Source: Eledone cirrhosa (lineage: Eukaryota). Taken from it: a stretch of 64,000 bases of DNA. The position numbers and the translations under genes were made by a program. Shown piece by piece: positions 1-64,000 of the stretch. Within the stretch, counting starts at the first letter, position 1. Each line of letters opens with the position of its first letter. The stretch lies in NCBI GenBank assembly GCA_964016885.1, contig OZ024743.1:233368001-233432000 (forward strand), given 5' to 3'. The notes beneath the pieces were generated by a model. The model ran no database searches and was not told the origin of the DNA. It saw nothing but the letters and a program-made list of their open reading frames with translations.

Positions 1-2089
1 CAGTACAATGAGGATGAATCATTAGCCAGAAATAGAAGCAACTACACCCCATCAAAAGGTAGAAATAAAATCCTGGACGAATTCTGTGAACACATCACAA
101 ACTTCCCTTACCAACACTTGCACAGACAAAAACACAAGCCAAACCTCAACAAGAAAGAATGGGAAGAATTAAATAGATTAAAAACCGACAGAACCATTAC
201 AATTAAAGATGCCGATAAAGGGAGTACAGTAGTCCTAATGGAGACAGAATTCTATATCAACTTAGCGCTCTCCACTTTGGAAAACGAAACATACTACGAA
301 AAGGCTGAATACTACAATCAACAGAAAATTATGAGAAACCTAAACACTCTGATCAACCAATACAAAGAAGGATTCACTAACAAGGAATTCAGCTTCATCA
401 CAGACTTCACAAGTAAATCCAGCCTTCTCTACGGTATCCCTAAAGTACATAAAAGCGAATTAATAAGTAAGGCATGCAAGGAAGCCACAGACATAGTCAT
501 CAATGTCCCCTCACCCAATGATCTCAAATTAAGACCTATAATAGCAGGCCCCGCTTGCGAAACCCACCGCCTTAGCAACTTCATTGATACCCTTCTCAAG
601 CCTTTTCTCAAACACATCAAAAGCTATATAAGGGACGACCTAGATATGCTCAATCACCTCCCTAATATGCCCCTTTCTGAACAAACACTATTAGTGACGT
701 TCGATGTAGTCAACCTATACTCCAACATCCCCCACAACCTAGGAATAGAAGCTATCCAATTCTGGCTGGATAATTACCACAATGAACTCCCACAACGCAT
801 CAAAAAAGAATTCGTGATAGAGGGACTCAAATTTATCTTGGAGAACAATTACTTCGTTTTCAATAACAAATCCTACAGGCAGAAATCTGGGACCGCTATG
901 GGAACGAAAACAGCCCCCACTTATGCCAACCTAGTCATGGGATACCTGGAAATCACCCTCTACACTAAAGTACTAAACAAATTTGGAAACACTCTCCACT
1001 TACACATAGAAAGGAACTGGAAGCGATATCTAGATGACTGCTTCATCCTTTGGCACGAAAACATCGAGAAACTTAAAGAATTTCACACCCTTATAAATGG
1101 GCTCAACGCGAATATTAACTTTACGATGGAATACAGCCATCAACAACTCCCCTTCCTCGACATCCTCGTTAATATTCATAACAAAAAAATAGAAACGGAC
1201 ATATACTACAAGCCCACAGACTCCAAGCAATATCTTCCTTTCAACTCTTGCCACCCTAGACACGTTAAAATTAATATTCCCTACAACTTAGCCAAGAGAA
1301 TCTGTACTATAGTCTCCAATAAAAACACCTGTTACTTACGGCTACAAGAACTAAAGGACACACTCATAGGCAGGCACTACCCTGCATCACTAATTGATAA
1401 TGGAATTCAACGTGCCCTAAAACTCAGTACCCAGGACCTTAGACACCCTAAAGTAAATCAACCGAAACTAAAAGCTCTTCCATACATCTCCACACACAAC
1501 CCCCTCAACAATGAGGCTTTTGACACCATCCTCCAGAACATCACTGTGTTAAAAAAGGACCATAGAATGAACCAAATCCTACGAACACACGATATCATAA
1601 AGAGCAAAAGACAATCTAAGTCAATGAAAAACATCTTAACACATGCTAAAGTACTGCCAACCACAACAACGAAACCCTCAGTAAAAAAAATGCGATAGAC
1701 CCAACTGTGGCATACGCATCAACCTAATAGAGGGTTCGGAATTCTATTTCAAAGAAGGACAACGTTTTATAGTAAAACACAATTTCACATGCGCATCAGA
1801 AAATCTAATATATGTATTAACTTGCTCAGGTTGTTGAGAACAATACATAGGCCAGACCAAATATAGCCTCCGCCAACGCATGACTGTCCATAGATCCCAA
1901 ATTAAAATACGGGAATACAGGAAAATACCACTGAGTGAACACATTGATACCTGTGCCGCCCAAAATCATCCCAACTTCAGAATCTTTCCCCTCTACAAAT
2001 TTAAAGATAATGCCACCCACACCCAGCGCATCAGCAAGGAATCTCACTTTATTAACAAATACGGACCCCGTCTAAATACTTCTCCCTAA
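1..2089 (+). pseudogene. PLE RT + GIY-YIG endonuclease ORF, disrupted
   Basis: Frame open from base 1 to 1698; frameshift in the A-run at ~1683-1690; continues as CDRPNCG...NLIYVLTCSGC*EQYIGQTKYSLRQRMTVH...KESHFINKY..LN to stop at 2089, with one in-frame TGA. Confidence 0.88.
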
Positions 2090-2712
2090 GACGAACCCAC
2101 AACATACTCACGTCAACATACATACCTACATTAGCATACATCCTACATACATCTCTATCCACATATAAACACAATGACATACGTAAACACACATGTTCTA
2201 TGGTGCAACACAAATATACACAAATTTGCATACCTTTTGATGTCTATAGATATAAACGTGCCGACACACACACATACATATACACACACATGCATTGCAC
2301 ACTGATGGGCACATACATATTTGTACACAAGTATTCCAATACGGCAGGGTTTCCCCTTGCAGTACGTACAATCTGGACACTCACACACACCTTGGTATTA
2401 TGACAATATTATATATCATTTTACACCTTTTATTATTAAGGTTTTTGATGTTCTATTGAGAGAATCGTTTTTACTGAAAATATCGAATAATGTACACCAT
2501 TTTTACCAGTATCACAAAAATACTGGTCCACACACACACACATATATATACACACACATACACTAACATACAAAGAGACATATACACATACACACACACA
2601 CACTTCTCCGTATAAGACAAGAGCTGAAAAATATCTTTTAACATGTTAAAATATCCCCCACCACATACAGACACATTCCTACTGACCGATCCCTCTACCA
2701 CGAATTACTCTG

Positions 2713-2863
<151 letters not shown>

Positions 2864-3245
2864 TCTTAATAGGCACCTGAACTGTTGACCTATCAACATG
2901 ACTGCAATTCACACACACATCCCTACTGACCATTATCACAACAATGAACCTCTTTACTACTACACACACACACACCCACACACATATTTGTCTTAAAAGA
3001 CTTATTTTTCAGTGACTTCTCAATCAGCCGAGACAAACCTACATTTGGTGCAAAATCAATTTTTAACATTCACATGACCTCTACCGACCAATCAAAATTG
3101 TTTTGACCACAAGAATTTTTGCAACACGAATTAGCGCGAAACTTATTTTAATACATCTGGAGCCACTTTTTTCACATAAAACAGGTAGAATTTCCAAAAC
3201 TAATCAGATTAGAGCAAACATCACGGGCGCTCTATCTCAAATTTA

Positions 3246-3282
3246 TTTTTGAAAAGCATTAGAAATGCGCAACCGGTAAAAA
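3246..3282 (+). ncRNA. Minimal type I hammerhead-like motif (variant core) in Neptune pLTR
   Basis: TTGAAAA-gcatt/aga/aatgc-GCAA-CCGG-TA; palindromic ACCGGT stem III; same motif at 29452-29489. Confidence 0.5.
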
Positions 3283-3430
3283 CTTAAAACCAAAACTGAA
3301 TACTAACCAATACTTATTAATAATTTTTACTTATTCCTAATTGAACTATTTTTCACTGGGAACAATTTGTCAGCATTTTCTTTTCCTTTTACCAATATAT
3401 CATAACTCGTGTGTTACACCTCTATTCTTT

Positions 3431-3432
<2 letters not shown>

Positions 3433-3486
<54 letters not shown>
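3433..3486. repeat. (TA)n microsatellite at PLE 3' end
   Basis: TA run; many others (4226-4283, 11078-11152, 11948-12020, 29609-29671, 39382-39428, 42516-42557, 42762-42808, 46471-46515). Confidence 0.98.
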
Positions 3487-3488
<2 letters not shown>

Positions 3489-3689
3489 CAAGTATTGCAC
3501 CAAGAAAAATAAAACGTCGTGCGAAGAAGTTTCTGTGTCTATTATAATTGTCTACATATACTGATTACAATATATAGTGTTCATTAATTATGCAATACTT
3601 AATTATTTATGAATTGTTGACCTTGTGCCTAAATTAGCAATCAACATTACTAAATTATGAACTGAATTTCATTATTATCATTATCTAGT

Positions 3690-3850
3690 TCCTCAGAGCT
3701 CAAATCCTGTCGAGGTTAGCTTTGCCTTTCATCTTTGCGGGGTTGATAACATAAAGTAACAGGCACGCACTGGGGCCGACGTAATCGACTCCCCCCCCCC
3801 CAAAAAAAAAAAAAATTGTTGGCCTTGTGCCTATATAAGAAATCAATATT
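3690..3850 (+). mobile_element. tRNA-derived SINE, partial
   Basis: B-box-like gagctcaaatcc followed by the shared core gaggttagctttgcctttcatc...ggggttgataa and tail ggccttgtgcc, multi-copy in this window. Confidence 0.8.
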
Positions 3851-4214
3851 TAGTGGTAAAATAAGCTTCGGGGACCCCGGTTAGAATTGCGCCCCTTTCG
3901 GGTTTATCGGTAAAATAAGCTTCAAAATCTTGTTTGTCTATTTTACCAGGACCGGCTACGTATCTATTCCAACATTAATTTATAGAGTTTAGCTCTTCTG
4001 TGTTCGGACACATTTGAACATGTCGTGTGGATCATGTGATCATTCTATTTTACGTGCTTATAACAGTTCTTTGTGCTATCCACAAAACTATTATAAGACT
4101 TGCTTCATAATGTTATCAGTTAGAATCACTGGTTGTCTAGCTTACTGTATTCATTCATGCATGGATACATACATGGACATACACACACGCACACACATAC
4201 ACACACACACACAC

Positions 4215-4286
<72 letters not shown>

Positions 4287-4373
4287 ACCACCCCACCACC
4301 ACCCACTCTCAAGAGCGTGAAACTAATAAACCTTTGTTCGTACTGCCTCTCTGTTTTGTTCCCGTTCCATTTT

Positions 4374-4405
<32 letters not shown>

Positions 4406-4412
<7 letters not shown>

Positions 4413-4885
4413 TGCCCCTTCGTTATCGAGTATGGCCATTGCACGATATACCATTATTAATAATTATCAATTAATTCTATCGTGCAATGCCTGTGCGTGA
4501 AGATATTTTTTAAAGTGAGGAAAGACTGTGCACTAAGCCAATCCCACTCTCTGAGCGACAGTAGCTATAACCCGAAAAGAAGAAAAGATCAACATCATCG
4601 GTAACTACTGAGCCGCAGGTTTAATATCGGAGTTATCCCAGTTTCCTGAGTTGCCTTCTCCTAGAAGAATTCCCTGATAAAGGCTAGCGGTCCTTCACTC
4701 TCAGTGGTTTAACCGCGCGGTACATGTGTATATACATATTTACACACTTTTGGATGTCCGTTGACTCTTTGTTCTTCCGTCCTTTGTAAAATTTTGATTT
4801 TTGTCCTGCGGGGTGTCCAAAATCACCCTCCTCACCAAGTAAACTTTGTGGGGTTGCCGGTTTAGTCGCCGACGACCCGACCATT
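4406..4885 (-). mobile_element. Short internally deleted RTE-derived element (5' UTR + 3' tail)
   Basis: Homologous to 48438-49046 (ggtcgggtcg.ggcgactaaa, ggtgaggagggtga.tttggaca, ctaggagaagg.aactc); shared 3' end ggcc.tactcga.aacga...ggcagcca next to (TA)n. Confidence 0.7.
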
Positions 4886-5139
4886 TATAGAAAATGTGCA
4901 GAAGAACACTTTTCAATTAAAAAAAAAATTGTATAAATAATATTACAGATCTACAGTTATACATTCATCTACATTACTCCCACCGCTACGATTACTCCAC
5001 TACGCCTACTATTACTTGCTCCCGCACTCTTCCCAGTACTACAGCCATAGTTATCAGTATTTTCTCCAGCACCATTACATCCGCCAGCACTGGTTCCACT
5101 GCTGCCACCAACAACAACACCTGCAACCTCCGCACCACC

Positions 5140-5425
5140 ACTAGCTTCACTATACTAGCTACTTCACCAATAACTCTACCACCACTAGCTACTTCACTAA
5201 TAACTCTACCACCACTAGCTACTTTGCCAATAACTCTACCACCACTATCTTCACTATACTAGCTACTTCACCAATAACTCTACTACCACTAGCTACTTCA
5301 CCAATAACTCTACCACCACTAGCTTCACCAGTAATACTCCTACTACCATTAAATCCAACCGCAGTAACCTCATCACTACTTCTCCACCCTGTTTACTACT
5401 GCTACTTCTCCACCCTGTTTACTAC
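5140..5425. repeat. Imperfect ~30 bp minisatellite
   Basis: Repeats of actagctacttcaccaataactctaccacc. Confidence 0.85.
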
Positions 5426-5731
5426 GCCTTATAGACCTGGAGAAGAATGGCTTCTGTCAGGTTTACATGACAAAAACACGCTCCGTATATCAGTAAAGCG
5501 TCTTTAAGATTCAATCAAGAATTAAGGGCCCATGGATTGATCTTGTAAATATCAATTCGGAGGTGATAAAATAATTACCAGTCATATTGATATGACTCGT
5601 ATTTATTTTATAACCCCAGAAACGATAAAAGGAAAAATCAAACACAATATGATTTAAATTCCGTGACCACTAACTCTACCGCAGCAATTATTACATCACG
5701 ACTTTTCTTTCATTTCTCTCCCTCTTTCACA

Positions 5732-5818
<87 letters not shown>

Positions 5819-5977
5819 CAAAATTAGATTAAGGATGTCATGCCTGAGAATATCAGAATCATGCACCATACCACCTGTGGAATAAACTCTAAGATTCCAA
5901 GTAGTAAATCCGACCATTTATATTAAATCAAATTAACATTTCTCGCCTCTAAAACCACCTATTGTTAGGAATCCTCA

Positions 5978-6153
5978 CCTGTCAAAAGACAACTATGATA
6001 AACGTATATAACACTTAATCCTCCTGTCAAAAGACAACTATGATAAACGTATATAACACTTAATCCTCCTGTCAAAAGACAACTATGATAAACGTATATA
6101 ACACTTAATCCTCCTGTCAAAAGACAACTATGATAAACGTATATAACACTTAA
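5978..6153. repeat. 45 bp tandem repeat, about 4 identical copies
   Basis: cctgtcaaaagacaactatgataaacgtatataacacttaatcct starting at 5978, 6023, 6068, 6113. Confidence 0.95.
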
Positions 6154-6242
6154 CCTGTGACCTCAGGCACTTTACAGATAAAACACACTTGGCTGCTACT
6201 AAATCAACCCATATTCACATCCTTCTAGTGGTGATTGGGATG

Positions 6243-6585
6243 TGTGGAGATCATTGGGTCCACACCTTGGCCCCTGGGTGACACTTAACGGTCAAATTCT
6301 GGGTTACTTCCTTTTTGGTGTAAACAAGTTGATGCGTGGGAAATTCCGCGAGGCAGGGGACAGAGGAAGCGACAGATATAAATAGCCTGTCTCAGCCAGT
6401 TCAGAGCAGCAGCTTTTGAGAGAATAACGATGTAAAACATTCGCTTTCTACAGACCCCCCCCCCCCATCTCTCTCTCCTGGCCTTACAGGCTCTCACCTT
6501 CTCTGGCCACAGACTACACCAGCAGAACAAAGTAACAAATTTCCTAGAAACCATTAACGGAATCGGAAACTTTTTTTTCTCCACA
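6243..6585 (+). mobile_element. Solo LTR
   Basis: TGTGGAGA...TCTCCACA inverted termini, TATAAATA box near 6377; homologous to 10401-10816; no clear TSD. Confidence 0.6.
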
Positions 6586-6647
6586 GCAATGCGAGGGGAC
6601 TTTTAGCAGCATAGTATATAAATGTTATTGGGACACGAGTAACATAA

Positions 6648-6832
6648 TAATTGTTTCTATTTTAGGCACAAGGCCAGCAATTACCCAGTACATTACTGGT
6701 ACTTTATTTTATCGACCCCGTAAGGATGAAAGGCAAAGTTAACCTCGGCGGGATTTGAACTAAGACCGTAAAGGGACGTAACTATGCTGGAAAGCATGGC
6801 CTCCGACTCTCTACCGATACTGCCAATCCACC
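6648..6832 (-). mobile_element. tRNA-derived SINE inserted in the 3' LTR
   Basis: Reverse complement of the SINE at 15275-15462; absent from the other LTR. Confidence 0.88.
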
Positions 6833-8544
6833 GCACAAATAATGTTTGTTAATTTGTATGGTGGAAGTTACACATAAAATGAGGTTACAAAAGGGAATGT
6901 GCCATTGTGCCAGGCCCAAGGAAGGCCGGCAGGCCAAAGTGCAAAATCTCACCGTTACATGTACGTGTTGCTCCTTCGAAGTTGGGGATGCGAGAGGCTG
7001 ATTCTTCAAATCAACGCGGGAATTTTTCCCTCAGGGCGCGTAGAGATACATTCTCTTCTACTGGCGCTGTTTGGCTAAGCTGAGCCAAATCACGCACAGA
7101 GAATGCATGTGAGCCCGCGGAATGTAGGTCACTACAATACTCCCTCTCTAGACGTAAGACGATGCAGATTATTGAATCAGCAGAAAAAAAATCTTGAAAG
7201 AGCACATCAGTGAAAAAAATAATTGAACAGAAAAATGCATGCAAGAAAAAAATGAGGCGCTAAGGGCCGTGTTGAGCCGCTGTGTCAAATGACTAGCTGT
7301 TTTGTAGTTTATACGTGACCACCAAGGGTCTAACAGAAAACGGATAAAGTCTGACATGAGCGAAGTTGCTGTTCTTGCATTAAATGTTAATGGTAAGTAT
7401 TGTACCAGTAGCTGTGGATGAAGCTATTATGGTAGTTTACCAGTGCTGGCAAGATGATGAGTAGGCGAGAAAATATCGGCCTCCCAGATGTATTGCCGAA
7501 AGTGCTAGGCAGCCAGGAAAAATGGCTGGTTGCTTTGAAAAGAAAAAAGCAAGTTGAATCTGTAGGTGGGTAGTAGTTGCAGTGTAAATTCCATAATTCC
7601 GGCGAATCCACAGAAGTGGTGGAAATGCTGACAGTTCCAGTTCCATTTGTTGTTTTCCCAGTGAGTCGAGCAAGGTAACAAGATGGAGGTTGTTATGGAC
7701 GATGAGTGTGCAACGAGATGCGAAGCTGTTTGAATCCAGCTGTAATTATCAGTTCTCGTGTTGCGCTGCCTGTTTGAATCCAGGTGAATTAAGCATGTGT
7801 CGGCACCTCAACCAGGTGAAAAGGGATCTCGCAGAATATTACGTCTGAAGAACATATACTAAGAACAACATGGTGTGTGTCAAAGAAATGTGTGTGCATA
7901 TGCAGGCATGTAGTACAGCAAAGAATGTGTGGGTGCAGTCATATATACAATGATAAAGAAAATGATGCAATCATATATACAATGATAACAATTTTTTCAT
8001 ATAATGCGGTTTAAAAAAAAAATGTCCAAACATTGCTTGTAAAAAAAAGAAAGAAATAATTGTTTCTTAACACACAGTTCGCTTTTTCTTTTCTTTGGGA
8101 TCGCTCTTACTAGGAAGCTAGTAGAGTTGTTGTTGTTGTTGTTAAAGCAAAGTCACTGTGAATCTTCTGTAGAATCGAAGTCGAGCGTTGAAGAGCCTAG
8201 AGTCACCAATATGCCAGTCACGTCTGACGCCATAGTGATGAGAAGACTGATGTCTTAATTTCTCGAATCCCTGTGGTAACGAGACAGAAGGTATGGTGGT
8301 TGCGTCGGTAAAGTTACAAGCTGCCACAACGCTATTCCCTGGTGTTGGTTAGTAGTTAAACATGTTATCGCTGCTGCTGATGTATTTGGTAGTGGTGATA
8401 GCCATATGTTGCTGCTGATGCCTGGTAGTAGAGAAGTACTTGGTGGTAGCCATTTTGAAATTTCCTCCTGGCGTAAATTTTTTTATACATACACTGCCAA
8501 TTTTAATTTTATTTCAAAAGGAATATTTTGAACTGAAAATATTC

Positions 8545-8562
8545 ATCACGTCGGGGTAACCA
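8545..8562 (-). promoter_or_regulatory. Primer binding site for tRNA-Trp
   Basis: Minus strand TGGTTACCCCGACGTGAT, complementary with one mismatch to the tRNA-Trp 3' end AUCACGUCGGGGUCACCA; 2 nt after the 5' LTR. Confidence 0.85.
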
Positions 8563-8941
8563 TTTTTAGCAGCATAGTGTATATATGTTATTGGGACACG
8601 AGTAACATAATAATGATGTCAACAGCAGAAATTAGAGATGAAATGTATGTTTATTTTTGTTGTAGCACAAATAATGTTTGTTAATTTGTATGGTGGAAGT
8701 TACACATAAAATGAGGTTACAGAAGGGAATGTGCCATTGTGCCAGGCCCAAGGAAGGCCGACAGGCCAAAGTGCAAAATCTCACCGTTACATGTACGTGT
8801 TGCTCCTTCGAAGTTGGGGATGCGAGAGGCTGATTCTTCAAATCAACGCGGGAATTTTTCCCTCAAAGCGCGTAGAGATACATTTTCTTCTACTGGCGCT
8901 GATTGGCTGAGCTGAGCCAAATCACGCACAGAGAATGCATG

Positions 8942-9445
8942 TGTAGCAAGAGTTGCCTCCCTTGTTGTGACGAGCACATCACCAATAGAGTAACGCTCTC
9001 TAGACAGGAAGTAGCTGGAGTTACTTCCCGTTGGGGTGGCAGAACCCTTTTTGTCACTTCCGTCTTGAGACCCTATAAAAGGGATACTCAGAGCGATCTC
9101 ACCCTCTCATTTGCCTTTCGGCTCCTGGCCTTCTAACCCGCCTGGCCCTTCGGACAGGCGTGTTCGTCTGGCAACCCTAACATGGCCTCTTGCGAGTTAA
9201 CTTCAAAACGGTAACAAATAACTTTACTTATTTCTTTCATCTACTTTCATTGACTTGTCAACTATACTATTTTACATAACTGCAAATTGTTAATAAAACC
9301 TTATATACACAACCAAGCATCTTTGTTATATTCATACAATCCAGTATTTTGTTATAAGTGGATTTTTTTATTTTTTTCGGGGTCACCACTTATAACAAAA
9401 TACCTAGTGTTTTGTTATATTCATACACACCAGTATTTTGTTATA
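8942..9445 (+). mobile_element. Solo LTR nested in the 5' LTR
   Basis: TGTAGCAA...TTGTTATA termini, TSD CATG (8938-8941, 9446-9449), TATAAAA near 9074, AATAAA near 9292. Confidence 0.85.
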
Positions 9446-9480
9446 CATGTGAGCCCGCAGAATGTAGGTCACTACAGACT

Positions 9481-9748
9481 AACTAATGTGTGCTGCAAAT
9501 TTCGAGGAAATCAACTGTATTATCTTTAAGTTACGCCTCAAAAAATCCTAAAAATGCCTTTAAAATGCAATTTTTCGCCTAATGCAGGACCTACGGCAGA
9601 AAAAGTTAAAATTTGTTTAGCCCATTGCACTTCAAGAAATATAAGTAACGCATGTGTAAAGTTTGAAAAAAATCGGTGATCGAGTACTTCTCGAGTTTTA
9701 GGGATTTACACAGACAGACAGACATCCTCTGTTTTATATATATAGATA
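9481..9748 (+). mobile_element. Non-autonomous Helitron/Helentron-like fragment
   Basis: aaagtttgaaaaaaatcgg subrepeat, (ACAG)n tract and ttttatatatatagat end; a similar-style piece lies at 15950-16420. Confidence 0.45.
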
Positions 9749-10400
9749 CATATATATATATTTTTTACAGGTTATATATGAACGTTCATTTTTACTGTAT
9801 TATATGCCTGCATGCACATACACGTTTTATACCAAACACACATCATTTCTTTTTTATACACAAATATTTTGTTATTTATAATGTATATTATTGATTCGTG
9901 TGGGGATGCTGTGAGATCACTTTTCACCTGGTTGAGATACGGCAACATATGCAAGAAACTCTCCCACACTGGGCCTCAACTCGCCTGGACTCACCCAGGC
10001 ACGCAACTCGAAATTGCACACACTCATGTCATAACGTAAATAACAATTCAGTCACGACTTCCCCGACTCACTGGGAAAGCATCATACGTATTATACATCG
10101 AGAGAAATAGTCCTCTGTATTATATCATCCGATACCGCAACCTTGCACTTCAAACCATCCATATACAACAGTTTAGAAATACATGAGTTGATCACAACTC
10201 TGTATATTTACAGCTTCTTTTAAATGTTACACATGCATACACATTTACACGATTTCTTTTTCTCTACAAATTTATCTGCACACGGAATACGGGCGCAGTG
10301 CCCACGATTTATATGTTTTGGGACACGCTCCTGAGATCAGATTTCGTTACCTCTTTTGTGATTGATCACTGATCCTGCATCGATCTGGGTAGCGAACTAA

Positions 10401-10816
10401 TGTAGCGAAATCTGTCCACACCTTGACCCCTGTGTGACACTTAACGAGCAAATTCTGGGTTACCTACTTTTTGGGTACAGAGGAAGCGACAGATGTAAAT
10501 AGCCTGTCTCTCAGACCAAACAAAGCCAGCTCGGAGCAGCAGTTTTTTTTTAGAGAATAACGTTGTAAAACATTCGCTTTCTACAGACCCCTTGGGTCTA
10601 CATACTTCTATAGACCTTTCTCTCTCTCTCTCCTGGTTTACAGACTCTCACCTTCTCTGGCCACAGACTACACCAGCATAACGAAGTAACAACAAAAACA
10701 TCGTCAACCTTTATCACCCGTAGTAACTTATTCTTTGTTCATTTATTAAGTGAAGTGAAGTAAATTTTATATCAAAACGAAACCATCTATTTTGTGTTAT
10801 TTCACCTCTAACAACA
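10401..10816 (+). mobile_element. Solo LTR (family of 6243-6585)
   Basis: TGT...ACA ends, long identity blocks with 6257-6540, imperfect flanking CTAA/TTAA. Confidence 0.6.
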
Positions 10817-10910
10817 TTAACTAACTTCTCGCTTAGCTTCATATATATATATGTATATATATAGTGAAAGAGTGAAGACATGGTCAACAGTACAAAAAGG
10901 GTTTTATTTA

Positions 10911-11019
10911 CAGTATTAACAATTGTTTCATTGATTAAGTTGTCTAAAGATTGCTAATCACTTGTGTCACTCAATTTTAAATACAATGTATGCATGCTTT
11001 ACCAAATCATCAGAAACTG
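10911..11019 (-). ncRNA. Type I hammerhead motif with extended stem II
   Basis: cagttt-CTGATGA-tttggt..(~55 nt)..atcaat-GAAA-caattg-TT-aatactg; palindromic ACAATTGT; cassette between (TA)n tracts; related to 45131-45195. Confidence 0.65.
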
Positions 11020-11075
11020 ATATATATATATACACACAAAAATACACACATACATACATAAACACATACATATAC

Positions 11076-11149
<74 letters not shown>

Positions 11150-11157
<8 letters not shown>

Positions 11158-11330
11158 ATGATGATATGATGGCTGCAAACTCTGCTAAGAATACTGCAAT
11201 TGCTTGGAGGATTACAGAGTTTGGTGCACTTTTAAGCTACGGCAAGTCACACAAATCTGTAACATATCCTGAACAAGCAAAGCCTGTGCTTTCAACCGTT
11301 TAGCGGACATTGTAACTCCCCACGACAGAT
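11150..11330 (-). mobile_element. RTE-like 3' end fragment
   Basis: 3' end gcagagtttgcagccatcatatcatcatc resembles the tails at 4406 and 49046. Confidence 0.5.
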
Positions 11331-11509
11331 GAGTGTTTTGGTGACACGATGAAATTAATTTTCTTGGAAAATATCGTGAAAAAAACCTCTAAACAATACA
11401 AAGCAATATAAGAAATAGAAATAAATGCAAATAACAGCCTTAAAGAATAGGTTGACACTCTACGATCTGAATTAGGTCACACATACACACACACGCACAC
11501 ACAGATACA

Positions 11510-11554
<45 letters not shown>

Positions 11555-11844
11555 ACACACATACAGTTACACACACACACATACACACACACAGTTACAC
11601 ACACAGTTACAGCCTCTCTCTCCCGCCGTCCTCTCTCTCTCAATGTGCAGCCTCTTTCAATTTCTTCTACTCCGCTACAAACTTCTCTCTCTCTCACAAA
11701 CATATTCTCTCTCACCCTCTGTAACTCTTCCTCTCTTTTAGTCTGTATGCCTGTTTCATTCACTCTCTCTCTCTTTCTCCCCCTCTCACGCATTAGAAAA
11801 GCTGGCAGCGAAACAATCAAGAACGCGCAGATCTCTGTGTCTCT

Positions 11845-11882
<38 letters not shown>

Positions 11883-11916
11883 ATATATATATATATATAT
11901 AATATATACATACATG

Positions 11917-12021
<105 letters not shown>

Positions 12022-12033
12022 GAATGTATGTAT

Positions 12034-12575
12034 AGTATATTTAGTAATATACCGTATGTTTAATTTAAAACATTTTGAAGACCTTGCGCTATTATTTTAA
12101 AGTAGTGACTATGTTACTTACTTCGTTTTTCGACAAAGGAAGGGAGAGAAGCTGACAGATTTTGTTTCACACTGTTGGTGTTCCTCAGAGCAACGTATTC
12201 GCTGACCTCTGCCGAAAATTATAGAGGCTGGATTCTTATAGAATTCCAGTAATAATCAATTCATGTATACATCGCTATTTAATAGCACCAATCCTGATTT
12301 TTTATTTTTGCTGGACCGGCAATCGCTCTGTATAATCAGTTCCTGATTATTACTGGAATTCTATAAGAATCCAGCCTCTATAATTTTCGGCAGAGGTCGG
12401 CGAGTACGTTGCTCTGAGGAACTGTGAGCATCTCTCCCTTCCTTTACCGAAAAAAGAAGTAAGTGACATAGTCACTACTTTAAAGTGATAGCGCAAGGTC
12501 TTCAAAATGTGTTTAATTAAACATACGGTATGTTACCAAATATACTCTACATCGCTATTTCAGAGCACCAATCCT
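12034..12575. mobile_element. Fold-back HHR cassette between (TA)n tracts
   Basis: Inverted arms 12034-12258 and 12344-12546; 28 nt direct repeat at 12268-12295 and 12548-12575. Confidence 0.85.
12151..12191 (-). ncRNA. Minimal type I hammerhead ribozyme, canonical core
   Basis: gct-CTGAGGA-acac/caaca/gtgt-GAAA-ca/aaatc/tg-TC-agc. Confidence 0.8.
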
Positions 12576-12682
12576 AATATATATAGTAATAATAATAAAT
12601 TTGAAGACTAAAATCCAAAGAGGGCTCGATGAGGATAAATATATATCAGATATATAAGAACCGTAGAGCAAATATTAAATAT

Positions 12683-12729
12683 TTTCAGAAGATCCCGTTA
12701 AGGGTGAAAGCAGCGATTCTTTGCTTAAA
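12683..12729 (+). ncRNA. Degenerate hammerhead-like motif
   Basis: ttt-CAGAAGA-tccc/gttaa/gggt-GAAA-gca..tgc-TT-aaa; U4 position is A. Confidence 0.45.
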
Positions 12730-12747
12730 CTTTAATCTGTTATTTTA

Positions 12748-13075
<328 letters not shown>

Positions 13076-13382
13076 ATATATGTATATATATGTTAGTAGA
13101 TATGAATTCTTTATTATTATCTCCAAATTATTTGTCGAGCAATATTGGCCATGACTGCTGCTACTGTTGTAGGCAGGCCGCTGTCTTATTAGAAAACCAC
13201 TTTCCACTGATTGACCTCGATGTCACGTGTTCGATTCTTTTTGAATTTGCCACAGACGTAGAGGCAGTGATTTTCTCAATGGCTTGGAATTCAGTCCACG
13301 CTTCGCTATTTCCTATCCACTGAATTATTTTTTAATAAGTTTCCACTGTCCTCGCTTTGCCTGGAAACTTACATGAGAATAG

Positions 13383-13465
13383 ACTTTCCTGACGACGGAA
13401 TGCTTCTCTATATTATTCTTCGGAAAATATATTTACTCCATTCCAGAAACTAATTAGTTGGAAGT
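13383..13465 (+). ncRNA. Type I hammerhead motif with extended stem II
   Basis: actttc-CTGACGA-cggaatg..cattcca-GAAA-ctaattag-TT-ggaagt; 6 bp stem I, palindromic ACTAATTAGT stem III. Confidence 0.75.
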
Positions 13466-13519
13466 GATATTTTAGTAAGTAAGTTAATTTTATAATTTTC
13501 TTATTTTACGTCTCTTATA

Positions 13520-15240
13520 TATATATATATATATATATACATAAATACAAAAGAAATCTATATTAGTAGCATGACACAGTCCGTTCATCATATGAATCGA
13601 TCCGCTCTGTTATTGTGTCGTTTCTCCCTTTCCTTCTTGTTGTCCTGCTTCCTTTGGTTTTCAATATTGACCCTTACATCGTGGATTAGCCTCCGCCATA
13701 TTGGTCTGTCATCGACATAATGCCTCCAACAGTGAAGAATGTTACCTTCTTTTCAAAATATCTTTGATCGTGTCCTTATACCTCAAGAGAGGGCGTCCTA
13801 CATGTCGAACACCATCCACAAGCTCACCAAAAAGAAGTTTCGTTATAGGTCTACAATCATCCATGCAGATGACATGGCCAACCCATCTGAGTCTATTCCT
13901 TATGAGGATAGTTTCAATATCAGGAATCTTTGCACGTTTCAGTACCTTATTGTTTGTGTCAAAGTGGTCCCATTTGATGTTGAGAATGAACCTTAGGTGT
14001 CGTTGCTGAACTGTTCTTAACTGTCTTATGTAGGAACGATGGAGAGTCCACGTCTCACTTCCATACAGCAAGAGAGGGGTTACACATTGGTTATAAACTT
14101 TGGCTATAAAGGTTAGTCTCAGATGTCAGTTGCCTGGATTCAAAGACTCTCACTCTTAGTTTACCTACAGCACAAGAGGCAACTTGAATACGTGCACTAA
14201 GTTCATCTAGTTTACAGTCTTTGCTGACATAGCTGTCAAGATACTTAAAACATTCCATTCTGGCAAGTTTTTGCCCATCAATGAAAAAATCAACTTGCTC
14301 TCCGACACTCATTATTTCGGTCTTCTTAATGTTGATACGAAAGCCGTTTTCAATGAAACTGTGTTATATGCAGATAACAGCTGCTGTAGAGCAATGGGAT
14401 CATTGCAGAAAACAGCGATGTCATCAGCATATTAGGCCTCCCTTATGAAATCAAGTATCTTTGTCTTGGACTTGAGGAGACGAAGATAAAAAATATCCCC
14501 ATCATATTTAAAGCGTACTTTGATGCAGTGTGAGGAGCTGACTTCTATAAAGGCTATAAAGAACTGTACAGCAGCGTAGAACCCAAACAGTGTAGGGCAA
14601 GTTTTCAGACTTGCTTCACCCCACTATTTTAGTTGATGGGGTTCGATAATTCGCCATCTATAATAAACCTAGCATTCATATTTGACTATAGAGTCCTGAT
14701 GATATTAACAAATTTTGTTGGACAGCCAAACTTTCTCAGGATTTCGAAGAGTAGTTCTCGATTGTTTCATTCAAAAGCCTTGGTGAAGTCTATAAAGGCG
14801 ATGTGTAAATTACACTGCTGTTCTCTGCATTTCTCCATAATTTGACTTAAGGTGAAGATGCCATCTATAGTGTTTCTATTCCTCCTATATCCAGATTGTA
14901 ACTTAGGGTACAATTTTTCAGCAATCCGCTGTGGTCTCTGGAGTATGATGTCAGCAAAGAGTTTCCCAACCACATTAATCAATGCCACGGTAGTTTTCAC
15001 AAAGACTACGATCACCTTTCTTAAAAGGGATAGAAATGTTAGCATCAATAAAGTCAGATGGTAAGCTTTCTGAGATGCAGAACCGATTAAAAATAGAAAG
15101 CAGAGATGTTGTGAAGGCATTGCCACCATTAACTAAAACCTCTGGGATTAATTCATCAGGACCTGGACTCTTCCTGAGTTTAGTGTTTTTGAGTGCTGTC
15201 TAAAGTTCTTTCATGGTAATAGGGTTGTTAAATTCGTCAA
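13520..15240 (-). mobile_element. RTE-clade LINE, 5' truncated, degenerate RT
   Basis: ORF fragments QSGYRRNRNTIDGIFTLSQIMEKCREQQCNLHIAFIDFTKAF, YADDIA, FKYLDS, LYGSETWT, RLRWVGHV, LFGELVDGVRHVGRPLLRYKD; (TA)n tail. Confidence 0.88.
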
Positions 15241-15274
15241 TGATTGGTTGTTGCTCCATTTCATTATGTATACA

Positions 15275-15568
<294 letters not shown>

Positions 15569-17235
15569 TAACCAGCGTTCTGAATATCTAACACTTTAAT
15601 TGTAACTATCTCGGTCTAACGACCTATTTCTCTGCCCCTCCCTCTGTCTTTCTCTCTCTCTCAATCTCTCAATTGAGATGGGTGTGTGTGTAGTTTTCGT
15701 TTGAGTAAACGAGCCAAACAGCCAGCCAACTAGTGACAAGTGAATAAGCATAAATAAATAAATAACCCCCCGATGTAACGTATGCGCAAACCAAATACAG
15801 AGAACACAACACACAAAACAAGGTGATGTAGGATAGAACAAAGGAGAGACACAAAATAAGAAATCAGTCACTGAGGAAGTTATAGAATGTTTGACAAAAG
15901 AGCTTTGACAATATATAAAACAACCATCTGGTTAATAAACTAGACTAATAATAAACTAGACTACTCGTGACTTGTTGAGTCACCAATAGTTCAAAGTGCA
16001 CGAAAAAACCGCGTATCTCGGGAACCCATGGTCCAATTTACGCAAAACTTGTTTTATTCTGTTTATATTCCCATTTAAAGGTTATGTTACTTTCAGAGTA
16101 TTTTCTCATTATGCACCTTTTTGGCAATTTATGAAGGTTTGTAGCGTTATGTTACTTTCGGAGTATTTTTCCATTATGTGCCGTTTTGGCTATTTATGAA
16201 GGTACCCAGAGAACCCCATATTTCGGGATCCCGTCCTCCGTTTTACGCGAAATTTGTTTTATTCCATTTGTATTCCCATTTCAGGATCAACTACCTTTCA
16301 AATTATTTCCACATTATGTGCCCTTTTGGCTGTATTACATTACAGACAAGCAAACAAGCATTCACAGACTTTTAGTAGTATACTAGACCACCCGTGACCC
16401 GTTGGGTCAATTCACTTCAAAATATCTTTTTAAAATAATTTTTAAATAATTAAAATATACACAGACATGTATATAATGTGAAATAACCCAAATTATAATA
16501 ATATCTGCTTCTACACACTTTTTCAGATCCAGTTCATTAACAAAGAAGATATAGATGTTAAATTGCGTAATCCTAACTGTCTAAATCTTTGTGCTTTCTG
16601 CGTAGGGAGTTTTAATTAGGCGAATATAGAAAATGACGACGGCAATTATAAAACATTGAATGCATATATTTGCAGTAATATTTAGTAAACACAGCGAAAA
16701 ATCAATTCTATTTAAATAACTTATAAAAAGTTGACCAGTATTAAGTAAATTTATTCAATACTCTCGCATCCATTCTCACAAAACCTCTACTTCTGGTGAC
16801 ATCTTTCTCAATTCATTGCTACATTTTTCTACCGCCCCAAATCTCACATCAATTTTAATTATGTTTCTAACAATCTCCCTTAGGCTCTTCTGTCAACTGA
16901 TGTTTAGGTAGTTATATCCCAAACAAGTCTTCTCTCTCGTTTATAAATATACCATATCGATCACCACTACTATAATCTTATAATGTCATCAGTTAATGTT
17001 ACATTAACTATCTCCCTCAACCTCTCATTGGTCACATTACAATATTCTACATACGACTTCCTGTTCAAGAGCTAGGAATTTAACATCAAATGTATTGCTA
17101 CTCAACCAAGGTTAACGTCTACAGTATAATATTAATTTAACCAAAGATATTAAAATCTTTACTTTGGTGTGTGTCGAGAAACAGTTCGGTTTCACGAAAT
17201 ACAGAGCACAAACATTTACACATTATTAGAAATAG

Positions 17236-17675
17236 TTATGACCCTTTGCGTTCTGAGTTCAAATCCGCCGAGGTCGATAAAATAAAGTACCAGTACCAGT
17301 AATGCACTGGGATAATTGATGGCCTTGTGCCAAAAGTAGAAAGAATTATTAGAAATAAATAATTGTTTCTACTTTTGGCACAAGGCCAGCAATTATCCCA
17401 GTGCATTACTGGTACTTTATTTTATCGACCCCGTAAGGATGAAAGGCAAAGTTAACCTCGGCGGAATTTGAACTCAGAATGGCAAGGGCCGTAACTCTAT
17501 GCGTAAAAGCATGGCGTCCGACTCTCTACCGATACTGCCAATCCACCACCCTAGAGTTCAAATTCCACTGAGGTTTACTTTGCCTGTCATCCTTACGGGG
17601 TCGATAAAATAAAGTACCAGTAATGTACTGGATAATTGCTGGCCTTGTGCCAAAAGTAGAAACAATTATTAGAAA
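17236..17675. mobile_element. Cluster of three SINE copies (+ 17236-17355, - 17358-17547, + 17554-17675)
   Basis: Same SINE core in alternating orientations. Confidence 0.85.
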
Positions 17676-17914
17676 TAAATTATTGATCATATGCAAAAGA
17701 GAATGATTGCCTTTTATTATCAGATACCATAAAGATACTGATGAAAAGGCCAAGAAAAGGATATATGCACGTGACATTTGGAATTGCCGTGCCTCGGGTG
17801 CCCTCTCTTCACAATGGTTTCGGGGTCCAGTCATGGCTACCACCGTATAATCATGGCTACCACTGCATTTTTTAACTGGCCTTTCATTCACGCATTGCTC
17901 ACTAAACTACTTAC

Positions 17915-18400
17915 AATAGCTCGGTTCCCTCAGCACGACGCCGTAACCGATGTCATCAGAAGGTGCTTGACACAGCCGGTTTCCCATCACAACTGTAGCC
18001 TGCTGGCTTCGACCACCATGTTGGCAAGCACACAAACAGGAAAGCCTTTTTCTCGTTCTCGTGATGTGATACGTTCTCTGCCTTCAAATTTGTCACTTCA
18101 GTCAGAAACACGAGCTCTATCACCCGAAGCACAAATGAGAGGAAGACAGCTAAATACTGGAATTTGAAAGATCGCTTCCTTTTCTTACCGGTTGCTGTCA
18201 AAACCTCTGGCGTGCAGGTCTCCGAATCGCCGTTACTTTTTGAAATATTGGGAGAGCACATCCAGTTCAAGGAAGAATCCCCGTAATGTGCAGTGGCTGA
18301 TGTAGCGAATGTCGCTGTCTGTTCTCTGCGGTAATGTCTTTGTCATTTCTTCAGCGGGACGCAGCTGAGATATACTGCATCGACTAGGCTGTAAAGTCTG
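17915..18400 (+). pseudogene. CRE-like non-LTR element, C-terminal restriction-like endonuclease relic
   Basis: RFPQHDAVTDVIRRCL / AGFPSQL*P / CDTF / ERKTAKY..L...FLFLPVAVKTSG / RMSLSVLCGN across frameshifts. Confidence 0.65.
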
Positions 18401-18554
18401 CAGCTTCTTTTCTTTTTCTCTCTACTTTCTTATTTTTTTCGTTATTTTTCTTATTACAAATATTATATAATTTAATTGAAATTTGTTGCATAAAACTGTA
18501 TAGTGGTCAATGTATATAAAACAGAATTCCAAGATACCAGAAGTATTATGGCAT

Positions 18555-18742
18555 TATTAATTGGCACTATCGGTAGAACGTCAGACACCATGCTTCGCGG
18601 CATTGAGTTACGGCCTTTATGTTCTGAGTTCAAATCCCGTCGAGGTTAGCTTCGCCTTTCATGTTTACGGGGTCGATAAAATAAAGTACCAGTAATGCAC
18701 TGGGGTAAATGCTGGCATTGTGCCAAAGGTAGAAACAATTAT
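18555..18742 (+). mobile_element. tRNA-derived SINE
   Basis: Same family as 15275-15462. Confidence 0.85.
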
Positions 18743-19100
18743 TTAAAATAATCTACTGATCCTGTATCACTTTCTTAAAGTTTATAATTTTGATTCAGAC
18801 TATTTCCTATCTCAGTAATGTTGGTGTAACAAACAGTTTGTCTTCCAGTCACAAGGACCTATGTTCTTCAGTTGTTCTTGTTAATAGTTATTTCTCCAAA
18901 GATACTCATACATTCAATTCTGTATGTCATTTGTACATATATCAGGGCCGGTGGAAACATTTCTGAATGGGGGTGGATGGGTGGGGTAAAGTCCACCATC
19001 AACACCACACTGCTACCACCACCACTACCACCACCACCACCACACTGAACCACAACTGCTTCCGGACCCAAAACGGGCTTACAGCACTTTTGTCGACCAT

Positions 19101-19751
19101 GTGGACCACCGAAAAAGAGGTATCTTCTTCCTGGATGCACCTGGAGGTACAGGGAAAACTTTTGTAACGAAGCTCCTCCTTGAAAAAGTTAGGCAGCATA
19201 GGGTTATCGCGGTAGCTGTTGCCTCCTCTGGGATTGCTGCTACTTTGCTGCCCTGTAGCAGGACAGCGCACTCGACTTTTAAACTCCCCCTGAATTTAGC
19301 AACATCTGAAACGCCTAACTGTAACATCAATAAAAGCTCAGACCAGGGTCAGGTCCTCAAATGGTATCATCTCATTGTGTGGGATGAGTGCACCATGGCC
19401 CACAAAGGCGCTCTGGAAGTAGTAGATACAACCCTTAAATATATCAGAGATTGTCATGCTCCAATGGGAGGTGTAACGCTTCTGTTGTCTGGTGAATTCA
19501 GACAGACTCTTCCTGTCATTCCCAAAGGTACCAGGGAAGATGAAGTCCAGGCGTGCCTTAAATCCTCCCCATTGTGGCGACACGTTACGACCCTGACTCT
19601 TACCACTAACATGAGAGCTCAACTACACGGTGGCCACATGTCCGCCAGGTTTCCACAGGACATTTTGACACTTGGCGATGGCAAGGTGCCTCTCGACGCT
19701 GCCGGAGAAATGGACGTCTGGCCATTTTGTATCATTGTTAATCATTGTTAA
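19101..19751 (+). pseudogene. Helitron Pif1-family helicase fragment
   Basis: FFLDAPGGTGKT, VASSGIAATLL, LIVWDECTM, GEFRQTLPVIP, LTTNMR; ends at a microsatellite, no Rep domain. Confidence 0.9.
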
Positions 19752-19774
19752 ATATGTGTGTGTGTGTCTACACA

Positions 19775-19871
<97 letters not shown>

Positions 19872-19956
19872 CTGTGTGTGTTTATACACACACACAAATA
19901 TATATATATATATATATATATCCAGGGTGTGTAACTTGGAGTTACCATTACAAGGA

Positions 19957-20039
19957 GTCTGACGAGCTGCGGATTACAGAGTCAGGTCAGATCGATACAG
20001 ATCGAACCTTGAGCTGATCAGTGGCGAACCGCGCGTTAC
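19957..20039 (+). ncRNA. Degenerate hammerhead motif with long stem II
   Basis: gt-CTGACGA-gctgc..(50 nt)..gtggc-GAAC-cgcgcg-TT-ac; in a 180 bp cassette between (TA)n and (CT)n. Confidence 0.55.
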
Positions 20040-20105
20040 CAACCAATAAACGTATCACGAGTTCTAATTTCATTCAACCACTCAACCACCTCAGTCTCTA
20101 TTCTA

Positions 20106-20236
<131 letters not shown>

Positions 20237-20809
20237 GGGAGGAGGTTATAGTTCACTTGAAGCATTGTGTAATGAGGTATAAACGTTAGAATATGTGTAA
20301 TAAGGCCAAGACAATGCAGATATGGACATAGAAAAAGAATGCAATAGTGAGAGATATTGGTGAGAATTAGTCTTTCACCTTGAATTTATTTAAATGTCCT
20401 TAATTTTCGAGATAATATCTCTTCTTCGGAGGGAAGTAAAAGTCTCAGACCAGCGTCTAAATTTCCAATGAAGCCATGCTGACCGGAAATAGTATAGAGT
20501 TCTAACTTTAATATCAAAGAATTAAAATTAGGTGGGTAAAGAGTAGTCTCCCTTTAAGAGGGGTTTGTTTATGTTTTTGTTGTGTTATGTAAATTTTATA
20601 TGCGTGCCTGTATATGTGTGTGGGAGAAAGCATGAAGGTGTAGGTATGTGTGTGTGTGTGAGTGTGGGAAGATAGGTCTAATCGTAAAAGTGGGGGGTAG
20701 GTGTTATCTGGTGTTAGAACTGGTTTTGTGTGTGTATGTGTGAGAGAGAATAAGTGGGGGTGTGTGCGTGCGTGTGTGTGGGGTGTGTAAAGTGGGGCTA
20801 GAGGCCCTA

Positions 20810-23392
20810 TCAGGTTATAAATTGGGTGTTGAGCTCTAGTCTATTATTGATTGGTGGATGTGTTCTATCTATAATGAGTGCTTCCTTGATTCTAAGATTA
20901 CCGAGGTTTCTTTCTTTAGTTTCTATCCTAACTGTTATGTTTTTATCAGTGTTTTTGCATTTAACTAGGTGTTTCTTAAATGAGGAAGCGTTAGTATTGA
21001 GGTGTTCTTTTATTCTTATGTGGAGTGGTCTGGTGGTGCTACCTACGTAGAAGTTGTTGCATTTGTCACACTCTAGTCTGTAAACTACGTAAGCCTGGTG
21101 GCATAGGTCTGTGTCGTTGATGGGGCAGTTGGCTAGTCTGCAGCAGTTGTCATGTCTGGTGGAGTGTCTCTTAGCTAGCCGTCCACGCAAAGAAGGACCC
21201 GAATGGGCCAGTTGAATATCCAGACCTTCTCGTCTGATGGCTCTGCGGATGGCTGTTGTTGTTTCTTCACTGAAGTGTGGGAGCTTCAGGAAGCAAGTGT
21301 TAGTGCCTCGGGTGTGGTGTCCTCTGTTCTTTCTGGCACGGTTTGTGGTGGATGTCGTGTATCCGTTCAGTTTGAGTACTTCCAGGAAATGTGTGGTGTG
21401 TGTGTCTCGGTCTCTGGCGTCGGTGCATTTGTTCTTGATACGTGCCAGTTCGTTCTTTATGTATCCGAACTTGGCACCGAGTGGGAGGGCCGATCTGAAA
21501 TGTACGAACAGGTCCCTGCTGGCGGATTTTTTATAGAAGCAGGTGTGGATGTTGCCTTCCTCTGTTACCCTGAGTTGGAAGTCCAGCAGGGATAGGGATC
21601 CGCGGTCATCGGGGTGTTCAATGCTGAACTTTATACTGGCGTCCATGCTGGAGAATGTTGTGTATATTTTCTCTGCCTCTTCACGGGATGATGTAAGGAT
21701 GAGTATGTCATCTACATATCGGGTGAAGAAGGCATGGGAATGGCAGGTGTTGAGGGCTCGGCATTCTAGCTGGTTCATGTAAGTGATGGCCAGCAGGCCA
21801 GAGAGGCTGGATCCCATGGGTAATCCTGTTGTCTGTCTGTATGTGTGGTGGTGGAAGGTGAAGTACGTGTTGTCTACCGTGAAGGACAAAAGTTGGTGTA
21901 TGTCCGTCGGGTGGAGGCCGTAGCAGTGGATGTTCTCTGCGACCACGCAGTCCGTCAATAAATCGACAGCTGGGTGAGCGGGGACTGTAGTGTAGAGGGA
22001 GACAACGTCGAGGCTAAAAGCGTATTTATTAAGTTTAAGTTGTTCTGGCTGGAGTTGGTGTAATCTACGTATAACTTCGTCGGAGCTACTGACATGTCCG
22101 GGGAAGGTGGAGAGTAGAGGCTTGAGGACCTGGGAGAGAAGCCAGGAAATTTTGTATAGGGGTCCTTCTATGCTAGAGACGATGGGTCTTATATGCGTCT
22201 TAGTGCTATTCTTGTGGGTCTTGATGAGGTGGTAGAAAGTGGGCAGTCTGCTATTTCTAGTGGTGTAGTTGAGTTTAATTTTATTCGGGAGTTGTCTTCT
22301 CCTACAGATATCGAACCAAATGGAGTTGGTCTGTTTTTCGATTTGGGCTGCGGTCATGTCCGGGATCACTGTGTACAGTTCACTGTCGCTTAGGTGTTCG
22401 AAGGCTAGGTTATTGTATGTGGCTTGAGAGATGACGCAGAACTCTTTACCTTTGTCGGATGGTAAGTAAATAAGTTCCTTATTCCGTAGGTTCTTCAGGG
22501 CGAGTTGTTGTGTCCTGGAGAGGTTAGGGGCCATCTTCTTCTGTTTCCGTAAGATGTTAAATACGGAATGTTTTAGTCTCGAGAGTTTATCTTCCAGCTC
22601 GCGGTTGGCGGGCGGTGGATAGAGTGGGCGATCTAGTTGGTATATCGGGAATCTGGGTGTGGTGGATTCCGTGGTGTTGTTGTCGAGAGTCGATATCCAT
22701 TTCAGTTGGTAGGCAGCTCGACAGAAATTCGTTTCTATGTCGAGCCATAGTCTGTCGTCCAGTCTCTGTTTCAATATGAATTTGGGACCCAGGCTGAGGA
22801 GGTCTAATTCCTCTCGGGAGAGGGATCCTGTCAAGTCTGTGACGAGGTGTTTTGCGTCAGGTGTGTTGTTGGTCGGGGTGCCGCTAGGTTCGGTGTTGGT
22901 AACGTATTGTTCGCCTCTGTTGGTGTTTGGCGTTGGGATGTTGTTAAGACAGTTGGCCGTCCTGAGTTTGAGAAATTTTTGTGTTAGGCGTTTTTTCTCG
23001 TAGTCTCGGCGGTGGTGGTATGACCTGTCTATAGTGGCGGAGATGACCTTGGACAGAGGTTCTGGGGTTTCAGCGAGTTGTGGTACAAGGCTGGAGATAG
23101 TCCGTATGTGATGTTGTAGCGTGCGGTGTAGGTGTTGTATGAGTTTTCTTAGGCAGAATTTTTGTATGTAACTGAGAGATCGTTTGAGGCCTGGTGAATT
23201 GAAGAATGTTGGTAGGTGTAAATTTTTGATGGTTTTGGGAATGATGTTGTTGTTCAGGCATCGTTTTAGGAAATTTATTTGGCAGCCGGCTTTGGCGCGC
23301 TTTTCAGATAGCTGGAAGAGTTTCTTTACAGTTGTGAACTGGGCCTGGCTCAGGCGTAATGAAAGGAGGAGGTTATAGTTCACTTGAAGCAT
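20810..23392 (-). CDS. PLE polyprotein, RT + GIY-YIG endonuclease, 860 aa, intact
   Basis: SDKG, FYHLIKTHK, IRPIVS, SLDVVSLYT, GLPMGS, RYVDD, VVYRLECDKCNNFYVGSTTRPLHIRIKEH, KEALII..HPPIN. Confidence 0.95.
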   Translation of the reverse strand: MLQVNYNLLLSLRLSQAQFTTVKKLFQLSEKRAKAGCQINFLKRCLNNNIIPKTIKNLHLPTFFNSPGLKRSLSYIQKFCLRKLIQHLHRTLQHHIRTISSLVPQLAETPEPLSKVISATIDRSYHHRRDYEKKRLTQKFLKLRTANCLNNIPTPNTNRGEQYVTNTEPSGTPTNNTPDAKHLVTDLTGSLSREELDLLSLGPKFILKQRLDDRLWLDIETNFCRAAYQLKWISTLDNNTTESTTPRFPIYQLDRPLYPPPANRELEDKLSRLKHSVFNILRKQKKMAPNLSRTQQLALKNLRNKELIYLPSDKGKEFCVISQATYNNLAFEHLSDSELYTVIPDMTAAQIEKQTNSIWFDICRRRQLPNKIKLNYTTRNSRLPTFYHLIKTHKNSTKTHIRPIVSSIEGPLYKISWLLSQVLKPLLSTFPGHVSSSDEVIRRLHQLQPEQLKLNKYAFSLDVVSLYTTVPAHPAVDLLTDCVVAENIHCYGLHPTDIHQLLSFTVDNTYFTFHHHTYRQTTGLPMGSSLSGLLAITYMNQLECRALNTCHSHAFFTRYVDDILILTSSREEAEKIYTTFSSMDASIKFSIEHPDDRGSLSLLDFQLRVTEEGNIHTCFYKKSASRDLFVHFRSALPLGAKFGYIKNELARIKNKCTDARDRDTHTTHFLEVLKLNGYTTSTTNRARKNRGHHTRGTNTCFLKLPHFSEETTTAIRRAIRREGLDIQLAHSGPSLRGRLAKRHSTRHDNCCRLANCPINDTDLCHQAYVVYRLECDKCNNFYVGSTTRPLHIRIKEHLNTNASSFKKHLVKCKNTDKNITVRIETKERNLGNLRIKEALIIDRTHPPINNRLELNTQFIT

Positions 23393-24236
23393 TGTGTAAT
23401 GAGGTATAAACGTTAGAATATGTGTAATAAGGCCAAGACAATGCAGATATGGACATAGAAAAAGAATGCAATAGTGAGAGATATTGGTGAGAATTAGTCT
23501 TTCACCTTGAATTTATTTAAATGTCCTTAATTTTCGAGATAATATCTCTTCTTCGGAGGGAAGTAAAAGTCTCAGACCAGCGTCTAAATTTCCAATGAAG
23601 CCATGCTGACCGGAAATAGTATAGAGTTCTAACTTTAATATCAAAGAATTAAAATTAGGTGGGTAAAGAGTAGTCTCCCTTTAAGAGGGGTTTGTTTATG
23701 TTTTTGTTGTGTTATGTAAATTTTATATGCGTGCCTGTATATGTGTGTGGGAGAAAGCATGAAGGTGTAGGTATGTGTGTGTGTGTGAGTGTGGGAAGAT
23801 AGGTCTAATCGTAAAAGTGGGGGGTAGGTGTTATCTGGTGTTAGAACTGGTTTTGTGTGTGTATGTGTGAGAGAGAATAAGTGGGGGTGTGTGCGTGCGT
23901 GTGTGTGGGGTGTGTAAAGTGGGGCTAGAGGCCCTATCAGGTTATAAATTGGGTGTTGAGCTCTAGTCTATTATTGATTGGTGGATGTGTTCTATCTATA
24001 ATGAGTGCTTCCTTGATTCTAAGATTACCGAGGTTTCTTTCTTTAGTTTCTATCCTAACTGTTATGTTTTTATCAGTGTTTTTGCATTTAACTAGGTGTT
24101 TCTTAAATGAGGAAGCGTTAGTATTGAGGTGTTCTTTTATTCTTATGTGGAGTGGTCTGGTGGTGCTACCTACGTAGAAGTTGTTGCATTTGTCACACTC
24201 TAGTCTGTAAACTACGTAAGCCTGGTGGCATAGGTC

Positions 24237-25434
24237 TACATAAAGAACGAACTGGCACGTATCAAGAACAAATGCACCGACGCCAGAGACCGAGACACAC
24301 ACACCACACATTTCCTGGAAGTACTCAAACTGAACGGATACACGACATCCACCACAAACCGTGCCAGAAAGAACAGAGGACACCACACCCGAGGCACTAA
24401 CACTTGCTTCCTGAAGCTCCCACACTTCAGTGAAGAAACAACAACAGCCATCCGCAGAGCCATCAGACGAGAAGGTCTGGATATTCAACTGGCCCATTCG
24501 GGTCCTTCTTTGCGTGGACGGCTAGCTAAGAGACACTCCACCAGACATGACAACTGCTGCAGACTAGCCAACTGCCCCATCAACGACACAGACCTATGCC
24601 ACCAGGCTTACGTAGTTTACAGACTAGAGTGTGACAAATGCAACAACTTCTACGTAGGTAGCACCACCAGACCACTCCACATAAGAATAAAAGAACACCT
24701 CAATACTAACGCTTCCTCATTTAAGAAACACCTAGTTAAATGCAAAAACACTGATAAAAACATAACAGTTAGGATAGAAACTAAAGAAAGAAACCTCGGT
24801 AATCTTAGAATCAAGGAAGCACTCATTATAGATAGAACACATCCACCAATCAATAATAGACTAGAGCTCAACACCCAATTTATAACCTGATAGGGCCTCT
24901 AGCCCCACTTTACACACCCCACACACACGCACGCACACACCCCCACTTATTCTCTCTCACACATACACACACAAAACCAGTTCTAACACCAGATAACACC
25001 TACCCCCCACTTTTACGATTAGACCTATCTTCCCACACTCACACACACACACATACCTACACCTTCATGCTTTCTCCCACACACATATACAGGCACGCAT
25101 ATAAAATTTACATAACACAACAAAAACATAAACAAACCCCTCTTAAAGGGAGACTACTCTTTACCCACCTAATTTTAATTCTTTGATATTAAAGTTAGAA
25201 CTCTATACTATTTCCGGTCAGCATGGCTTCATTGGAAATTTAGACGCTGGTCTGAGACTTTTACTTCCCTCCGAAGAAGAGATATTATCTCGAAAATTAA
25301 GGACATTTAAATAAATTCAAGGTGAAAGACTAATTCTCACCAATATCTCTCACTATTGCATTCTTTTTCTATGTCCATATCTGCATTGTCTTGGCCTTAT
25401 TACACATATTCTAACGTTTATACCTCATTACACA
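24237..25434 (+). repeat. Upstream pseudo-LTR (ORF 3' end + 544 nt UTR)
   Basis: Direct repeat of 27364-28549; minus-strand counterpart at 23393-24237. Confidence 0.92.
25268..25302 (+). ncRNA. Minimal type I hammerhead in pLTR (U4C core variant)
   Basis: cct-CCGAAGA-a-gagat/att/atctc-GAAA-at-TA-agg with AATT palindrome; identical copies at 28395-28429 (+), 23525-23559 (-), 20398-20432 (-). Confidence 0.68.
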
Positions 25435-28017
25435 ATGCTTCAAGTGAACTATAACCTCCTCCTTTCATTACGCCTGAGCCAGGCCCAGTTCACAACTGTA
25501 AAGAAACTCTTCCAGCTATCTGAAAAGCGCGCCAAAGCCGGCTGCCAAATAAATTTCCTAAAACGATGCCTGAACAACAACATCATTCCCAAAACCATCA
25601 AAAATTTACACCTACCAACATGCTTCAATTCACCAGGCCTCAAACGATCTCTCAGTTACATACAAAAATTCTGCCTAAGAAAACTCATACAACACCTACA
25701 CCGCACGCTACAACATCACATACGGACTATCTCCAGCCTTGTACCACAACTCGCTGAAACCCCAGAACCTCTGTCCAAGGTCATCTCCGCCACTATAGAC
25801 AGGTCATACCACCACCGCCGAGACTACGAGAAAAAACGCCTAACACAAAAATTTCTCAAACTCAGGACGGCCAACTGTCTTAACAACATCCCAACGCCAA
25901 ACACCAACAGAGGCGAACAATACGTTACCAACACCGAAGCTAGCGGCACCCCGACCAACAACACACCTGACGCAAAACACCTCGTCACAGACTTGACAGG
26001 ATCCCTCTCCCGAGAGGAATTAGACCTCCTCAGCCTGGGTCCCAAATTCATATTGAAACAGAGACTGGACGACAGACTATGGCTCGACATAGAAACGAAT
26101 TTCTGTCGAGCTGCCTACCAACTGAAATGGATATCGACTCTCGACAACAACACCACGGAATCCACCACACCCAGATTCCCGATATACCAACTAGATCGCC
26201 CACTCTATCCACCGCCCGCCAACCGCGAGCTGGAAGATAAACTCTCGAGACTAAAACATTCCGTATTTAACATCTTACGGAAACAGAAGAAGACGGCCCC
26301 TAACCTCTCCAGGACACAACAACTCGCCCTGAAGAACCTACGGAATAAGGAACTTATTTACTTACCATCCGACAAAGGTAAAGAGTTCTGCGTCATCTCT
26401 CAAGCCACATACAATAACCTAGCCTTCGAACACCTAAGCGACAGTGAACTGTACACAGTGATCCCGGACATGACCGCAGCCCAAATCGAAAAACAGACCA
26501 ACTCCATTTGGTTCGATATCTGTAGGAGAAGACAACTCCCGAATAAAATTAAACTCAACTACACCACTAGAAATAGCAGACTGCCCACTTTCTACCACCT
26601 CATCAAGACCCACAAGAATAGCACTAAGACGCATATAAGACCCATCGTCTCTAGCATAGAAGGACCCCTATACAAAATTTCCTGGCTTCTCTCCCAGGTC
26701 CTCAAGCCTCTACTCTCCACCTTCCCCGGACATGTCAGTAGCTCCGACGAAGTTATACGTAGATTACACCAACTCCAGCCAGAACAACTTAAACTTAATA
26801 AATACGCTTTTAGCCTCGACGTTGTCTCCCTCTACACTACAGTCCCCGCTCACCCAGCTGTCGATTTATTGACGGACTGCGTGGTCGCAGAGAACATCCA
26901 CTGCTACGGCCTCCACCCGACGGACATACACCAACTTTTGTCCTTCACGGTAGACAACACGTACTTCACCTTCCACCACCACACATACAGACAGACAACA
27001 GGATTACCCATGGGATCCAGCCTCTCTGGCCTGCTGGCCATCACTTACATGAACCAGCTAGAATGCCGAGCCCTCAACACCTGCCATTCCCATGCCTTCT
27101 TCACCCGATATGTAGATGACATACTCATCCTTACATCATCCCGTGAAGAGGCAGAGAAAATATACACAACATTCTCCAGCATGGACGCCAGTATAAAGTT
27201 CAGCATTGAACACCCCGATGACCGCGGATCCCTATCCCTGCTGGACTTCCAACTCAGGGTAACAGAGGAAGGCAACATCCACACCTGCTTCTATAAAAAA
27301 TCCGCCAGCAGGGACCTGTTCGTACATTTCAGATCGGCCCTCCCACTCGGTGCCAAGTTCGGATACATAAAGAACGAACTGGCACGTATCAAGAACAAAT
27401 GCACCGACGCCAGAGACCGAGACACACACACCACACATTTCCTGGAAGTACTCAAACTGAACGGATACACGACATCCACCACAAACCGTGCCAGAAAGAA
27501 CAGAGGACACCACACCCGAGGCACTAACACTTGCTTCCTGAAGCTCCCACACTTCAGTGAAGAAACAACAACAGCCATCCGCAGAGCCATCAGACGAGAA
27601 GGTCTGGATATTCAACTGGCCCATTCGGGTCCTTCTTTGCGTGGACGGCTAGCTAAGAGACACTCCACCAGACATGACAACTGCTGCAGACTAGCCAACT
27701 GCCCCATCAACGACACAGACCTATGCCACCAGGCTTACGTAGTTTACAGACTAGAGTGTGACAAATGCAACAACTTCTACGTAGGTAGCACCACCAGACC
27801 ACTCCACATAAGAATAAAAGAACACCTCAATACTAACGCTTCCTCATTTAAGAAACACCTAGTTAAATGCAAAAACACTGATAAAAACATAACAGTTAGG
27901 ATAGAAACTAAAGAAAGAAACCTCGGTAATCTTAGAATCAAGGAAGCACTCATTATAGATAGAACACATCCACCAATCAATAATAGACTAGAGCTCAACA
28001 CCCAATTTATAACCTGA
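25435..28017 (+). CDS. PLE polyprotein, RT + GIY-YIG endonuclease, 860 aa, intact
   Basis: Same protein as the minus copy except three residues (PTF/PTC, TEP/TEA, KKM/KKT). Confidence 0.95.
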   Translation: MLQVNYNLLLSLRLSQAQFTTVKKLFQLSEKRAKAGCQINFLKRCLNNNIIPKTIKNLHLPTCFNSPGLKRSLSYIQKFCLRKLIQHLHRTLQHHIRTISSLVPQLAETPEPLSKVISATIDRSYHHRRDYEKKRLTQKFLKLRTANCLNNIPTPNTNRGEQYVTNTEASGTPTNNTPDAKHLVTDLTGSLSREELDLLSLGPKFILKQRLDDRLWLDIETNFCRAAYQLKWISTLDNNTTESTTPRFPIYQLDRPLYPPPANRELEDKLSRLKHSVFNILRKQKKTAPNLSRTQQLALKNLRNKELIYLPSDKGKEFCVISQATYNNLAFEHLSDSELYTVIPDMTAAQIEKQTNSIWFDICRRRQLPNKIKLNYTTRNSRLPTFYHLIKTHKNSTKTHIRPIVSSIEGPLYKISWLLSQVLKPLLSTFPGHVSSSDEVIRRLHQLQPEQLKLNKYAFSLDVVSLYTTVPAHPAVDLLTDCVVAENIHCYGLHPTDIHQLLSFTVDNTYFTFHHHTYRQTTGLPMGSSLSGLLAITYMNQLECRALNTCHSHAFFTRYVDDILILTSSREEAEKIYTTFSSMDASIKFSIEHPDDRGSLSLLDFQLRVTEEGNIHTCFYKKSASRDLFVHFRSALPLGAKFGYIKNELARIKNKCTDARDRDTHTTHFLEVLKLNGYTTSTTNRARKNRGHHTRGTNTCFLKLPHFSEETTTAIRRAIRREGLDIQLAHSGPSLRGRLAKRHSTRHDNCCRLANCPINDTDLCHQAYVVYRLECDKCNNFYVGSTTRPLHIRIKEHLNTNASSFKKHLVKCKNTDKNITVRIETKERNLGNLRIKEALIIDRTHPPINNRLELNTQFIT

Positions 28018-28545
28018 TAGGGCCTCTAGCCCCACTTTACACACCCCACACACACGCACGCACACACCCCCACTTATTCTCTCTCACACATACACACACA
28101 AAACCAGTTCTAACACCAGATAACACCTACCCCCCACTTTTACGATTAGACCTATCTTCCCACACTCACACACACACACATACCTACACCTTCATGCTTT
28201 CTCCCACACACATATACAGGCACGCATATAAAATTTACATAACACAACAAAAACATAAACAAACCCCTCTTAAAGGGAGACTACTCTTTACCCACCTAAT
28301 TTTAATTCTTTGATATTAAAGTTAGAACTCTATACTATTTCCGGTCAGCATGGCTTCATTGGAAATTTAGACGCTGGTCTGAGACTTTTACTTCCCTCCG
28401 AAGAAGAGATATTATCTCGAAAATTAAGGACATTTAAATAAATTCAAGGTGAAAGACTAATTCTCACCAATATCTCTCACTATTGCATTCTTTTTCTATG
28501 TCCATATCTGCATTGTCTTGGCCTTATTACACATATTCTAACGTT

Positions 28546-28578
<33 letters not shown>

Positions 28579-28719
28579 TTCAATCTAATGTCAATTTAGT
28601 CAGAGAGAGGTAATATTTCGAGAGAACGTAACAATATATTTGTAGAAAGGAAGAAAAGTGTTTTAATGTTGGGTTTTACAAAATAATGGTTGTGTATATG
28701 AGTCTGTGTTTATAAATAC

Positions 28720-28756
<37 letters not shown>

Positions 28757-28757
<1 letters not shown>

Positions 28758-28875
28758 TGAAAATATCGAATAATGTACACCATTTTACCAGGGGAAAAAA
28801 ATACTGGCCCCCCCACACACATATATACACACACACGCACACATACACACGCGTACATTAACATACAAAGAGACT

Positions 28876-28916
<41 letters not shown>

Positions 28917-29027
28917 CTCCGTATAAGACAAAAGCTGAAAAATATCTTTTGACATGCTAAAATACCCCCCCCCCACTGCTTACAGACACATTCCTACTGA
29001 CCATCCCGCTACCACGAATTACTCTGC

Positions 29028-29068
<41 letters not shown>

Positions 29069-29150
29069 ATCTTAATAGCCATTTGAACTGTCAACAGTCT
29101 GCGGTTCACACACACATCCCTGCTAACCATTATCACAACATCGAACACGT

Positions 29151-29244
<94 letters not shown>

Positions 29245-29606
29245 TTGTTGTGAAAGAGTCATTTCTCAGTCTTGGCACAAAATCAATTTTTTACATTCAC
29301 ATGACCTTTACCGACCAATCAAAATTGTTTTGACCACAAGAATTTTTGCAACACCAAGTAGTGGGAGCCACTTTTTAAACATAAAAACAGGTAGAATTCC
29401 CAAAACTAATCAGATCAGAGAAAACAACACGGACGCTCTATCTCAAAATTATTTTTGAAAAGCATTTAGAAATGCGCAACCGGTAAAAACTTGAAAACTT
29501 AAAACCACATCTGAATACTAACCCATACAATCACTAATACTCTTTTATTCCTAATTAAACTATTTTTAAACTGTGAACAATTTGTCAGCATTTTCTATTC
29601 CATTTA

Positions 29607-29608
<2 letters not shown>
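28757..29608 (+). mobile_element. Neptune-like PLE 3' UTR/pLTR fragment
   Basis: Diverged copy of 2470-3400, flanked by (TA)n on both sides. Confidence 0.88.
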
Positions 29609-29674
<66 letters not shown>

Positions 29675-29675
<1 letters not shown>

Positions 29676-30186
29676 GAAAACGGAGAAAAAGACGATTATT
29701 AGGAAGAAAAATATTTTTTTTCCCCTTTTTATTTCTTTCTCTCTTTTTTTCTGGGTTAGAAAATGATTAAAACAAAATATTTTACTTTGTGTGAAGTGTT
29801 AAGGTATTAGTTGATTTATTAATTAATTTACAATGGCATTTATTTATTTATTTATATATTTAATAATTGTCTATTACCGGTTTCAGCATTTTTATGCATT
29901 ATCAAATGATAATAATATGTATTGGTATAGAATGGTGGTGTTGGACATGTTAAAGAAATGGTGCAGAAAGAATAATGTTATTTACAAACAAGGTTTATGA
30001 AGTGTAAAGAAAAAAGAAAAAAAAACGGGCGTAATGTAGAGCATAATAAGTCAATGTGAAAGAAAAAATAATGTTATTTACAGGCATAGTTCTTGAAGAT
30101 AAGCAGATCAAAATGTGTTAATATAGCAAGAGTGCTTAGTTGATCCATGATTCCATGATGGAGGCAAATGGTGGACTGAGGTTTGA
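29675..30186 (-). mobile_element. Second Neptune-like family 3' pLTR fragment
   Basis: Near-identical to 37396-37847. Confidence 0.88.
29873..29907 (-). ncRNA. Minimal hammerhead-like motif, U3-A8 core
   Basis: at-TTGATAA-tgcat/aaaa/atgct-GAAA-CCGG-TA-at; second copy at 37542-37576. Confidence 0.6.
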
Positions 30187-30298
30187 AGAGAAAAACCGAC
30201 TAAAAGAATCAATTTTGAGACACACAGAGGGAGAGCCAGAAAGAGAGAGATATGCCGTTATACAGAGAGAGATACAATTAAAGTGTTAGATATTCAGA

Positions 30299-30425
<127 letters not shown>

Positions 30426-30552
30426 ACGTCCAACACCGGGACATTTATGTTTGCACCAATGAAATCGTGTGTACACACGGATACGTATATTGACCTTCAT
30501 ACATAAATATCTACCAAAACAGGTGATGTCAACATTCCAATAAAAGTGTCTC

Positions 30553-33500
30553 GTGTTTCATTTCGTGACGATTATGTGGCCTTTTTGGAGTTGTTGTCCG
30601 GAGAGAAAGTTGTTTGCCCTCTGTCCTTTTAACCTCGTCCACCATATTACCTCTTTCGCCATACCCACCAGACAGAGGCAAACCGCCTCTCCTTCATTCT
30701 TAAATGAAGGCCGCGGAGTGATCCTCACGATGGACTCGGCTGACAACTGGATGTGTCCCACACGTGACCGTAGCTGTTCGACATAATTCTACAGGTCGGA
30801 CACCCCTGGGCACTGAACAATTGCGTGCAGGACGCTTTCAATGCCCTGTTCACATCTTGGACAGTTCTTTTGGCAGGATATCTGCCAGGGCGTCCGTGCC
30901 TGTAGATTTTGTCTCGAACTGGTAGAGCTCCTCAGCAGCACTGCCAAGCCAGAGACTTCTGGAAGTTATCCATAGACCCTGGACGGAAAGTCCTCCCGAA
31001 CAGACTGGTCAGTTCGTCCTCTTCGATGCCTAGAGTTTCCCCGAGAACGTCGTCGCACTTATCCTCCACTAATCTTCTATAGAATGTCAAAGTGGAGTCT
31101 CCGCTGATTGCCGTTTCCGTTTGGTAGAGGGCTGTGAGCACCTGAAAGCACTCGAGGTGCCAGGCACACTCTTTCGGACTTCGCTTGACCCAGGACTGCA
31201 GCTCTGTTAGCGAGACGAGTTGTGGAAGAGCTCGTCTCACAAACGACAGCCACAGCGGTTCGCTGGTCAGGAATAGCTGGAGATGGCGTAGCCTCAGCGC
31301 ATGTTTGCGCATCATCAGCCACGGCATGCCCAGCCCTCCGTTAGAAGGGTGTTGGCAACAGATAGATCTCCTCACTAATGGAGCCTGTTTCTTCCAGGGG
31401 AACTTGAAGAGTAGGCGTTCCATTTTGGTGAGGTGTTCGCGGGGACAAAGCACGACTGTCAAGCGGTAGTAGATGACGGACGCTATGTAAGTGTTCGCCA
31501 CCTCCGCTCGACTTTTCAAGGAGAATTTGCTCTCAGCCCATTTCTGGGTGAGCGCAAACACCTTCGTCGTGACTTCGTTCCAGTTCTTGTCCACCTGGAG
31601 GTCTGGACCAAACCAGACCCCGAGCAATTTCACCGGTCCTTCCGTCCAGCGTTGAACGACGCTGTCGGAAGGCATGGGTTTGCCTCTCCATGTGCCGAGT
31701 TGCAAATCGACACACTTGTTTGGGTTTACTCTTGCGCCTGGCAACGTTTCGTATTCCTGTAATAGGTTGCCGATTACCCCGATTTCCGAGGTTTTTGACA
31801 CCATTATGGTTACGACGTCGGCATAAGCCGACGCTGCTTTCCGCATTCCTGGTTCGATCGGGATGCCCTGCAACAGCTCCATCTTCCGCAGTAATGGCAC
31901 GAGAGTCAGTACATACATAATGGAAGAGAGAGACCATCCCTGACGGATGGAACGCATTATTTGGAATGGCTCCGATAGGTAGCCATTCACCTTGACTGCC
32001 GAACAGATGCTGGTGGGCATGGTAGCGATCTAGCCTCTGAAGACGGGACCGAAACCGGCCGCCTTGAGAACCACTTCTAAGTATTGATGGTCGACCCTAT
32101 CAAATGCCTTAGACTGATCTAAATTGATCAGAGCTCCATCGAAGCCAGGTTTACACCCTACCCTCTCTATGATGTATCGCATGATGTGGAAGTTTTCGTG
32201 TATGGACCTGGTCGGGATTGCACACGTTTGCGCTTCCCCTACTAGTTTCTCGACGACAAGCGCCAGCCTCGTTGCGAACACCTTGGCCAAAATCTTTAAC
32301 TCTGTGTTGAGCAGAGTTATGGGCCTGAAATTGCTTATCTCATCCCCCTTGTTCTCATCTTTCCTTATCAGCGTTACTACGCCTCTGCTTACATAACTGG
32401 GAATGCTCCCGTTCTGCTGCCAGTTGCAGAAGACCGCTTCGAGGACGCCAGAGAACAAGACTAGCCTGTCTATGAAAAACTCATAGGGTAGACCATCTAA
32501 ACCGGGTGATTTGCGTTTCCCACAGCGGCCTAGGGCATCTTCTTTTTCGCCAGCTGTGGTCGGTCTTTCGTAGCTTTCTGCATCCGTGCTCGAGAGTCGC
32601 GGTAGGCTGTCGAGGTAGGAACTGAACTTCATCACCTCGCTCGACGTACCGTTTTTCCCGAACAGTTGTTCAAAGTGCTGCTGGAAGGCCGTGCACATCT
32701 GCTTGTATTCAATTAGAATGCGTCCATCTTTGTTTTGCAAAGACCGAATTGTTGATTTGTTGCCACTTTTCGCCTCTGCCAATCGGGCACAGCTAACAGC
32801 TTGGGTTCCCTCGTTTCTTAGAGCACGTGTTCTACTTCTGACAATACAACCTTCATGTTTCACGTTGAAGAACTGGTCTAGTACTGTTCTCGCCGCTAGC
32901 ACGTCAGCTGTACTGCCATTCCTAAGTGCCTCTTCTACTTTAGCTACCAGTTCCTTTTCAGTTTTTGTTCTTTTCTAAAGCTAACTTCCTTGCTAAATGC
33001 TATCGATTCTACTCTAATTGCTCTCTTGAGAGAGCTCCGCCATCTGTTGTTGACGATAGCCCCCGTCAACTGGTGCTTAACTAAAGTGTTAATCCGTTTA
33101 CTGTAGGCCTTACGCGCCGGGAGCGACATGTTTAGCTTCCAGTATCCGGGTCCCTGTCTATGTGTTCTATCACGGTTGACTATGCAGGTAACTAATTTGT
33201 GGTCTGAATAGGCAACCATGTGCATTTGTGGATCGCTTAATATATCCTTATCATTCTGTCTAATTAGAAATCTATCTAAATACGATCTAGACGACCCAGT
33301 GCGGCTGCTCCACGTCCAGTTGGAAAATTGGCTGATGAGACTTTTGAGGCTATTACACTCCCCTCTATTATCACAAGCCCCTACATAGTCCTAACGTGCG
33401 TCTAAGATGCCATTCCAGTCCCCCGCTAACACTAAAGAGCGAGGCGTTCCCAGGAATGGCTTCAGATGCTTGAAGAACTCTGGTCGCCATGACCCAGTCG

Positions 33501-34810
33501 GGGCATATACGGCCACTAGTCTGAAAGCTCCACCTTCACTACCATTCACGTCTAGGACCAGCAAGCTGACAGAGAGATGCGTAGATCTCAAAATAATCGA
33601 ACATGGGGGTTAGCTGCTGCTTGTCATGAATCCTGGACTCGGTGATGGCTATCACATCTATACAGTGTGACCTGAGATCATTTAAAAACTGGCCCCGTTT
33701 CCAGGACATCCCCAGGCCACGCACATTCAAACATCCAACTTGTATAGTCGCCATGTTGGTGAAGAAGAGTTAGGGAGAGAAAAGGCAGGAACCTTTTAGT
33801 TTCCTGGAGGTCGGGTTGTACGATCTCCATGTCCAGATTGGGGGTGTTTGGGGAGGGAGGGAATCCTTTTAGTAGGACCAGGTTAAGGGGTTTTTGATAG
33901 GGGGAGGGGGGCACATGTTGTGGGAAGTTCCCTTTTATTGTTTCATATTGTAGTGTTGTTACCCTGATTAGTTTAAGGTTTGGGGTGGGTCGATGGTGGA
34001 GAAGGTTTTTCCCTTCCGTTTGGATGGTGGGGTCCTTTTGAACAGTTTCCACCAGTTCTTCGTTTTGTTGTTCTTATGTATGTGTAATGTGTTATTTTTT
34101 TTATGTGTTATGTTTCGGTTTGTAGTTTTCTTTTTGTGGTTAGGGTTTGTGATTGGGGTGATGTGGGTGTTTGTTTTGTTGGTGAAGTTTCTGGTTGTGT
34201 TGTTGGTGTGGTTGTCGTTTGTGCCGGTATGTTTATGTGGGTGTTGGGTGTGTGTGTGTTTTCTGTGGATATTTTTGTTGTGTATTTTTTCTGTCTCTTT
34301 TTTTGTTTCTTGGATTTTTGGGGTTCCTCTTCACCCCCACTTGGAGATGTAGAGGTTCCCGTGTCTGAGACTTCTGAATCAGGGGTAGATGGGAGGGGTA
34401 TGTTGTGTGGTGGAGTGTTTGTGCAGGTGTTTGTGGAAGTATTTGACAGAGAAGGAGGAGGCAAGGGAGGATTTTCAGTGGGATTTTGTGTGTGTTGTTG
34501 TCTCTGGTCTGTTGTAGTGTGGCAGTGGATGTTGCAAGTTTTTGTGTTGTGTTTGGTTTCGGGTGTTGATGTTGGGGTTTTGGTGTTGGCAGTAGCACCT
34601 TGTTTGTCCTTGGTTTGTTTAAGAGAGGGCAAAAGGCCTTTAAGTGTGTAGTTTTCCTACACTTATGACACTGAGGTCTTTCCCCTCCATTAAAATGGAG
34701 ATGTCATCTTCTTCGAGGATGATTTTGTCCGGAATTTTTTCTCTCTGGCCTCATTTGTACTAGAACCTCGATGCAGGTTCCAAACCAGTTATTCCGGTCT
34801 GTCCGGTCTA
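30553..34810 (-). mobile_element. L1/Tx1-clade LINE, degenerate
   Basis: ORF1 relic ~33800-34800; ORF2 from 33754 MATIQVGCLNVRG (APE endonuclease), GPGYWKLN, KSPGLDGLP, FRPITLLN, LDQSKAFDRVDH, IRQG, YADVV, GGLGMP; many stops and frameshifts. Confidence 0.92.
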
Positions 34811-35600
34811 CAGATAAGAGGTTGTCACCACCCTTCTTTAGAGTGCTATGGGATATACAATGTACTAGAATCCAGAAATAGCCGTCGAAACGGCTTGAGC
34901 TCTGCCGTCGGGGTTAAACTTTTTCCTATATATATATATAATGAAAAATTAGAAATTAGAAGTTGTCTACTAGGCATCATAGATATTTCTACGCGTTAGA
35001 GACAAGATACCACCGCATAGAGCGATTCAATAACTAAAGTAAGTTACTGGGATAAAAAGAAGTGGGTGGAGAAAAAGAAAGGCACGTAAACAGATATGAT
35101 GGATGAAGCAACGTAATGAGAGGAAAAAAAGGGAAAAATCAAGTCAATAATTCATTTCGAACATAAGACGGGCGAATTTTGACGAGGAGAAAAAGACGTC
35201 TTGATCGTGCGAGTGTGAGCGAAAAAAAAGATCGCGTACAGTGTTGGACGATGGAGGAAGTGAGAGAAGGGTGAGTAGCAGATAGTGAGTGAGTGAAAGT
35301 GCGAGGAAGAGGCTAGCCGAGAGAGGGTGACTAGCAGAGGGGGCGAGTGAAGGTAAGAGGGAGAAGGAGAGAGAGAAGGGGAGAGAGAGAGGATAGCAGC
35401 AAGGGAAGAGAAAAGACAGGTCACAGCAAAGGGGAAGCTTATATGAATCAAAATGGCGAGCTGTGTTGTTGCAATTAAGTATAATGAAAAATTAGAAATT
35501 AGAAGTTAGGATTATCCATCATCAGTTGTCCACTAGTCATCATAGGCATTTCTTCACGTTAGAGAAAGATACCTCCGCCTCTATCTATCTATCTATCTAT

Positions 35601-37254
35601 CAACCATCGATACTTGGAAGCCGTTCTCAAGGCGGCCGGTTTCGGTCCCATTTTCAGAGGCTGGATCGAGGCGATGCACACCAGCATCTGTTCGACAGTC
35701 AAGGTGAACGGCTACCTATCGGAGCTGTTCGCAATCATGCGTTCCATTCGACAGGGGTTCCCTCTCTCCTCCATTCTGTATGTATTGAATCTAGAGCCAC
35801 TACTGCGGAAATTGGAGCTGTTGCAGGGCGTCCCCCTAGAACCGGGACTGAGCAAAGCGGCGTCGGCTTATGCCGACGACGTGACGGCAATGGTGTCAAA
35901 AACCTCGGACATCGGGGTGATCGGCAACTTACTGAAAGAATACGAAACGCTGACGGGAGCAAAAGTAAACCTGGACAAGTCTGTCGGTTTGCAACTCGGT
36001 ACGTGGAGAGGAAAACCAATGACGCCCGACAGCGTCGTTGGACGCTGGACGGACGGACCGGTGAAATTGCTCGGGGTCTGGTTCGGTCCAGATCTCCAGG
36101 TCACGGCCAAAGTGTTTGCACTCACCCAGAAGTGGGCAGAGTGCAAAGTGTCCTTGAAAGGTCGAGCGGAGGTGGCGAAAACTTTCATATCGTCCGTCAT
36201 CTACTACTGCATGACTGTCATCTACTACAGGCTTTCCCACAGCTTGTCTCGCTGACGGAGCTGCAGTCATGGGTCAAGAAAAGACCGAAAACGATGGGCG
36301 CCTGGCACATTGAATGCGCTCAGGCGCTCACAGTCCTCTGGCAAGCGAGCACAGAAATCAGTGGAGACTCCACTTCGACATTCTATAGAGGGATTGTACG
36401 TTACAAGGGCGATGACGTGCTCGGAGAGACTCTAGGCGTCGACGACGATGAGCTCACCAGTCTGTTTGGTAGGACTTTCCGCCCGGGACCTATGGACAAC
36501 TTCCAGAGGTCCCTGGCCTGGCAGTGCTACCGAGTAGCTCTACCGGTTCGTGACAAAATCTACAGGCACGGACGCCCCGGCAGGGATCCTTCCAAGAGGA
36601 CGTGTCCAAGATGCGCGTAGGACATTGAAACAGTCCTGCACGCAATTGTACACTTCCCGGGCGTAACCGACCTGTGGAACTATGCAGAACAACTGCTGTC
36701 GCGTATGGGACAAATCCAGTTGACTGCCGAGTCCATAGTAAGGATCAAACCGCCAGCCTCTTTCAAAAATGATAGAGAGGCGGTTTTCCTCTGTACGGTG
36801 GCTATGGTGAAAGAAGTTATATTGTGGACGAGATTGAGAGGACTGAGGACAGATGCCTTTCTCTCCGGACAACAATTGATTCCCTTCTTTAAGTATCACT
36901 TTAGAAGGAGAATCAGAGTGGAGAGAGAGGCACTTCACCCAGTAAATTTACTGAAAGGTGGGTGAATGAAGCGAAAATGGCCCGAGTGATTGGGCCTTCT
37001 CTGTTTATAAGCCTGTAGGTTGAAGAAGAGAGCAAAGGGAAGAAAGGAGCACTTGCACAACACGCTCCTGGAGTTGAGGGTTGTTCTATCGACGGGGTAT
37101 TAAACAACCCATTTGTGGCGCTTCCCCCTGATTGGGGATTTCGATTGTTGTAATTGTTTGCTTTTATATTTTTTACACGACTGTATGTAAAATCCCCGGC
37201 ATGTCTTTGTATTGTCCCCTTTTCTTGTGTGCCCTTGTGGCAAATAAAGAAATA
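35601..37254 (+). mobile_element. L1/Tx1-clade LINE 3' portion
   Basis: AAGFGP, IRQGFPLS, YADDV, CPRC zinc knuckle, 3' UTR with AATAAA; flanked by (CTAT)n. Confidence 0.9.
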
Positions 37255-37280
37255 TATCTATCTATACACACACACACACA

Positions 37281-37373
<93 letters not shown>

Positions 37374-37395
37374 TTATATATATATATATATATAT

Positions 37396-39125
37396 GAAAA
37401 CAGGGAGAAAGAGACGATTATTAAAGAGACGATTATTAAAACGAAATATTTTACTTTGTGTGAAGTGTTAAGGTATTAGTTGATTTATTTATTATTTAAC
37501 AATGCCATTTATTTATCTATTTATATATTTAATAATTGTCTATTACCGGTTTCAGCATTTTTATACATTATCAAATGATAGTGATATGTATTAGTGTGGT
37601 GTCGCACATGTGAAAGAGAAGGTACAGAAAGAATAATGTTATTTACAAACAAGGTTTATGAAGTGTAAAGAAAAAAGAAAAAAAAAACGGGCGTAATGTA
37701 GAGCATAACAATTTAATGTGAAAGAAAAAATAATATTATTTACAGGCATAGTTCTTGAAGTTAAGCAGATCAAAATGTGTTAATATAGCAAGAGTGCTTA
37801 GTTGATCCATGATTCCATGATGGAGGCAAATGGTGGACTGAGGTTTGATATGATTTCCCTTTTTAGAGAATTAATATGCAGGGGTAAGCAATTCTTGCTG
37901 GATGATATTTAATTTATTTAAGAAAAAGGATTAGGTAGGGTGTGAGGGAGGTAACTCTTGTAAATGTTTGATTGTTTGTTGCAGTTTTAGTTTGGTCCGA
38001 TTTTTAGTGCTTTAAGTAGGGGTTCGAATTTGTTAATGAAATATGTTTCCTTATTGGTACGATGGATGAAAGTAGCGTTGTCTATGAATTTGTAAATGGG
38101 GAAAATTTTAAATTAAATTGGATGTTGGTCGTGGGCACAATTGGCGATATGTTTACTAAATGCAATCTTTCTGTATTCTTGTATTTTAATTTGTGATTTA
38201 TGGTCTGTCATACGTTGTCGGAGGCTGTTTTTTGTCCTATGGCTCTTGATAACCTGAGCAGGTCAAAACATAGATTAGGTTTTCAGATGCACATGTAAAG
38301 TTGTGTTTAACTGTGAAATGTTGTCCTTGTTTAAAATGGAATGTTGAACCTTCTATTAGATTTATGCATATGCCACAGTTGGATCTTCCGCATTTTGTTA
38401 CTGTAGGGTTCATTGTGAGGGTTTGTTGGATTTCGGCTTGTGTGAGGATTTTTTTATGGACTTAGGTTGTCTTTTGCTCATTATGATGTGTGTTTGGAGG
38501 ATTCTGTTCATTCTTGGGTCTCTTTTTAGTAAAGGAATATTCTGGAGGATGGTGTCGAATGCCTCATTGTTGATGGGGTTGTGTGTGGAGATGTATGTTA
38601 GAGTTTTTTGTTGCCGTTCATTCCTGGGTTTGGGGTGTCTGAGTTCCTGGATGTCTAGTTTTAGCGCACGTTGGAATCCATTGTTGATTAGGGATGGTGG
38701 GTAGTTTATGCTGATAAGTGTGTTGTTTTTTTATTCTTCTAGTCGTGTGTAGCATGTATATTTATGAGAAACTATTGAGCAGATCCTTCTGGCTAGGTTA
38801 TAAGGAATTGCCATTTTGGTGTGTCTAGGGTGACACGAGTTGAATGGGAGGTATTGTTTGGAGTCTGTGGGTTTGTAGTATATGTCTGTTTCTATTTTGT
38901 TGCTTGTTTTCTTGATGAGGATGTCGAGGAATCCATTGTGAATTGTAAATTTGTGTTGAGTCCATTCAGAAGGGTTTTAAACTCAAACAGTCTATCTATA
39001 CTTTCATGCCAGAGGATGACGCAGTCGTCCAGATATCTCTTCCAGTTCTTTTCTATGTGTTGGTAGAAGTGGTTGCCGTATTTGTCTAGAACTTTGCGGT
39101 AGAGAGTGGTTTCCAAATATCCCAT
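37396..39125 (-). mobile_element. Neptune-like PLE, 5' truncated and degenerate
   Basis: MGYLETTLY..WKRYLDD, SCHPRH, CGRSNCGICINLIEG linker and GIY-YIG remnants homologous to 937-2089; 3' end at (TA)n. Confidence 0.9.
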
Positions 39126-39379
39126 ATATATTTTTACAAAAAAACAATATAAAAAATTGGAAGGAGGTAGGTGAAGTTAAAACACCTCAAAATACAGTAA
39201 TTTATTATAATAAACAGTACAAAAGGGTATGTCTCATACTTCTATGAAAGATCTTTTTCAAACAAGCATGTGTACAAAATCCTATTGTGTTAAAAATAAT
39301 TACGCTGAAGCAAATTATTCATTAAAGTAAATACCAAATACGTTTTTACATTAAATGTTGATTTACGAACGTTTCGTCC

Positions 39380-39432
<53 letters not shown>

Positions 39433-40092
39433 ATATTAATAAATGGAAACTATATTTATAAAACCATAATTATTTTATTATTTATATTTTAAGGGCAACC
39501 AAGGAAAATGTTGGTGCGCTTTCATCAGATAAAATACAAAATTTGTTTTATAAATTTTGACATACCCGTAGAAAAACAACCTTGACGGTTGCATGTTCTC
39601 TGGATAGTGGAAAAAATTATTTTTTTTATTTAGGGTAATTCAAAGTTATGTGAGTATGCAAGTGAATGTCAGAAAGAGTTGCAAAAACAACGGTTTATTT
39701 AAATTATACTGTTGGAAGAAGAGAGAGGAAAAAACAGAGAAAAAGAGAAAGAGAGAAGAAAAAAGAGAAGAAAAAAGAAAAAAAGAGAAAAGAGAAAGAA
39801 AAAGAGAGAAGAAAGAAGAAGAAATGGAGAAAGAAAGAGAGAAAAATTATAGTGAAAAAAAGTTAAGGAAGAACGAGCGAAGAAATAAGCTTAACAAGGG
39901 ATGAGTATGTAAATCATAAATATATCGTTCTTTTATGCTATATTTATATTAAAAATAATGATAAATTAAACATGTTGATAAGTTAAAAATAATGTTAAAT
40001 TAAAAATATATTACAATAAAGATGTGTTTAAAATATATTAAAATATATTAATAAGAATATATGGGTATAGATGGGTATGTCATGTTATAGAT

Positions 40093-40330
40093 CAAAGGTT
40101 CTCAACGTGGGGCATACGCACCCCCGCGAGGCGTTTCGGAACTCCAGGGGGGCGTTTGCAAGCAAGGTCGCGTTAGGGGGCCATTTAGAGCTGGGGGAGG
40201 GGGTTAGAGGGGCGCTGGAAGGCTCTTTATTTTGGTAAGTTATATAAGCCATATTTGTATGTCTTTGAGACAGCCAGTGTGAATGCATTTGAATGAGCTT
40301 GCAGACAGCATAACTATAATCTGACCACAG
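40093..40330 (+). mobile_element. hAT-type MITE fragment
   Basis: Starts with CAAAGGTTCTCAAC, the same TIR as at 44631; GC-rich subterminal repeats; right end uncertain. Confidence 0.6.
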
Positions 40331-41020
40331 AGTTTACAAAAGATTAAATACTTAATTAAAAGTATATACTAAAACATTTAAATATTCAAACTATAAAAAT
40401 TAAGACTATAAAAATTAAGATTATAAAAAACTATAAAGAAGTTTTAAGAGATTTTTTAGAAATCTCAAAAAGACTCCAAAGATACACAAAAATATTTTAA
40501 AAAGCTTATAAACTATTCATAAATTATAATTAACATCTAAAATTATTCAAAATATAAAGAAGTATTCAGAAATATTTGAAAATACTTAAACACTTAAAAT
40601 ATTAAAAATATTTAAAAGTGTTTAAATATTGGAAAATATAAAATTAAAAAAATATTAAAATATTAGTTGACCAAAAAGAATAATTTTTTTTATATAATTT
40701 TTTTTTTTTTAAATATTTAAAAATTTTTTAAAAGCTTTTAAAATTTTCAAAAAATTTTGAAGAGATTTTTAAAAGTTTCAAGTAATCATTCCGAAAGGAT
40801 TATGAGATATTTTTGGAAGTAAGATAGATAAAGGTAAAATATATATTTATAAGGTAGAAATATTAAAAAGTAAATATTAGAAGTAAATTAGAGATTTAAG
40901 TAAAATATATTAAAATTAGAGTTAGATTAAATTACTGAACATATATGGATATAATTTAAGAAATGAGATTATAGGTGTTTGGATAGAGTAAACATTTTGT
41001 AGGGAAGATTAAACGTGTAA

Positions 41021-42376
41021 TTACATTTTATATATATATTTTAAAGTTGAATTTAAACGATGTTTACAAGAACTAAATAAATTATTACGCAAATTAATGG
41101 AGTTCTTACATTTAAGTATAAAGAATATTTCCTCAACACATAAGTTGCAAAATTTGGATAAAGCTGTGTTTGTGTAGGCATGTGCTTTTGAAACAATATT
41201 ATAAAATAAAGAATAGTTTATATTCTTGGATTTTAAGTTCCATAATAAGTTGGATAGAGAAGTTGAAGATTTTTTACCAATATTCCTAAACGAAAATTTA
41301 TGGTTATTGAAACGAGATTTGAAGTCTGTAGAAGTAGAGCCAACATAGTTAACAGAGTTATCATTGGTTTTGACATTGCATTTATAAACCACATTTTTAA
41401 CTAAACAGTTATTTTTTAAAGGACAGTTAGATTTAATTCTACAATTACAATTATCAGAATTTAAATTATTATTATATTGGATATTGCTAGATGTATAAAT
41501 GCTAATCTGGTTAAGGTTTAGATTTCTATTATTGATTCTATTTATATTCTGTGCTAAATTCATAGTAGTAGAGTATGATAGTTTAATTGTATGTCTGTTA
41601 AAGATTGAATAATATCTATGTGCTCTGGGAAAACAATTATCAAGAGCTTTAAAAAATAGTTTAGCTAAAGGTGTTTTAATACTTAGTGAGAAAGGGGGAG
41701 CATATCAAATTATGTTTCTAGTTCTATTTCTTCTTTTAGTTTTAGAGTTTGTGCTAGAATTATTATAGTTATAATTATAATTATGGTTAATTGACGTATC
41801 ATTATTGTCGATGTATTTAATTTCATTACTATAGCCTGCTCGACTTAAAGCTTCGTTATAATATTCTGCCTTATCTTCAAATATATTTTTATTCGCTGAG
41901 ATTCTAGAAATACGTTGCTGTACGGAATTTACGATGGTGTTCTTAACAGATCTAGGGTGATTAGAGTTAAAGTTAACATAATTTAAATTTTCATTGATTT
42001 TATGAAATGGATAGTACATCCCAGTATTAAGGTTTAATGTTACATCTAAAAAGTTAATTATTTTATAATTATTCTCTATTTCTAACTTAATATTAAAGCT
42101 ATTAAAAAATTGTATTATTGATTTTCTTTTTCTATTGATTTCACAATCATTATTATTTTCAATTAACAACAACATATCATTACGATATAAACCACCGATC
42201 ATCTCCGGTAGTTTTCTATGTAATGCATTGTTAATAAAAAGCCCCACACGATCCGTTAATTGCGCCGAGTCCGATGACCCCATAGTAATATCGAAATTGT
42301 TATCCCTATCTGCTCTAGTCCAAAGATAGTTGTTAAATTTAATTAAGGTTTTACGTGCAGTTAAAATGATATGCAT
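41021..42376 (-). pseudogene. Naiad RT + GIY-YIG ORF remnant
   Basis: ORFs 41705-42376 and 41021-41563 are in frame, split by one TGA at a conserved Trp position; catalytic YRDD mutated to YRND. Confidence 0.85.
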
Positions 42377-42513
42377 TTCGTCGCTAGATAGATCAGTATA
42401 TTTAGATGCATATATAAGGGCTTTATTAAGTAAATTAGGAGTGATAGATGAGTAGTAATATCAGTTATACAACTTTTAAGCTTGTTGAATCCCAACAAAT
42501 TAAATATAACTTT

Positions 42514-42556
<43 letters not shown>

Positions 42557-42558
<2 letters not shown>

Positions 42559-42759
42559 CGAAGGAAATGTGGTAAGGAACCAGGTGGACCATAACGCACC
42601 AAAGAACTCAATACTTAGGGTAGTAGAGTGGGTAATAGGAACGAGTAGGACCCCGACGGCTGAGCTCAAGCCGTTTCGACGGCTAATTCTGGACTAAAAT
42701 TTTAGTCCAGAATTAGCCGTCGAAACGGCTTGAGCTCAGCCGTCGGGGTCCTACTCGTT

Positions 42760-42761
<2 letters not shown>
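42557..42761. mobile_element. Fold-back cassette with a perfect 122 nt palindrome and 3' halves of an HHR
   Basis: Palindrome 42639-42760; GAAA-cggct/tgagctc/agccg-TC-gggg in each arm; related piece at 34871-34914; (TA)n on both sides. Confidence 0.85.
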
Positions 42762-42809
<48 letters not shown>

Positions 42810-42814
<5 letters not shown>

Positions 42815-43250
42815 ATATTAAATAAATGGAAACTATATTTATAAAACTATATTTATTCTAGTATATATATTTCAAGGGTAGCAACACTTTGGTACGCTTT
42901 CATCAGATAATATACAAAGTTTGTTTTATAAATTTTGACATAGCCAAGAAAAGATACCTTAACGGTTCAAGTTTTTCTTGACTATCCAAGAAAAACTTGA
43001 ACTATTAAGATATCTTTTCTTGGTTATGTCAAAATTTATAAAACAAACCTTGTATTTTATCTGATGAAAGCGTACCAAAGTTTTGGTACCCTTGAAATAT
43101 ATATAATAGAATAAATATAGGTTTATAAATATAGTTTCCATTTATTTAATATCATTGAATATTATACTCCAGAAAACTTGTCGAGGGCTCCAAATCAGTT
43201 ATAAACATTTATATTTGTTGAATTACCAACAAATTGAATATCCTTTTTGC
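42810..43250. mobile_element. Fold-back pair of Naiad-family pLTR ends
   Basis: Imperfect palindrome 42810-43157 centred near 42983; homologous to 39430-39615; (TA)n on both sides. Confidence 0.88.
43053..43113 (+). ncRNA. Type I hammerhead ribozyme, canonical core
   Basis: tattttat-CTGATGA-aagcgtaccaaa/gt/tttggtaccctt-GAAA-tatata-TA-atagaata; mirror copy at 42854-42914 (-). Confidence 0.85.
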
Positions 43251-43272
43251 TTATATATATATATATACACAC

Positions 43273-43420
43273 ACAGTATACCCCTGGCATTCGCGGTCCC
43301 GACGTTCGCGGGCCCGGCTATTCGCGTTCCTGGCTATTTGCGGAACCTAACTAATAATTGTTCATGGAAACCACCGCATATTCGTGGTTTTTCACTCTTC
43401 GCGAGTGCTCTAAAAACATA
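43273..43420 (+). mobile_element. Possible Tc1/mariner-pogo (Tigger-like) MITE end
   Basis: CAGTATACCCC start with repeated ttcgcg subterminal motifs; no partner TIR found. Confidence 0.35.
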
Positions 43421-44147
43421 ACACCAGCAAATACCGGTGTACAACTGTATATATATTCGCGTTAATAAATTTAACAATTACAAATGTCTTGTCAATTTTC
43501 CAGATAGTGTCCTCTTCGTTTCCTCTTCTCCCTCCTCACTTATTCTCCCTCTTTACTTCCTCACGTGCGCACAAAGACACACACACGCGCACTCTATACT
43601 ACTACATTCCAACTACATACTCAAAAGTTAAGTTTCGGAGAAATTGTGTGTTATTAGTCAGCCAAGATTAAAAATATTAATGTAACAAAATCTGATGAGA
43701 AAAGAGAGTGCAGAAAAAAGGGAAGAAATAAGAAAAACAAGAAACCAGAGATTATATTACTTTGGTAATATTTATTAATAGATACTAGCAGAAAAACCAC
43801 CGAAAGCGTGGTTTTCAGCAAGTATGTGAAGTGATATTGATATTATACGCAAATATACATGCATGCCGATATGATACGTCTAATAAAATCCTTATCTGTA
43901 GCAGATGTCTGTGTATTTGTATGTCTGTGCATAATGCCAATGAGGGAGTGAGAGGGGAGAGAAAGAAACGGAGAATGAAAGTGAGGAAGTGGCTCTTTAT
44001 TTCTCCTCCATCTCCTCATTCGGCACAACGTTTTTCGATAGAGGAAGAAATGTAAATTGTGCGAGTCCGAAAGAGAGAGCGAGAGAGGGAGAGTGAAAGA
44101 AACAGACAGACTAAAAGAGAGGAAGTGTTAAAAAGGAGTGAGATAGC

Positions 44148-44229
<82 letters not shown>

Positions 44230-44866
44230 GAGAGAGAGAAAGAGACGCTGTGTTTGATATTGTATGTATATGTGTCAGTGTAGATACATGTGTGTGTGAT
44301 GTGTATGGAAATAAGAGGGGAAGGAAAGCAATAACTATGAACATGTGTGTGTGGCGTCCCACAGAAAGTAAAAAAAATATCAACATGTGTATGTGTATGT
44401 ACGTGCATATGTGTGTACGTGCACGTGTGTGCGTTTGCGTGCGTGTGTTTGCGCGTTTCCGTGCGTGCGTGCGTGCGGCGTTCCACCATCGCCTTTTATG
44501 TCAATCACTCTTGTAAAGATATGCATGTAACTTTCACTCTATTTTTCATTTAATCGCCATTTTAATTATCAAAATAGTTTCGAGAAAAATGTCCTCACTC
44601 TCTACAAGAGAAGACGGGGTAGATGTAGATCAAAGGTTCTCAACCCATTTCGGCCAAACGCCCCCTTTTGCCCCTCGAAATCACGAAACGCCCCCCCCTA
44701 CACACACACACACACACACACACAGAGTTGATAACACTACATGCGGCTTTGACCGGGAGGGTCATTTAGAGGGAATTGGGGAGGGGGGGGGGGTACGGCT
44801 GCACAGCCCCACTTTTCGTCATGGCGATTGGACTGCATGCCCTGCTTTCTAGGTTACCCATCGCCA

Positions 44867-44913
<47 letters not shown>

Positions 44914-45125
44914 TTTCCTGAGTCCAACCATTTTTGTTGCTATGGCAATGCGGTTGGACTGCAGATCGCTATATTTGATTTGCAAAGCTGTCTAAACGTA
45001 TTGTTATTACTCTGGGGTATTATCCTCTATCGAGTGCTAAAACTACATCCGAATTTGCATTCGTTAGCTTAGCCGCAGCCTAAAGCTTCGTTAATGCTGT
45101 ACTAAAATTTGTATATATATATATA

Positions 45126-45630
45126 TTCAAGAAAGAAGAGTGACATGGTTTGCTATACAATAAGGGCTTTATTCACATTGCTGACAATTGTTTCTTTGAT
45201 CTGGTAGGTCTAGAGTTCGTTAGTCGCCTGATTTTGCGTCAATCGATCTCCAATACTTTCTTTATAACCAGTCGTTTTCATCAGAGCACTTTCGCGTGCT
45301 CTGATGAAAACGACTGGTTATAAACAAAGTATTGGAAATCGATTGACACAAAATCAGGCGACTAGCGAACTCTAGACCTACCAGATCAAAGAAACAATTG
45401 TCAGCAATGTGAATAAAGCCCTTATTGTATAGCGAACCATGTCACTCTTCTTTCTTGAATTATTATTACTCCAAGTATAAACTACATAGAAATCACCGCA
45501 AACTCGCAGCATCACTATGGAAACGTCTTGTTGAGTCAAACTAAGCCACACGTCAATACCATCCACTACACGGAGTACTCTAACTGGACTACATCTAAGT
45601 GGACTGCCTATAACGGTAACCTGTTATCCC

Positions 45631-45631
<1 letters not shown>
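45126..45631. mobile_element. Fold-back HHR cassette between (TA)n tracts
   Basis: Arms 45126-45289 and 45296-45459 with a 6 nt loop; plus arm extends to 45631. Confidence 0.9.
45297..45406 (+). ncRNA. Type I hammerhead motif with ~83 nt stem II region
   Basis: tgct-CTGATGA-...-GAAA-caattg-TC-agca; mirror at 45179-45288; base of stem II pairs poorly. Confidence 0.65.
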
Positions 45632-45666
<35 letters not shown>

Positions 45667-45753
45667 TTATACACTTAAATATAAATGCATGTATATATAC
45701 AAATGTAAATGCATAGGTATATACATACGTAAATGTATGTATGTATATATGTA

Positions 45754-45786
<33 letters not shown>

Positions 45787-45790
<4 letters not shown>

Positions 45791-46467
45791 AATAAACAAG
45801 AGAGATGAACACTATATAAACATACATTTGTTCGAATCGTAAGGACTAAAATTTGCTAGGGTGAAAAAATACTAACTACTCCAATATAGTTTGTTATCCT
45901 TAACTTTAAATATTAAATTAAGAAAAATTAAGAAAAATTAAGAAAAATAACAGACCTATATTGGGCAAAAATGCGCCATCATGTAGAGCTAATTTTTATT
46001 GTCATGTCAGCCAGGCTGCTATTTTTAGCGGCAGGGAATTTCGAGACAAGCTGGGTTCCGAATGACACGTGCGATAATTCATATCGTACACAATTCATTC
46101 TCTAATATTTTTAGAAGTGAAAGGATCACTAATTTCTCAACAACTACCGAGGAGCAGAGAAACGTGAGAACTTCACTTAATAAGTCGTTGCGAAACAGTC
46201 TCCAACACTGTCTAGTTGTTACCAGGCATTTTTGCCCAATATAGGTCTGTTATTTTTCTTAATTTAATATTTAAAGTTAAGGATAACAAACTATATTGCT
46301 GTAGTTAGTATTTTTTCACTCTAGCAAACTTTAGTCCTTACGATTCGAACACATGTATGTTTATATTAGTGTTCATCTCTCTTGTTTATTCAATTATATT
46401 GTACGGCTCGGAAAAGCTTTTTTCTTAGAGCTATTTAATTGTAAGAGACTACCCTGAGTTCTTAACT

Positions 46468-46470
<3 letters not shown>
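45787..46470. mobile_element. Fold-back HHR cassette between (TA)n tracts
   Basis: Arms 45787-45974 and 46226-46394; 251 nt spacer carries the HHR. Confidence 0.88.
46139..46220 (+). ncRNA. Type I hammerhead ribozyme (U4C variant)
   Basis: aacaacta-CCGAGGA-gca..tgc-GAAA-cagt/ctccaac/actg-TC-tagttgtt; 8 bp stem I, 5 bp stem III, GUC site ending at 46212. Confidence 0.8.
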
Positions 46471-46549
<79 letters not shown>

Positions 46550-46550
46550 A

Positions 46551-47332
46551 TTTTAACCTGATTAGTTCTTTCGTTACTTTGGTATTGGAGGGCTGGGTTT
46601 TGCCTACCGCAATTTTCAATTTGTCAAGCTATTTAAACGTATGTATTACTCTAAGGAGTGCTTTGCTACTCATTCCTTATTGTAGGGGGACCTTGCTTGG
46701 CCACAGCCAAAGCTTCGATTTTACTAAGCTTCTACTTGTACTATTTTCTCCTAGACTTAATAATTAACTAATTAATTTAATTAGACAATTCTGTTGATTG
46801 GTTAATTATTTGTGTTTGTTTAATAACGTCTGGTTGAGAGCTTTTATTCGTTGAGTGGAAATATTTTTTCCTTTGTTAACACTTTGAATTTACTCGCCAA
46901 AAACCGGGGGTTGCTTCCCTTGTTGGAAATAACACGTGACAACGAAATGTTTGACGGCTGTCTATTGTAGCGGTCGCATTTAGTTTGTTCACACCAGTTT
47001 GAGGCAATTAAACGGAATGCCTGTTGATGAAATGAATCCCCTGTTCGATCATGGAATACCACAAGCTTACATGTTACGTAAGTTGGATAGATGATTTCGG
47101 ATTCATAGAAACATATCGGACGTATAGCAGAATATCGTCCGATTTGTCCAGGTCTGTTTTTTAACTTGATTAGTTCTTTCGTTACTTTGGTATTGTATGG
47201 TTGGGTTTAGCCTACCGCAATTTTCAATTTGTCAAGCTATTTAAACGTATGTTATTACTCTAAGGACTTACCCTTATTGGGTGCTTTGCTACTCATTCCT
47301 TATTGTAAGTCGACTTTGCTTGGCCACAGCCA
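46551..47332 (+). mobile_element. Retrozyme-like non-coding element, ~608 nt monomer with ~170 nt terminal redundancy
   Basis: Direct repeats 46551-46710 and 47159-47332; HHR just upstream of the second repeat; related fragment at 44900-45110. Confidence 0.75.
47020..47152 (+). ncRNA. Type I hammerhead with extended stems II and III
   Basis: cctg-TTGATGA-aatgaatcc..ggattcata-GAAA-catatcggacg..cgtccgatttg-TC-cagg; GUC site ending at 47148. Confidence 0.8.
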
Positions 47333-47652
47333 ATATATATATAAATCTACATTCATACATATATACATACATACATTTAAGTATGTATATAGCTATGCAT
47401 TTATACATTTGTATATATCCATGCATTTATATTTAAGTGTGTTGACATGATTTATGTTGTTTTATTTTTTGGTAAGGAGAAAATTTTTGTCTACAGATTT
47501 TATTACCAAGGGAGATTAAATACCACAGCTCTGGCTGAAAGCTGATCAGGTTCTGAACCTCATCAAACACTAACGCCGGCCTGTGTGTGTATGTATGTAT
47601 GTATGTATGTATGTATGTATGTATGTATGTATGTATGTATGTATGTATGTAT

Positions 47653-48372
47653 GTTTTCTCTTTCTCTTAATTTTGAGTATATTTTTTTGACCGGCCACCT
47701 TCCTGGTGGCAAGGTTGTAAAAGAAAAGAAATTGTCATCCCTTGAATCGCAAGAATGTTTTGCAAATTTTGAAGGTGCCAGCTATCGCAGCCATTTGTAG
47801 ACTATGAATTAGGGAGCTGCGCTTTTTGTCCGCAAATCCAAGTTCAGTCATACTTTGGTCCAAGCGGGTTGGTATATAACCCGTAGCACCAATAATGATG
47901 GGTATGAAGCTAAAGGTGTATCTTGGATACTGGATTTGTAAACTCCTCATCAATGGTCCGTAGATGTCCTCCTTCTCCTGTATTTTTCTGACAACGTTTA
48001 CATCAAGTGGGCAGCTGATCTCCACAACAGAACACGTTTTCAATGTGTGGTCCCAAACTACAATATCAGGCCGGTTGTGCTTTAATTTGGTGGCAGTTTT
48101 TATTTTCAGGTTCCACCAGTATTCCTTAGTGCCATCTGTCTCAATATATTCTTCCTCGTTTGTTGTTAATTTTGTTTTCCGAAGTGCGTTCCAGATAGTT
48201 CTAGCTATCCCATCGTGTCTCATGGGGAGGTAGTAGCGAGATGACATTCTTTCGCAGCTGGCAACAATGTGGCTTACATCCTCGATCTTTGTTTTACATA
48301 GCCTACATTTATTGTCAGCTGCTGGCCCTCCTCTTTTGTGCAGCAGATATTTGGTAGGGAGTTCTTGTTCCT
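47653..48372 (-). mobile_element. R4/Dong-clade non-LTR element 3' end (CCHC + restriction-like endonuclease)
   Basis: CRLCKTKIEDVSHIVASC, RHDGIA, NRPDIVVWD, VVEISCP, KEDIYGPL, IPIIIGATG; open frame 47735-48371; (ATGT)n on both sides. Confidence 0.88.
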
Positions 48373-48407
48373 ATGTATGTATGTATGTATGTATGTATGT
48401 ATGTATG

Positions 48408-48437
<30 letters not shown>

Positions 48438-48438
<1 letters not shown>

Positions 48439-49046
48439 TGTCAGGTCACCAGTTGGTGCTACTGGTAACATGTATCCCAGTACAACCTGTCTCATGGTCG
48501 GGTCGTTGGCGACTAAATTGGCAAACCCACCAAGGTTTCTTGGTGAGGAGGGTGACTTTGGACATCCTGCAGGACTAAAAACAAAACCTGTCAAAGAGCA
48601 AAGGAGCTCTTGAGAGTCAATGGCCATCCAAAATCACCGGGAGAGATGACCCCTTAGCCTTTATCAAGGCAGAATTCTAGGAGAAGGAAAACTCTGATAT
48701 AACACCTGCAACCCTCATGGTATCCAATGATATTGACTTATTCTTCTTTTTGGTAAATATTATCTTGGTTAAGAGAGTGGGACTGGCTTTGTGCAGTGCC
48801 TTTGCTCACTATAAAAGCTTCACGGCACAGGCATTGCTTTATATCTGAAGATCTCTCTGCACTTGTCATCACATGGTACCATGGGACAAGCACTATGTGT
48901 CAATAATTGTCACAAGTGTAGTGTTTGTACCAGATTTTTCAAGTCGCTGGCTGGACTAAAAAGTCACTTGTTCAGCGCATCGGTAGGGGTTCTCCTACAT
49001 GGATATAAAGTAGTGGCCGTACTCGAAAACGAGTTGGCAGCCACCA
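48438..49046 (+). mobile_element. Short internally deleted RTE-derived element
   Basis: RTE-type 5' UTR joined to a C2H2 remnant CSVCTRFFKSLAGLKSHL and 3' UTR; (ATGT)n on both sides; relative at 4406-4885. Confidence 0.72.
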
Positions 49047-49547
49047 TGTATGTATGTATGTATGTATGTATGTATGTATGTATGTATGTATGTATGTATG
49101 TATGTATGTATGTATGTTTATATGTATGTATGCATGTGTGTGTATGTTCGTATGTATATATATGTATACACCCACACCTTTCACCACCATTGCTTCTTTT
49201 TGTTGTCATTTCTGTTGAAGTTGTTTTTGTAACTGTTGTTGTTTTTGTAACTGTTGTAAAAGTTGACGTTGTCCTTATTTTCACTTTCTTTGATTTCTTT
49301 TGTTTTTCTTTTATCTCCCTATTGAATTCGTTGACAAGATTCTTTTATTTATTTTCTTCGTTTTCTTCATTCAAATGCATTCACACTAGCTGTTTAAGAG
49401 TCGTACAAATATGACTTATAAAACTTACCAAACTAAAGGGGCTTCCAACGCTCCCCAAATCTTCAAACGCTCCACTAACGCCCCCTTGCTCCAAAATGAT
49501 CCCCTGGAGCTCCAAAACGCCCCTCGTTGAGAACCTTTGATATAGAT

Positions 49548-52500
49548 GATCAACATTCTACAGTGAAGCAAAGACGAGTACAGGTAACCAGAACAATGTC
49601 ACTAGAGACCCCTGCACAACGACAGCAAAGACATGAAAACGACCGGAGGAGAACGACTGCACGCAAGGCCAATGAGTTATAAGAGGCAAAGGAAAAACGA
49701 TTAGAACAATTATGTCAACAAAATGCAATCCGCAATAGCTAAGAGTCAAAAAAGGAAAGAGAAAAACGTTTAAAGGATGCAAGACAAAGACAAGCTGCCA
49801 GAGTTGCGAATGAAACAATAGGTCTGCGACAGATTAGATAAAGAAAAAACCAGGAGCAAACAGTTGCTGCAAGACTTCGCCGATCCTCTTGCACCTTTCA
49901 AGGGGACTTGGAAAAGATCAGCTTGCAACTATGATCCAAAATATGGTTATTCTACAGAGAAATTGATTGATATTGGAGCAATGTCAAAAGAGTGCTGTTT
50001 TTCTAAATGAAAGAAATGGGAAAGAGAAACCACTAATATGTATTGTGGTGGAGGAACGGTTGTTTTACCGACGTTTGGTACACCCCAGGTACTTTAAAGG
50101 CATTGCTTTTGGGAAACACATCAAGTAGCATGCACTTCTTCAAGAACATTAGGAATTATAATTCTGCTTTCCAAATTACCTCCTTTGGTAACAATATTAT
50201 AAGAGAAGAGATCATGAAGCCAACTTTTAAGGTTCGAGATCAAGTATACCATCGTATTGGATCTTTGTTGCCAACTGAAGGCAAACATCCTTAGTTTTTA
50301 CGGCTATATTTTGTGGCAAATTGCAAGGAGCAGGCTTTGCAATGGTCATTTAACCTTCTAAATCTGAAAGAAGAGTTAATCTTTGATCTGCAAGATATGT
50401 TGCATGCAAGCAATAGCTACAGGAGAAGCTTCATGTATGCATTAGAATCTGCACCACCCACTGAATACAAGATAGTTATTGATGCAGACAAGAAGCCTGT
50501 TGCTGAACACAGAGGTCTCTACAATGGCCCTGCTGCAAATGAAGTAGCAGCAATTATTACAGGCGACAATTATGGTAAGAGAGATATTATTATTCAAGGA
50601 AGAGGAAATAAAGTGCAGCGGATAAGTGCAACCCAGTGATTATATGATGCACTCCAGTATCCATTAATCTGTGTATTTGGTCAAGATGGATATCACTTCG
50701 GTATAAAAAAAAACAGATCTTAAAACAAGAGCTCCTGTACTGACAAAAACAGTAAGCTGCATGGAATTCTATGCTTACCTTTTCATAATAAGAGAGCTAG
50801 ACTTCAATATTCTTCATCGTTCACGTGAGCTCTTTCAGCAATTTGCAGTTGATATGTACGCAAAAATTGAAGGAGGAAGGCTACTTTACATTAGAACACA
50901 TCAGAAAGATCACCATGCATCAGATTACATTCACCTGAGAGATGCAATCAGTAATGAAGGAGTATTGGCTGCTGATAACATTGGACAGCTTTGTGTTATT
51001 CTTCCATCAAGCTTTACAGGAAGTCCACCGTATATGCATGAGTGTACCCAAGATGCACTTATACATGTCAGACACTATGGTCGTCCAGACCTCTTCATTA
51101 CATTCACATGTAACCCAACATGGCATGAAATAAAGAGTGAGCTTTAACATTATCAAAACCCCAACAATCGCCATCTGTTCAGACTTAAAGTTATAAAGCT
51201 GATGGATCTCCTAAAAAAAGGTGAAGTTTTTGGACCAGTCAAATGTGACATGTCAAATGTGACATTCAATTGAATGGCAAAAGTGGGGATTGCCACATGC
51301 CCACATTTTGATTTGGTTGCATATAAAACTTCGGTCAAATGATATCGATATATTTATCTCAGCTGAACTGCTTGATCCACAGCAAGATCTTTTGCTGCAT
51401 GAAATTGTCAAGTCCCAGATGATTCATGGGTCCTGTGGTTCAATTAATCCATCCTCCCCATGCATGAGGGATAATAAGTGTATCAAGAACTACCCATATC
51501 CCTCTGTACAATAAACCCAAACTGGAGAAGGTGGCTATCCCCTTTAAAGGAGAAGAAAACCTGGGCACGGTGGATTCCCTTTGGAAAAAAAAAGAGAAAT
51601 GGGAAATAATTCATCATTGATAATCGGTGGGTTGTACCCTACTGTCATCTTCTTACAAAAACTTTCAAAGCCCATATCAACGTTGAATTCTGCAACTCTG
51701 TTAAATCTATTAAGTATGTTTGCAAATTTATAAACAAAGGTTTATATGTTGCAACATATACTCTTATGCAGAATGGCAGTCAGTACAAACGACGAAGTTG
51801 CACAGTATGAGAAAGGAAGATTCGTCAGTAGCAATTAGGCGTTTTGGCACATCTTCAATTTTCCGATGCATGAGAGGCACCCAGCCATCATTTTTCATCT
51901 GATTATCCATCTATAGAATGGCCACAGAGTTATCTTTACAAAACAAACAGGCTTGCAAAAAGCACTTTTTCCAAAAGAAACTACCCTAATTGCCTTTTTT
52001 AAGTTGTCTCAAGAAGATGAAGACGCAAGAAAACTCCTTTACCCAGAATTACCCAAGTATTACACCTGGAGAAATAATAAATGGCACAAGAGGAAACGTG
52101 AGACTGACGCTCTCGCAAGAGTTTACAGTGTCCTCCCAAGCCAAGCAGAATGCTACTACGTATGGCTCCTTTTGCATGAAGTACGCGGTCCCAAATCATT
52201 CCAAGATTTGAGGAGGGTTAGGGTTATGTGTGTGAAATTGAAGGGAAGCTGTCAAAAGTGTTAGAAAATGTTGATCATTGGGACATTCACTGAAGCATCA
52301 GTGTCAGATTCTCCAAGGAAACTGGAACCCTTTTGCAATTATGCTGAACATGTGTCAACTTGGCAGTCCCCTATAACTTTGGATGAAACATCGTGAGGAC
52401 ATGGCTGAGGACTTAAAGTAGGCAAATCCAGATATCAATATCCAGTTCTCTGAAAAATGTTTTAACCAAATACTTATTGAAATTGAGGATCAAGTTTTGG

Positions 52501-53932
52501 TCATGGGGGGCGATAATTTGCAAGAGCCTGGTTCTGGACTGCCAAAAACAAACCGTCAAGTTAGTGCGTTAACTTCAAGAGACAGCAAGAGATACAAATT
52601 ATGACATCACAGAGTTGGCTGCATTTGTGAATGAACATCAAACTAAACTTCTTCCAGAACAACGCTGTGCACATGATAAAATTCTTTCGTCAGTCAGAGA
52701 AAAAAACGGAGGAATTTTCTTTCTTAATGTTCCTGGTGGCACAGGTAAACATTTGTAACAACATTGCTTCTTTCCAAGGTAAGGCAACAAAAAAGAATTG
52801 CAGCTGTTGTAGCATCGTCTGGCATTGCTGCTACCCTTCTCTCAGGAGGAAAAACAGCTCATTCTGCTTTTAAATTACTGCTAAACCTGGTCACAAATGA
52901 CAGTCCAATTTGTAACATATGCAAAGGTTCAGGTTCAGCAGAAGTGTTGCATCAATGCCACCTGATCATTTGGGATGAATACACCATGTCACATAGAAGA
53001 GCAATGGAAGCTGTTGATAAGACCTTACAGGACATTAGAGGCAACAATAAATCTATGGGAGAAGTTACATTAGGTTTATCAGAAGACTTCAGTCAGACAT
53101 TACCAGTCATTCCGAGAGGAACAAGAGCTGATGAAATAAAATCATGCATTAAGTCTTCGCACCAATGGAATAAATTACAGAATTTCTCCTTCAATACTAA
53201 CATGTGAGCTTTATTACATGGATACCAATGTGCAGAACAGTTTTCAACCCGACTTCTCCAATTAGGGAACGGGCAAGTACCAATTGATGGTAATGGTGAT
53301 ATAAATTTGGCTCATATTACTCTCATGGTGAATTCCCCAGCTGAATTGAAGAACAGGGTATTTCCAGACTTAAGTAATAATTATAATTCACATAAATGGT
53401 TGTGTGAAAGGACAATTCTTACTAAAACAAAAATGAAGCAGTAGCAAGGATTAATCATGAATTAATGAATAAGATTCCAACAGACATTATGGAGTACAAA
53501 TCAATTGATTCAGTCCTTGATGAAAATCAAGCTGTCCACTAGCCAACATAGTTCCTTAATTCTCTTGAGCCACCTGGAACTCCTCCACATAAACTTTTTC
53601 TGAAGGTAGGTGTCTCAATAATGCTTCTAAGAAATTTAGATCCTCCTAAATTATGCAATTGGACAAGGTTGATTATGAAGACATTATCACCTAATGTGAT
53701 TGAAGCTACCATCATTACTGGATGTGTCTCTGGGGAAGATGTTTTCATTACAAGAAATCCAATCAAACCAATAGACATGCCATTTGAGTTCAAACGAACA
53801 CAATTCCCAGCGCGACTTTGCTTCGCAATGTCTGTTAATCAACTTTATGTTGATTGCTCCAGGTTTACAAGACTTATTTATCTATGCTCCAAACCAGAAA
53901 ACAAAGAATGTTGTTTACCCAGAAGCTCTTAG
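49548..53932 (+). pseudogene. Helitron RepHel (HUH Rep + Pif1 helicase) pseudogene
   Basis: [110 protein letters not shown]; many disruptions. Confidence 0.93.
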
Positions 53933-54924
53933 GTAATTTCCTTCAAGATATGTGATATAATTTATCTCCCTTCATTAAAGGGGTAAATTTTGTATTTTCG
54001 TTATTATAATCATTATTATTATTGTTCTGATCAGACGTCTTTTTGCTCGCTCTCGTAAGTCTCTTTATTTACCTGTCATAAATTATTTATTGTTAAATTT
54101 TTGTTGTTGTGTAAGGGATATAAGCCTTTTGACTTTGCCCTGTGAAGGGGAAAGTATAATATTTGGGCCTTTTGGCCCAAATATTTGAATTTTTTACATT
54201 TAAAAATTATCGAAAAAAAACAAAAAACAAACATGGCTGAGCCACGCCAGCGATATATCTGCTGTCGTGTGACAACGAGGTAAAAGTTGAGAGGAGGGTT
54301 ACGGCGAACACAGAAATTGATACAACAAACATCACCACAAACAACGTGAACAAAGACAGCAATGACAATAACACTGAGAACACTAATTTTGAAAAAAAAT
54401 GACCACACCAACCACAACAGCGACAACCAAAATGCAGACAACAGAAAAAATGACAACAAATGCAACAACAATATTCACACCACTAACATGAAAACAAATA
54501 GTGACAACACCAACAGCAACAATACAAATTGCACTGAGAACAACAACGGCGGCACCAAAGACACAACCAACTGCAACAATGATAACAGCAACAACACCAA
54601 CAACACCATTTGTAGCAACAGCAACGGCAACAATAACATGACCAGTAGCGGCAGTAGTGGCGGCAACAATGATGCCACTAAAAAAGGGACCATCTCTTTT
54701 GCAAAGGTGGCTCTCAACGTAGAAACAGTCCTGATCACAGAGGAGGAGATGGCGGTCGCAAGAAACACTGTAACCAGAACTGAATTTTCGGTGTCCTTGA
54801 AACCACCAACCGACTTCCTGGAAGAACAAGAGCGACGCACAGTATCATACCGCACGATTGCCAGGAAATCACGTCGTGTGGAGAAAGCCTCGGAGGCCCA
54901 AATCCAGAAGGCCTTGGGAACTGT

Positions 54925-56085
54925 GTGGGAACTGAAAACCCACATCGCCCGAGGCAAGAAATATGCTCCAGTGGACGTCCTTTTGCTACCATCCAGGAAG
55001 CAAAATCGTACTCACTGACGACCCTACGAAGTGATGACATAACATTAGTCCCGTTTTACTGCGGGAAAAAAATTGCAAAGGTCAGGGTAACCCAGGTTCC
55101 GCCCTACGTACCCGTGCCTTGGCTGGTCGTGTCTGTTATTGCGGGCATCAAGGATAGAACAACCATTCTGCAGGTACAGAAGTTGGGGGGAGAGGACTGG
55201 TGCGGTATTGGAATGGAGATGCTCATCCAAACCGACCAGGACTTCATCAGCGCTATTCCCGACATAATCGACCTCGGGAATGGCACCCAACTTCCCATAT
55301 CTGTGGAAGGAAGGCGCCCAAAGTGCTTCAACTGTGGATCGAAGTCTCACCTCAGGGCCTTCTGCCCACAGAAAATAACAAAGGCCAAGGTCCGCCTCCT
55401 ACCAACGCCGGAACCACTGCCATCAGAAACAGAAAAGTCAGCGAAAAAGTCGGGAGCTTCTACAGTGAGCAGGAGGACAACGTCCATGGCACCCACACCA
55501 AAGCCAAGGACAACAAAAACAGCGGCAGCAACTGCAGCAACAGAAACAATTGCACTAGCTGCTCCTGTGCCAAGAACAGCAGACCAGGCTCCACCAACAC
55601 CACCACCACCAACAACAACAACAACAACAACAACAAAGATAAATGAGAGGGTAGAACTCATACGACTCCCCGACCTCTCACAGTCGGACATGGAGTATGA
55701 GGCGGCTGAGGAGTGGAAAACGGTTGTCAACAAAAAACAAAACAAAACAAAAACAACAAAAAAACAAAACAAATGCAAAAACACCATAGCTTCTCCCTCC
55801 AAAAGCGAAGGCAAAGAAAGAGAAGTAAAGGCTGCAAGGAGACTTGTAGCAGCACCCCCACCATCACCATACCCACCACAACCATCACCACCAACAACAA
55901 CCACACCACCACCAGCATCACCAAAAACACCAACATCGCAAACACAACAAAGCACACACACTCAACAGCAACAACAAGAAAACAGCAACAAAATCCCCCC
56001 CCCCCCCAACAAAAAAAAAGTACATAGCCATAAATATCACACACAAAGGATTAATGGAACATATAAAACAACACACAGACATTAG
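54925..56085 (+). pseudogene. Tx1 ORF1 (gag-like CCHC) fragment
   Basis: VEGRRPKCFNCGSKSHLRAFCP followed by Pro/Thr-rich region; frameshift relative to 54362-55018. Confidence 0.85.
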
Positions 56086-56351
56086 AGACTCAAATTACCA
56101 CACGCCACCAACACCAAAGAACATTACCCCAAAACATTACAATTGTCGGAGTTAAACTGGAAGACTATAAACAATTAAAGCAAAAATTCTCCAACGCAGT
56201 TGGAGATTTGAGGGGGTTTCTCTCCAAAAGAATATATACCGATATTATCTTGGAGACACCCATGACTAGCCGAAGGGACGGTTCTACTGTCCCGTTTCCA
56301 CACGATCAAGGTAAGTGATCCTTTCTCACTTTCCCCCTTTCCTCATCCAGC

Positions 56352-59300
56352 ATGGCCGTACTTAGAATAGGCAGTATAAATGTACGTGGCCTGGGGTCAT
56401 CTTGGAAGCAGAGTCACCTGCTCAACGACCACAGGTCACTAAACATAGATGTAGTGGCCATCAGCGAAACCTGAATCTCCGAAGCACATGCCTTCGCACC
56501 GATCTTCGGCGGCTACGATGTATACGCATCTCCCAGTCGTCCGGAATCGGGCGGAGTTTGCTGTGCTTTTTCGGAGGGGTTTGGATCTCGCCATACGGGC
56601 CATCTTCCTGGACCCAGAAGGTAAGTCGGTGGTGCTGGACGTGACCGGCAGCGAAGGCAATGCTTTCAGGCTAGCCGTCTAACAGGGGCAGGACGGACAG
56701 ATTTCTTCAGACGTCTAGAGACCTTTCTTGCAACGTCCCGCTCTTTAGTGTTAATGGGCGACTGGAACGGTATCTTAGATGCACGCTGGGAATATGTGGG
56801 TTAATAGACAGAGGAGGAGGGTGTAAAAGCCTGAACAACCTGCTCAGGCGTTTTGAACTGTCTGACAGGTATAGACTGGATTATCCGAGTATGCCAATGT
56901 GGACATGGGCAAACCGCATCGGGTCATCCAGATCGTGTATTTGATAGTGTATTCTGTATGGAAACAGATAAGGTTAGTGTAGATTGTCCACAACTTAAAG
57001 TAGTCAACTACACGGACCACAAATTTGTGATCTGTGAAGTTGACTTAGATAGACTCCATAGGCAATGGTCCGGTTACTGGAAGCTGAACGTGTCGTTCCC
57101 GGCGCGCAAAGCTTACAGAGACCGGATTAGCGAATTAGTTAAGCGTGCGTTGACGGGTGCGATCGTCAACAACAGGTGGTGATTTACCCTGAAAAGGGCT
57201 ATTAGAGTAGAATCGATAAGGTTTAGCAAAGGAGTAGTGATTGAGGAAAATAGAGTAGAGGGAGAGCTAGTTAGAAAGCTAGAAGAAGCGTTTACGTCAG
57301 GCATCGCAACCGACGTGCTTGCAGCGAGATTGGCACTCGACCAATTCTTCGATGCAAAGCATGAAGGATGCGTTGTCAGAACTAGAGCGCGTGTTCTGAA
57401 ACACGAGGGGACGAAAGCCGTTCAATGGGCCCGGGTGGTGGAGGCGCGATGTATCAACAAATCCACAATTCGGTCTTTGCCTGATGAAAACGGGCGCATG
57501 TTGCTCGAACCCGAGCAGATGGGTGCGGGTTTTCAACAGCACTTTGCTCAATTGTTTGGGAGCAGCGGTGGGCCGGATCGGAGTATGTACTTCGGTGCAT
57601 ACCTCGACGGACTGCCGCGGCTCTCGACGACCGCAGCGCAGTACTGCGAAAAGCCGATAACAGCAGGTGAAATACGGGAAGCGATGTCTGACTGCACGAG
57701 GGGTAAATCACAAGGTTTGGATGGTCTTCCCTACGAGCTTTATATGTATATGCCAGACTTATTCGGCGACCTCTTGGCAGATGTCTACTGCAACTGGCAG
57801 CAGAACGGGAGCATTCCCAGTTTTGTGAGCCGGGGAACGCTGGCGCTGCTGAGAAAAGACCCGAGCAAGAGGGACGTTATAGACTACTTCAGGCCCATAA
57901 CTCTGCTAAACGCAGAGTTTAAGATTTTGGTCAAGGTGTTAGCAAAGAGATTGGCGCTTGTCGTCGGTGATCTGGTGGGAGAGGCGCAGACATGCGCCAT
58001 TCCGGACAGATCCATCCACGACAACCTCCATCTCATGCGATACATTATAGAGAGGGTGGTTAAGGAAACTGGCACGGGTGGGGCCCAGATCAACTTAGTT
58101 CAATCTAAAGCATTTGATAGGGTTGACCATCGGTACCTGGCTGCGGTCCTCGAGGCAGCCGGCTTCGGGCCCGTTTTTAGGGGCTGCATCGCTGCGATTT
58201 ACAGCGACATCTGCTCGATTGTGAGGGTGAATGGTCACCTGTCGCAGCCTTTCAGCATCATGCGCTCGGTCCACCAGGGTTGCCCCCTCTCGTCCCTCTT
58301 GTACATACTGGCCCTCGAGCCGTTACTGCACAAATTGGAGACGATGAGGGGGGGAGGCTTCCACGCGAACTGAGATGCGGAAGATCCGTGTCAGCTTACA
58401 CCGACGACGTCACCGTGGTGGTGTCGAGCACCAAACACATCCAGATGCTCGGCACCGCTCTCAGGGAATACGAAGCGGTGACAGGAGCAAAGATAAACAA
58501 GGAAATTTCGGTGGGCTTGGAACTCGGCACCTGGAGAGGCAGATCCATGCCGTCCGACAGCGTAATTGGGCGGTGGACGGAAGGACGGAAGGACGGGTTA
58601 AATTGCTCGGGGTCTGGTTCGGTTCGGACCTGCAGATGGAGAAAAACTGGAGCGAGGTGACGAGCAGGGTGGCCTCTCTCACCCAGAAATGGGCCGAGAG
58701 GAGGCTGTCTCTGAAAGGTAAGGCGGAGGTGGCGAATGCGTACATAGCGTCCATCATCTGCTACCGCCTGACCGTCGTACCTTGCCCCCGCCCAACTCTG
58801 ACCAAAATGGAGCGCCTTCTCTTCCGCTTTTTGTGGAAGGGACGTGCTCCATGGTCACACGATCCATTTGCTGTCAGCACCCGTTGCGTGGAGGACTAGG
58901 CATGCTGTGGCTGATGATGCGCAAACATGCGCTTAGGCTGCGATATCTCTGGTGCTTCCTTAACGATGAACAGATGTGGTCACCGTTTGCCAGACGCGCT
59001 TTTCCCCAGCTCGTCTCTTTGACGGAGCTGCGGTCCTGGATCAGGAAAAGACTGAGGGATAGCGCTTGGAAGCTGGAATGTCTCCAAGCGCTCACCGCCC
59101 TCTGCCAGCTGGGCACTAGTATCGGTGGACCATCCACCTCGGCGTTCTATAGAGAGCTAGTGGAGGGAAAGAGCGACGATTTTCTCGGGGAGACCCTGAA
59201 CGTCGAAGAAGATCAGCTGTTCGCTCTCTTCAAGAGAGCTTTCAGACCGGGGCCTATGGACAACTTCCAGAAATCCCTGGCCTGGCAGTGTTACCGGGGA

Positions 59301-59772
59301 GCATTGCCGGTTCGAGATAAGCTCTACAGGCACGGAGGTGCTGTCAAACGAGCTTGTCCGAGATGCGCGCAGGGCGACGAAACCGTCCTACACGCACTCG
59401 TTCAGTGCCCGAGGATTGCTTACTTGTGGAGCTATGTTGAACAGCTGCTGTAGCGTGTAGAACGAATCCGGTTATCGATTGAGTCCATTGTGCAGATAGC
59501 CCCGCCATCCTCCTTTAAAGAGGAGGAAGGACAGGCAGTTTTCATCTGCCTGGTGGCCATGGCGAAAGAGATTGTGTGGTGGACAAGGTTGAAAGGGTTG
59601 CAGACAGACATTTTCCTCTTCGGCCAATCCCTGATTAACTTTTTCAAGTTTCACTTGAAGAGGAAAATCAGGGTGGGGAGGCAAGTGCTGTCTTCTAGTA
59701 AGTTTGTTGAAAGGTGGGTGAAAGAGGCGAGTCTGGTCCGAGTGAACGGGCCTGCTCTGAGTATGTGCCTGT
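56352..59772 (+). pseudogene. Tx1 ORF2 APE endonuclease-RT, disrupted
   Basis: GYWKLN, GLDGLPYE, FRPITLLN, QSKAFDRVDH, HQGCPLS, YTDDV split over several ORFs. Confidence 0.92.
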
Positions 59773-60038
59773 AGACTGGGGAGTAGGAAAACTGAGAGAG
59801 GGCGCTTGCCCTGGTGGTCAGGGTGGCCGTGGTCTTTTTTGTGTGGTTTTCGCCACGAGTGACCCTCGAAGGTTTCCGCCATTTTGGGGAATTTTTGTTG
59901 TTTGAATGTTTTTGATTTGTAGCCCGATTTTGTTATAACCTGTTTACACGACCAAAACGCACTTAATATCGCCCTGTACTGTTCTGTGCCGTCTCTAATG
60001 TTTTTCTTCGTGTTAGCCCTTGTGACCAATAAAGAAAC

Positions 60039-60069
<31 letters not shown>

Positions 60070-60214
60070 GGCAACCTACGTAGGAAATCGTATTATCATG
60101 AGCTCCGCAAAGGTTTGTTATTTTCAGTTGTTTAAAATTGCCATTTATGGAACATTTTTTATTGTTAACTGTATATAAGTGCACATACATTGTTTTCTGA
60201 AAAGGACACTCAAA

Positions 60215-63200
60215 AGGATTGGGGCCTTGAGCCCAAAATTTAAACTTTTATAATTATCAAACAAAAATTTCTTTGAAAAAATCATGGATGACTCAGAGTC
60301 ACACCTTCTTCACAAACTAACACCTCACACCGACACCACCATTGTAAATATTACTACGTTTGCCAACACTAAAAATATAAGCAGTAGCAATATTTTAAAT
60401 TTGTCTCATGCAGACATTCATTTCCCGCCATTACCAATCACTGCAGGTGTTGAAGCCGCCACCACCACCACCACCACCACAGCGACAACAGAAACAAAAG
60501 AAAAAAATAAATTAACTCGTGACATCGAAATGGATTCACCCAGAATGGACTCTTCCACACCGAACACCACTGATGCCACCACCACCACCACCACAACTGA
60601 AACTAAAAATAACAATAACAAAAATAACAATAACAACAACAGCAACAACAACAATGAGAATAACATCGTGTCTTTTGCGAAGGCAGCCAAAAAATGCGAA
60701 ACAATCCAGGTAACTCAGGAGGAATTAGATGAAGCCAAGGGAATGGTAAAGAAAGATGGGTACAGGGTCATCCCCCCCCCACACCAAATAAAATGGAGCA
60801 TCGGCGCCTATGCACTGTGTCTTATCGGACGATTAACAGAAAATCGCGCCGAGTGGAACGGGCATCCGAGTCCCAAATCCAAAAAGCTTTGGGACATGTA
60901 TGGGCAAAAAAACCGCACATCAGACGTGGGCAGAAATATGGAACCGTGGACGTGTTCTTTGGAACACCACAGGAGGCCAGAGAACACTCCATGGCCCCAT
61001 TAAGAAGTGACGACTTCACACTCGTCCCAAGCTATTACGGCCAGAGACTCGTGAAGATCAGGGTGACCCACGTTCCACCGGCCATCGAAATTCCCTGGCT
61101 AATGGCTGCCGTCCTCGCCGGCATCGAGGCCAACACCAAGATAATTGAAATAGCGAAAGAAAAGCAGGAGAACTGCTGCGGATCTGGGATGGAGTTCCTG
61201 ATCCAAGCGGACCAAAAAAGCATTGAGGAAATCCCAGAGGTAATAGACCTCACTGACGGCAGCCACCTAACCGTAATCGTCGAGGGCAGAAGGCCTAGGT
61301 GTATCGTTTGTGGTGAAGGAACCCACAGGCCACATGTATTACCCACCCCAGTGACTCAACCATCAACACCACCAGCAGCAGAAATGGCAGCAACAACTGT
61401 AGCAGTAACAACTGTAGCAGCAACAACTGGAACAGCAACAACCCCAGCAACAGTAGCAAAACCACCCAAAGCGCCAGAACTAGCACCAGCGCCTACACCA
61501 TCCACTACGCCACAACCAAAACCAACGCCTGTGGAGGATTTTCCACTCCCCGACCTATCGCAACTGGAAACAGATTGTGACGACGAGGAGTGGGAAACGG
61601 TATCAGGAAAAAGAAAAAAAGAAAAAGAAGCCAAAAAAGAAAAAAATCCCCTTCCTTCCCCCTCCAAAAACAAAATACAGAAGGAAACAAATAAACTATC
61701 AAACAAAAAAGTTAGGACAGCTATGCCACCATCCACACCAGCATCACCAACCCCATCACCACAAACACTAACACCAGCACAATCATTAACCCCAACACCA
61801 CCATCACCAACACAACAAAAGTCACCATAAAGCGAAACAGAAACAAACCCACAACAAACGCAAACAAAACAAAACAACCCAAACGATACATACTACACAG
61901 CATTAAATTTGAACAACAAGCAATTATTACACTACATCCAACACAACACCAGCATCACAGAAAAAAAACTATACAACACCCAAAAGTCCACACCACCTCC
62001 ACACATACAAATCACTCGCATCACACAGAAAACGTACACGACACTAAAACAAAAATTCCCCAAAGATATCGGAGACTTCCGACAAGCACTCTCCATGAGG
62101 ATTTATAAGGACATCCTTCCGGAAGAGGCCACAAGCAGTGAAAAGGATGGAGAAACCATCCTTCCTCTACGAGAAGTAAGGTAAGTGGTCTTTCCCATCT
62201 TTTCCACTCCATTTCAACATGACCTCACTCAGAATAGGCAGCATAAATGCGCGTGGCTTGGGGTCGTCATGGAAGCAGGGCCACCTGCTCGACGACCTCA
62301 GGTCACTAAACATAGATGTAGTGGCCATCAGCGAGACCAGAATCTCCGAAGCACGGGCCTTCGCACCGATCTTCGGCGGCTACGATGTGTACGAATCTCC
62401 CAGTCGTCCTGGATCGGGGGAAGGAGTTGCTGTGCATTTTCGGAGAGGTTTGGATCTCGCCATACGAGCCATCTTCCTGGACCCAGAAGGTAAGTTGGTG
62501 GTGCTGGACGTGACCAGCGGAGAGGGGCAAGCTTTCAGGCTACTGGCCGTCTATGCCCCGACAGGAGCAGGGCGGCCGGATTTCTTCCGGCGTCTGGAGA
62601 CCTTTCTTGGAACGTCCCGCTCTTTAGTGTTAGTGTGCGACTAGAACGGGATCTTAGATGCACGCTGGGACTGTGTGGGATTAGCGGATAGGGGAGGAGG
62701 GTGCAAGAACCTCACCAACCTGCTCAGGCGTTTTGAACTGTCTGACAGGTACTGATTGGATTTCCCGAATGTGCCAATGTGGACTTGGACAAATCGCATA
62801 GGGTCATCCAGATCATATCTAGATAGAGTATTTTGTAGGGAAATAGATAGGTCTAGCATAGGCTGTCCACAATTCAAGATAGTCAACTACACGGACCACA
62901 AATTCGTGATCTGTGTGCTTGACTTAGATAGGCTTCATAGACGAGGACCCGGCTACTGGAAGCTAAACGCGTCCTTACCAGCGCACAAGGCCTACAGAAA
63001 CCGGATTAGCGAACTAGTTAAGCGGGCGTTGACGGGAGCCATCGTCAACAACAAGTGGTGGTTTGCTCTGAAAAGAGCGATTAGAATAGAGTCCATTAGG
63101 TTTAGTAAGGCTTTAGCAATAGAGAAAAATAGAGCAGAGGGAGAACTAGTTAGAAAATTAGACGAGGCCCTTAGCAAAGCATCGCGACCGACGTACTTGC

Positions 63201-64000
63201 GGCGAAATTGGCCCTTGACCAATTCTTCAATGCAAAGCACGAACGCTGCGTTGTCAGAGCTAGGGTGCGTGCTCTCAGACACGAGGGGACGAAAGCCGTT
63301 CAATGGGCCCGAGTGGCGGAGGAGCGTCGTGGCAACAAAGACACGATCCGGTCTTTGGTGGACCACAACGGGCGCATGCTACTCGATCCTGGGCAAATGT
63401 GTGAAGCTTTTCAGCGACAGATCGCACAGCTGTTCGGGGGCAGCAGCGGGCCAGATCGAGGGATGGACTTTAGTGTCTACCTCGACGGACTGCCGCAGCT
63501 CTCGGCCACTGAGGCGGAGTGTTGCGAAAAGCCGATAACAGCCGCTGAAGTACGGGAGGCAATGACTGGCAACACAAGGGGTAAATCGCCTGGTTTGGAT
63601 GGTCTGCCCTCTGAACTTTACGTACAGATGCCAGACTTGTTCGGAGGGTTCTTGGCAGACGTCTACTGCAACTGGAACAGAACGGGAGAATTCCCAGATC
63701 TGTGAGCCGAGAAGCTGTGGCGCTGCTGAGAAAGGATCCGAACAAGGGGATAACATAGATAATTTCAGGCCCATAACTCAGCTAAACACAGAGTTCAAGA
63801 TTTTGGCCAAGGTGCTAGCAAAGAGGTTGGCGCTTGTCGTTGGTGGTCTGGTGGGAGAGGCGCAGACATGCGGCATTCCCGACAGATCCATCCACGACAA
63901 CCTCCACCTCATGCGATATAACGTAGAGAGGGTAGCTAGGGAACTTGGAACGGGTGGGTCCTTGATCAATTTAGTTCAGTCGAAAGCTTTCGATAGGGTC
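60215..64000 (+). mobile_element. Second L1/Tx1 LINE (related subfamily), cut by the window end
   Basis: ORF1 ~60284-62184 (frameshift, premature stop at 61828); ORF2 from 62219 MTSLRIGSINARG with RT motifs up to 64000. Confidence 0.92.

Follow-up and report, generated by a model that had tools for sequence, protein, structure and literature searches.

A decayed, ORF-less fold-back cassette combining a predicted hammerhead ribozyme of retrozyme type with the apparent insertion signature of Penelope-like elements

Metazoan non-LTR retrozymes are described in PMC7229834 (Cervera and de la Pena 2020) as non-coding, strongly self-paired units of 150-450 nt with a GC content below 50%. Retrozymes as such, a model of more-than-unit cDNA and the role of Penelope-like elements (PLEs) as likely mobilizers are already published in the accessible text of PMC7229834 and PMC7761336. 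The latter, a 2020 review, presents animal retrozymes in that text as having no conserved motif that points to a mobilizer. In a preprint by Li, Clavereau and Pollet (10.64898/2026.07.22.740005), animal retrozymes are argued to derive from pLTRs, and solo monomers are counted. The retrozyme-PLE link is drawn there from homology and co-occurrence, with the mechanism left open, and a word search of the available text returned neither "tail" nor "head-to-head."

According to PMC8557442, endonuclease-positive PLEs insert as partial tandems, often accompanied by a 5'-truncated copy in inverted orientation and by a tail of 30-40 bp at one end, and PMC3846280 describes palindromes at inverted PLE junctions. 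In vitro, the target of a PLE protein is AT-rich DNA, of which both strands are cut and extended; reverse transcription starts at two internal RNA sites whose spacing equals the tail, and the main substrate is uncleaved RNA (PMC11167929). Circles have been proposed as templates of PLEs (PMC4209133).

The cassette studied here lies in a 64-kb window (the whole stretch of DNA that was analyzed), which is microsatellite-rich, transposon-dense and animal-like. Its features, including an intact and a dead hammerhead ribozyme (HHR), are the following.

11948..12027, no strand: left flank and insertion target, an (AT)n microsatellite grading into ATGT-like repeats
12028..12258, minus strand: inverted arm, 231 nt, a 5'-truncated copy without the tail, 194/209 identical to 12344-12552
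12148..12198, minus strand: type I HHR with an intact core; helix I with a 4-nt bulge, helix II of 4 bp with a 5-nt loop, helix III of 3 bp with a 5-nt loop
12259..12267, no strand: arm-arm junction, 9 nt, by direct reading of the sequence
12268..12295, plus strand: tail, 5' copy; possible start at 12266
12296..12547, plus strand: rest of the unit
12332..12350, plus strand: hairpin with an 8-bp stem and a 3-nt loop, where arm-arm homology starts
12404..12432, plus strand: dead HHR that retains its bulge, helix I and the first core box but has lost 22 nt
12548..12575, plus strand: tail, 3' copy, reaching 23-30 nt beyond the inverted arm's end
12576..12600, no strand: right flank, a short (TA)n followed by (TAA)n

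The analysis established the anatomy of the cassette, the asymmetry of its arms, its terminal redundancy and the structure of its HHR. The plus block begins and ends with a direct repeat of 28 nt (12268-12295 and 12548-12575). An earlier, sequence-only reading had taken the two copies to be the same; the period of 280 nt holds, and the copies are identical at 26 of the 28 positions. Among 500 dinucleotide shuffles of the cassette, the top direct self-match of a 28-mer was 21, and none reached 26. When reverse-complemented, the inverted arm (12028-12258) matched 12344-12552 at 194 of 209 aligned bases with a single 22-nt gap, which a local aligner displayed as 8+14 nt. Restoring these 22 nt to the 280-nt period implies a unit of 302 nt. 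Both the repeat and the arms are about 7% diverged, which fits a single insertion event and is also compatible with two close events. The terminal 5-7 nt of the inverted arm can be assigned equally well to target DNA, and the 5' tail copy begins 0-7 nt from the arm's 3' end. An extension of this arm to 12279 was tried and dropped because 12268-12279 matches the 3' repeat at 12/12 positions. At the junction, we found a perfect 10-nt palindrome (12263-12272), and bases 12252-12265 echo the hairpin start (12332-12345) at 12 of 14 positions. The segment behind the first tail is part of the element and not filler because it pairs with the far end of the unit (~12305-12327 with ~12484-12507) and thereby closes the HHR domain (-17.8 kcal/mol). 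In folding of the cassette, no predicted helix joined the tail to the segment that follows it. Inspection of the flanks by eye revealed no target duplication beyond simple repeats.

As judged from its sequence, this layout is the known PLE insertion signature. It comprises a head-to-head inverted 5'-truncated copy with a junction palindrome, and a partial tandem in an AT-rich/(TA)n target. The one-sided extension measures 23-30 nt, a range set by the assignment of the 5-7 ambiguous bases, versus 30-40 nt for the published tail. The arms end at +126 and +149 from the HHR site; the first value becomes +119 when the 7 ambiguous bases are counted as target DNA. We used as a control a coding element of the window, with reverse transcriptase (RT) and GIY-YIG domains, located in (TA)n at 20238-28549. 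It has two head-to-head arms, each exceeding its 3127-nt unit, which end at +123 and +163 from the HHR site. This PLE is very young: its arms are 99.9-100% identical, each with an open RT+GIY-YIG frame of ~860 aa, and it is potentially active. Minimal HHRs were found in it at 20429, 23556, 25271 and 28398, and its 40-nt tail contains the first nine codons. A protein search with the ORF of the neighboring PLE gave 136 relatives, nearly all unnamed, and no solved structure was found.

Further short fold-backs with a one-sided 3' extension in (TA)n were found at 42558-42764, 42811-43251 and 45789-46468. The same layout in the coding PLE and in these three cassettes makes the fold-back ordinary here, and the 28 nt are therefore best read as a tail. 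The fold-back and the 28 nt singled out by the earlier reading are real features, although it had overlooked that they are best read as the standard inverted copy and tail of PLEs. The fold-back at 42811-43251 is ORF-less and HHR-bearing, and it matches a decayed coding PLE at that element's 3' end, with 143 of 169 positions identical. Because it derives from a coding PLE family, the combination of a fold-back, an HHR and no ORF is not diagnostic. It has HHRs on both arms and an extension of ~88 nt, and it lies upstream of the decayed PLE of the same family at 39427-42510 (minus strand), whose linker contains a CxCx5C motif of the kind reported for the Hydra clade and which has a 3' HHR remnant near 39530. 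The fold-back at 42558-42764 is a near-perfect 126-nt palindrome in (TA)n with a one-sided extension of ~81 nt; no HHR was found in it by descriptors. The one at 45789-46468, also in (TA)n, is ORF-less with a one-sided extension of ~76 nt. It contains a well-formed type I HHR (46147-46212) with an 8-bp helix I, a long loop 2 and C for U in the first core box, and an Rfam search of this fold-back gave no hammerhead match. The extensions of 76-88 nt in these three cassettes are about twice the published tail length.

Several other repeats surround the cassette. An inverted repeat at 12849-13760 (217-241 nt, 97-98% identity, tail-to-tail) consists of 3'-end sequence from a LINE-like fragment with an RT (13544-15132); it shares no sequence with the cassette. 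A multicopy SINE-like family of ~190 nt is present at 3693-3775, 6645-6844, 15262-15464, 17269-17688 and 18560-18761, with nested fold-backs at 17269-17688. At 46547-47333, an element with direct terminal repeats of ~165-180 nt (86%) follows (TA)n(TG)n. Helicase-bearing fragments at 18990-19751 and 50707-53932 resemble Helitron remnants.

The inverted arm had been noted before to keep a canonical HHR (12151-12191), and we confirmed a type I HHR with an intact core and helices I-III. On the minus strand, the core box CUGAGGA lies at 12188-12182, and cleavage is predicted after 12154. A strict HHR descriptor, whose thresholds were picked after the motif had been seen, gave one match in the window and none in 40 shuffled windows. 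An Rfam scan of the whole window returned 61 matches, mostly microsatellite or hairpin artifacts (including MIR1319 on the fold-back), and no hammerhead family. When a 171-nt stretch was searched, Hammerhead_HH9 was found at 19.5 bits (E 0.011), below the gathering score of 52; the bulge and loop 2 of the cassette HHR align with the corresponding HH9 positions. In the plus arm, the loss of stems II and III previously put at ~25 nt is a deletion of 22 nt. Gone with it are helix II, the GAAA box and half of helix III, namely its 5' strand and loop. In a single-gap alignment, the cleavage-site C of this HHR is changed too. The proximal 6 bp of helix I pair at 5/6 positions in the plus arm and 4/6 in the inverted arm, the distal 5 bp at 4/5 and 3/5, and the 13-bp closing helix at 12/13 and 13/13, respectively. 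The base of helix II in the remaining HHR is A-U instead of G-C. The active fold is 4 kcal/mol less stable than the MFE structure, and its helices reach probabilities of at most 0.09; a read-through transcript of the cassette would fold into a long hairpin (-339 kcal/mol). These predicted energetics and the read-through hairpin argue against present-day HHR activity.

In its predicted structure, the cassette HHR is of the retrozyme type with a canonical layout. In PMC4209133, the canonical layout consists of a 6-bp helix I, a 4-bp helix II and a helix III, and it is set against the minimal HHRs that most animal PLEs carry. This distinction has exceptions: some PLE HHRs are listed with a small helix III in the same paper, and the coding PLEs of the Hydra clade are said to have canonical HHRs (PMC8557442). 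In the window, the HHRs of the coding PLEs differ from that of the cassette, one being without helix III and the other having a long helix II region.

Next, we considered the recurrence of the tail. Among the four short fold-backs tested, only the cassette with the plus block at 12268-12575 had a tail recurring inside the element. The internal tail-match score was reached by 0 of 500 shuffles here versus 150, 38 and 83 of 500 in the three others. A seeming terminal repeat in the 45789-46468 cassette was not significant (16/200 and 150/500 shuffles reached it). The pLTR of the coding control is preceded by the end of that element's own ORF. By the same logic, what precedes the "pLTR" of the cassette is its own tail, which gives the 302-nt unit, and we infer that the 280-nt period is the true unit. 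The unit, 280 nt as found and 302 nt when restored, has a GC content of 38% and a longest ATG frame of 39 codons; the cassette contains 1.09 units. Compared with 100 shuffles, circular folding gave a z of -4.85 when the 280-nt unit was taken as it stands at the locus and -2.75 when both arms were combined into a composite of 302 nt. The linear fold had a z of -6.22 here versus -1.47 and -0.89 for two PLE pLTRs; it was -3.36 for another cassette and -2.11 to 0.41 for five arbitrary stretches. An ORF-less monomer of ~305 nt, copied slightly more than once, had been proposed from the sequence, and it stands as the simplest reading with the size corrected to 302 nt.

No second copy of the cassette was found in the 64-kb window by blastn and nhmmer, which matched only the two arms, and the tandem arrays of the unit that the sequence-only reading had suggested looking for were not seen there. 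Three additional matches with two mismatches to a 13-nt tail motif were found in the window, versus 1.9 expected. Of eight alignments between the unit (both strands) and four other PLE-like regions in the window, none rose above shuffle level. Of three exact motifs searched in one supplement file of PMC8557442, two were absent and the third matched twice in an unrelated context. An exact 22-nt scan of bacterial and archaeal genomes gave 0 matches, as expected, and is uninformative for an animal element.

How the cassette relates to described systems follows from these features. With non-LTR retrozymes (PMC7229834 and preprint 10.64898/2026.07.22.740005), it shares a canonical type I HHR, a non-coding, self-paired unit within 150-450 nt, a GC content below 50% and the co-occurrence of coding PLEs. 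Retrozymes are assigned on at least two tandem units, each with an intact HHR; with 1.09 units and one intact HHR, the locus is not classed as an active retrozyme and is at most a solo monomer derivative. Its head-to-head fold-back and tail go unmentioned in the accessible text of these two papers. With endonuclease-positive PLEs, it shares the inverted 5'-truncated copy, the junction palindrome, a one-sided extension read as the tail, the partial tandem, the AT-rich target and an HHR upstream of the 3' end (PMC3846280, PMC8557442, PMC11167929). It differs from them, as far as these accounts go, by having no RT/GIY-YIG ORF inside or adjoining it, by a tail of 23-30 nt and not 30-40 nt that is repeated at the 5' end with a period of 280-302 nt, and by an HHR with helix III and a loop-loop layout. 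MRC1 of Chlamydomonas is likewise ORF-less, with pLTR-like partial tandems presumably moved in trans, whereas most Chlamys elements have no canonical HHRs and the host is an alga (PMC8557442). SM-alpha of Schistosoma and related HHR repeats are also short and non-autonomous with a type I HHR, a likeness drawn by description only (PMC8490949, PMC6155905).

The cassette is a real feature and is best read as a putative non-autonomous PLE derivative that would work like a retrozyme moved by PLE machinery. Specifically, it is probably a mini-PLE, that is, an ORF-less, retrozyme-like unit of ~302 nt that was copied 1.09 times by a PLE reverse transcriptase and left one decayed insertion. The alternative that survives best, though somewhat unlikely, is a coding PLE so heavily 5'-truncated that only its pLTR was inserted. 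The extra 28 nt would then come from an RT jump with re-initiation at the tail, or from a second insertion beside an earlier tail, and the 280-nt period would be accidental. A coding family in the window did produce an ORF-less pLTR fold-back (42811-43251), dual HHRs on opposite strands 100-700 bp apart are ascribed to truncated PLEs in PMC4209133, and template jumps of PLEs are proposed in PMC3846280. Moreover, the 5' tail copy falls where the two RT starts are presumed to lie. The plus arm also has an ATG at 12507 whose frame stays open over the remaining 23 codons of the plus block; it may be an ORF start as in pLTRs holding one, though the inverted arm has two stops there. However, the truncation requires an extra event, the repeated tail is absent from all three other short fold-backs, and the RT of the coding control continued into its own ORF with no jump. 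In addition, the HHR type is unlike those of the window's two coding PLEs, and the unit had no similarity to the pLTR of either.

A non-PLE route for the insertion of a retrozyme-like unit is improbable, whether by LINE twin priming or through a later inverted duplication of the inserted DNA. In general, DNA-level processes can generate inverted repeats, and RTE-like and other non-LTR RT fragments are present in the window. The part of the RNA that twin priming inverts lies upstream and does not overlap the rest, whereas both arms of the cassette carry the same 3' region. Also against this route, the element has no poly(A) or simple-repeat 3' end of its own, and its layout is common to the coding PLE and three further (TA)n cassettes. 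The 28 nt as a target-site duplication (TSD), an alternative raised by the earlier reading, or the cassette as a MITE was rejected as extremely unlikely: direct repeats do flank a 252-nt stretch and long inverted repeats are present, but the 5' copy sits between the arms inside the fold-back, the inverted arm stops where the repeat starts, the flanks proper consist of simple AT repeats, the two inverted arms are of unequal extent, one being prolonged by the tail, and contain a ribozyme, and no TSD was seen.

For the mini-PLE reading, we infer the following steps of insertion. The RT/GIY-YIG protein of a PLE would have acted in trans on the unit RNA, its endonuclease cutting an AT-repeat target. 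Reverse transcription would then have begun inside the RNA at two sites 23-30 nt apart, ~119-126 and 149 nt 3' of the HHR site, so that only one of the two arms received the tail. The longer cDNA would have passed the uncleaved or re-ligated HHR and one whole unit and entered the tail again, for which a tandem transcript or a circle is needed. That both arms cross the HHR site shows only that the template was uncleaved or re-ligated. The arms may have been joined head-to-head at the hairpin, and later decay would account for the ~7% divergence and the 22-nt deletion. Of the previous proposal of a retrozyme circle or tandem, the retrozyme type of the HHR is borne out, and the data fit a circle and a tandem transcript alike. 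It is possible but unlikely that the PLE RT rolled once around a ~302-nt retrozyme circle, from the second start site through a full turn to a stop at the first, the priming site of the other arm. The 5' tail copy lies 0-7 nt from the end of the other arm, a position that a full turn would explain, but so would RT re-initiation or pausing. If such a turn did occur, retrozyme circles would carry the PLE tail as a cis-acting RT signal, the insertion footprint would name the mobilizer, and circle-templated integration could be tested in the existing in vitro PLE assay.

Since its only intact HHR lies on a single strand, no monomer can be released from the locus, which is now inert as a monomer source. 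In the open literature, we found no report of the tail and inverted-copy signature on a retrozyme-type unit; the supplements of PMC7229834 and of the preprint may list the family. The cassette would confirm an expected retrozyme-PLE link on the basis of one decayed copy and overturns nothing. Its footprint fits the idea that PLEs spread such mini-elements, of which a single copy is no proof. A simple genome-wide test would be whether the ends of retrozyme insertions fall at two fixed positions downstream of the HHR. A retrozyme-type unit with a PLE tail, an inverted copy and more-than-unit length would add insertion-footprint evidence for the link between retrozymes and PLEs.

Follow-up and report, generated by a model that had tools for sequence, protein, structure and literature searches.

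The regeneration of pseudo-LTRs in Penelope-like elements (PLEs) is said to have "no obvious mechanism" (PMC2377424), and the role of the PLE hammerhead ribozyme is an open question (PMC8557442). Both questions arise in a 64,000-nt stretch of Eledone cirrhosa DNA (contig OZ024743.1, positions 233,368,001 to 233,432,000), here called the window, in which a PLE carries hammerhead motifs one unit apart. A sequence-only reading had proposed that paired hammerheads excise a unit-length RNA with the whole ORF, and that insertions longer than one unit fit copying of a circle or of an uncleaved tandem transcript. Was the RNA that was copied into this locus a product of hammerhead cleavage?

Anatomy of a head-to-head insertion

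The window contains a very young, intact element, present as a head-to-head pair (Table 1). The two redundant parts of the plus arm match without a mismatch over 1,186 nt at a period of 3127 nt, and those of the minus arm (20238-21110 and 23365-24237) match without a mismatch over 873 nt. The internal junctions of both arms are seamless, and a duplicated tail, which was looked for at the internal junction, was absent. A target-site duplication check placed both insertion ends in (TA)n. The arms differ from each other at 3 of 3,960 aligned positions (25622, 25939 and 26294), none of them in the redundant parts. Since the placement of all three in the single-copy part is within reach of chance (about 0.1-0.2, estimated by hand), these differences do not discriminate between template models.

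Table 1. Features of the insertion, in window positions
Feature	Positions	Strand	Remarks
Plus arm	24237..28549	+	4313 nt (1.38 units); truncation point of 5' side 24237; stops 3' at short (ATG-13) site
Minus arm	20238..24237	-	4000 nt (1.28 units); stops 3' at long (ATG+28) site
Head-to-head junction	24237..24237		single base (T) common to both arms
Upstream partial copy (pseudo-LTR)	24237..25422	+	identical to 27364-28549
3127-nt unit	25300..28426	+	predicted cut site to predicted cut site
Left (TA)n target flank	20210..20236		
Right (TA)n target flank	28550..28576		
Intact 860-aa ORF	25435..28017	+	RT (aa 396-591), Cys linker (C751, C756, C764), GIY-YIG endonuclease (aa 768-846)
Second intact 860-aa ORF	20810..23392	-	three amino-acid differences from plus-arm ORF
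Minimal type I hammerhead	25259..25309	+	stem I 25268-25270/25300-25302; core 25271-25278, C at position 4; stem II 25279-25291; AATT 25295-25298; H17 at 25299, predicted cut after it
Second plus-arm motif	28386..28436	+	H17 at 28426, predicted cut after it
Minus-arm upstream motif	23518..23568	-	H17 at 23528
Minus-arm downstream motif	20391..20441	-	H17 at 20401
Predicted 9-bp distal extension of stem I	25258..25328	+	25258-25266 with 25320-25328; in local MFE, absent from 3.2-kb fold
40-nt "tail" between two inferred reverse-transcription start sites	25423..25462	+	at minus arm's 3' end (20238-20277), missing from plus arm's
TCATTAC pair	25425..25471	+	25425-25431 and 25465-25471; no other copies in unit; one copy 2 nt beyond each 3' end; noticed after the fact

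Such perfect redundancies, or the inversion, could have been produced by misassembly of a high-copy repeat; structures of this kind are hard for assemblers (PMC8557442), and no public contig spans the locus. However, the arms differ at three sites and in tail state, both tail states occur independently in public contigs, and the layout is a common Penelope form (PMC2377424). We therefore regard an assembly artefact as very improbable.

The plus-arm ORF matched PF00078 (E 4.8e-16) and then PF01541 (E 3.2e-5), both above the cut-off, so that a single ORF holds the RT ahead of the GIY-YIG domain. In an alignment of 30 sequences, the DKG motif (D313-K314-G315), the three linker cysteines and a CCHH motif with two Cys inside the GIY-YIG domain (C775, C778, H797 and H808) were invariant. 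The linker reads C-x4-C-x7-C, one Cys fewer than the CX2-5CxxC of the Nematis clade; by eye, the nearest row was PNL2_SM, which is printed under the Nematis rows. The invariant linker cysteines contradict the Penelope/Poseidon clade, for which no Cys linker is expected before the endonuclease. The DKG and CCHH motifs differ from the features of the Hydra clade (DKT, no CCHH, CxCX5C), and the endonuclease is C-terminal, whereas the Naiad/Chlamys clade has it at the N terminus.

The best partial matches among relatives reached 56% (P0001) and 61% (L060), and full-length matches 30-39% except for one distant match. A PDB search with the RT placed TERT chains at ranks 2-7 of 20 matches (E 6e-5 to 3e-4) behind a bacterial RT, in matches of only 60 residues. 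A search of a viral collection found no relative of the element. The locus is almost certainly a Penelope-like insertion; the family is new, and its kind, an endonuclease-positive PLE in (TA)n, is already known.

The hammerhead motif

The four motifs of the window are identical, with the core CCGAAGA+A at 25271 and 28398 (plus strand) and at 23556 and 20429 (minus strand), a 5-bp stem II and the segment GAA-AATT-A. The coordinates and the mismatch-free redundancies bear out the proposal that each arm has two identical motifs 3127 nt apart, and the AATT palindrome and the predicted cut, with the ATG 135 nt further on, lie where they had been placed. The motifs have the C3-G8 pair, an extra base after A9, G10.1-C11.1, stems I and II, the palindrome and a U-H site, and the local MFE structure is the hammerhead fold. 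A descriptor scan gave four matches in the window and none in 20 Markov simulations of it. A covariance model built from 18 relatives alone ranked the four window copies top at 21.7 bits (rough E 0.0037), the next match scoring 17.2 bits. An Rfam search had no hammerhead family among its 61 matches at E<=1. Judged by its sequence, the motif is genuine and not a chance match.

Two features of the motif go beyond the earlier reading: its proximal stem I has just 3 bp, and core position 4 is C in 4/4 window copies. The relatives have U there in 19/19 motifs, 18 of which came from a scan allowing any base at position 4, L061 being the other. U4C is reported to reduce hammerhead activity in vitro considerably (PMC3088659). 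The change and the short stem may have inactivated the motif, which would then ride along in the pseudo-LTR as a relic, a reading of the ribozyme only and compatible with an uncut template. The constancy of U4 in the relatives favors this, as does a supplement file of PMC4209133 with 58 instances of CUGA against two of CCGA, both of the latter outside a core, although the authors' descriptor would bias that count. However, all of the other features are kept, the local MFE structure is still a hammerhead, and a diverged subfamily and the window sequence meet at 25260, immediately before the motif, which suggests constraint there. We consider a relic possible but doubtful; the window motif is best called a putative core variant of the PLE minimal hammerhead.

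The earlier claim of a dimer-type motif holds at the level of the clade. A self-complementary tetramer was found in 18/18 relatives' motifs, though the scan set no such condition, and all four possible palindromes were represented. This retention indicates that dimer pairing is under selection, and a dimer-type ribozyme is supported, by sequence comparison, at clade level. Covariation among the relatives (95.4% paired, 0/500 shuffles) gave figures that are inflated because the scan itself demanded the stems and the 3-8 pair; we relied on the palindrome alone.

In folding energies, the active dimer fold cost +13.9 kcal/mol in a short construct and +19.1 kcal/mol in a 3.2-kb context. Since the penalty in 17 relatives' constructs was 7.2-24.0 kcal/mol, a cost of this size is ordinary for the clade and does not single out the window copy. 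When 3.2 kb were folded without constraint, the two copies of the motif paired together in an inactive form, to which we give no weight at such length. No motif lay within 800 nt in 16 of 31 relative rows with the ORF C terminus, some of these rows being short or degraded. One relative (L039) has a near-match to the motif, and the closest (L060) has an A-rich end without one.

Two fixed 3' ends and the RNA template

As the earlier reading had it, the copied blocks cross the predicted site at both ends: the plus arm continues 1063 nt beyond the first predicted cut and 123 nt beyond the second, the minus arm 710 and 163 nt. Their 3' ends, however, are not "variably permuted" as had been supposed. 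They lie at two fixed "tail" sites 40 nt apart, 25422 and 25462, and the 5' ends alone vary. Among 24 of 725 loose-end rows from public contigs, 3' ends into (TA)n recurred at 25422 in 2, 6 and 3 contigs (X1, X2 and X3), at 25462 in 11 and 19 contigs (X2 and X3) and at 25464 in 1 and 2. X1, X2 and X3 are one sample; the contigs, of unrecorded type and from four runs of one study, carry many fixed differences from the window and may come from a related organism. In X1, summed depth drops 5'-ward from 28,413 (27217-27365) to 1,935 (25578-25726). Relatives likewise have 3' ends at ATG-5 to -8 (L001, L061) or ATG+29 to +32 (L020, L047). From its position, TCATTAC is a candidate initiation signal.

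Because the 3' ends lie 123 and 163 nt downstream of the predicted cut, and so of the 5' end of a linear excised monomer, such a monomer cannot have been the template of these arms. An excised unit-length RNA is thus excluded as template in its linear form; a circle, an uncut multi-unit RNA or strand transfer can each template these arms.

A linear RNA uncut at the hammerhead is the probable template. The RT-GIY-YIG protein would cleave a (TA)n tract on both strands, and cDNA would be primed from each cut end. Within its RNA, the RT would begin at either of two fixed sites to the two sides of the ATG, -13 (plus arm) or +28 (minus arm). Each cDNA would cross the downstream hammerhead site, the entire ORF and the upstream hammerhead site and stop at a chance point, and the two cDNAs would be joined head to head. 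Since each cDNA ran through both hammerhead sites, the copied template would have been unbroken there, most likely a multi-unit transcript, or a terminally redundant one with homology-guided strand transfer. The hammerhead would be a genuine, slow, dimer-type ribozyme acting at another step, such as RNA end formation, translation or turnover, and would not be the source of the more-than-unit length.

Published evidence leans against a required cleavage step. In Poseidon_Ac (PAc) of Anolis, initiation is internal at two tail-bounding sites, both target strands are extended, hammerhead mutants insert normally in vitro, so that cleavage is dispensable, and RNA-seq contains no reads starting or ending at the hammerhead cut; the insertion test used short RNAs in vitro (PMC11167929). 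Naiads are without canonical hammerheads, yet have the same partial tandems, inversions and tails (PMC8557442). For an uncut template there is also the fact that the family is intact and abundant with C4 in the window copies, together with the cost of the active dimer fold; against it are the selection on the palindrome and the seamless internal junctions of both arms, which a circle would predict. Should TCATTAC be the start signal, making a full-length +28 copy of the minus-arm type would take a template that continues into another ORF start. Such a continuation is missing from the 3' ends of both arms, so plain read-through of such a locus would be insufficient.

A circle would provide sequence downstream of both start sites. 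In this model, whose dimer cleavage and circle were already published by Cervera and de la Pena (2014, PMC4209133), two motifs would pair via AATT and cleave at 25299 and 28426, the 3127-nt RNA would be closed by a host ligase, and RT from the fixed sites would copy more than one round, regenerating the pseudo-LTR. The exact 3127-nt periodicity with seamless junctions in 2/2 arms and the palindrome selection agree with it. Circles are formed by the small retrozymes of metazoans, which RtcB ligates in vitro (PMC7229834), and U4C can still support viroid infectivity (PMC3088659). The PAc and Naiad results stand against a circle, as do the U4C change and the poor cleavage of minimal motifs even as dimers (PMC4209133), and our literature search found no report of a full-length Penelope circle. 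A circle is unlikely, and we give the same low probability to a variant in which the U4C dimer hammerhead, aided by the ORF protein, frees the coding RNA for circularization and RT starts just ahead of TCATTAC for more than one round.

A specific form of the uncut-template route has a single cut. The upstream hammerhead would set the RNA 5' end before the ATG, as R2 ribozymes do, perhaps helping cap-independent translation, and the uncut downstream copy would leave the RNA terminally redundant by 123-163 nt, which strand transfer could use. Read by eye, three relatives' insertions with a complete ORF begin between cut and ATG (L001/L002 at about +20, L013 at about +40, and L019, whose 100 nt of flank hold no motif), and ribozyme-aided initiation is reported in viruses (PMC13725137). 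However, none begins exactly at the cut, the three look like one family group, and read-through is seen in L049 (minus), in L015 and in both arms of the window. The 24 of 725 rows contained no loose end at 25300 and the pile-up table was empty, in contigs, which cannot reveal RNA ends. We consider a single cut quite unlikely.

Comparison with known systems

The locus answers neither opening question and narrows the options by excluding the linear monomer. Its anatomy will not surprise a specialist. It is a clean reagent: both ORFs are intact, a single insertion shows the two tail states, the predicted sites of cutting and starting are exact, the core is a natural variant, and there is a candidate for the start signal. 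If true, the circle reading would give an autonomous PLE a ribozyme-made circular intermediate and explain pseudo-LTR regeneration.

The element resembles endonuclease-positive PLEs with a C-terminal GIY-YIG domain (Craig et al. 2021, PMC8557442; Schostak et al. 2008, PMC2377424; Arkhipova et al. 2013, PMC3846280) in having one RT-EN ORF, a pseudo-LTR as a partial tandem, an adjoining inverted copy placed head to head, a 30-40 nt tail on one side, a (TA)n target and a hammerhead within the repeat. It differs in its Cys-poorer linker and in that both arms exceed one unit and keep their ORFs intact, an inverted copy being in most cases just a truncated fragment. With the minimal hammerheads of metazoan PLEs (Cervera and de la Pena 2014, PMC4209133) the motifs share type I topology, the extra base after A9, G10.1-C11.1, a short stem I, a palindromic 15.2-16.2 and copies about 3 kb apart around the ORF, but have C for U4; H17 is A in the window and U or C in the 18 relatives.

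Like PAc (Frangieh et al. 2024, PMC11167929), the element has two putative internal start sites bounding a tail downstream of the hammerhead, an AT-rich target and, in the proposed route, extension of both strands. PAc, however, belongs to the Penelope/Poseidon clade and is cut 26 nt inside its ORF, whereas here the predicted cut precedes the ATG and the start sites flank it. Non-LTR retrozymes (Cervera and de la Pena 2020, PMC7229834) share tandem type I hammerheads one unit apart and are the precedent for ribozyme-made circles in animals; circles are shown there for retrozymes, and we found none reported for coding PLEs. Retrozymes are described there as 170-400 nt long and non-coding, with canonical hammerheads, in contrast to the 3127-nt unit with its 860-aa ORF.

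A head-to-head Penelope-like insertion

The stretch described by the sequence-only reading is a single arm within a head-to-head structure of 8.3 kb that has (TA)n at both outer ends. We found that each arm contains an intact 860-aa ORF, and both ORFs have RT and C-terminal GIY-YIG domains above the Pfam cut-offs. Arm lengths are 3127+1186 nt (plus) and 3127+873 nt (minus); neither redundancy contains a mismatch, and the two arms differ from each other at 3 of 3960 positions. Of 7949 candidates, 136 proved related to the ORF protein at E<=1e-10, and the DKG, the CCHH residues, and the three-Cys linker were invariant in a 30-sequence alignment. By eye, the Cys linker is nearest to a row printed with Nematis in the PMC8557442 supplement. 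The insertion is an endonuclease-positive Penelope-like element (PLE) and represents a new, very young family of known kind.

Penelope-like and hammerhead-like features in the window
Feature	Position	Strand	Remark
Minus arm	20238-24237	-	one base common with plus arm
Plus arm	24237-28549	+	one base common with minus arm
Hammerhead motif, plus arm	core at 25271, H17 (predicted cut-site base) at 25299	+	5-bp stem II, GAA-AATT-A
Broken PLE ORF	109-2083	+	further different family
Hammerhead-like core	13389	+	long stem II region; near inverted repeat 12851-13757
Broken remnant of another PLE family	41297-42289	-	linker resembles Hydra's CxCX5C by eye
Inverted repeat beside this remnant	42805-43162		hammerhead-like cores at 42906 (-) and 43061 (+), with a longer TA palindrome

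Hammerhead motifs in the element and its relatives

The head-to-head structure contains four identical hammerhead motifs, and the ATG lies 135 nt downstream of the predicted cut; the positions and copy number originally assigned to the motifs were reproduced. In the segment 25240-25330, the hammerhead fold is the local minimum free energy (MFE) structure; its stem I has 3 bp and its distal helix 9 bp. An Rfam search did not detect the motif. Core position 4, which the earlier reading overlooked, is C in the window motifs; U occupies it in 19/19 relatives' motifs. According to PMC3088659, U4C considerably reduces activity in vitro, with viroid infection still possible. In a short construct the active dimer fold was 13.9 kcal/mol less stable than the MFE structure, which falls inside the range of 17 relatives (7.2-24.0 kcal/mol); in the 3.2-kb RNA the gap was 19.1 kcal/mol. 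The only AATAAA of the 3' repeat (25310 and 28437) is 11 nt past the predicted cut, and an out-of-frame upstream ATG lies at 25371 inside the 135-nt leader; either may be chance.

A descriptor scan of 59 related metagenome loci returned 18 motifs, compared with 0 in 3.7 million simulated bases. Among the 31 rows having the ORF C-terminus, 15 carry the motif 71-464 nt past the stop; the remaining three lie on the other strand. Since the rows are mutually related and the stems were demanded by the scan, the informative part is the palindrome, which was present in 18/18 motifs (15 distinct) though not demanded: AGCT in 7, ACGT in 5, AATT in 3, and ATAT in 3. The 3-8 pair was C-G in 11 motifs, A-U in 6, and U-G in 1. 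In a model built from the 18 motifs, the window's four copies ranked first.

Three insertions in relatives have 5' ends that fall after the predicted cut but ahead of the ATG, which weakly suggests that an RNA 5' end may be set by the upstream hammerhead site. The related locus L001:2950-5948 has a full ORF, a 57-nt terminal repeat, an apparent 12-bp target duplication, and a 5' end ~20 nt past the predicted cut. On the minus strand of L049, upstream of the ORF start, a copy extends through the hammerhead region but has lost the motif core by internal deletion. Two related loci (L060 and L061) come from contigs catalogued as metagenome-assembled genomes of bacteria, and these contigs are probably animal DNA carried into bacterial bins.

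Fixed 3' ends and candidate start signals

The plus arm has its 3' end at ATG-13 and the minus arm at ATG+28, a spacing of 40 nt. In public contigs from the same family or a close one (three runs being one sample), joins to (TA)n fall at 25422 and 25462/25464 among the 24 listed of 725 loose-end rows, and distant relatives have 3' ends at matching offsets. The recurring joins and the matching offsets indicate that 3' ends are fixed and 5' ends truncated, with no free permutation; the "variably permuted" insertions proposed earlier are thus not upheld. Summed contig depth, which is no copy number, drops ~15-fold toward the ORF 5' end. The 40-nt stretch is the "tail"; in the Anolis element, it is flanked by two internal RT start sites (PMC11167929). 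TCATTAC, noticed after the fact, occurs only twice per unit, each copy 2 nt past a 3' end, and a match of its length arises in 214/128,207 control pairs.

The pattern GCA/GTA-N2-10-GGYY is found at 25382-25395, in the stretch from the cut site to the ATG, and in 14/18 relatives versus a background of 8% per 70 nt, the pattern being derived from the same sequences; it is a possible protein-binding element. Within the ORF, immediately after the long start site, a 5-bp hairpin (25472-25484) has identical letters in two distant relatives (L010 and L021), which may only reflect LSQA codons. At 25260, contigs of a diverged subfamily continue into the window sequence (25242-25260 region; 9-14 contigs per run in the public runs X1-X3 and 2 in X4), and depth across 25280-25428 is well over that upstream. 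The hammerhead-and-tail module seems to be plentiful in short or diverged form.

The template and known precedents

Since the start sites are 123 and 163 nt downstream of the cut, a linear twice-cut RNA would yield only that much cDNA, and from this geometry we infer that such an RNA is ruled out as the template of both arms. Three routes remain, each giving seamless junctions: uncut multi-unit RNA, strand transfer across the terminal redundancy, and a circle. The linear uncut routes probably provided the template. A circle would also fit a palindrome under selection and would supply the needed sequence past the start site, which is absent from the arms' 3' ends, but we consider it unlikely, as hammerhead mutants of Poseidon_Ac of Anolis insert normally in vitro and RNA-seq ends are absent at its hammerhead site (PMC11167929). 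Furthermore, the same kinds of tandem, inversion, and tail arise in Naiads, a PLE clade with N-terminal EN that lacks canonical hammerheads (PMC8557442), minimal motifs cleave poorly (PMC4209133), and the window copy carries U4C.

The dimer cleavage and circle predicted by the sequence-only reading are an already existing hypothesis. PMC4209133 describes minimal hammerheads that flank a PLE ORF as a pair spaced by ~3 kb and act as a dimer, and proposes that the RNA is ligated into circles from which copies longer than one unit are made; PMC6765202 restates these points. Our literature search, with most subscription papers outside its reach, found no report in which a full-length PLE circle was demonstrated. 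In D. virilis, the inverted partial-tandem form is the commonest Penelope structure (PMC2377424). Two modest additions to this picture, the U4C core and the pair of TCATTAC sites, give the element value as a test case.
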